DNA from: Erysipelotrichaceae bacterium MTC7
GTDB taxonomy: Bacteria; Bacillota_I; Bacilli_A; Erysipelotrichales; Erysipelotrichaceae
Reading direction: 5' to 3'
Assembly (NCBI GenBank): GCA_001695645.1
Contig: LVZN01000001.1
Location: forward strand, 240,001 to 272,000
DNA length: 32,000 nucleotides
Shown here: in pieces, positions 1 through 32,000 of the stretch
Numbering within the stretch: the first letter of the stretch is position 1
Layout: each line of letters begins with the position of its first letter
The notes under the pieces: model-generated
Databases searched by the model: none
Told to the model about the DNA's origin: nothing
What the model saw: only the letters and a program-made list of their open reading frames with translations
Position numbers and translations under genes: made by a program

Positions 1-409
1 TTAAGTGTAAGCTTTCTACTTTAGACATATCACTGTTTAAAATATTTAACATACTACGAACAGGAGCAAGACCCGTACCACCCGTAATAATAACTAGGTT
101 TTTTCCAGTAAATGTTTCAATTGGCCATCCTTTTCCGTAAGGACCACGTAAGAAGATTGTTTCTCCTGGTTGCATGTTGAAGAATTCATCCGTTAATTTT
201 CCAACACTACGAATGGTAAATTCAAGATATCCATCCCCTTGTGCACTTACTGAAATTGGAGCTTCTCCAACTTTAGGAATAGAAAGTTGCATAAATTGAC
301 CATGTTTAGGATGTACATCTGAAGCAACACGGAATGTCCATTCATGTGCGCTTTCTTTATCAATGCTTAGTATTTCACAAGCTTTTGGTGACAATATATT
401 GTAAGCCAT
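1..409 (-). CDS. asrB: anaerobic sulfite reductase subunit B (FAD/NAD-binding flavoprotein); 3' end cut by the window edge
   Basis: ATG at 409..407 lies one nt after the asrA stop. My translation is MAYNILSPKACEILSIDKESAHEWTFRV...EFTIRSVG...LVIITGGTGLAPVRSM. It has the ferredoxin-reductase-type RxxS FAD motif and the GGTGxAP NAD motif, in the position expected for asrB downstream of asrA. Confidence 0.7.
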   Translation of the reverse strand, partial: MAYNILSPKACEILSIDKESAHEWTFRVASDVHPKHGQFMQLSIPKVGEAPISVSAQGDGYLEFTIRSVGKLTDEFFNMQPGETIFLRGPYGKGWPIETFTGKNLVIITGGTGLAPVRSMLNILNSDMSKVESLHL

Positions 410-410
410 G

Positions 411-1442
411 TTATTCTCCCTTCGCCTTAATATCTTCGATAGCTGTTGCCATCTTATTTACAGTTGAAGTAATTTCAATGTATGCAGGACAACGGTCTGA
501 ACAACGACCACAACCTACACACATGTGACCTTCGTGGAAACGTGCATCATAATCGTGGAATTTGTGAAGAACACGGTAACGAATACGATCTCCGGCAGTT
601 GATCTGAATTCTTTTTGCATTGCCATTTGGTCGAAACCTGGAACTTGGCAAGATGCACTTACACGACGTCTTTCTCCAGCTTTATCGTTTTCTGTGTACA
701 CAACATCTCTCGTTGTAAAACATGTACAAGTAGAACATCCAATTGTACAAGCTCCACATGAAATACAACGTGAGTTAAATTGTTTCCACACATCGTGTTT
801 CTTTAATTCATTTTGTACTTCTTTACTTGGAATCGTTGGTACCGTAAGAGTAAGTTCATTTGATTCTGGGAATGAAACTTTATAGTCTGTTGTTGGTGCT
901 CCATGAAAGTAAGGTTCAAAACTATTGTCTTTCACCTCAATTTTTAAACCATCAGCAGTTTCTTTAATCGCAAAGACATAGTTGTCGGTTTTGTTTGTTT
1001 TCATACTTACACAGAAACATGAATCGCTATCTTGAGGACATTCCATCAAGGCATATGAAATCACATCTTCCAAACGTTTGTAGTATGGATCAACAAATCC
1101 ACCTTTTCCATCGTAAATTCTTGCTTGAATTTTTTGGGCATTGATATCACAAGGGCGACCAAAACAAAGAATTTTCTTTTTTGGTCCACTACTTTCACGG
1201 AATTCTTCTTCCGTATAATAGAATAGCGTTTGTTGAATTGGGTTGATGACTTCCTTCATTGGGAATGTTGATTTTTTATCAAACACAATTTCATCAAACG
1301 AATGGACTTCTCCGTATTGAATTAAATCAGTATCAGAGAATCTTCCTGCTTTTTCGATTCGTTTGGGCGCGTAAATCGTATAAGTCTTTTGAAGCTCACT
1401 GAAAATAGCTTCGCTTGCTTCATGGTTTAAGATATAGCTCAT
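411..1442 (-). CDS. asrA: anaerobic sulfite reductase subunit A (iron-sulfur protein)
   Basis: 343-aa ORF with two ferredoxin-type cysteine clusters, CISCGACTIGCSTCTC and CVGCGRCSDRCP. Size and layout match AsrA, and it is tightly coupled to the downstream flavoprotein gene. Confidence 0.75.
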   Translation of the reverse strand: MSYILNHEASEAIFSELQKTYTIYAPKRIEKAGRFSDTDLIQYGEVHSFDEIVFDKKSTFPMKEVINPIQQTLFYYTEEEFRESSGPKKKILCFGRPCDINAQKIQARIYDGKGGFVDPYYKRLEDVISYALMECPQDSDSCFCVSMKTNKTDNYVFAIKETADGLKIEVKDNSFEPYFHGAPTTDYKVSFPESNELTLTVPTIPSKEVQNELKKHDVWKQFNSRCISCGACTIGCSTCTCFTTRDVVYTENDKAGERRRVSASCQVPGFDQMAMQKEFRSTAGDRIRYRVLHKFHDYDARFHEGHMCVGCGRCSDRCPAYIEITSTVNKMATAIEDIKAKGE

Positions 1443-1586
1443 CTGTACTCCTCCGTTTATTACATAACTGGTGACAATCTCAGTTTTACTTATTTTAGCA
1501 CCAGACCTACATAATGAAAAATTAGAGTTTCTTAGTATGTTATAAATATTATTAATGGTAGAATGGTGCTAAAGGAAGTGATATTT

Positions 1587-2504
1587 ATGTTAGATTATAA
1601 AATTAAAACATTCTTAACGGTGTGCGAGTATTTAAACTATACAAATGCAGCAAAAGCGCTTAATTTAACGCAACCTGCAATCACCCAACAAATCAAGTCA
1701 TTAGAAGAGTATTACCAAGTTAAATTGTTTAGTTACCACAACCGCAATTTGACACTTACAACCCAAGGTGAAGTCTTGCGTACGGCAATGACAACGATGC
1801 TACACGATGTGGAAATTTTACAAAAGCAGTTACATACTTTAAAAAACAAGACCAATGAGTTAAACTTCGCCTCAACCCACTCCATTGGTGAAATGTATTT
1901 ACCAAATGCCCTAATTCCTTATTTAAAAAGTCATCATGATACCGTGATGAACTACAGCGTGGATAACACAAGCGTTATCTTAGAAAAGCTACAACAAGGA
2001 CAAATCGACTTTGCCTTTGTGGAAGGAACTTTTGAAAAGAAAGAATTCGATTATATTCCTTTTTCAAAACAACGTTTTATTGCGGTTTGCAACAGCAAAC
2101 GAGACATTCCGCCGATTGAAGATATTCGTGAGTTGTTTAGCCATCCCATCATACTACGTGAAGCGGGATCTGGAGGCCGTAATTTAGTTGAAGAATTCTT
2201 GAAGGACAATGGTTTTCGCATCGAAGATTTCCTAACATTCTCAACCCTGAACTCGGTGAGTGCAATCTTACATTTGCTCGAGGAAGATTTATGAATTGCT
2301 TTCGTTTATGAGCTCCTTGTTGAAGAAGACTTGAAACGAGGCATTCTAAAAGAAATTGAAATCCCTGGATTCCACATTGAACATGAGTTTAGTTTTATCT
2401 GGCGTAAAGACTCCTTATATAAAGACGATTACCTTACTTTTTTACATGAAATCGAGCCTTCTTTACTTAAACAAAAGCGGTTACGTTCCAACGAAGAGTT
2501 TTAA
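1587..2504 (+). pseudogene. LysR-family transcriptional regulator interrupted by a single in-frame TGA (2292..2294)
   Basis: RBS AAGGAAG lies 8 nt before the ATG at 1587. The N-terminal HTH reads YTNAAKALNLTQPAITQQIKSLEEYY. Translation stops at the TGA at 2292, then continues in the SAME frame as IAFVYELLVEEDLKRGILKEIEIPGFHIEHEFSFIWRK... to the TAA at 2502..2504. That continuation is the normal C-terminal part of a LysR effector domain. Confidence 0.8.
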
Positions 2505-2570
2505 TCAACAATATGTTCTTAATCGCTTACATAACTCTTATGTAAAATAATGATTATTTTATTAAAATAT

Positions 2571-2600
2571 TTGACATAATCAAATCCTTTCCTATATAAT
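2571..2600 (+). promoter_or_regulatory. sigma-A type promoter for the MarR gene
   Basis: TTGACA at 2571..2576 and TATAAT at 2595..2600 (18-nt spacer). Alternatively TATATA at 2593..2598 with a 16-nt spacer. Confidence 0.55.
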
Positions 2601-2672
2601 CGTTATGTATATATTATAAATAACAAAAATATACACACGTAATTAACGTTCGTAGTAGGAGGGAACACAAGG

Positions 2673-3134
2673 ATGGAATGGGAATTAATTAGAGAAAGTG
2701 AAAAACTAAAAGCTGATATTCAAACGGCAGGTTTATCATTGATGCAACCATTTTATGAAAAGTACGGAATGAACTTCTTAAAGATTTCCGTGATCACAGA
2801 AGCAGAAATGAATGAAAACTTAACGCTTAATGTATTGGCCCAAAATGTAAACAAGGCGGCAGCAAACATGTCGGTTATTGTGACAAACTTAGTTAAAGAA
2901 GGATACCTAAAAAAAGTTACATCAACGTATGATCGTCGTGTAACCTACATTCAAATTACTGATAAGGGTAGAGAAATTCTACAAAAATCTCGTTACTTTA
3001 TTATCAAACGTTACGAAAGCGTAATGTCTGATGGTCAAGAAATTAAGGATTTGATTGATGCAGCAGGTACATACCTAAACAAACTTTTGGAAGCAAATCG
3101 TAAAATCGTTACTTCAGAAAGTTTCGAATTATAA
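2673..3134 (+). CDS. MarR-family transcriptional regulator
   Basis: 153-aa ORF with RBS GGAGGGA upstream. The winged-HTH region reads LTLNVLAQNVNKAAANMSVIVTNLVKEGYLKKVTSTYDRRVTYIQITDKGREIL. Confidence 0.8.
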   Translation: MEWELIRESEKLKADIQTAGLSLMQPFYEKYGMNFLKISVITEAEMNENLTLNVLAQNVNKAAANMSVIVTNLVKEGYLKKVTSTYDRRVTYIQITDKGREILQKSRYFIIKRYESVMSDGQEIKDLIDAAGTYLNKLLEANRKIVTSESFEL

Positions 3135-3162
3135 AAAAATCACGTTAATCGTGATTTTTTTT
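3133..3162. terminator. bidirectional rho-independent terminator between convergent genes
   Basis: AAAAAAATCACG-ttaat-CGTGATTTTTTTT. The 6-bp core stem is extended by pairing between the A-run and the T-run. The ATPase stop codon (3145..3147) sits in the loop. Confidence 0.7.
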
Positions 3163-5433
3163 ATACTGTATCCATTGGTAAAGTCCATAGAGAATTCCAC
3201 TACCTACTGCTAAGCTCAGTGTCAAGATGATCATATCATGGTTGAATGGCGGCACTTTTAATAAACTATGGAATAAGAGAACTGCCACATAGAAACCGAT
3301 TGCCACAAACCAAAATAGAAATAAACGAAGTTTGTTGAACGGTAAACATGCCTTTAAGACCCCTAAAATACTGATTGCCCCAACTAACAGATACATAATT
3401 GCATTTGCTTGACTATCACTAAAGTGATACACATCTTTTACGCACATCACAATGACAATGTTAAGAATGATGAGAATCGCATTTGGCAATGCTTGCAGCA
3501 ATGAAGTACGCAAGTAGGTACCTGTAACTTGTTGATTGTTTTCTTCAAATGAGATAAAGAATGAAGGAAATCCTTCAATTGCTAAATCGATAAGTGTAAT
3601 TTGAATTGGGATAAACGGGAAAGGTACATTGAGTACAATACACACCAAACTCAAGAGTAAAGAATAGATGGTTTTGATAAAGAAGATACCCGATACTTTT
3701 GTCACGTTGTTGATGATTCTTCTACCTTCCGAAAGTACTTTCGTTAAGTTGGAAAAGTCATTATCCAACAAAACCAATTGACTGACTTGCTTAGCCGCTG
3801 CATTTCCATTTGCCATTGCGATGGAACAATTTGCTTCTTTTAATGCAAGAACATCATTCACCCCATCACCACTCATGGCAACAGTATGACCCATTTGTTG
3901 CAATTCATTAACCAGGCATTGTTTTTGCTCTGGTGAAACTCGACCAAACACTTTTTTTGTATGCGCAAGTTTGCGAACATCAGCTTCATTTTCCACTTGG
4001 CTTAAGTCCACATACGCTTCCCAACCTTCAAGTCCAGCGCGTCTTGCAACATTTGCAACCGTTAAGGGATGATCTCCACTAATAACTTTAACTTCAACAC
4101 CTTCACGTTTAAAGAAATCAAACGTTGCCTTGGCATTTTCACGAATTGGATCATCCAGACAAATCAGTCCAAGTGGTGTATCATCAAGCGATACCATAAG
4201 GACGCGATATCCTTCTTCTTGCGCTTGTTTAATTTCTACAGGAATGTCTTTTGGATCACACATTTTTTCAGGTGCTCCAACTTTCACAACCCCAAGATTT
4301 TTAAAATCAATACTTCCCCATTTTCTCTCACTCGAGAATGGGATTTTTTGTCCTGCTTCAAATTCACTTTCTTTTCTTTGAAAGAAATATTCATGCATCG
4401 CTTGAAACGTTGCATTGTTATCTTGGGTATTTTCAATGTAATTGGCCATGATGTTGTCCATGTTTTTTCCATGGAAACCCTCTGCTTTGACAACACGCAT
4501 ATTTCCTTCGGTAATCGTTCCGGTTTTATCCAAACATAACATGTCCACATGGGCAAAAATTTCCATACAATGCATATCTTGTACCAACACATTGCGTTTG
4601 CTTAAGTTGATAACACCCGTTGCACTCCCAATACCAATGAGTAACACCAACCCTTTTGGTAACATTCCTAATAGTGCAGCTGCACTTGCAACAATGGAAA
4701 TAAACATGGTATTTTCACGCACGACAAATGCTTGATAAAATAAAATCAATCCCAATGGAATAATGATAAAACTCGTAAATTTAGAAACCGTACGGATGGC
4801 TTGAATCAATTCCGAATGGTTCTTTTTGTATTCTTTTACTTCGCTTACAATTTTATTGGCAAAAGCATCATCACCAACGCGAATGACTTGTGCTTGAGCG
4901 CGACCACCAACAATAAAACTTCCAGAGAAGAGTTCATCTCCGATTTCTTTGACAATCGTGTCACTTTCTCCAGTTAATAGAGATTCGTTAACCTCTACAC
5001 TTTCATTTACGACAATTGCATCCGCAGGAATTTGATCCCCCATCTCTAAATAAAGGATGTCATCCATTACGATATCTTCAAGGTTCACTTTATCGATGTT
5101 TCCTTCACGTACAACACCTGCTTTATCTGCAGAAATAAGGGTTAACTTTTCCACTAGATTCTTTGCGTGAATTTCTTGATAAATTCCAATGACGATGTTC
5201 GTCAAAATAATGAGTAAATAAAACATGTTGGAAATTGCCCCAACACTCAACAAAGCAACTCCAATTGCAAAGTTTAGAAAGTTAAAAAGCGTACAAACAT
5301 TATCATAAACGATTTGTCCATTTGTTTTTGTTACTTTCTTTGGTGGGTTATTTGATAACCCTTTTTCTTTTCTCGTTGTTACTTCTTTATATGATAAACC
5401 TTGTTTAAAATTGATTTCTTTTTCTAGTTTCAT
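3145..5433 (-). CDS. cation-translocating P-type ATPase (HAD-IC superfamily), substrate unknown
   Basis: 762-aa ORF with the phosphorylation motif CLDKTGTITEG, the hinge motif SGDGVNDVLALKEA, the TGES actuator motif (LLTGESD) and multiple TM segments. The TM4 motif reads LPKGL rather than PEGL. Confidence 0.85.
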   Translation of the reverse strand: MKLEKEINFKQGLSYKEVTTRKEKGLSNNPPKKVTKTNGQIVYDNVCTLFNFLNFAIGVALLSVGAISNMFYLLIILTNIVIGIYQEIHAKNLVEKLTLISADKAGVVREGNIDKVNLEDIVMDDILYLEMGDQIPADAIVVNESVEVNESLLTGESDTIVKEIGDELFSGSFIVGGRAQAQVIRVGDDAFANKIVSEVKEYKKNHSELIQAIRTVSKFTSFIIIPLGLILFYQAFVVRENTMFISIVASAAALLGMLPKGLVLLIGIGSATGVINLSKRNVLVQDMHCMEIFAHVDMLCLDKTGTITEGNMRVVKAEGFHGKNMDNIMANYIENTQDNNATFQAMHEYFFQRKESEFEAGQKIPFSSERKWGSIDFKNLGVVKVGAPEKMCDPKDIPVEIKQAQEEGYRVLMVSLDDTPLGLICLDDPIRENAKATFDFFKREGVEVKVISGDHPLTVANVARRAGLEGWEAYVDLSQVENEADVRKLAHTKKVFGRVSPEQKQCLVNELQQMGHTVAMSGDGVNDVLALKEANCSIAMANGNAAAKQVSQLVLLDNDFSNLTKVLSEGRRIINNVTKVSGIFFIKTIYSLLLSLVCIVLNVPFPFIPIQITLIDLAIEGFPSFFISFEENNQQVTGTYLRTSLLQALPNAILIILNIVIVMCVKDVYHFSDSQANAIMYLLVGAISILGVLKACLPFNKLRLFLFWFVAIGFYVAVLLFHSLLKVPPFNHDMIILTLSLAVGSGILYGLYQWIQYKKNHD

Positions 5434-5491
5434 ATGGCCACCTTTAACCTCATTATTCTACCATAACCACCATTACTTTTCATCATGAAAC

Positions 5492-5511
5492 AAAAAAAGG
5501 GATTTCTCCCT
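5492..5511 (-). terminator. putative rho-independent terminator after the HAD gene
   Basis: Minus strand reads AGGGA-gaaa-TCCCT followed by T7. The stem is short (5 bp) and overlaps the TAG stop. Confidence 0.45.
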
Positions 5512-6349
5512 AATTTAAATATTTTGCTAATGCGTGTGCAATTCCATCTTCATCATTGCTTAGTGTTACAAAATCAGCTGCAGCAAGTACATCTGGTGCA
5601 CCATTTGCCATCGCTACTCCAGTTCCAGCTAGTTGAATCATCGTTAAATCGTTCATCGCATCACCAAAGGCAATCACTTCACTTGGATCGATATCCGTCA
5701 ATTTACAAATCTTTTCAAGTGCTTTTGCTTTATCAACACCCTTTGGTGTGTATTCATAATAGAAAGATGCTGTAAACATACAGTTCAACTCATCTTTAAA
5801 TGGTTCTTGCATCGCTTCGTATACTTCTTGTAAATAGTCAGGTTCTCCAGCAGTTAAAATTTTATTTGGTTCAAAATCAACAAATGCTGCCAAGTCACGC
5901 TCTTCACGAATTAAGAAATTACCACCACGTATTTCATACTTCATAACATCCAGTAATTTCCCATCCACATGCAGTGCTGGTGCATATGCATCAAGAACGT
6001 GCATGTATCCATGACGATCTACCATTGGATATACATCAAACTGTTTCAAATGTTCTAACACACGTTTTGCTTGATCAACACTTAACGCCTGATTGTAAAG
6101 AACTTCTTGTGTTGCACAATCAAAGACCTTACTTCCATTGTATGAAACTAACATACCTAGATGGTCCTTCAAGCCCAATTCTTTTGCCAATGCACGAATT
6201 CCACTTGTTGGCCTACCTGAGGCAATAACTAGACGAATTCCTGCGTCTTGCGCTTTCAATAGTGCTTCTTTGGTTTTTGGTGTAATCACCTTATCTGAGT
6301 TGACCATTGTTCCATCAACATCCATAATAATCATTTTAATTTTGCTCAT
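5510..6349 (-). CDS. Cof-type HAD-IIB family phosphatase
   Basis: Start was moved to the ATG at 6349, with GGAGG 5 nt upstream. Motif I is MDVDGTM and motif IV is GDAMNDLTM. Length is typical of Cof/YidA-like sugar phosphatases. Confidence 0.8.
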   Translation of the reverse strand: MSKIKMIIMDVDGTMVNSDKVITPKTKEALLKAQDAGIRLVIASGRPTSGIRALAKELGLKDHLGMLVSYNGSKVFDCATQEVLYNQALSVDQAKRVLEHLKQFDVYPMVDRHGYMHVLDAYAPALHVDGKLLDVMKYEIRGGNFLIREERDLAAFVDFEPNKILTAGEPDYLQEVYEAMQEPFKDELNCMFTASFYYEYTPKGVDKAKALEKICKLTDIDPSEVIAFGDAMNDLTMIQLAGTGVAMANGAPDVLAAADFVTLSNDEDGIAHALAKYLN

Positions 6350-6421
6350 ACAAACCTCCACATCATGATTATAAACTCTATAGTTATCATAGAGTCAACT
6401 ACTAAATAAAAATCTTCACCA

Positions 6422-6772
6422 TCAATTAGTGAAGATCTCAAAGCTTCGTTTATAGCATAATGCTACAATCAAAGCACTTAATAATGCGATTAAATTCCCT
6501 AATGGTAATTCTGTTACTACTTGAATATCATCACGAACAAAAAACATACAAATAGCTCCGGCGAAAGCTACTACGTGATAATAATCAACCTTGCTTACAT
6601 TACAGTACCATTTTACACCCAGTACCATAATCAACCAAAGCAGTCCAAATACACACAAGTGCGTATATGCATTACTCAAATCTGTACATAAAAGTAAACA
6701 CACATTCAAACCCATAGAAACTAGAAAACCCACAAGAAATACTCGCAAAAACTGAATAAATCTTTGATTCAT
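6422..6772 (-). CDS. small hypothetical membrane protein (about 116 aa, 3-4 TM segments)
   Basis: ORF with RBS GGGAGA before the ATG at 6772. Sequence is hydrophobic throughout and I recognise no family. It ends in TGA. The 8-bp hairpin ATCTTCAC/GTGAAGAT overlaps the stop codon. Confidence 0.5.
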   Translation of the reverse strand: MNQRFIQFLRVFLVGFLVSMGLNVCLLLCTDLSNAYTHLCVFGLLWLIMVLGVKWYCNVSKVDYYHVVAFAGAICMFFVRDDIQVVTELPLGNLIALLSALIVALCYKRSFEIFTN

Positions 6773-6850
6773 AATTTCTCCCAAATGTTCTTAGGCAGTA
6801 TACCAAAAAATAATATACCATGCAACCTTTCAAACAACGTACGCGATGTT

Positions 6851-8065
6851 TTACTGCTTTGAAACCGCTTTAATAAGCGCTTTTGGCTGGATTATGCCCT
6901 GTAGTACGCTACCATCTTCACATGATTTGGTTTGTGTAGTTGCACATACCAAATTAAGAAAATCTTGATACGTTAACGTTGGTTTTACTTGCAAACATAA
7001 CGCGTACATTCCCGCTAACCAAGGAACGACCCAACTTAATCCTCCCTGACTTGCAAATGTATAATCTTGTGTTCCTGTAAATGAAGCATACGTGCGCATA
7101 TCCATAGGAACCCAGATGTTATTCATCTCATCTTCAACAAAGTTTACATTCTTTAGAAACATACCTTTATCATAAGCATCTATATGTTCTGGATTTGCAT
7201 CTGCGTTTCTGCCTAACCCCAAAACATTCACCTGATAGTTTTCATTTGTTGATGTCGTAATAACAAAAATTCCTTTCTTTTTTGCACGTTCAATTGCTTC
7301 ATAGACTTCGCGACTTCCTTTTTCTTCTTGTTCACCTAAAGTGAAACCACGTGAAATTGAAATTATTTTAATTTTCTCTTGTGCATCTAAAGCTTCATTT
7401 ATTTCAAGAACACGGTCAATCGCATTTGCCATGTATGTCAAATTTGTTTGAAAGTTTTGATTCTCATCCACATCATAAAAACTGGACGCAATATAATACA
7501 CCTTTGCACCTGGAGCAACGCCAGTACTTTGACCAACCGCAAGACTTGTTACCGCAGGACCATGCATAGACACATATTGATCATATGAATGAATTTCTTC
7601 ATACCAAACAAGTTTGTCACGAAACTCTTCATGATTAGGATTTAATCCTTGATCAACAATTGCAATATTGACACCTTTGCCTGTGATTCCTTGTTTATGT
7701 AAATCGCGAATTCCCAAACCCGGATTTTTACCCATATCCATAACTTGTGCGGGTTGATATTCCACTAGAAGTTCTTTGGACCATTTTGTTGCACTATCAA
7801 ACACCACATATTGAAGTTCTTCCGTCGAAAAGGTACGCTCACGGATATCTGTAAAGCGAATATCCAATTCACCATTATCTTGCATTTGTACTTCATCCAA
7901 CGTGCGTAACTTTATATCTCTATATGGCAACTCCTTTGCAATTTCTATTTCTTTGTTTCTTGCATGATCTAGGTTCCCGTAGTTCGTACTTGCTTCAATG
8001 GTTTTACGGGATGCAGTACAACCAAACAAACTAAATGCTAGAATCAAACAAACCAATCGTTTCAT
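6851..8065 (-). CDS. S8 (subtilisin-like) serine peptidase lipoprotein
   Basis: Start at 8065 with RBS AGGGAG. The lipoprotein signal is MKRLVCLILAFSLFGC. Candidate triad motifs are GVNIAIVDQG (Asp), HGPAVTSLAVG (His) and GGLSWVVPWLAG (Ser). Confidence 0.65.
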   Translation of the reverse strand: MKRLVCLILAFSLFGCTASRKTIEASTNYGNLDHARNKEIEIAKELPYRDIKLRTLDEVQMQDNGELDIRFTDIRERTFSTEELQYVVFDSATKWSKELLVEYQPAQVMDMGKNPGLGIRDLHKQGITGKGVNIAIVDQGLNPNHEEFRDKLVWYEEIHSYDQYVSMHGPAVTSLAVGQSTGVAPGAKVYYIASSFYDVDENQNFQTNLTYMANAIDRVLEINEALDAQEKIKIISISRGFTLGEQEEKGSREVYEAIERAKKKGIFVITTSTNENYQVNVLGLGRNADANPEHIDAYDKGMFLKNVNFVEDEMNNIWVPMDMRTYASFTGTQDYTFASQGGLSWVVPWLAGMYALCLQVKPTLTYQDFLNLVCATTQTKSCEDGSVLQGIIQPKALIKAVSKQ

Positions 8066-8130
8066 ACACATCTCCCTTTACGTTGTTATCTATCTAAAGT
8101 ATAACATGAAAAATAGAGGCTATTACACCT

Positions 8131-8487
8131 CTACTTTGCTTTCTCTTGAATTTGAATCGTTACACCATTAGGATCACTTACATGAAAGAAATTCACACCA
8201 GGTGCTGGCGAAATCAATTCGCCGGTTTCAACACCTTTATGCTCCAATTCTTTTTTCTTTGCATGCATATCGTCCACTTGCAAAATAAAACCAACATTAT
8301 TTCCTTTAGTTATTTGACTGTCTGACTTAATAAGTTCAACACAGATTCCATCTTCATCTTTTAAGAAGACTAAATGCAAATTTTCTTGTGTTACTTCGCG
8401 TGCAACCTGCAGACCTAACACATCAACATAAAATTGGAAAGATGTCTCCATTTCATCAACTAAAATTGTATTCCAAGCAATTTTCAT
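8131..8487 (-). CDS. VOC/glyoxalase-bleomycin resistance family protein
   Basis: 118-aa ORF with a single paired beta-alpha-beta-beta-beta module pattern (FYVDVLGLQV...VELI...GV). Size is typical of the family. Confidence 0.6.
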   Translation of the reverse strand: MKIAWNTILVDEMETSFQFYVDVLGLQVAREVTQENLHLVFLKDEDGICVELIKSDSQITKGNNVGFILQVDDMHAKKKELEHKGVETGELISPAPGVNFFHVSDPNGVTIQIQEKAK

Positions 8488-8640
8488 ACGTCTATACCTC
8501 CATCGATTTCATTATATTGATTGTATCACACACGATATATATTTCGTTTTTTATGCTCGTATTGCTCGTGAGTCAAAATTGTCGCCTAGATATTTATATG
8601 ATAAAATAATTACAAAGATAGAGTGATAAAGGGGACGTTT

Positions 8641-8970
8641 ATGCAAAATTTACGAGAGTGGAGCACATTACTTTTACGTAGTATGGTGATTGGTTTTATC
8701 ACCGGTGTTTGTTTATGCCTCTTTCGATTTACAAACAACGTTACCATACCGTCATTTCTAGTTTCATTTCTTGTTTTCTTGTGCCTATCCATATACTATG
8801 TAAAAAATACATATAAAAAGAAACTTATCATATTTTGGATTTCTTTATTTTACATGTGTATCTTTTTCATTGCCGCTGGTGGCATAATCTTGCAAGGTCT
8901 TGCCTTATGCTGCATGCTTACGATTCTCATACTCTATCACAGTCAAATCAAACCACTGTTCGTCCATTAA
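8641..8970 (+). CDS. small hypothetical membrane protein
   Basis: ATG at 8641 is preceded by AAGGGGA. The 109-aa product is very hydrophobic and I recognise no family. Confidence 0.4.
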   Translation: MQNLREWSTLLLRSMVIGFITGVCLCLFRFTNNVTIPSFLVSFLVFLCLSIYYVKNTYKKKLIIFWISLFYMCIFFIAAGGIILQGLALCCMLTILILYHSQIKPLFVH

Positions 8971-9000
8971 AAACACGTCCAACTACGGACGTGTTTTTTT
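8969..9000. terminator. bidirectional rho-independent terminator
   Basis: AAAAACACGTCC-aactac-GGACGTGTTTTTTT: an 8-bp perfect stem flanked by an A-run and a T-run, between convergent genes. Confidence 0.75.
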
Positions 9001-9799
9001 AGTCTTTAACAAGTAATACGGCATCGTCGTTAAGTTCTTCACCAGTTGCTGTTTCAAACTTTTGTAGAAGATCTTTCACGGTTAAGTTTTTCTTTTCTTC
9101 CCCTTTGATATCAAAAATAATTTTTCCTTCATTCATCATAATCAAACGATTTCCGTAAGTAATTGCATCTTTCATATTATGGGTAACCATAAAGGCTGTT
9201 AGGTTCTCCTCTTTGATGATCTCATCGGTTAACGTTAACACTTTTTTTGCTGTTTTTGGATCAAGCGCTGCTGTATGTTCATCCAGCAACAAAATCTTTG
9301 GTTTCTGTAAGGTTGCCATCAATAAGGTAAGTGCTTGTCGTTGTCCTCCCGAAAGCAATCCAACTTTTGCATCCAAACGATTTTCTAAGCCCAAATCAAA
9401 TTTTTCCAATCGTTTCTTTAGCGTCTCTTTTTCATGTTGTGTTATTCCCCAACGCAAGCCGCGTTTCTTACCGCGACGATTTGCCATGGCTAGGTTTTCT
9501 GCAATTCCCATATCTGCTGCGGTTCCCATCATCGGATCTTGGAATACACGACCAATCAAACGACTGCGTTTGTATTCTGGATAAAGTGAAATGTTTTCCC
9601 CTGCAAGTTCGATGGTTCCACAATCGATTGGGTACACACCAGCGATCAAGTTTAAAACCGTACTTTTCCCAGCACCATTTCCCCCAATCACGGTAACGAA
9701 GTCTCCTTCATCTAATGTTAAGTTAATTTGGTCAATTGCCTTTTTTTCATTCACTGTTCCAAGGTTGAAAGTTTTTGATACTTTTGTAATTTTAAGCAT
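8999..9799 (-). CDS. ABC transporter ATP-binding protein (COG1101-type)
   Basis: Walker A is GGNGAGKST, the signature is LSGGQRQ and Walker B is LLLDEHTAALD. The start is translationally coupled to the permease stop. Confidence 0.9.
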   Translation of the reverse strand: MLKITKVSKTFNLGTVNEKKAIDQINLTLDEGDFVTVIGGNGAGKSTVLNLIAGVYPIDCGTIELAGENISLYPEYKRSRLIGRVFQDPMMGTAADMGIAENLAMANRRGKKRGLRWGITQHEKETLKKRLEKFDLGLENRLDAKVGLLSGGQRQALTLLMATLQKPKILLLDEHTAALDPKTAKKVLTLTDEIIKEENLTAFMVTHNMKDAITYGNRLIMMNEGKIIFDIKGEEKKNLTVKDLLQKFETATGEELNDDAVLLVKD

Positions 9800-9800
9800 A

Positions 9801-10721
9801 TTATTTACCTTCCTTCCCTGTTAATTTTTTGTATAGATTGACTTGTTTACGTTTTGTCATCATAACCGGTAATGCCAAAGATACTCCAACTAAGATTGCT
9901 GATAACAACTTAAGATCATCGGTTTGCATTCCCATTCGTAGTACGATCGCAATAATCACACGATATACAATTGATCCAACCACAATGGATGTTAAACGCA
10001 ATTTAAATCCACGTTTATTTCCAAATAGGACTTCTCCAATCACGATCGAAGCTAATCCAATTACAATGGCACCAACTCCCATTTTTACATCTGCATACCC
10101 TTGTGATTGCGTGACAAGTGCTCCAGAAAAAGCAACAAGTCCATTGGCAATCATAATCGCGATGATCTTTGTAGTTTTGGTATTCACACTCAACGCACTT
10201 GCCATGCGCTCATTATTTCCTGTTGCCCGAATGGCTGATCCAATTTCGGTTCCAAAAAACCAGTATAAAACGACAATCACTAAGATGACCACTAGTACGC
10301 CTACCACCAAGCTGGCTTGGGCAGCACTTAATCCAGTTAATTCACTAATACTTTTAAAGACCGTATCACTTTGCATTAACGGTAAGTTACTTCTACCCAT
10401 AATGCGTAAATTAATCGAATACAATCCAATTTGTGTAAGAATTCCAGCTAAAATTGCTGGTATCTCAAATTTGGTAATTAACAATCCGGTAATAAATCCA
10501 CAAATACAACCAGCAACCATCGCAAGCAACACTGCTAGTATTGGATTCATACCACCGACGATACAAACCGCACAAACAGCTCCACCTGTTGCAAACGATC
10601 CATCCACTGTCATATCTGCGATATCAAGAATACGGAACGTAATGTATACACCTAAGGCCATAATCCCCCAGATGATACCTTGTGCTACCGCTCCTTGCAA
10701 CGATAATAATAATCCCGTCAT
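9801..10721 (-). CDS. ABC transporter permease (COG4120-type)
   Basis: 306-aa polytopic membrane protein with RBS AGGAGA. It lies between the binding-protein gene and the ATPase gene. Confidence 0.85.
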   Translation of the reverse strand: MTGLLLSLQGAVAQGIIWGIMALGVYITFRILDIADMTVDGSFATGGAVCAVCIVGGMNPILAVLLAMVAGCICGFITGLLITKFEIPAILAGILTQIGLYSINLRIMGRSNLPLMQSDTVFKSISELTGLSAAQASLVVGVLVVILVIVVLYWFFGTEIGSAIRATGNNERMASALSVNTKTTKIIAIMIANGLVAFSGALVTQSQGYADVKMGVGAIVIGLASIVIGEVLFGNKRGFKLRLTSIVVGSIVYRVIIAIVLRMGMQTDDLKLLSAILVGVSLALPVMMTKRKQVNLYKKLTGKEGK

Positions 10722-10731
10722 AATCTTTCTC

Positions 10732-11709
10732 CTATTTCACTATTTTTGCGTTTTTTAATAATTCTTCTGGAATTGTAATTCCCAACTTTTTCGCTGTTGT
10801 TTCATTGAATCCCATTTCCAATTTGTCTTCTGCCGAGTATTCGATTGGCATATCTTTTGGCTCAGCTTCACCTCTTAAAATTTTTGCTGCTTGTTTACCT
10901 GCAAGGTAGCCAATGTCGTAGTAGTTAATTCCATATGTTGCAAGAGCCCCTTTTTCTACCATGGCAATTTCTCCTACCACTGTTGGCATGTTGTGTTCAT
11001 TGGTCACACTTACAACATTGGCAATACTTTCACTAACCATGTTGTCTGTTGGCACGTAAATTGCATCTATTTTACCGACTAAACTTTCTGCAACTTGTTG
11101 CACTTGGTTAGATTCCGAAACGGTTGCCGCTTCCACTTTCACCCCTTTTGCCTCCAATGCTTTTTTGGCAATTTCAAATTGAAGTTCACTATTACGTTCG
11201 GCATTTGTATACATAACTGCAACCGATTTTACTTCTGGTGCCAGTTTCAACAATAAATCAATTTGATCTGCAACTGGTGTTAAATCACTAACTCCGGTAA
11301 CATTTCCGCCAGGTTTTTTATTCGACTTTACTAGTTTTGAATCCTCTGGGTTGGTCACCGCCGAAATCACAATTGGTATTTCTGAAGTTTTTTGTGCTGC
11401 GGCAATCGCACTTGGTGTTGCAATCGCATAAATTAAATCATTTCCATCGTTTACTAATTTATCAGCAATGGTTTCTGCATTACTACCTTCTCCTTGTGCA
11501 TTTTGATCATCAAAGGTGATGTTTTTCCCCTCTTCAAATCCTTCATCTTTTAATGCTTCAAGAAATCCATCATGTGCAGCATCCAATGCTGGGTGTTGTG
11601 CATACTGAATAATCCCTACTTTTTTCATCCCCTCTGTATCATCATTACAAGCCACTAAGCCTACCATCATAAGTAAACTAATGCAAATCATCAATCCTTT
11701 TTTCATCAT
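10732..11709 (-). CDS. ABC transporter substrate-binding lipoprotein (COG2984 / ABC_sub_bind family), copy 2
   Basis: The lipobox is LVAC. The conserved core reads VGIIQYAQHPALD...IYAIATPSA...GGNVTGVSD. It is a paralogue of 12017..12997. Confidence 0.85.
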   Translation of the reverse strand: MMKKGLMICISLLMMVGLVACNDDTEGMKKVGIIQYAQHPALDAAHDGFLEALKDEGFEEGKNITFDDQNAQGEGSNAETIADKLVNDGNDLIYAIATPSAIAAAQKTSEIPIVISAVTNPEDSKLVKSNKKPGGNVTGVSDLTPVADQIDLLLKLAPEVKSVAVMYTNAERNSELQFEIAKKALEAKGVKVEAATVSESNQVQQVAESLVGKIDAIYVPTDNMVSESIANVVSVTNEHNMPTVVGEIAMVEKGALATYGINYYDIGYLAGKQAAKILRGEAEPKDMPIEYSAEDKLEMGFNETTAKKLGITIPEELLKNAKIVK

Positions 11710-11739
11710 AATTCTCCTTCCATCTCATATTTTAGATAT

Positions 11740-11980
11740 AAAAAAACCGTCCCCAAATGAGGACGATTAGAAAACCGCGGTACCACCTCTGTTTTATACA
11801 AATGTATAACAACTCGAAACACGATAATGGGTGTTAACCAGAGGTAGCCTACTTATAAACCTTATATGTTCGGTACTCAACTCCGTGATGTATTCATTTA
11901 CCTTCTTATGTGCTATTTTCACCACCATAGCATCTCTTGTTTCCAAAGGATCATTACTTGTTCACTTCTTCGTCTATCTT
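11740..11980 (-). promoter_or_regulatory. T-box leader, specifier read as UAC (Tyr)
   Basis: All on the minus strand. Stem I has the AGTA S-turn, AGAGA bulge and distal loop GCTA-tggtggtgaaaa-TAGC. The specifier loop reads GAA-TAC-A-TCAC, with the codon at plus 11890..11892. The T-box core AGAGGTGGTACCGCGG is at 11775..11787. The terminator CGTCCTC-attt-GGGGACG plus T-run is at 11740..11765. Confidence 0.85.
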
Positions 11981-11986
11981 GATTCA

Positions 11987-12015
11987 ATTGTAGTTGACTC
12001 GATAAAGCTTGTCAA
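11987..12015 (-). promoter_or_regulatory. sigma-A promoter driving the Tyr T-box leader
   Basis: TTGACA (12015..12010), a 17-nt spacer and TACAAT (11992..11987). It starts 2 nt after the upstream binding-protein stop codon. Confidence 0.7.
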
Positions 12016-12016
12016 A

Positions 12017-12997
12017 TTAATCCAAGACCGTTGCATCTTTTAGTAATGCAGCAGGAACATCAATTTTTACTTTATCAGCAACTTTTTGGTTGATGACTAG
12101 TTCTAGATCATCACCTTTCAAGTATTCAATTGGCATATCAGCAGCAACTGCTTCACCACGTAAAATTTTTGCAGCTTGTTTTCCAGCAAGTTGACCAAGT
12201 TTGTAATAATCAATTGCATAAGATGCAAGACCACCACCTTCAGTCATTCCTTTTTCACCAACAATGCAAGGGATTCCTTTCTCGTTGGTTACTTGTGTTA
12301 CCGTTGCAATTCCTTCAGCAAGTAAGTTGTCAGTTGGAATGTAAACCGCATCGACTTGTCCGACTAAACTTTCCGCAACTTGTTGAATTTGACTAATATC
12401 AGAAACGGTTGTTTCTTGAAATGCAATTCCTTCTTTTTTAAGTGCTTCAGCTGCAATGTCTGCTTGAAACTTCGAATTGTCTTCAGAGTTTGTATACATG
12501 ATTGCTACTTTTTGCACATCTGGAAGCAATTGTTTGATTAATGAAATTTGTTCCGCAACTGGTGTTAAATCACTAACCCCTGTTACATTTCCACCTGGTT
12601 CTTTGTTGCTTTTTACAATACCAGCTGTTTCTGGATCAGTTACCGCATTCACAACAATTGGAATCTCAGATGTTTTTTGCGCAACCGCTTGTGCACTTGG
12701 TGTTGCAATCGCATAGATTAAATCCGGATTGTCGTTTACCAGTTTATCAGCAATGGTTTCATTCGTTGAACTATCGCTTTGTGCGTTGTTTCGATTGATT
12801 GTTAGGTTTTTGCCTTCTTCGAATCCTTCATCTTTTAATGCATCGATAAATCCTTCATACGTTTTATCCAACGCAGGGTGTTCTGCATATTGGATGATTC
12901 CAACCGTTGCATGTCCTTCTGCTTTTTCTTCTTCATTACATGCAGTAAGCGCAACACACATACAAAGCAGCAATGTTAATACACCAATTCTTTTCAT
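12017..12997 (-). CDS. ABC transporter substrate-binding lipoprotein (COG2984 / ABC_sub_bind family), copy 1
   Basis: Start at 12997 with RBS GGGGGAAG. The lipobox is LTAC. By eye it is about two-thirds identical to copy 2 (not computed). Confidence 0.85.
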   Translation of the reverse strand: MKRIGVLTLLLCMCVALTACNEEEKAEGHATVGIIQYAEHPALDKTYEGFIDALKDEGFEEGKNLTINRNNAQSDSSTNETIADKLVNDNPDLIYAIATPSAQAVAQKTSEIPIVVNAVTDPETAGIVKSNKEPGGNVTGVSDLTPVAEQISLIKQLLPDVQKVAIMYTNSEDNSKFQADIAAEALKKEGIAFQETTVSDISQIQQVAESLVGQVDAVYIPTDNLLAEGIATVTQVTNEKGIPCIVGEKGMTEGGGLASYAIDYYKLGQLAGKQAAKILRGEAVAADMPIEYLKGDDLELVINQKVADKVKIDVPAALLKDATVLD

Positions 12998-13026
12998 AAA
13001 ACACTTCCCCCTATGACTCAAAAAAC

Positions 13027-13249
13027 AAAAAAAGTCCTCAAATATGAGGACGATGATTCACCGCGTTACCACCTCGTTTGTCATCTTTTGATGACCACTT
13101 TGGTACACAAGATAATGGTTGTTAACCAGCTTGCCTTTTGTGACAAGCAACTCCATGATGAATTCAAAACTCTTCTTCGTGTTATTTGCACCAACCATAA
13201 CATCTCTAATTTCCAAAAAGTATCTACTACTTCACTTCTTTGTTTTATT
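13027..13249 (-). promoter_or_regulatory. T-box leader, specifier read as UUC (Phe)
   Basis: All on the minus strand. It has GTGA-agt-AGTA, AGAGA and the distal loop GTTAT-ggttggtgcaa-ATAAC. The specifier loop reads GAA-TTC-A-TCA, with the codon at plus 13160..13162. The T-box core GAGGTGGTAACGCGG is at 13061..13073. The terminator GTCCTCA-tatt-TGAGGAC plus T7 is at 13027..13051. Confidence 0.85.
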
Positions 13250-13255
13250 ATATTC

Positions 13256-13284
13256 ATTTTACCGACAATGTAAAAGTATGTCAA
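13256..13284 (-). promoter_or_regulatory. sigma-A promoter driving the Phe T-box leader
   Basis: TTGACA (13284..13279), a 17-nt spacer and TAAAAT (13261..13256). Confidence 0.7.
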
Positions 13285-13343
13285 TCATAATTGGAACTTT
13301 TTACATTAAATGAAAAATTTTTCATTTAAGCAAATTATTTTTT

Positions 13344-14228
13344 TTAAATCTGTGCAAGTATTTTTGTGAGTTGCTCCATGGATACGATGGTTTGTTTGTG
13401 ATCAACTTCTGGCTCGAGTGACAACACGCCTTGATAACTTGGCTTCATCAATGTGAATAGTTCCATATAATCGATGTCTCCGGCTACTACATTGGTGTGT
13501 AAAAATGGTTTTTGATAACTTGGATCATAGTGATAGTTTTTGATATGCACATGCCCAATGGCTTGCTGAATCAAATCGTATTCTTGATGTAAATCACATT
13601 GGAGATATGCTTGCGGTACCTTATGTTTCTCTGCACGATATGAGTTAGCAGGATCCCACAGCAATTGTAAATGTTTATGGTTCACCTGTTGGACAACCTT
13701 AAACGTCATTTCCCCCTTCGGTAAATGTGAGTATGGGCAGTTCTCTAAAACCAACGTACGATCATAGCTTTGGGCAATATCTGCTGCTTTACGTAGATGT
13801 TTGCTAATCTCTTTTATGTCAGCATCTGTACCTACGACAACCACATCTTCGTTATCAGGAAAACGAAAAGGAAATATGCGAACCGTTGGACACTGCAACT
13901 CTTGTGCAGCTTTACATGCGCGATGTAAGTATTGTAAATGTGTTTTGACATCACCTTCGATGGTGTAAAATGCAGGATTGAATAATGAAACTTTATAATG
14001 CGGATAAAGCGGGCACAAAAAGAACACCGTACTTGCGATATTGCATACCTGTAGTTGGTATCGTTCAACAATCTTCTTAATTTGTTGAACCTCTTCATCA
14101 TTACACGCCTCAATCGTTTTACCAAAGACATTATGTAGTTCAATATACTTGTAACCATCATCACAAATAATTTGACATGCTTTTTCTAAATCCTCATGCA
14201 CTTGATCTGTAATAATTGCTTTTTGCAT
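13344..14228 (-). CDS. sugar phosphate isomerase/epimerase (xylose-isomerase-like TIM barrel) family protein
   Basis: Start at 14228 with RBS GGGAGGGA. Length of about 294 aa and motifs such as YIELH, LVLEN and LSLE are typical of the AP_endonuc_2/TIM-barrel family. Specific function is unknown. Confidence 0.55.
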   Translation of the reverse strand: MQKAIITDQVHEDLEKACQIICDDGYKYIELHNVFGKTIEACNDEEVQQIKKIVERYQLQVCNIASTVFFLCPLYPHYKVSLFNPAFYTIEGDVKTHLQYLHRACKAAQELQCPTVRIFPFRFPDNEDVVVVGTDADIKEISKHLRKAADIAQSYDRTLVLENCPYSHLPKGEMTFKVVQQVNHKHLQLLWDPANSYRAEKHKVPQAYLQCDLHQEYDLIQQAIGHVHIKNYHYDPSYQKPFLHTNVVAGDIDYMELFTLMKPSYQGVLSLEPEVDHKQTIVSMEQLTKILAQI

Positions 14229-14385
14229 AACACTCCCTCCCATTGTTATAACATTATATCACTTTACCAAATCTTTTGTTACCCATCTTCTCTTTTCTTT
14301 TTGAAATGAAATTTATATACAGTTTTCGAATGGTAAAAGCTTAGTTTTCACAGCATATTCAAGAACAACCAATCGCTAAGACAAT

Positions 14386-14413
14386 AAAAAAACACCAGTT
14401 TTTACACTGATGT
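14386..14413 (-). terminator. rho-independent terminator after tRNA-Asn
   Basis: Minus-strand RNA folds as ACAUCAG-uguaaaaa-CUGGUGU followed by U7. Confidence 0.65.
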
Positions 14414-14425
14414 TTATACGCTTCA

Positions 14426-14501
14426 TGGCGCCTGAAACAGGACTTGAACCTGTGACCGTTCGGTTAACAGCCGAGTGCTCTACCAACTGAGCTATTCAGG
14501 C
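14426..14501 (-). tRNA. tRNA-Asn (anticodon GTT), CCA encoded
   Basis: Hand-folded cloverleaf. The acceptor stem is GCCTGAA/TTCAGGC, the anticodon loop is CT-GTT-AA, the T-loop is GGTTCAAGTCC and the 3' end is GCCA. Length is 76 nt. Confidence 0.9.
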
Positions 14502-14568
14502 ATTGCTTTGTTATTATAGCAAAGAAAAAGTACTCTGACAAGTACCTTTTCTTAAAAAGTTCGAAAAA

Positions 14569-15342
14569 TTAATTGCGCTTAGATGCGTCTTGTAGAAAGC
14601 TAAAATTGTTGCCATTTCCCGCGATAATTCCAATGGGTTGATCGTATCTCCAAGCATCTGGTTGGATTGGTTCAATGATACCTCCAGCCTCTTCGATAAT
14701 GATACGTCCAGCCGAAAAATCCCAAGGGCTCAAAGAAGCTTCAAAGAAGCCATCAACTCGTCCACTTGCAACATAACATAAGTCCAAAACCGCACTCCCA
14801 CTTCGGCGAATATCACGACCTGCTAAAAACAATTTGCGTAATGTAGAAAATGTATAATCTACATTCTCTGCTTTTTTATAAGGTGCTGTTCCAACAACAA
14901 ACAAGCTATGTGTTACATCTGCTTGATTTACCTGGATTGGATTTCCATTCAAGAAACTACCTTCACCCTTCAAGGCATAAAACAATTCATTTAGATACGG
15001 ATTATACACAACACCCATAATGCTTTTTTGTTTATAAAGCAGGGCAATGGATACACAACTTAACTTCATGTCATAATAAAAATTAGTCGTTCCGTCAATC
15101 GGATCAATCACCCATACATAGCCATCGTCATAATCCTTTACATCATTTTCTTCAGCAATTATTTTTGCCTCAGGTAAAATATAACGTAAACGTTCAATAA
15201 TCATTTCTTGGGTTTTGACATCCGTGCTTGTAACTATATTACTTGCTCCATCTTTCTCGTTAATTTTAAAATCTCGTTGTTCTTTAAAATAGCGACCAGC
15301 TTCCACTGCAATCGTTTTCACTTGGTTTAACACATCTAACAT
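14569..15342 (-). CDS. inositol monophosphatase family protein (SuhB-like)
   Basis: Start at 15342 with GGAGG 5 nt upstream. The IMPase signature WVIDPIDGTTNF and the downstream SGSAVLDLCYVASG-type motif are present. Confidence 0.85.
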   Translation of the reverse strand: MLDVLNQVKTIAVEAGRYFKEQRDFKINEKDGASNIVTSTDVKTQEMIIERLRYILPEAKIIAEENDVKDYDDGYVWVIDPIDGTTNFYYDMKLSCVSIALLYKQKSIMGVVYNPYLNELFYALKGEGSFLNGNPIQVNQADVTHSLFVVGTAPYKKAENVDYTFSTLRKLFLAGRDIRRSGSAVLDLCYVASGRVDGFFEASLSPWDFSAGRIIIEEAGGIIEPIQPDAWRYDQPIGIIAGNGNNFSFLQDASKRN

Positions 15343-15483
15343 AGCAACCTCCATACATCGTATCCTATACTATCATATTCTGTACCAATCGCCTATAACT
15401 TCATAACAAATAGTTCAAGGTTCGCGGATTTAAATACCTTAAAAAGAAGGAATAAAAATTTTCATTTTTTATTATTTTTCATA

Positions 15484-15511
15484 TTGCATTTTATTTTCGC
15501 TATGCTATAAT
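15484..15511 (+). promoter_or_regulatory. sigma-A promoter for the tRNA cluster
   Basis: TTGCAT (15484..15489), a 16-nt spacer and an extended -10 TGCTATAAT ending at 15511. It lies 12 nt before the first tRNA. Confidence 0.6.
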
Positions 15512-15523
15512 ATAAAAGCACTT

Positions 15524-15606
15524 GCGCGTGTGGCGAAATTGGCAGACGCACCAGACTTAGGATCTGGCGGGCAACCGTGGGGGTTCGAGTCCCTTCACGC
15601 GCACCA
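15524..15606 (+). tRNA. tRNA-Leu (anticodon TAG), CCA encoded
   Basis: The acceptor stem is GCGCGTG/CACGCGC, the anticodon stem-loop is CCAGA-CTTAGGA-TCTGG, and it has a long variable arm and the T-loop TTCGAGT. Length is 83 nt. Confidence 0.9.
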
Positions 15607-15617
15607 TTTGTATTTGG

Positions 15618-15691
15618 GGTTCCTTAGCCAAGTGGTAAGGCAATAGACTGCAACTCTGTGATCACCAGTTCAAATCTGGTAGGAACCTCCA
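15618..15691 (+). tRNA. tRNA-Cys (anticodon GCA), CCA encoded
   Basis: The acceptor stem is GGTTCCT/AGGAACC, the anticodon stem-loop is ATAGA-CTGCAAC-TCTGT and the T-arm is ACCAG-TTCAAAT-CTGGT. Length is 74 nt. Confidence 0.9.
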
Positions 15692-15726
15692 TTTTTGAAA
15701 TTGTGATAAAGTGTGCAATAAAATAT

Positions 15727-15813
15727 CGGGCCGTGGCGGAATAGGCAGACGCAACGGACTTAAAATCCGTTGAGGGCAACCTCGTGGGGGTTCAAGTCCC
15801 CCCGGCCCGACCA
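15727..15813 (+). tRNA. tRNA-Leu (anticodon TAA), CCA encoded
   Basis: The acceptor stem is CGGGCCG/CGGCCCG, the anticodon stem-loop is ACGGA-CTTAAAA-TCCGT, the long variable arm is GAGG-gcaa-CCTC and the T-arm is GGGGG-TTCAAGT-CCCCC. Length is 87 nt. Confidence 0.9.
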
Positions 15814-15852
15814 TTTTTCAAAAAAATGGCAAAAAGCCTATAAATACAAACG

Positions 15853-15882
15853 AAACCTAGACATTGCTGTCTAGGTTTTTTT
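15853..15882 (+). terminator. rho-independent terminator after the tRNA cluster
   Basis: AAACCTAGACA-ttgc-TGTCTAGGTTTTTTT. Confidence 0.75.
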
Positions 15883-15929
15883 CTATACTTTTTGTTCAAA
15901 AGGATAAAACAGACTATTTTCTAATCCAT

Positions 15930-16745
15930 TTAATAAGTAATAATTTCACATCCATCATCGGTTACAAGCACAGTGTTCTCCCATTGTGCAGAAGGTTTTT
16001 GATCGCATGTGTAGATGGTCCATCCATTATCCGCATCTTGAAAGATATCAGGACCTCCTGCATTTAGCATTGGTTCAATGGTAAAAACCATGCCCGGTGC
16101 CAGTAACATTCCCGTATCTTTTTTGGTTGTGAAGCCAACCCATGGTTCTTCATGAAATTCAAGGCCAACACCATGACCACCAATTTCTCTAACCACTGTA
16201 TACCCATGCTTACTCGCATACGCATTCACCGCTGCACCTACATTTCCTAAGCGTGTCCACGGTTTAACTTGTCGAATTCCTTCCATCATCGCTTCCCTTG
16301 TGACATCAACTAAGCGTTGCTTATCTTTTGGAACTTCGCCAACGCCATACATGCGTGAAGAATCTGAAAAATATCCATTGTAGATGGTCGAAACATCGAT
16401 ATTGACAATATCGCCTTCCATCAAAATTTCTTTGCTCGAAGGAATTCCATGACATACTTGATCATCAATGGAGATACAGCAACTTTTAGGAAACCCTTCA
16501 TAATTTAAAGGTGCTGGTGTTGCTCCTAACTCGATTGTTTTTTCGTGAATAAGCGTATCTACAAATGCTGTTGTCACTCCCGGCTTTACAAAATCTTCGA
16601 TGTAGTCTAATAATGCAATATTAATTGCACTACTTTGTTTAATACCTTCGATTTGTTCGGGTGTTTTTATCAAATCCATACTTGGCACTTCATAACCAAG
16701 ACTTTTGTATTCATCTAACTTCGCTTTTATTTCATCTCTATTCAT
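15930..16745 (-). CDS. map: type I methionine aminopeptidase
   Basis: 271-aa ORF with metal-ligand context typical of MetAP-I (DIVNIDVS, GHGVG, FTIEP, WENTVLVT) and an N-terminal extension. Confidence 0.85.
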   Translation of the reverse strand: MNRDEIKAKLDEYKSLGYEVPSMDLIKTPEQIEGIKQSSAINIALLDYIEDFVKPGVTTAFVDTLIHEKTIELGATPAPLNYEGFPKSCCISIDDQVCHGIPSSKEILMEGDIVNIDVSTIYNGYFSDSSRMYGVGEVPKDKQRLVDVTREAMMEGIRQVKPWTRLGNVGAAVNAYASKHGYTVVREIGGHGVGLEFHEEPWVGFTTKKDTGMLLAPGMVFTIEPMLNAGGPDIFQDADNGWTIYTCDQKPSAQWENTVLVTDDGCEIITY

Positions 16746-16865
16746 TTGTTATTCCTCCAAATACATATTTTAATATATTATACGACTTTTTATTATAAAA
16801 CACACGTTTCAACATACTACAAGACTTTACTTAGATTTGCTTACTTTTTGATTTTGTGCATAACG

Positions 16866-16910
16866 AAAAACCCTCTGATGTAAGTTTAGACTTAATTACA
16901 ACGAGGGTTT
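16866..16910 (-). terminator. putative terminator after the 1846-aa GH92-like gene
   Basis: Minus strand reads AACCCTC, a 26-nt loop, GAGGGTT, then TTTTCG. The large loop and short T-run make it a weak call. Confidence 0.4.
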
Positions 16911-16998
16911 CTACATTTTTCTTAAGTTCTCGTGATGAGACCTAATTTCTAGAATCTAGCTTATGCATTTTTTGATTGTTGATACATTTATATAAATT

Positions 16999-19900
16999 CT
17001 ACTTGTTTAATTTTCTTTTTTTCTTAGAGACTCCGAATCCAATTCCTACTGTAGACAATAGTAGCATCATCAAGAATACGCTTGTATTTGTAGTGTCTGA
17101 AGTATTTGTCCCAGTTGATGGTTTATTATTATCTCCCGGTGCAATACTAGGTGCCTCTACATTAGGTTTTTCACTAACTTTACTTAACTTACTAATTGCA
17201 TCAACCAATTTAGTTTTTGCAACATCCACTTCTTCTTGTGTTGCTTCCTCATTTGCCATAACAGCCTTTGCGTTTGCTAATGCTTCTACTACACCTTTCC
17301 ATGTTTCTGGTGTATAGTCAACTTCTTTTAAAGCTTCTGCATTTGTTATTGAAGTTTGCAATTCAGTTTTATCAACTGAAACTACAGCCCCTTTTAAATT
17401 TGCAACAGCTGTTTCTAAAGCTGCTTTTGCGGCATTAACTTCATCTTGTGTTGCATCCGCATTAGCAAGAACTGATTTTGCTGATGTTAATGCATCTGAA
17501 ACTGCTTTCCATGTTTCTGCTGTGTAGTCAGCTGCTTTTAAAGTTTCTGCACTAGCAACTGTAGCCGTTAATGCATCTTTGTTTACATTACTTTCTTCAA
17601 CCTCTACTAGATTATCAATTGCTGTTTGAAGTGCTGTATTAGCTGCATCAACCTCTTCTTGTGTTGCATCTGCATTAGCAAGAACTGCTTTTGCTGATGT
17701 TAATGCATCTGAAACTGCTTTCCACGTTTCTGTCGTGTAGTTAGCTTCTTTTAAAGCTTCTGCACTAGCAATTGTTGCCGTTAATGTATCTTTGTTTACA
17801 TTACTTTCTTCAACCTCTACTAGGTTATCAACTGCTGTTTGAAGCGCAGTTGTTGCATCATCTACTTCTTTTTGTGTAGCGTCTACGTTGCTAGTAACTT
17901 CTTTAGCTTCATTCAATGCTGTTTCAAAATTTCCAAATGATTCTTCTGTGTATTTCGAACCATCGTAGTCCTTAACCTCTTCAATTAAATCGTTTAGGGA
18001 TGTTTTATCCCCTTTTGCTTGCATAATGGTAATTCCTTTGATGTTACTAACATGACTACTACCTTCTTTCGCCTTGAAAGTGATAAACAATCTGTGGTAA
18101 CCTTCAATTTTCACATCATCAATATCTACTTCCTTGTTAACAAAGTTACCCCAGCTACCTGTACCTTCTACTGTGAATTCCGCGAATGGTTCAGCTGTTT
18201 TACTGTCAATGCGGAACGATACCGTTCCTCCTGAGTCGTTTTGAACAGAGTGATTAAACATAATTTTGTCAATTGTTCCATGGAAAGCCAAGTCATACGC
18301 AACATATGTTCCATTTTTCACACCACCGACAACACCATCTGGATCATTGGCAACACCGCCATCTGCAACATAAGACTGTGGAGCAATAGGCTCATACACA
18401 TCTTTTGATGTATTAATCTTGTTCAATAAATCAATTAAATTTAAGTATTGCGCACTGATTTCCTCCCCAGTCGCATTTTCATTATCCAATACTGTCTTTG
18501 CGTTACCTAACGCTTCATTAATGATATTCACAAATACCTTGTTCATATCTGTTTGATCAATCTTAGCAACTTCATTGTACACTGCTTGTAACATTGCTTT
18601 TGACACATCACCATCTAAACGTTCACCAATAAGTTCAACTTCCGCTAACTCACTTCCGCCCGTCAACTCTAACTTATAGTGTACATATGTACCTGTATCA
18701 CTTACTTTAAATGGTCTTGTATACTTCTTCCACTCAAAGGTTAAATCTTTACGTGACTCTAGTTTAGTCCAATTTTCACCGTCGTTTGATCCACTTAATA
18801 CAAAACCTGTAGGAGCTTTATCAGCAGCTCCGCTTGTCAATGTAATCATATTCACTAATGATCGTTGTGCACCACTATAGTAAAGCGTCGTTTTATCTTC
18901 AAGTGGTACTACTGTCTTTGAAGTATTATCAAATAAGTTTTTCACATCGCTCTTACTGTAAATTGTATCAGCAACTACGAATTCTCCTTTTGGAGCATCT
19001 TTTGCAACAGCTACATTTGCTTGTGTTACATCTTGGTCAGGCGTTGCAACTTCATCACCTTTTGTAATTGAAGTTGGAAGATCTTCTTCTTTACTTCCAA
19101 ATTCTTTATTAGGTTCACTGCCCATTGTAAATTCTAGCGTTCCACCATTTTGAACTTCTGATGTTTTAATGTAACTTCTTGTTGAGTTTTCTCCATTGAC
19201 CTTCAATGATTGAACATATACATTTTCATCGCTATTGTTATTCGCAATAATAGTTAAATCTTTTCCATTTTCCAAATGAACTGTCATTTTGTCAAATAAT
19301 GGTGAACCGATGGCAAATTCATCATTCCCCATAGATACAGGGTAAAGTCCCATTGCTGAGAAAATATACCAACCAGACATTTCTCCGTTATCTTCATCTC
19401 CAATATAACCTTGTCCAAAGCTACTTCCACGATAGATTCTTTCCATAATGTCTCTAGTGTAGTACTGCGTTTTGTATGCTTCACCAGCATAGTTATACAT
19501 ATATGGAATGTGGTGACTTGGTTGGTTAGAGTGTCCATATTGACCTAGTTTAATTTCACGCGCTTCTTTTTGTTCGTGAATTCCACCTACAGATTCAACA
19601 GCACCATAACCATAATAATTACCTGTATCTGTAAATGTTTCATCTAATTTTTTACCAAGTTCTTCTCTACCACCATATAAATTTGCTAAACCTTGTCCAT
19701 CTTGCATTACATGTGCCGACATGTTGAAAGCATTAGTCTCCGTATAGTCTCCACCATACCAATGAGGATTGAAGTTTTCATTTGACCAATCTCCACTTGT
19801 CGTTCTACCTTTAAAGAACTTATTTGCAATATTTCCATCTGCATTATCGTACAATAACGTATAGTTTTGCGCACGGTTTAAGTAATACTGTGCTTCATCT

Positions 19901-22539
19901 ACATAACCAAGTTTTTTAGCCATTTGATAGATTCCATAATCATTAATGTAACCTTCCATTGACCAAGAGAATCCCTCACCAACATTATTTGCTGTGTATC
20001 CTCTAAAAATTGATTCTTCAAGTCCAGCACGACCACCATTAACCAAGTTGTCTGAAACTGTAGCTGCATTACGAATTGCTGATTTATACGCATTTTCATG
20101 GTCAAATTCATATCCTTTGTTCATCGCATCACCAAATACTACATCTGAACTCGTACCAACCATACTATTTGTTCCACCTGGTGCTATCCAACGAGGAACC
20201 CATCCTTGGTCATTGTAGTGTGCCACTAAACCATTTAACATCTCCGTATTCATTGACGGTGTCAACAATCCATATGCTGCCCATGTATTTTTATAAGTAT
20301 CCCAGAATCCGTTGTTAATATACATCTTTCCTTCTTTAATAATTGGATTTTGCACAGTTCCACCATAAGGACTTGCATATTTCCAAACTGGATCATCATT
20401 TGTTCCTGTATTTTCCGAAAGATTATTTGGATACATGAATAAACGATATAAGTTTGAGTAAAGTGTGACTTTTTCATCTTCACTTGCACCTTCAACTTCG
20501 ACAATTCCAATTTTCTCATCCCAAACTTTTTGAGCTTTACTGAATACATCATTAAACGTATCTGAAGATTCTACTTCATTACTTAGATTTCTTTTCGCTT
20601 GTTCATAACTAATGTATGAAGTAGCAACTTTCATTTCGACAGTTCCTTTACCCTCACCAAATGTTGCGATTGCTGCTCCAGAGCCATCAAAGTTTTTAAC
20701 TGCTGTTGGTGTTTTGTTAAACTCTCCATATACATACATGCGTTTTGAACCATTACTTGCATGATCCGAATACGTTTGAAATGCAGAGTTCCCATTGATA
20801 AATTCAAACTGACTCGCCCCACGAATGCAATCAAGAATCACACTTTGGTTCTTTGCATCATTATCAAATGTATATCGAACAACTGCTGCATGTTCTGTCG
20901 GTGTTGTTTCAACTTTAGAGTTAGCCGCAGGTGTTTTGTCATCAAATTTTACACTATAATAATGTGCATGCCCAATTTCATTGTCATGTGAGAATGCAGA
21001 GCGACGTGCATCCACATTAATTTGGTTTTTGCTTGTTACATCCGCTGCGTTAATACTTGTATTTGACATGTATTGCCATGTACCACGATCACTTGTCCAA
21101 ATTGATGGTTCGTGGCTTACAGTCATATGATTCAACTCTCTTGTTTGATATTCATAAATCGTGTCACCTGTTGTTGTCGCAGGAGCCCAAAAGTTTGCCC
21201 CATGTGGCATTGTTACAGCCGGAACTGTTAGACCTCTTGAAAAGTTTCCATTTCCGTTTGTACCACGAAGAATATTCACATAATCAGACACATTTGCATA
21301 ATCAGTCTCAGATTTTGTGTATACCTCAATATCATCAAAATATGTTAAGAATTCAGCTAAATCTTCTTCTTTCAGATTATCTTTTTTATCATATCCAATT
21401 AATATTTCACTAATAGTTTTGCCGTTTGCAACTTTACCAAGTTTTGTTGTTACTTGATTCCATTGGTGCATTGTCAAAATTCTAGAATCACCTTGTGCTT
21501 GAGGTGTCATTGCGACATCGTTTTGGTCCAATGCACCTAAATCACTCAAATATGATCCATCACTGAATTTAAGGTCTATCATCATATGCATATCTGTAAA
21601 TTCATAATCGTAATTAGAGTCATCTAATAAATACGGAAACATTGTATAACTTAAATAAGTATTTTCATCAACCGCAATATTTACATCTTTATACAGTGTA
21701 TTATAAGCATGTGCTCCATCATGCCCCCTATGAGCACCAGAAACCTCTAACGCTTTAGCTCCTGTCCATCCAGCTCCAGCTTTTTGGTTCCAAGTACTAA
21801 TTGGACCATTACTTCGACGTGTCACCATCCCATCAGGACTCACATCAAGATCATTTGTGAAAAATGTTAAATTCGAGAATTGTGTCATTCCGTCATTTCC
21901 ATGATTCGCTGTAATATCGAATTTATAATAACCGTATGCTTCAGTTAAATTTAATTCGAATGATTTGGTTTGTTTACGTTCGGTAAATCTTTGATTTTCA
22001 CGTTTATCTAAACTTACCCACGTTTTCCCATCCGTACTTCCAAACAACTCCCAGTTTTTTGGGTCACGCCCATCAGAATCATTGGCTGAAGCAACGTTGT
22101 ATGTCGAGATCGGCTTCACCTTTTCTGTTTGAAATTCCACAGTAACCGGTTGTGATTCACTAGGTTTGTGTTCATTTGTCAAGAACTTTGTATTTGTATC
22201 TTGATCAAACAAACGTACTTTTGTCTCATTTGAGTTAAAGTCGGCACTCCCCTTTATGGAATCCCCAATCACCGTGCTTGTGATTACCCCTTTATCAGGC
22301 GCATTAACAACATTTGATACCCCTTTTGTTGGATCAACTTCATTTGTTAATAGTCCATCCTTCTCATCTTCGAATGACTGAAGTAAGAGTGTTTTTTTAT
22401 CGTTTTTATAATCTGGACTAGATTTAAAAACATTGTCATCTTTCGCTAAAGTCTTTAGACTGTCAGTTCCAAAGAATGAAGCAAAAGATGCAAACATCAT
22501 ACATAAAATTAATAAAATTTTACCAGCTTTTGTTTTCAT
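16999..22539 (-). CDS. secreted, C-terminally anchored multidomain GH92-like alpha-mannosidase homologue (1846 aa) with F5/8-type-C (CBM32-like), CBM6-like and FIVAR modules
   Basis: RBS AAGGAG lies 5 nt before the ATG, followed by a signal peptide. Discoidin-like segments are RLFDQDTNTKF...NWELFGSTDGKTW and SGSNDGENWTKL. GH92-like motifs are WDTYKNTWAAYGLLTP, YGHSNQPSHHIPYMYNYAG, GDEDNGEMSGWYIFSAMGLYPV and IGSPLFDK. There are four C-terminal FIVAR-like repeats, then a hydrophobic stretch and KKKRKLNK. Confidence 0.7.
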   Translation of the reverse strand: MKTKAGKILLILCMMFASFASFFGTDSLKTLAKDDNVFKSSPDYKNDKKTLLLQSFEDEKDGLLTNEVDPTKGVSNVVNAPDKGVITSTVIGDSIKGSADFNSNETKVRLFDQDTNTKFLTNEHKPSESQPVTVEFQTEKVKPISTYNVASANDSDGRDPKNWELFGSTDGKTWVSLDKRENQRFTERKQTKSFELNLTEAYGYYKFDITANHGNDGMTQFSNLTFFTNDLDVSPDGMVTRRSNGPISTWNQKAGAGWTGAKALEVSGAHRGHDGAHAYNTLYKDVNIAVDENTYLSYTMFPYLLDDSNYDYEFTDMHMMIDLKFSDGSYLSDLGALDQNDVAMTPQAQGDSRILTMHQWNQVTTKLGKVANGKTISEILIGYDKKDNLKEEDLAEFLTYFDDIEVYTKSETDYANVSDYVNILRGTNGNGNFSRGLTVPAVTMPHGANFWAPATTTGDTIYEYQTRELNHMTVSHEPSIWTSDRGTWQYMSNTSINAADVTSKNQINVDARRSAFSHDNEIGHAHYYSVKFDDKTPAANSKVETTPTEHAAVVRYTFDNDAKNQSVILDCIRGASQFEFINGNSAFQTYSDHASNGSKRMYVYGEFNKTPTAVKNFDGSGAAIATFGEGKGTVEMKVATSYISYEQAKRNLSNEVESSDTFNDVFSKAQKVWDEKIGIVEVEGASEDEKVTLYSNLYRLFMYPNNLSENTGTNDDPVWKYASPYGGTVQNPIIKEGKMYINNGFWDTYKNTWAAYGLLTPSMNTEMLNGLVAHYNDQGWVPRWIAPGGTNSMVGTSSDVVFGDAMNKGYEFDHENAYKSAIRNAATVSDNLVNGGRAGLEESIFRGYTANNVGEGFSWSMEGYINDYGIYQMAKKLGYVDEAQYYLNRAQNYTLLYDNADGNIANKFFKGRTTSGDWSNENFNPHWYGGDYTETNAFNMSAHVMQDGQGLANLYGGREELGKKLDETFTDTGNYYGYGAVESVGGIHEQKEAREIKLGQYGHSNQPSHHIPYMYNYAGEAYKTQYYTRDIMERIYRGSSFGQGYIGDEDNGEMSGWYIFSAMGLYPVSMGNDEFAIGSPLFDKMTVHLENGKDLTIIANNNSDENVYVQSLKVNGENSTRSYIKTSEVQNGGTLEFTMGSEPNKEFGSKEEDLPTSITKGDEVATPDQDVTQANVAVAKDAPKGEFVVADTIYSKSDVKNLFDNTSKTVVPLEDKTTLYYSGAQRSLVNMITLTSGAADKAPTGFVLSGSNDGENWTKLESRKDLTFEWKKYTRPFKVSDTGTYVHYKLELTGGSELAEVELIGERLDGDVSKAMLQAVYNEVAKIDQTDMNKVFVNIINEALGNAKTVLDNENATGEEISAQYLNLIDLLNKINTSKDVYEPIAPQSYVADGGVANDPDGVVGGVKNGTYVAYDLAFHGTIDKIMFNHSVQNDSGGTVSFRIDSKTAEPFAEFTVEGTGSWGNFVNKEVDIDDVKIEGYHRLFITFKAKEGSSHVSNIKGITIMQAKGDKTSLNDLIEEVKDYDGSKYTEESFGNFETALNEAKEVTSNVDATQKEVDDATTALQTAVDNLVEVEESNVNKDTLTATIASAEALKEANYTTETWKAVSDALTSAKAVLANADATQEEVDAANTALQTAIDNLVEVEESNVNKDALTATVASAETLKAADYTAETWKAVSDALTSAKSVLANADATQDEVNAAKAALETAVANLKGAVVSVDKTELQTSITNAEALKEVDYTPETWKGVVEALANAKAVMANEEATQEEVDVAKTKLVDAISKLSKVSEKPNVEAPSIAPGDNNKPSTGTNTSDTTNTSVFLMMLLLSTVGIGFGVSKKKRKLNK
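17158..18009 (-). repeat. four tandem 210-216 bp coding repeats (70-72 aa FIVAR-like three-helix modules)
   Basis: The anchor string TCTTGTGTTGCATC recurs at 17234, 17444 and 17657 with a period of 210-213 bp. The two central copies are near-identical at the DNA level. The protein repeats read NKDxLTATxASAExLKxxxYTxETWKAVSDALTSAKxVLANADATQxEV. Confidence 0.85.
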
Positions 22540-22595
22540 ATGTTCTCCTTCTTTATTTGCCTATTTTCAACTTAACACTTTTGTTTACTCTGTTT

Positions 22596-22626
22596 AAGAT
22601 AGAATTTTCGTAAATTTTTTTTACAA
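22596..22626 (-). promoter_or_regulatory. 31-nt conserved operator-like element upstream of the 1846-aa GH92-like gene
   Basis: Minus strand reads TTGTAA-AAAAAAT-TTACGA-AAATTCTATCTT. It abuts the candidate -35 TTAAAC, followed by a 17-nt spacer and the -10 TAAGTT. Confidence 0.6.
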
Positions 22627-22628
22627 TT

Positions 22629-22642
22629 TGTAAGCGCTATCG
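22629..22642. promoter_or_regulatory. candidate cre (CcpA) site
   Basis: TGTAAGCGCTATCG differs from the cre consensus TGWAANCGNTNWCA only at the last position. It lies immediately upstream of the 31-nt element. Confidence 0.4.
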
Positions 22643-22650
22643 ATTCACTG

Positions 22651-22691
22651 AAAAAGTAAAGGACTTCTCTTTATTATGAAAAGTCCTTTAT
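22651..22691 (-). terminator. rho-independent terminator after the PTS operon
   Basis: Minus strand reads AAAGGACTT, a 14-nt loop, AAGTCCTTT, then ac and TTTTT. It lies 14 nt after the IIB stop. Confidence 0.65.
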
Positions 22692-22704
22692 GAATTCTAC
22701 ACTA

Positions 22705-23010
22705 CTAAAATGTATCCTTGATTTTTTTCATTAAGGGTTCAGCTTTCTTAATAAGATCACCAACTCCCATTTGTACAACTTTTTTGTTTTTGAAACGATC
22801 GATACCACGAATGGCAACATCATTTGATAACACAACACATGCAGCATCATCGATTTCTTTTTGTGTTAATTCATTTTCTACTCCTGCCCCACCCTGCGTT
22901 TCAATTTTCACATCAATACCTAGCTTTTTTCCTGCTAGTGTCAATGATTCTGCAGCCATATAGGTATGTGCTACACCTGATGGGCACGAAGTTACTCCAA
23001 CTACTTTCAT
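22705..23010 (-). CDS. PTS fructose/mannose-family EIIB component
   Basis: 101 aa. The N-terminal active-site context is VTSCPSGVAHTYMAAESL, which matches PTS_IIB_fruc. Confidence 0.85.
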   Translation of the reverse strand: MKVVGVTSCPSGVAHTYMAAESLTLAGKKLGIDVKIETQGGAGVENELTQKEIDDAACVVLSNDVAIRGIDRFKNKKVVQMGVGDLIKKAEPLMKKIKDTF

Positions 23011-23032
23011 CGTATACTCTCTTTCTGTTTTT

Positions 23033-24103
23033 TTACAAACTTGTAAACTCGATATCTAACTCTTCTTGTTCTGACTCTTTGTCGTAGTCAGTAACATCCG
23101 TATTTTCTTTCTTCAATAAGTTTACCATAACTGCTGTTACTACTGCACCCGCAGCGATTCCTAAGATGTATCCTAATCTACCTTCGACAACTGGTAGTAC
23201 AATCAGTCCACCCCAAGGTGCATGGTTCAATACACCCATCATGAACGGAATAATATTTCCTACAACTGCTCCTACCATAATTGATGGAATAACTCGAACA
23301 GGGTCATTTGCTGCAAATGGAATTGCACCTTCGGTAATTCCTACACACCCCATAAGAATAGCGGCTTTTCCAGCTTCTCTTTCTTCAGTGTTGTATTTCT
23401 TTGGTGATAGTAATGTTGCTAACCCCATTCCAATTGGAGGTGTACAGATAGCAACACCAACTCCTCCCATTAAATAAGGCAATACATCAACTTGTGTTTG
23501 TGCGAATAAAGTAGCAACTTTGTTAATTGGACCACCCATGTCAAATGCAGTCATTGCACCAAGAATTGCTGCCAATGGAATTTTTCCAATTCCTTGGAGT
23601 CCATTTAACCAGTTTGTTAAACCTTCCATCAAACCTGCGATCGGTGTTCCAATTATCCATACGATAATACCACCAGTAATTAATGTTCCAAACAATGGGT
23701 ATAAGAAAATTGAACCAAGTGATTTTAATGCGATTGGTAGTTTTATACGTTTTAATTGTTTAACTACAAAACCTGCGATAAATCCTGCCGCAATTCCTCC
23801 AAGGAATCCAGCTCCAACTTGACTTGCTAAGTATGCCCCCATCATCCCTGGTGCTAAACCAGGCTTATCTGCGATTGAATAGGCAATGTATCCCCCTAAT
23901 ACTGGAACGAATAGTGATAACCCTGCTAACCCAATGTCAGATAGTCCTTTTAACCAACCCGTTTCCGGCGTTGCGGCACCTTCTGGGTTTAACATAACTG
24001 CTAGTGAGAATAAAATCCCCCCGGCAACGATAAACGGAATCATGTGTGATGTTCCGGTTAATAAATGTCTTTTTGCTGTAGATATAGCTTTCTTGAAATC
24101 CAT
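23033..24103 (-). CDS. PTS fructose/mannose-family EIIC component
   Basis: 356-aa polytopic membrane protein with the Fru-family motif FDMGGPINKVA. An RBS lies within the end of the IIA gene. Confidence 0.85.
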   Translation of the reverse strand: MDFKKAISTAKRHLLTGTSHMIPFIVAGGILFSLAVMLNPEGAATPETGWLKGLSDIGLAGLSLFVPVLGGYIAYSIADKPGLAPGMMGAYLASQVGAGFLGGIAAGFIAGFVVKQLKRIKLPIALKSLGSIFLYPLFGTLITGGIIVWIIGTPIAGLMEGLTNWLNGLQGIGKIPLAAILGAMTAFDMGGPINKVATLFAQTQVDVLPYLMGGVGVAICTPPIGMGLATLLSPKKYNTEEREAGKAAILMGCVGITEGAIPFAANDPVRVIPSIMVGAVVGNIIPFMMGVLNHAPWGGLIVLPVVEGRLGYILGIAAGAVVTAVMVNLLKKENTDVTDYDKESEQEELDIEFTSL

Positions 24104-24107
24104 AATA

Positions 24108-24560
24108 TTACTCCTCCAAACCTTCTTTTAATAATTTATAAATCGTTGTCTTGTCACCTGTAAGTAACTTGTCTCTGAAATCATCATGCATTAGCTTTCT
24201 TGCTAGTTTTGAAATGATTTTCATGTGCGTGTTGTCTTGATCATTTTCCGGAACCGCAATCATTAAAATGACTTCTCCCAATTCACCTGTCTTTTCACTC
24301 CAGACGAGCGGCTTCTTTAAACGCCCAAAACAAATTGCTGGTTCTATCACTCCATTTGTTCTTCCATGAGGAAGACCAATGTCATGACCAATTGCTGTTG
24401 GTTCAATTGCTTCACGCGCAAGGACATTTTTGTAGAAATCTTCAATATCCTTAATTTTATTTTGTTCTTTCAGTTTTTTTACCAATGTATAGATTACTTC
24501 ATCCTTACTATCTGTATCGATATCAAATACAATACATTCTTTATTAACTATTGAACTCAT
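24108..24560 (-). CDS. PTS EIIA component (PTS_EIIA_2, fructose/mannitol type)
   Basis: The active-site His context is IGHDIGLPHGR. The start at 24560 was chosen because GAAAGGA lies 8 nt upstream. In-frame ATGs at 24569 and 24581 lack a usable RBS. Confidence 0.8.
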   Translation of the reverse strand: MSSIVNKECIVFDIDTDSKDEVIYTLVKKLKEQNKIKDIEDFYKNVLAREAIEPTAIGHDIGLPHGRTNGVIEPAICFGRLKKPLVWSEKTGELGEVILMIAVPENDQDNTHMKIISKLARKLMHDDFRDKLLTGDKTTIYKLLKEGLEE

Positions 24561-24744
24561 ATACTTCATCCTTTCACCCATAACATACTAAACTGATTTT
24601 CCAAACTATCAGAAATGATTTCCTTGCCATGTAAAACAGTTTCTTGTTATTTATCAGGAGCATCTGTATAACGTCATAAAATATCGACCACACTTGGATC
24701 CTTAAATGTCGTTGATATATTCATAGGTTATATCTCCTATGAAT

Positions 24745-24772
24745 ATTATAAGTTATGTATAAAATCTTCCAA
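24745..24772 (-). promoter_or_regulatory. candidate sigma-A promoter of the PTS operon
   Basis: Minus strand reads TTGGAA (24772..24767), a 16-nt spacer and TATAAT (24750..24745). The -35 overlaps the end of the 31-nt element by 2 nt. Confidence 0.55.
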
Positions 24773-24801
24773 GATAGAAGTATTGTAAAAAAAACTTACA
24801 A
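24771..24801 (-). promoter_or_regulatory. 31-nt conserved operator-like element, PTS-proximal copy
   Basis: Minus strand reads TTGTAA-GTTTTTT-TTACAA-TACTTCTATCTT. Confidence 0.6.
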
Positions 24802-24807
24802 TAAATC

Positions 24808-24838
24808 ATAATAGAAATTTTGTATTTATTTTTTACAA
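24808..24838 (-). promoter_or_regulatory. 31-nt operator-like element, PTS-distal degenerate copy
   Basis: Minus strand reads TTGTAA-AAAATAA-ATACAA-AATTTCTATTAT, 37 nt upstream of the proximal copy. Confidence 0.45.
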
Positions 24839-25061
24839 AAGTTGTAATGTTTTACGAAAATTTCGATTTTCTATAATACATTTAGTTAATTCTCAGTTCG
24901 CTGATTATTCTTTGCATAACAAATAGTTTGATAGCAATTGTATTAGTTGGTTCAAAAAAAATCGGAACAATAAAGGTAAGAACCTTCTCAACGGAACACA
25001 TTTCCACCAAGAAGGCTCTTTGTTTATGTGATGGCTAATACACGCATTATCACATATAATT

Positions 25062-28000
25062 TTATCTTATTTTCTTTGATTTCTTTCTTCTAAGCATTAA
25101 AATACTTGAACCAGATAGACCTAGTAAACATAGAATAAATTCTGTACCCATTACTGAAGTACCCGTATTTATCGATCCGTCATCTCCATTTGCATCGATT
25201 GATGGTAGTTCTTCATTCGGATCAACTTCTGTCCCTGGTTTATCTTCAATTAATACTAACTGCCCCATGGCTTGTTGCAATTGCGCAATTGCTTCTTCAA
25301 TATCTTTTGATGAAGTCGGATTTTCAAGTAATACCTTTGCATTTTCTAAAGCTTCTTTAAACGCTTCTTGTCCTTCTTCTTTATATTGACTTAAGTCAAT
25401 TTTTTCCGCCTCTTTAACAAGTTCTGCTAAGTTCGTAACATCTGGTATTAATTCCAGATTATCAAAAGCTTCTTGTAAGTTACTAACTGCTTCATCAACT
25501 TCAGTTTGTGTAAGCGATACGCTTGCTTGTACTTTTCTTGCAGCATCTAGACATGATAAGAATCTTTCCCGACCTTCTTCAAAATATAAATCGAGATTTA
25601 CTTCACTCATTTCATTGATAATTTGGTCGAGTTCGGATTTATCTAGGACTGTCAACTTAGCATTTGCATCAAGAAGTTTATCATAAGCCTCTTTATATTG
25701 TGCATATGGACTACCTTCTGGTATTGCTTTTGCTACAGATAATGCTTCCTGTAAAACCTTATAGCTATCACTTGTGTATCCATCCTCTTTTATTGCTGAA
25801 AGCTCATCAACTAAGTCACTTAATTCACCAACTATCTTTAATTCCAGAGTTTCTATAGTCTTTTCTAATGCCTTTTGACTATAGCGAACATCACTTTGTA
25901 ATGCATCATCACTATTTAATACATCAAGTGCATCTTTCATAGCTGTAACAAATGGCTTTACGCTTATCTCAGTATACAATTCTTTATTTTCAAGAATACT
26001 TAAACTATCATCATACAATTTTTGTAGTTCAGTTTTATTTAACTCCTCATAAAACTCGAAGTAATCAAGATTCGCAACGTAAGGATTGTTTGAGTCAGCT
26101 CTCATCGTGAAGAAGATTGTATGATCTCCTTTTATTTTCTCAGTAAGTTTTACTGAAGCAACTTCATAACTATTCCAATTGGTTCCAGTAGCAGGAAGTT
26201 GAATTACATCGATTGGTTCATTGTCAAGCGAGTCTAAACGCACTTCAAGTCTAGCATTTTCACCACAACGATTTGAGTTATTCACATATCTTACTCTAAT
26301 TTCATGTAAACCATCATGTGTAAATGCTAGATTTTCAAAAGCTAACCATGCTCCATCGTATGATCCTCCAACATTTACTAAAGAGTTATTATTCGTATCC
26401 GTACTGTTTTCAATTTTTAAATTTCCAGCACTCCAATTAGAATATTTTTCTGCTTCGAAGCGTTCGTATGACTGTGATTCCTTAAATTGCATGTAGTCGA
26501 TATTGGCAATATATGGCTTGTCTACACTAGTTGTTCCATGCATGACAAAATAAATATCATATACGCCATCTAGTTTCACGTCGTCATTAATTTTTTCTTT
26601 AGCAATTGTATAGTTACCCCAACCACTATCATTGGGTTTTAGTTCTACAGTTGCTAAAAGTTCTCCATCGACCGCGTCTTTTCTTACTTCAACGCGACTA
26701 TCTGGTGCGCATCTTCCAGAGTTATTTACATATCGGATATCTATCGTATCAATCAATTGCTGTTCGAAATCCAAAGATTCAAATTTTATCCACGCTCCAT
26801 CATATGTTCCTCCGATGTTCATAGATTCATTTTTCAATCCATTTGCAGACCAGTCATCACTTTTTTCTGCTTCAATACGAACCAAAGCATTTGTACTTCC
26901 TTTCAATTTATCCATTGCATTTGTGATACTTAAATATGCATCTTGAATCTCTTTTTCAGAAGCATTTTCATCACCCAAAACTTGCTTACCATTTTCTATT
27001 GTATCTAGTAATTTATTGTATGTCGAAGTTGTGTAAACCCCTTCCTTTATACTTTCAGCTGTTTTTATCGCATTTTCAAGTTTCGCTTTGTAATTGTTGT
27101 AGAAATCAATGACTAAAGAACTCATTCCTGTTCTAAAACTATTTTGAATAGAGCTTGCTTTACCATTCGTAAATGCTTGATCTTTGAACTCAATAGAAAT
27201 ATCTCTGTCAATATTATGTTCTTTTGCATTTCCATTAAAACTTAATACTACAGTCTTTTCGGATGTCTTTTTTAATAAAGGTGTCAAACCTTCCGGAACA
27301 TTATTAATTTTCACCTTCTCAGTTGCAATAAAGTCTTCACCAATTTCTCCGGTAAATTCTGTTGTTCCTTTTATCGTGATAGTTGTTGTATCCAAAATCG
27401 AACCATTATCCTTGTTGCTTTCGGTTAAGAAATCACTGCTGTAATTTAAAGCATCATCCTGAAACATTACTTTAATATTGTCACGTTTTTTGTAGACACT
27501 TAAAAGTGGTGAATTTACTGCACTATCTTTTATCTCTATGGTTAAATTTCCAATACTATCATTTAGTCCATGTTTCTTTGCCTGACCATGTAAGGAAATT
27601 TCTACTTTCTGAGGAGTAGTTATAATTGCTTTTGCACTCAATCCTTCTGGTAAGTTAGTAATTGCAATTTTCCCTTGTGCATATAAATCTTCACCTATAT
27701 TACCTTCATAATTGAGGCTAGTTAATTCAACTTCTATTTTATCTTCAAAAGTTCCTTTATTTAAATCTGATTCCTCAAACATACTTTTCGAATAAATAAC
27801 CTCATCATCTCTAAGTTGACTCGTACTAACATTATCGCTGCTTGATTTTGCTGGTATTCCGTCTTCAGCCCAAGTTGAAGGACTGTCACCCATTTCAAAC
27901 TTTAATACTCCACCCCTTGTGATTTCTGCATAATCTATCCATGAACGATCTAAGGAATCGCCATTTAATGTTGCAGATTGAATGTAGAAGTTATCCTCTG

Positions 28001-30218
28001 AGACGTTGTTCGCTTCAATTGTAAATGTTTTCCCATCACCTACATCTAGAGTAACTTTTTCAAAGAATGGCGAACCAATTTGAAATGATGTATCTCCTGG
28101 AGTCATTGGATATATACCCATTGCTGCCGCCACATACATAGATGCCATAGTACCAGCATCATCATCCATCGTTTCTAAAAATCCTGATGGATCTAGTTTA
28201 TATGCATAATCATAAATTGGTGGATTAAATTCTCCTGTTCCACTATATCTGTTCCAAGTTTGCTTTGAATAAATTTGTCTTACCCAATACTGTGTTCTAC
28301 TTGGTTTTCCAGCATAATTAAATAGGTATGGAGTATGCAAGTCTATTTCATTTGTGTTTGTATGCAACATAGCTTTCCCATTGTCTGGATCTTGTTCTCC
28401 ATACAATCTTGATAATGCTTTGAGCATGTTTTCCTTACCACCCATAAGATTTTGTAACCCATTCACATCATTCGAATCATACCAAGTATATTGCCATAGC
28501 GTTCCTTGGTAAAGTCCGTTATCGCCATAACGCTCTGGATCTGCATGCTTCCAGTTTCCACTACCATCTTTCGGCCACAATAGACCAATATTATCTCCAT
28601 TCTCTAATGTTACTGCATCTTCTTTGAACAAATTCATATAGTTAAATGAACGATTCAAGAAATATGTAGCTTCATCTTCAAGACCTAAAGAATCTGCGAT
28701 TAATGAGATAGCCCAATCGTCATATGCATATTCGACAGTTCTATCAACTCGATCTTTAATATATCCAAGTGACTCTGCTTCCTGATTTATCGCATCATTT
28801 GCAATAGCTTTTACTTTTTCATAAGCCACTGGCAAATTGTCGATGTCTGTGAAACCTTTAGCAACTGCATCTGCTAATAAAGCAACTGCATGTTCATTCC
28901 GGACTGTTGGGATTGGTTGCGTATTATTCCCCCAAGTAGAGATTCCAGTTTCTAGTGCATCTGCAATAGATCGAACCATATCTTTATATTCATCAGGCAT
29001 AACTAAACCAATCATCGGATATTTACGGTAATCATCCCATAATGTCCAAGAGTCGTAATGTGTATAGTCAGACGCTTCATAGATATTTGTATCCGTGCCA
29101 CGATATGTATTACTTGTACTTGTCGCATTCACTGGTGTTGTAAACATATGATATAAATGAGTATAAAATAATTTTTTTAATCTTCCATCTGGATCACTGG
29201 TTTTTGAGTTTTCTACTTTAATTTTCCCAAGCACTTCATTCCAACTTGCATCTGCATCTGTCCGTGTTTTTTCAAAATCCCATTCTGGCACTTCTGTGTG
29301 CATATCAATCTTTGCTTGCTCGCTACTAATTGGGGAAATACTTACTTTCACTTCAACAGACTCGTTAGCTTCAACATTAAAGTTTAGAATCGCTCCCAAA
29401 TCATTACCTGTCTGTGAAGTCTTTTTGGATAACTTATTATCATTCCACGTTTTTACACTTTCAGTTTCTCTGTTCGTTTCAAGATAAAAGTACATTGTAT
29501 ATTTTCCATGACCACTTACATTTTTTCCGCTAAATCTTCCGGAAATAGTTGTTTTATTACCTGCTTCTTCCACAACATCTAATATTGCATCTCTAATATC
29601 AGTTCCATGATAGGTATAGTTTAAATCAACTAGTAAACTCACTTCGCCTTCTTTTGGAAACGTATATTTATGATATCCAGTTCGAACATCACTCGTCATT
29701 TCCGCTTTTATTTTTCCAATCGACGCATCGTCTTTAACATTACTATTTGTACCACTTTTCGCTAATAATTCTACTCCATAATATCCCGGATGTGCTTCCT
29801 CATCTTGCTTCTCATATTTCAATGCTCTTGATTCCGCACCAGGTCTAGTTGTGTAATCTACGTACGTAGGAGAAATAAGCACATCTCCACCTGCACCTTG
29901 CCCACCGACTCCTTCTATTCTGGTATGAGAAAATCCTTGAATATACTTTTTAGAGTAATCATACCCAGCGTGATCATTTGTTTCATGTGGATATGTATCT
30001 GGACTTAATTTCACAAGTCCATTTGGTGCAACACTTCCAGGGAATAACTGACCATAGTCAACTTCTGTCCCCACAAAAGGGTCCACGTATTGTGTAAAAT
30101 TCTCCTCACTTTCATTTGCCTTTACTTTAAATTCTGATGCCGTTCCAAAAACCAAGCACGTCATCGCCATAACCAAAGTTAAAGCACTTTTCAAAACCTT
30201 CATTGCTTTTGACTTCAT
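25062..30218 (-). CDS. secreted, C-terminally anchored multidomain GH92-family alpha-mannosidase homologue (1718 aa) with two Ig-like repeats, two CBM6/35-like modules and FIVAR-like helical repeats
   Basis: A signal peptide is followed by the classic GH92 N-terminus, VDPFVGTEVDYGQLFPGSVAPNGLVKLSPDT...GFSHTRIEGVGG. Further motifs are WTLWDDYRKYPMIGL, TNEIDLHTPYLFNYAGKPSRTQ, MDDDAGTMASMYVAAAMGIYPMTPG and IGSPFFEK. Two modules start R[IF]EAEK..W and carry GG[ST]YDGAW and RYVNNS motifs. The C-terminus is a hydrophobic stretch plus RRKKSKKIR. Confidence 0.8.
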   Translation of the reverse strand: MKSKAMKVLKSALTLVMAMTCLVFGTASEFKVKANESEENFTQYVDPFVGTEVDYGQLFPGSVAPNGLVKLSPDTYPHETNDHAGYDYSKKYIQGFSHTRIEGVGGQGAGGDVLISPTYVDYTTRPGAESRALKYEKQDEEAHPGYYGVELLAKSGTNSNVKDDASIGKIKAEMTSDVRTGYHKYTFPKEGEVSLLVDLNYTYHGTDIRDAILDVVEEAGNKTTISGRFSGKNVSGHGKYTMYFYLETNRETESVKTWNDNKLSKKTSQTGNDLGAILNFNVEANESVEVKVSISPISSEQAKIDMHTEVPEWDFEKTRTDADASWNEVLGKIKVENSKTSDPDGRLKKLFYTHLYHMFTTPVNATSTSNTYRGTDTNIYEASDYTHYDSWTLWDDYRKYPMIGLVMPDEYKDMVRSIADALETGISTWGNNTQPIPTVRNEHAVALLADAVAKGFTDIDNLPVAYEKVKAIANDAINQEAESLGYIKDRVDRTVEYAYDDWAISLIADSLGLEDEATYFLNRSFNYMNLFKEDAVTLENGDNIGLLWPKDGSGNWKHADPERYGDNGLYQGTLWQYTWYDSNDVNGLQNLMGGKENMLKALSRLYGEQDPDNGKAMLHTNTNEIDLHTPYLFNYAGKPSRTQYWVRQIYSKQTWNRYSGTGEFNPPIYDYAYKLDPSGFLETMDDDAGTMASMYVAAAMGIYPMTPGDTSFQIGSPFFEKVTLDVGDGKTFTIEANNVSEDNFYIQSATLNGDSLDRSWIDYAEITRGGVLKFEMGDSPSTWAEDGIPAKSSSDNVSTSQLRDDEVIYSKSMFEESDLNKGTFEDKIEVELTSLNYEGNIGEDLYAQGKIAITNLPEGLSAKAIITTPQKVEISLHGQAKKHGLNDSIGNLTIEIKDSAVNSPLLSVYKKRDNIKVMFQDDALNYSSDFLTESNKDNGSILDTTTITIKGTTEFTGEIGEDFIATEKVKINNVPEGLTPLLKKTSEKTVVLSFNGNAKEHNIDRDISIEFKDQAFTNGKASSIQNSFRTGMSSLVIDFYNNYKAKLENAIKTAESIKEGVYTTSTYNKLLDTIENGKQVLGDENASEKEIQDAYLSITNAMDKLKGSTNALVRIEAEKSDDWSANGLKNESMNIGGTYDGAWIKFESLDFEQQLIDTIDIRYVNNSGRCAPDSRVEVRKDAVDGELLATVELKPNDSGWGNYTIAKEKINDDVKLDGVYDIYFVMHGTTSVDKPYIANIDYMQFKESQSYERFEAEKYSNWSAGNLKIENSTDTNNNSLVNVGGSYDGAWLAFENLAFTHDGLHEIRVRYVNNSNRCGENARLEVRLDSLDNEPIDVIQLPATGTNWNSYEVASVKLTEKIKGDHTIFFTMRADSNNPYVANLDYFEFYEELNKTELQKLYDDSLSILENKELYTEISVKPFVTAMKDALDVLNSDDALQSDVRYSQKALEKTIETLELKIVGELSDLVDELSAIKEDGYTSDSYKVLQEALSVAKAIPEGSPYAQYKEAYDKLLDANAKLTVLDKSELDQIINEMSEVNLDLYFEEGRERFLSCLDAARKVQASVSLTQTEVDEAVSNLQEAFDNLELIPDVTNLAELVKEAEKIDLSQYKEEGQEAFKEALENAKVLLENPTSSKDIEEAIAQLQQAMGQLVLIEDKPGTEVDPNEELPSIDANGDDGSINTGTSVMGTEFILCLLGLSGSSILMLRRKKSKKIR

Positions 30219-30306
30219 AATACTCCTCCGCCTAATTTAACTTTCTTCTTTTTACTTTTCCAATAGCCCTTTACATTTTTAATCTACCATATCGTCACGA
30301 TCTTTA

Positions 30307-30337
30307 AAGATTCGAATTTTGTAAAATAATGTTACAA
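30307..30337 (-). promoter_or_regulatory. 31-nt conserved operator-like element upstream of the 1718-aa GH92 gene
   Basis: Minus strand reads TTGTAA-CATTATT-TTACAA-AATTCGAATCTT. It abuts the candidate -35 TTTAAA, followed by a 16-nt spacer and the -10 TAGATT. Confidence 0.6.
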
Positions 30338-30422
30338 AAAGTAACCCCTTACAGTTCGATCAAATTTACATTCGTATTCCAAAATGAATCCAACTTATTT
30401 ACATGTTCTCGTATAAAACAAC

Positions 30423-30453
30423 TATAAATCGAATATTTAACTTTAAATTACAA
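30423..30453 (-). promoter_or_regulatory. 31-nt operator-like element, distal degenerate copy
   Basis: Minus strand reads TTGTAA-TTTAAAG-TTAAAT-ATTCGATTTATA, 116 nt upstream of the proximal copy. Confidence 0.35.
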
Positions 30454-30468
30454 TCCCTGCTGGCATTT

Positions 30469-30513
30469 AAAAAAAACACCCCCTTGTCAAGTGATTCCTG
30501 ACATTTGGAGGTG
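30469..30513 (-). terminator. rho-independent terminator after the PRD regulator gene
   Basis: Minus strand reads CACCTCC-aaa-TGTCA-ggaatcact-TGACA-a-GGGGGTG followed by T8. Confidence 0.7.
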
Positions 30514-30533
30514 CTAATTGCAATCTTAAATTT

Positions 30534-32000
30534 TTAGTTATTTTGATCTGCTATGTATTCACATTCAAGTAACAAATCATAAAGTTCATCTGTATTGTCA
30601 CACATTTTTGCCTTATTGATAAAATCCGTTTGTTTAACCATTCGTATTAAACTGATAACTGCTGGTATGTGTTCTCGTTTATCTATACTGGCCAAGCAGA
30701 AAATTAGATTGACGCCTTTATCATCAAAAAATACTTTCTTTTTATTTACAATCAACGACATGCCGGTTCTATTTACACCTGCGGTGTGATCACCATGTAA
30801 AAGCGAAAACATGTCATCTGTAATTGCATAGAATCCCATATTTTTCATCGTTTCTATAATATTCATTTCGTAGATTGTACTAATATAGTTATTATCAATC
30901 AGTATCTTGGCACTCTCGTGTACAGCTTCTTCCCACTCCATATCTTGCTCTACAAGACTTACCATATTTCTCGTTAAGATGTCACTTAACTTGTTAATCT
31001 TTGTGGGTTGTGCGGTTTCATGCAATCCCAGTCCAGATTGTATAACTTGTAAAACCTTTAATCGATCTGTATCATTCAAAAAATCCAGGTTCTTATTGAT
31101 TGTATAATAATTCTTTAGAATACTCTTCTTGGGAATTCCCAGCTTGTCAATTTTATTGTAATCCTCCTCTTTAAATATAGGATTCACCAATATTACTTTT
31201 TTGGGCACAAAAGTGTCAATTCTTGAAGCACTGATAACCATATCAACTTCATCCCATCGCATAAATGTATCTAACTTGTAGACGGGAATGATATCAACAA
31301 CTTGAATTTGATATTGTGTAATTAGAGATTCTTTCATTAGCATCGTTGTGCCATAGCCAAAACCACACACCAATAAGACTCTTTTTATCATTGTTTGTTG
31401 TGTACGTTTGATACTAGCAATAAAATGGATTGTCAAATATGTAATTTCATCTTCGTTCTGAATTGTATTAAGAATATCAATATTCTTAATAACGCGACAG
31501 ACAAGTTCATAAATCTCTAGTTCTTTAGTCGACAACAGCGACAATGATCCATCACTCATCGATACATTCCCTTCTAAACGAACTAACAAATACTCCATAT
31601 GATTCATCAATCCTTCAAACAAAATAGAATCATTGTCGAAAGGTATTTGTGTTTGTAAAGCCATATCACGTATCAAATGTCGAACAATTTTTTCAACTTG
31701 ATCTATGTTAATTGCACGCCTGTAGTGATTGTATTTATGTGTGTAGTTAAAAGCTCTAACGATAATTTTACGCAACTTGGGAGAAATGTTCTTTCCAACG
31801 ATCAACTCCAAATCCTTTAGCGGTTCTTCAAACACACTTAAATCAAATCCATTGATGGCATTTACCTCCATGGGATGCTCACGATTGTGTTCGACATGCC
31901 ATAAAACAATGAAAATATTCGCGACAAACCATTGATACGATTCATCTGTAATTGTATAATTCATTGATTCCAACAATTCATTAAACCACTGTATGATGTG
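30534..32000 (-). CDS. PRD-domain transcriptional activator of the ManR/MtlR/LicR type (PRD-PRD-EIIB-like-EIIA-like); N-terminus lies beyond the window edge
   Basis: The reading frame stays open to position 32000 (HIIQWFNELLESMNY...), so the listed TTG start is an artefact. The EIIB-like segment is RVLLVCGFGYGTTMLMKESL. The C-terminal EIIA_2-like segment contains LLHGDH. The helical PRD-like region has conserved His residues. Confidence 0.75.
   Translation of the reverse strand, partial: HIIQWFNELLESMNYTITDESYQWFVANIFIVLWHVEHNREHPMEVNAINGFDLSVFEEPLKDLELIVGKNISPKLRKIIVRAFNYTHKYNHYRRAINIDQVEKIVRHLIRDMALQTQIPFDNDSILFEGLMNHMEYLLVRLEGNVSMSDGSLSLLSTKELEIYELVCRVIKNIDILNTIQNEDEITYLTIHFIASIKRTQQTMIKRVLLVCGFGYGTTMLMKESLITQYQIQVVDIIPVYKLDTFMRWDEVDMVISASRIDTFVPKKVILVNPIFKEEDYNKIDKLGIPKKSILKNYYTINKNLDFLNDTDRLKVLQVIQSGLGLHETAQPTKINKLSDILTRNMVSLVEQDMEWEEAVHESAKILIDNNYISTIYEMNIIETMKNMGFYAITDDMFSLLHGDHTAGVNRTGMSLIVNKKKVFFDDKGVNLIFCLASIDKREHIPAVISLIRMVKQTDFINKAKMCDNTDELYDLLLECEYIADQNN

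Follow-up and report, generated by a model that had tools for sequence, protein, structure and literature searches.

An early prediction of the Trp T-box of the streptococcal transporter TrpXYZ was reportedly made by Panina et al. in 2003. In Streptococcus suis, the T-box of TrpXYZ (SSU1307 operon) has been validated (Dresen et al. 2022, PMC9382623). This system and the locus considered here have in common a binding protein of the PF04392 family, a PF02653 permease and an ABC ATPase, as well as a transcriptional T-box placed before the binding-protein gene. They differ in that TrpXYZ has one leader (UGG) and one binding protein, whereas leaders with the specifiers UUC and UAC and two binding proteins, SBP1 and SBP2, were found here, and the first of the two units contains a binding protein only. 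Other members of the family are known from solved structures, namely CD0873 with Tyr (6HNI/J/K; Bradshaw et al. 2019, PMC6816091), VC_1101 with Phe (3LKV) and SP1069 with Trp (3LFT). These lipoproteins, all binders of aromatic amino acids, are the closest solved relatives of ours (E 6e-68, the value for SBP1 against 6HNI, to 6.5e-70; 1e-55 to 6.5e-70 in the comparisons of SBP1 and SBP2 with 6HNI, 3LFT and 3LKV), and the equivalents of Glu263 and Tyr279 of CD0873 are kept in both SBP1 and SBP2. In the preliminary description the family was called uncharacterised, which does not hold in view of the crystal structures 6HNI, 3LKV and 3LFT and of the genetic studies and experiments with T-box reporters that have been made on TrpXYZ of S. 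suis (PMC9382623). Unlike our cluster, the C. difficile locus has the order permease-ATPase-SBP and lacks a T-box: none was detected, at E up to 0.01, in the fetched locus encoding a 95%-identical CD0873 protein, and a calibration of specifiers against ligands by means of CD0873 was given up for this reason. The ligands of SBP1 and SBP2, unlike that of CD0873, are predicted ones.

More than one T-box on a transcript is known from thrZ and trpE, where two or three T-boxes are found per leader (cited in Wels et al. 2008, PMC2494555). Likewise, a transcript from the first promoter of our locus must pass more than one T-box. In thrZ and trpE, however, the repeats are all of the same specificity, with neither a gene nor a promoter in between, whereas our leaders have different specifiers, are separated by a gene of 326 codons and a second promoter, and control different genes. 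The label of tandem T-boxes, under which the leaders were first described, is used for repeats of the same specificity inside one leader and had to be replaced by two transcription units in series. In Clostridium acetobutylicum, a two-codon 'NT-box' is said to bind two tRNAs (a report of Saad et al. from 2013). There, too, two tRNA identities feed the control of one gene set, but a single specifier loop of the NT-box contains both codons, which overlap, whereas two complete leaders are present here and, in a relative, L005, one discriminator is shared by two Stem I domains. One translocator used by two paralogous binding proteins that differ in ligand preference is found in argT-hisJQMP of Salmonella and livJ / livKHMGF of E. 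coli, where one binding-protein gene forms a separately regulated unit beside or apart from the operon, control is exerted by protein factors (nitrogen control, Lrp) and the ligand differences have been measured. Our cluster differs from these in having two tRNA-sensing riboswitches and a ligand difference that is a prediction. In Table 1 of Wels et al. 2008, transporters with Phe or Tyr T-boxes occur only in the NSS and NhaC families (PMC2494555). A literature search, the scope of which did not extend to Vitreschak et al. 2008 (RNA 14:717), gave no report of a T-box with COG2984 or of an ABC transporter with Phe/Tyr tandem T-boxes. Phe and Tyr T-box switches in series on one importer cluster are a new arrangement built from well-known parts.

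The window, that is the whole stretch of 32,000 nucleotides analysed, carries this cluster on the minus strand in the order promoter P1, Phe T-box, SBP1, promoter P2, Tyr T-box, SBP2, permease, ATPase and terminator. The RNA elements, their specifiers, the gene order, its conservation and the selection acting on the genes are observed directly. In our opinion, with a probability of roughly 60%, the cluster encodes one aromatic amino acid ABC importer of the TrpXYZ/CD0873 family, arranged as two serial transcription units, the first with a Phe and the second with a Tyr T-box, in which SBP1 most likely delivers Phe and SBP2 Tyr to a shared translocator. The translocator consists of a TrpY-type membrane component with the Pfam domain PF02653 (BPD_transp_2; 9801..10721, minus strand) and a TrpZ-type ATPase with PF00005 (8999..9799, minus strand; Pfam), followed by an operon-end hairpin terminator (8969..8998, no strand assigned) with a 12-bp stem flanked by an A-run and a T-run. 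The assignment to an aromatic amino acid importer family, made already at the outset, agrees with the Tyr, Phe and Trp bound by the solved relatives and with the T-boxes found on the relatives of the locus, all of which are for Phe, Tyr or Trp.

Both T-box leaders announced for positions 11740-13284 were confirmed with the covariance model of Rfam RF00230, which they match on the minus strand over its full length (model positions 1-219 of 219) and above the gathering score of 93 bits, and their specifiers are indeed UUC for Phe and UAC for Tyr. Leader 1 (13027..13249) scored 123.2 bits (E 3.9e-27) at 13249..13043, and leader 2 (11740..11979) 108.6 bits (E 2.3e-23) at 11979..11756; the two are about 73% identical within the one genome. 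Stem I occupies 13249..13149 in leader 1 and 11979..11879 in leader 2. The S-turn AGUA, the AGAGA bulge and the distal loop, read from the letters in the preliminary description, are present in both Stem I domains as aligned to the model (in leader 1, the bulge lies at about 13207 and the distal loop at 13196..13184). The platform for the tRNA elbow, AGAGA with GGUUGGUGCAAAU or GGUGGUGAAAAU, is also model-aligned, with compensatory changes in the distal helix. The segment CTGGTTAACA-CCATTATC, noticed earlier as shared by the two leaders, turned out in the RF00230 alignment to be the Stem IIA/B pseudoknot with the F-box, and it is located at 13129..13111 in leader 1 and 11841..11823 in leader 2.

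The 3' parts of the leaders comprise Stem III (13096..13080 and 11810..11794), the T-box sequence (13079..13061 and 11794..11775) and the terminator with its U-run (13051..13027 and 11768..11740), all on the minus strand. The terminator is GUCCUCA-UAUU-UGAGGAC followed by U7 in leader 1, and AAUCGUCCUC-AUUU-GGGGACGGUU followed by U7, with a 10-bp stem, in leader 2. Both intrinsic terminators, already listed in the first reading, overlap the 3' strand of the respective antiterminator, which makes the leaders T-boxes of the transcriptional class. Helix A2 (GCGGU with AUCGU), as read from the alignment, ends in a G-U pair in both. Leader 2 has a Stem II with an S-turn (11878..11841) and the consensus bulge UGGUACC (11785..11779). 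In leader 1, Stem II is short (13148..13129), a plain 7-bp hairpin without the S-turn according to the RF00230 alignment, although the IIA/B pseudoknot and F-box are kept; the bulge is UGGUAAC (13071..13065), which departs from the consensus UGGUACC once, in the ACC triplet. Stem II is optional in the T-box family (PMC7583486). Both departures of leader 1 are also present in Breznakia blatticola. The last base of UGGU in the two bulges would pair with the discriminator A73, which tRNA-Phe and tRNA-Tyr presumably both have; this match is a matter of general knowledge, since neither the window (with tRNA-Asn, Leu, Cys and Leu only) nor 22 related loci contain a tRNA-Phe or tRNA-Tyr gene. The 3' domain of leader 1 folds with z = -4.97. 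Stem I folded alone by minimum free energy is not better than its shuffles (z about 0.2), which is to be expected of a domain so rich in motifs and loops, and covariation is the relevant test of it.

For this purpose, an alignment of 15 homologous Stem I matches, representing 14 distinct sequences, was examined. In total, 89.6% of the cells are paired and 15 of the 18 pairs show compensatory changes, a level reached by none of 500 shuffles. The specifier loop reads GAA-UUC-A at 13165..13159 in leader 1 (codon 13162..13160) and GAA-UAC-A at 11895..11889 in leader 2 (codon 11892..11890), both on the minus strand. Stem I has the GA/K-turn base, the AGUA of the S-turn faces GAA, and in each loop a purine follows the codon just before the closing helix. 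It could be argued that the specifier has been mis-assigned, for example that AUG (Met) is read in the overlapping aAUGAa, or that leader 1 is a decaying copy; indeed, AUG stands immediately 5' of GAA in leader 2. Such a reading is highly improbable. With high posterior probability, the covariance model puts UUC and UAC where the specifier codon canonically lies, the 4-bp helix closing the specifier loop is 100% paired in the 14 distinct sequences with both sides changed in two of the four pairs, and the codon column contains only UUC or UAC in all 15 leaders, in an invariant frame. AUG is not conserved either, being GUG in locus L002, the Breznakia MAG, whose leader has GUGAAUAC at that place, while UAC is invariant. 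Decay of leader 1 is contradicted by its identity of 91-92% to the B. blatticola counterpart, when synonymous sites between the two species are near saturation (dS about 1). Leader 2 is similarly well kept, being 92% identical to its B. blatticola counterpart and 82% to the leader of the Breznakia MAG.

Each leader had been described as having a consensus promoter of its own, and this stands: P1 (13256..13284) is TTGACA (13284..13279), a 17-nt spacer and TAAAAT (13261..13256), P2 (11987..12015) is TTGACA (12015..12010), a 17-nt spacer and TACAAT (11992..11987), both on the minus strand, with 11 of 12 consensus matches each and conservation in relatives. The promoters end 7–8 nt upstream of the T-box starts (7 nt before 13249 for P1), and P2 begins 2 nt past the SBP1 stop codon. 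Both hexamers of P1 are unchanged in B. blatticola; TTGAC and TACAAT of P2 are kept in B. blatticola and in the Breznakia MAG VLC_068, which is without a second binding-protein gene before the leader. In the region, promoter-like sites in general are no more frequent than expected (15 against 18.5), and it is therefore position and conservation that support P1 and P2.

The tRNA response, the ligand preferences and, from the layout, the regulatory logic are inferred. The first unit would comprise P1, a leader whose UUC could pair with the GAA anticodon of tRNA-Phe, and SBP1, with no terminator at its end; none was found between the SBP1 stop codon (12019..12017) and P2. The second would comprise P2, a leader whose UAC could pair with the GUA anticodon of tRNA-Tyr, SBP2, the permease, the ATPase and the terminator. 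By the standard T-box mechanism, Stem I would dock the tRNA through the anticodon and elbow, the 3' ACCA of an uncharged tRNA would pair with UGGU in the 7-nt bulge, and this pairing would stabilise the antiterminator over the overlapping terminator, allowing RNA polymerase to read on. Uncharged tRNA-Phe would thus lead to the production of SBP1, and uncharged tRNA-Tyr to that of SBP2 and the translocator. The statement that each leader gates one binding protein is too narrow, since leader 2 is followed by SBP2 and also by the permease and ATPase, so that the Tyr switch gates the translocator too. Because there is no terminator after SBP1, transcripts from P1 must also pass leader 2; having cleared the Phe checkpoint, they would meet the Tyr checkpoint before they could contribute to expression of the translocator. 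With starvation for Phe only, SBP1 would be reliant on RNA polymerase reading through leader 2, at a basal or a boosted level, because the translocator genes lie only behind the Tyr switch. If this logic is true, the cluster is a compact natural case in which two tRNA-sensing RNAs retune a single importer.

The two binding proteins, described from the beginning as paralogues, are indeed 60% identical, and both are PF04392 lipoproteins: SBP1 (12017..12997, minus strand) has 326 aa, the lipobox LTAC with Cys20 and a Pfam E-value of 2.7e-81, SBP2 (10732..11709, minus strand) has 325 aa, the lipobox LVAC and 8.9e-81. Unlike streptococcal TrpX, both miss the cut-off of the TrpX equivalog (NCBIfam NF041285; 330.8 and 328 bits against 390). 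The residues of TrpX that bind the amino and carboxyl groups of the ligand backbone (T108, A127, T129, D152, N233; PMC9382623) correspond by alignment to T99, A118, T120, D143 and N224 of SBP1 and are invariant in 10 aligned proteins, including SBP1 and SBP2. In SP1069, Gln284 leaves space for the indole and forms a bond to it (PMC6816091); SBP1 and SBP2, in contrast, have Tyr at this position, as do CD0873 and VC_1101.

According to the published side-chain rule, a Tyr-binder has Glu263 and the Phe-binders have Ala; in CD0873, Glu263 forms a hydrogen bond with the Tyr hydroxyl and Tyr279 excludes Trp (PMC6816091). As a discriminator between Phe and Tyr, the Glu263/Tyr279 rule had to be abandoned, as it does not separate SBP1 from SBP2, and the Glu263 equivalent was found in these two and in every Phe-T-box homologue. 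To judge from the alignment, either the Glu263 rule does not generalise, or SBP1, SBP2 and the Phe-linked homologues would accept Tyr. Another candidate came from nine T-box-linked proteins, among which V235 and a VEKGAL loop occur only in the SBP2 clade and CD0873, while all Phe-linked ones have I235 and GGL. After the addition of L124, L126 and L127, two Tyr-linked proteins proved to carry I235 and GGL, and the rule was rejected as a general one for this reason. Among the 12 proteins aligned, no column at the known pocket positions splits Phe-linked from Tyr-linked. That SBP1 is specific for Phe and SBP2 for Tyr remains a prediction, and so does the idea of the preliminary description that the substrate range is set by the binding protein that is made. 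The pair nevertheless offers a handle on what decides between Phe and Tyr binding in the CD0873/TrpX family, which matters for p-cresol production by C. difficile and for streptococcal virulence.

These data bear on a possible, if doubtful, alternative in which the two T-box switches are as described above but SBP1 and SBP2 overlap in binding Phe and Tyr, so that either starvation raises uptake capacity (an OR-type input) without any switching of substrate. Overlap is favoured by the presence of the Glu263 and Tyr279 equivalents in both proteins and by the lack of any residue pattern tracking the specifier. It is favoured also by near homologues with different specifiers (L126 Tyr and L127 Phe; binding proteins 74% and leaders 82% identical) and by locus L005, where a single binding protein follows a leader that has two Stem I domains (UUC and UAC) and one discriminator. 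On the other hand, two paralogues of 60% identity have both been kept under strong purifying selection, which suggests that they do different jobs, and CD0873 was stabilised in DSF by Tyr only of the 20 amino acids tried (PMC6816091). Phe starvation would, moreover, boost SBP1 only, without the translocator. As a tentative proposal, for which the odds are in our view below even, the locus may represent one ABC translocator with a riboswitch-programmed substrate, its two paralogous binding proteins being licensed by different uncharged tRNAs (Phe or Tyr); the series layout would integrate both signals in translocator expression, the leader lineage would flip between Tyr and Phe sensing by one nucleotide, and L005 would be a two-tRNA OR gate.

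Two further assemblies, Breznakia blatticola DSM 28867 (L001) and a metagenome contig of 99% identity (L128), show the same architecture with two units. Breznakia, to which our cluster belongs as well, is a Firmicute of the insect gut. The strain DSM 28867 is kept in a culture collection, and the predictions should be testable in it. Compared with B. blatticola at dS about 1, the cluster genes have dN/dS of 0.02–0.075, i.e., are under purifying selection: 0.075 for SBP1 (89% identical), 0.043 for SBP2, 0.029 for the permease (96% identical) and 0.020 for the ATPase. The faster evolution of SBP1 relative to SBP2 and its lack of translocator genes of its own would fit a role other than feeding the translocator, for example that of an adhesin, or of a partner of a transporter or sensor elsewhere, with the Phe T-box merely timing expression. 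CD0873 is also an adhesin (PMC6816091), and T-box-gated binding proteins without their own translocator are present in L039 and L041. We consider this role unlikely, as genes under T-box control usually have to do with the supply of the cognate amino acid, the backbone-binding residues of SBP1 are intact, and in each of the three assemblies its gene has a matching translocator directly downstream.

Relatives with a single operon have either specificity: a Phe T-box in L004, L121 (Pseudoclostridium thermosuccinogenes), L122 and L127, and a Tyr T-box in L002, L124 (Breznakia sp. PF5-3) and L126. The sole binding protein of the Breznakia MAG locus L002 is 75% identical to SBP2, and the permease of its Tyr-T-box operon is 83% identical to ours. 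A Stem I covariance model (R1) was applied to the window, 19 genome loci and all 80 metagenome loci, and no new T-boxes were detected in the metagenome loci; a T-box-core regex agreed that few metagenome loci have a T-box near the gene. T-box control is therefore sporadic in the PF04392 transporter family. The two-SBP locus L011 of S. suis gave no T-box and is for this reason not the trpX locus. In the Erysipelotrichaceae and Clostridia, T-box-based annotation of substrates in the CD0873/TrpX family could be extended beyond Trp to Phe and Tyr. As a two-tRNA OR gate, the double Stem I of L005 would be one for which no description was found in the literature; for comparison of this leader, no homologue closer than 60% to its binding protein was found.

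The UAC/UUC specifier appears to have switched at least twice among the relatives, by one nucleotide. Near-isogenic Phe and Tyr leaders could reveal in what way tRNA-Phe, which is of class I, and tRNA-Tyr, which is of class II, are distinguished by Stem I, Stem II and the discriminator. The Phe leader may have originated as a paralogue of the lineage's own Tyr leader by one A-to-U change at specifier position 2. The Phe leader of Breznakia is nearer to the Breznakia Tyr leaders (0.69–0.75) than to clostridial Phe leaders (0.56–0.60).

The gene cluster lies on the minus strand and begins with promoter P1 (13284..13256, TTGACA-17-TAAAAT), followed by a T-box leader (leader 1, 13249..13043; Rfam E 3.9e-27) and the gene of a 326-aa substrate-binding lipoprotein, SBP1 (12997..12017, lipobox LTAC, PF04392). 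Promoter P2 (12015..11987, TTGACA-17-TACAAT), which begins 2 nt past the SBP1 stop, leads into leader 2 (11979..11756; E 2.3e-23) and the genes of the paralogue SBP2 (11709..10732, 325 aa, lipobox LVAC, PF04392), a permease (10721..9801, PF02653) and an ATPase (9799..8999). A hairpin terminator (8969..8998) closes the cluster after the ATPase gene. SBP1 and SBP2 are 60% identical, and each matches PF04392 at ~1e-81. The span assigned to the leaders in the preliminary description ends exactly at the last U of the leader 2 terminator and at the P1 -35 box.

The Rfam scan of the whole window gave exactly two T-box leaders, both full-length, with scores of 123.2 bits (leader 1) and 108.6 bits (leader 2) against a gathering score of 93. 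The covariance-model alignment puts GAA-UUC-A (13165..13159) and GAA-UAC-A (11895..11889) in the specifier loop, at high posterior probability. The codon frame was examined independently by building a Stem I model and aligning the homologous Stem I matches of the window and of nine related loci (15 in all, 14 of them distinct). All aligned sequences pair in the 4-bp helix that directly follows the codon and its purine on the 3' side, with changes of both bases at two of the pairs; over the whole Stem I, 89.6% of cells are paired and 15 of the 18 pairs include compensatory changes, a pairing that none of 500 shuffles and no slid register approaches. The codon column holds UUC or UAC and nothing else. 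The AUG reading, considered earlier as a rival, was rejected, as a Breznakia MAG leader has GUG there with UAC unchanged. Thus, the proposed Phe (UUC) and Tyr (UAC) specifiers were borne out by both the covariance-model placement and the pairing test.

Each leader terminates in a G+C-rich hairpin with a seven-U run. The antiterminator consists of GAGG, UGGUAAC or UGGUACC, GCGGU ... AUCGU and CCUC, and its 3' strand is the 5' strand of the terminator hairpin in both leaders, so the two folds are mutually exclusive. The UGGU of both leaders would fit a tRNA discriminator A. Leader 1 has two non-consensus features: its Stem II (13148-13129) is a simple hairpin that lacks the S-turn, and its bulge (13071-13065), UGGUAAC, has AAC in place of ACC; both features are conserved in Breznakia blatticola. 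Since a full Stem II is present in other Phe leaders, for example in locus L127, its reduction is not Phe-specific. Genes of tRNA-Phe and tRNA-Tyr are absent from the window and every fetched locus. The four tRNA genes of the window, Asn(GUU) (14426-14501, minus) and Leu(UAG), Cys(GCA) and Leu(UAA) (15524-15813, plus), are cognate to neither T-box.

The binding-protein family, formerly described as uncharacterised, in fact includes solved structures, the nearest being C. difficile CD0873 with bound Tyr (6HNI; Tyr-specific by DSF), V. cholerae VC_1101 with Phe (3LKV) and S. pneumoniae SP1069 with Trp (3LFT) (PMC6816091). It also includes the S. suis Trp importer TrpXYZ, whose T-box was validated through reporter mutagenesis and in which the TrpX residues holding the amino acid backbone were named (PMC9382623). 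These residues align to invariant positions in SBP1 and SBP2 alike. The scores of the two proteins with the NCBIfam TrpX equivalog (331 and 328 bits) are below its cut-off of 390, and both have Tyr at the position of Gln284 of the Trp-binder; they are thus TrpX relatives and not TrpX itself.

T-boxes are absent from most homologous operons examined. Where present, they have a Phe specifier (UUC: L004, L121 of Pseudoclostridium thermosuccinogenes, L122 of Defluviitaleaceae, L127), a Tyr specifier (UAC: Breznakia MAG L002, L124 of Breznakia sp. PF5-3, L126) or a Trp specifier (UGG: L035 of Streptococcus, L041). Because all these specifiers are aromatic, the earlier interpretation of the cluster as an aromatic amino acid importer is supported.

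Separate substrates for SBP1 and SBP2 are the weak point of this scheme, sequence alone being indecisive. A Phe T-box is sensible only if SBP1 aids Phe import, and a Tyr T-box only if SBP2 aids that of Tyr. The Glu bonding the Tyr hydroxyl in CD0873 is present in SBP1, SBP2 and all Phe-linked homologues. A candidate signature, V235 with a VEKGAL loop (SBP2 clade and CD0873 only) against I235 with GGL (Phe-linked), did not hold up once three further T-box-linked proteins had been included. Overlapping specificity of SBP1 and SBP2 is a serious rival, though we judge it less likely than not. Some weight is added to it by L005 (4388-4790 in CALGIV010000043.1, a MAG of uncultured Eubacteriaceae), where a single binding protein lies behind both UUC and UAC. 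The leader of this SBP-permease-ATPase operon has two successive Stem I domains, GAA-UUC-G (4388-4487, Phe) and AAA-UAC-A (4505-4608, Tyr), whereas Stem II, discriminator and terminator follow just once each. The ends of the Stem I copies are identical and their upper stems have diverged with pairing kept, so an assembly artefact is unlikely. This leader may be a two-tRNA input to one switch; no description of such a double Stem I was found in the literature searched.

The claim that each leader gates one binding protein overlooks the translocator (permease and ATPase), which is behind the Tyr switch and only there. No terminator was found between SBP1 and P2, so P1 transcripts that pass the Phe switch would continue into the Tyr switch. 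SBP1 expression would be set by the Phe signal alone, and SBP2, permease and ATPase would be under the Tyr signal whichever promoter started the transcript. Under Phe starvation alone, SBP1 would probably have to make do with the basal share of P1 and P2 transcripts that reads through leader 2.

The two-leader layout with the same specifiers was also found in B. blatticola DSM 28867 and in metagenome contig L128, whose SBP1 is 99% identical to that of the window. Between the window and B. blatticola, dN/dS is 0.075 for SBP1, 0.043 for SBP2, 0.029 for the permease and 0.020 for the ATPase; at synonymous sites the divergence is about 1 or higher, the leaders being nevertheless 91-92% identical, and no homology exists upstream of P1. 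These values indicate purifying selection on both leaders and both binding proteins. P2 is kept in L002, which has a single binding-protein gene and no other family gene before the leader, and it therefore looks like a real, ancestral promoter.

Erysipelotrichaceae-type leaders are all homologous (66-82% identity). The window Phe leader is nearest to Breznakia Tyr leaders and the L127 Phe leader to the L126 Tyr leader, so by parsimony the single-base UAC/UUC change would have occurred at least twice. The same kind of specifier switch was proposed by Wels et al. for a Bacillus cereus transporter (PMC2494555). The window permease and ATPase group with the L002 Tyr-T-box operon (83-85% identity) and SBP1 is about equally far from all relatives (60-64%); SBP1 with its leader is therefore read as an added unit holding a binding protein only.

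The cluster works like trpXYZ with its Trp T-box. Two binding proteins also use one common translocator in argT-hisJQMP and livJ/livK, as here. The arrangement is neither a 'tandem T-box' of the thrZ/trpE type nor a two-codon NT-box. Phe and Tyr T-box transporters are listed in the NSS and NhaC families, and none outside them in the literature searched (PMC2494555). The parts are ordinary; for the series layout with its two specificities and SBP-only first unit, no description was found in the literature searched. The cluster is tidy and testable and would not surprise the field.

Human-gut contigs L041, L039 and L042 contain a family transporter without a T-box and then a T-box, the match being sub-threshold but similarly placed in the latter two, and the codon was read in L041 only (AAA-UGG-A, Trp). 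The L041 T-box (4034-4268) precedes a distant binding-protein paralogue (4389-5353, 31% identical) without its own translocator, a second instance in which the gene under T-box control is that of a binding protein alone; the same paralogue follows in L039, and the L042 contig ends before any such gene. Many streptococcal loci in L007-L033 have two tandem PF04392-family paralogues (L007 has three) ahead of a single permease and ATPase. The gaps leave no room for a T-box, and L011 yielded none; sharing of a translocator by several binding proteins seems to be common within the family.

In C. difficile L117 (5261-8023), with a 95%-identical CD0873 relative, no T-box or other Rfam element was found upstream, and the CD0873-type gene follows those of the permease and ATPase, the reverse of the window order. 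The L125 binding protein is 77% identical to its L124 counterpart and the promoters are homologous; an unrelated leader of ~190 nt (3800-4000) with a terminator-like hairpin at its end replaces the T-box, and the sole Rfam match (E 0.55, unconvincing) lies upstream of it. Homologous operons L119, L120 and L123 have no space for a T-box and are preceded by dtd (D-aminoacyl-tRNA deacylase, Pfam Tyr_Deacylase) and a metallo-beta-lactamase-fold gene and followed by a shikimate kinase gene, neighbours that are a further tie to aromatic amino acids.

Elsewhere in the window, two very large proteins of 1846 and 1718 aa (16999-22539 and 25062-30218, minus) contain GH92 alpha-mannosidase catalytic domains, CBM6 modules and FIVAR repeats; near them are genes of a PTS EIIC (23033-24103) and a PRD/EIIA regulator (30534-31976).
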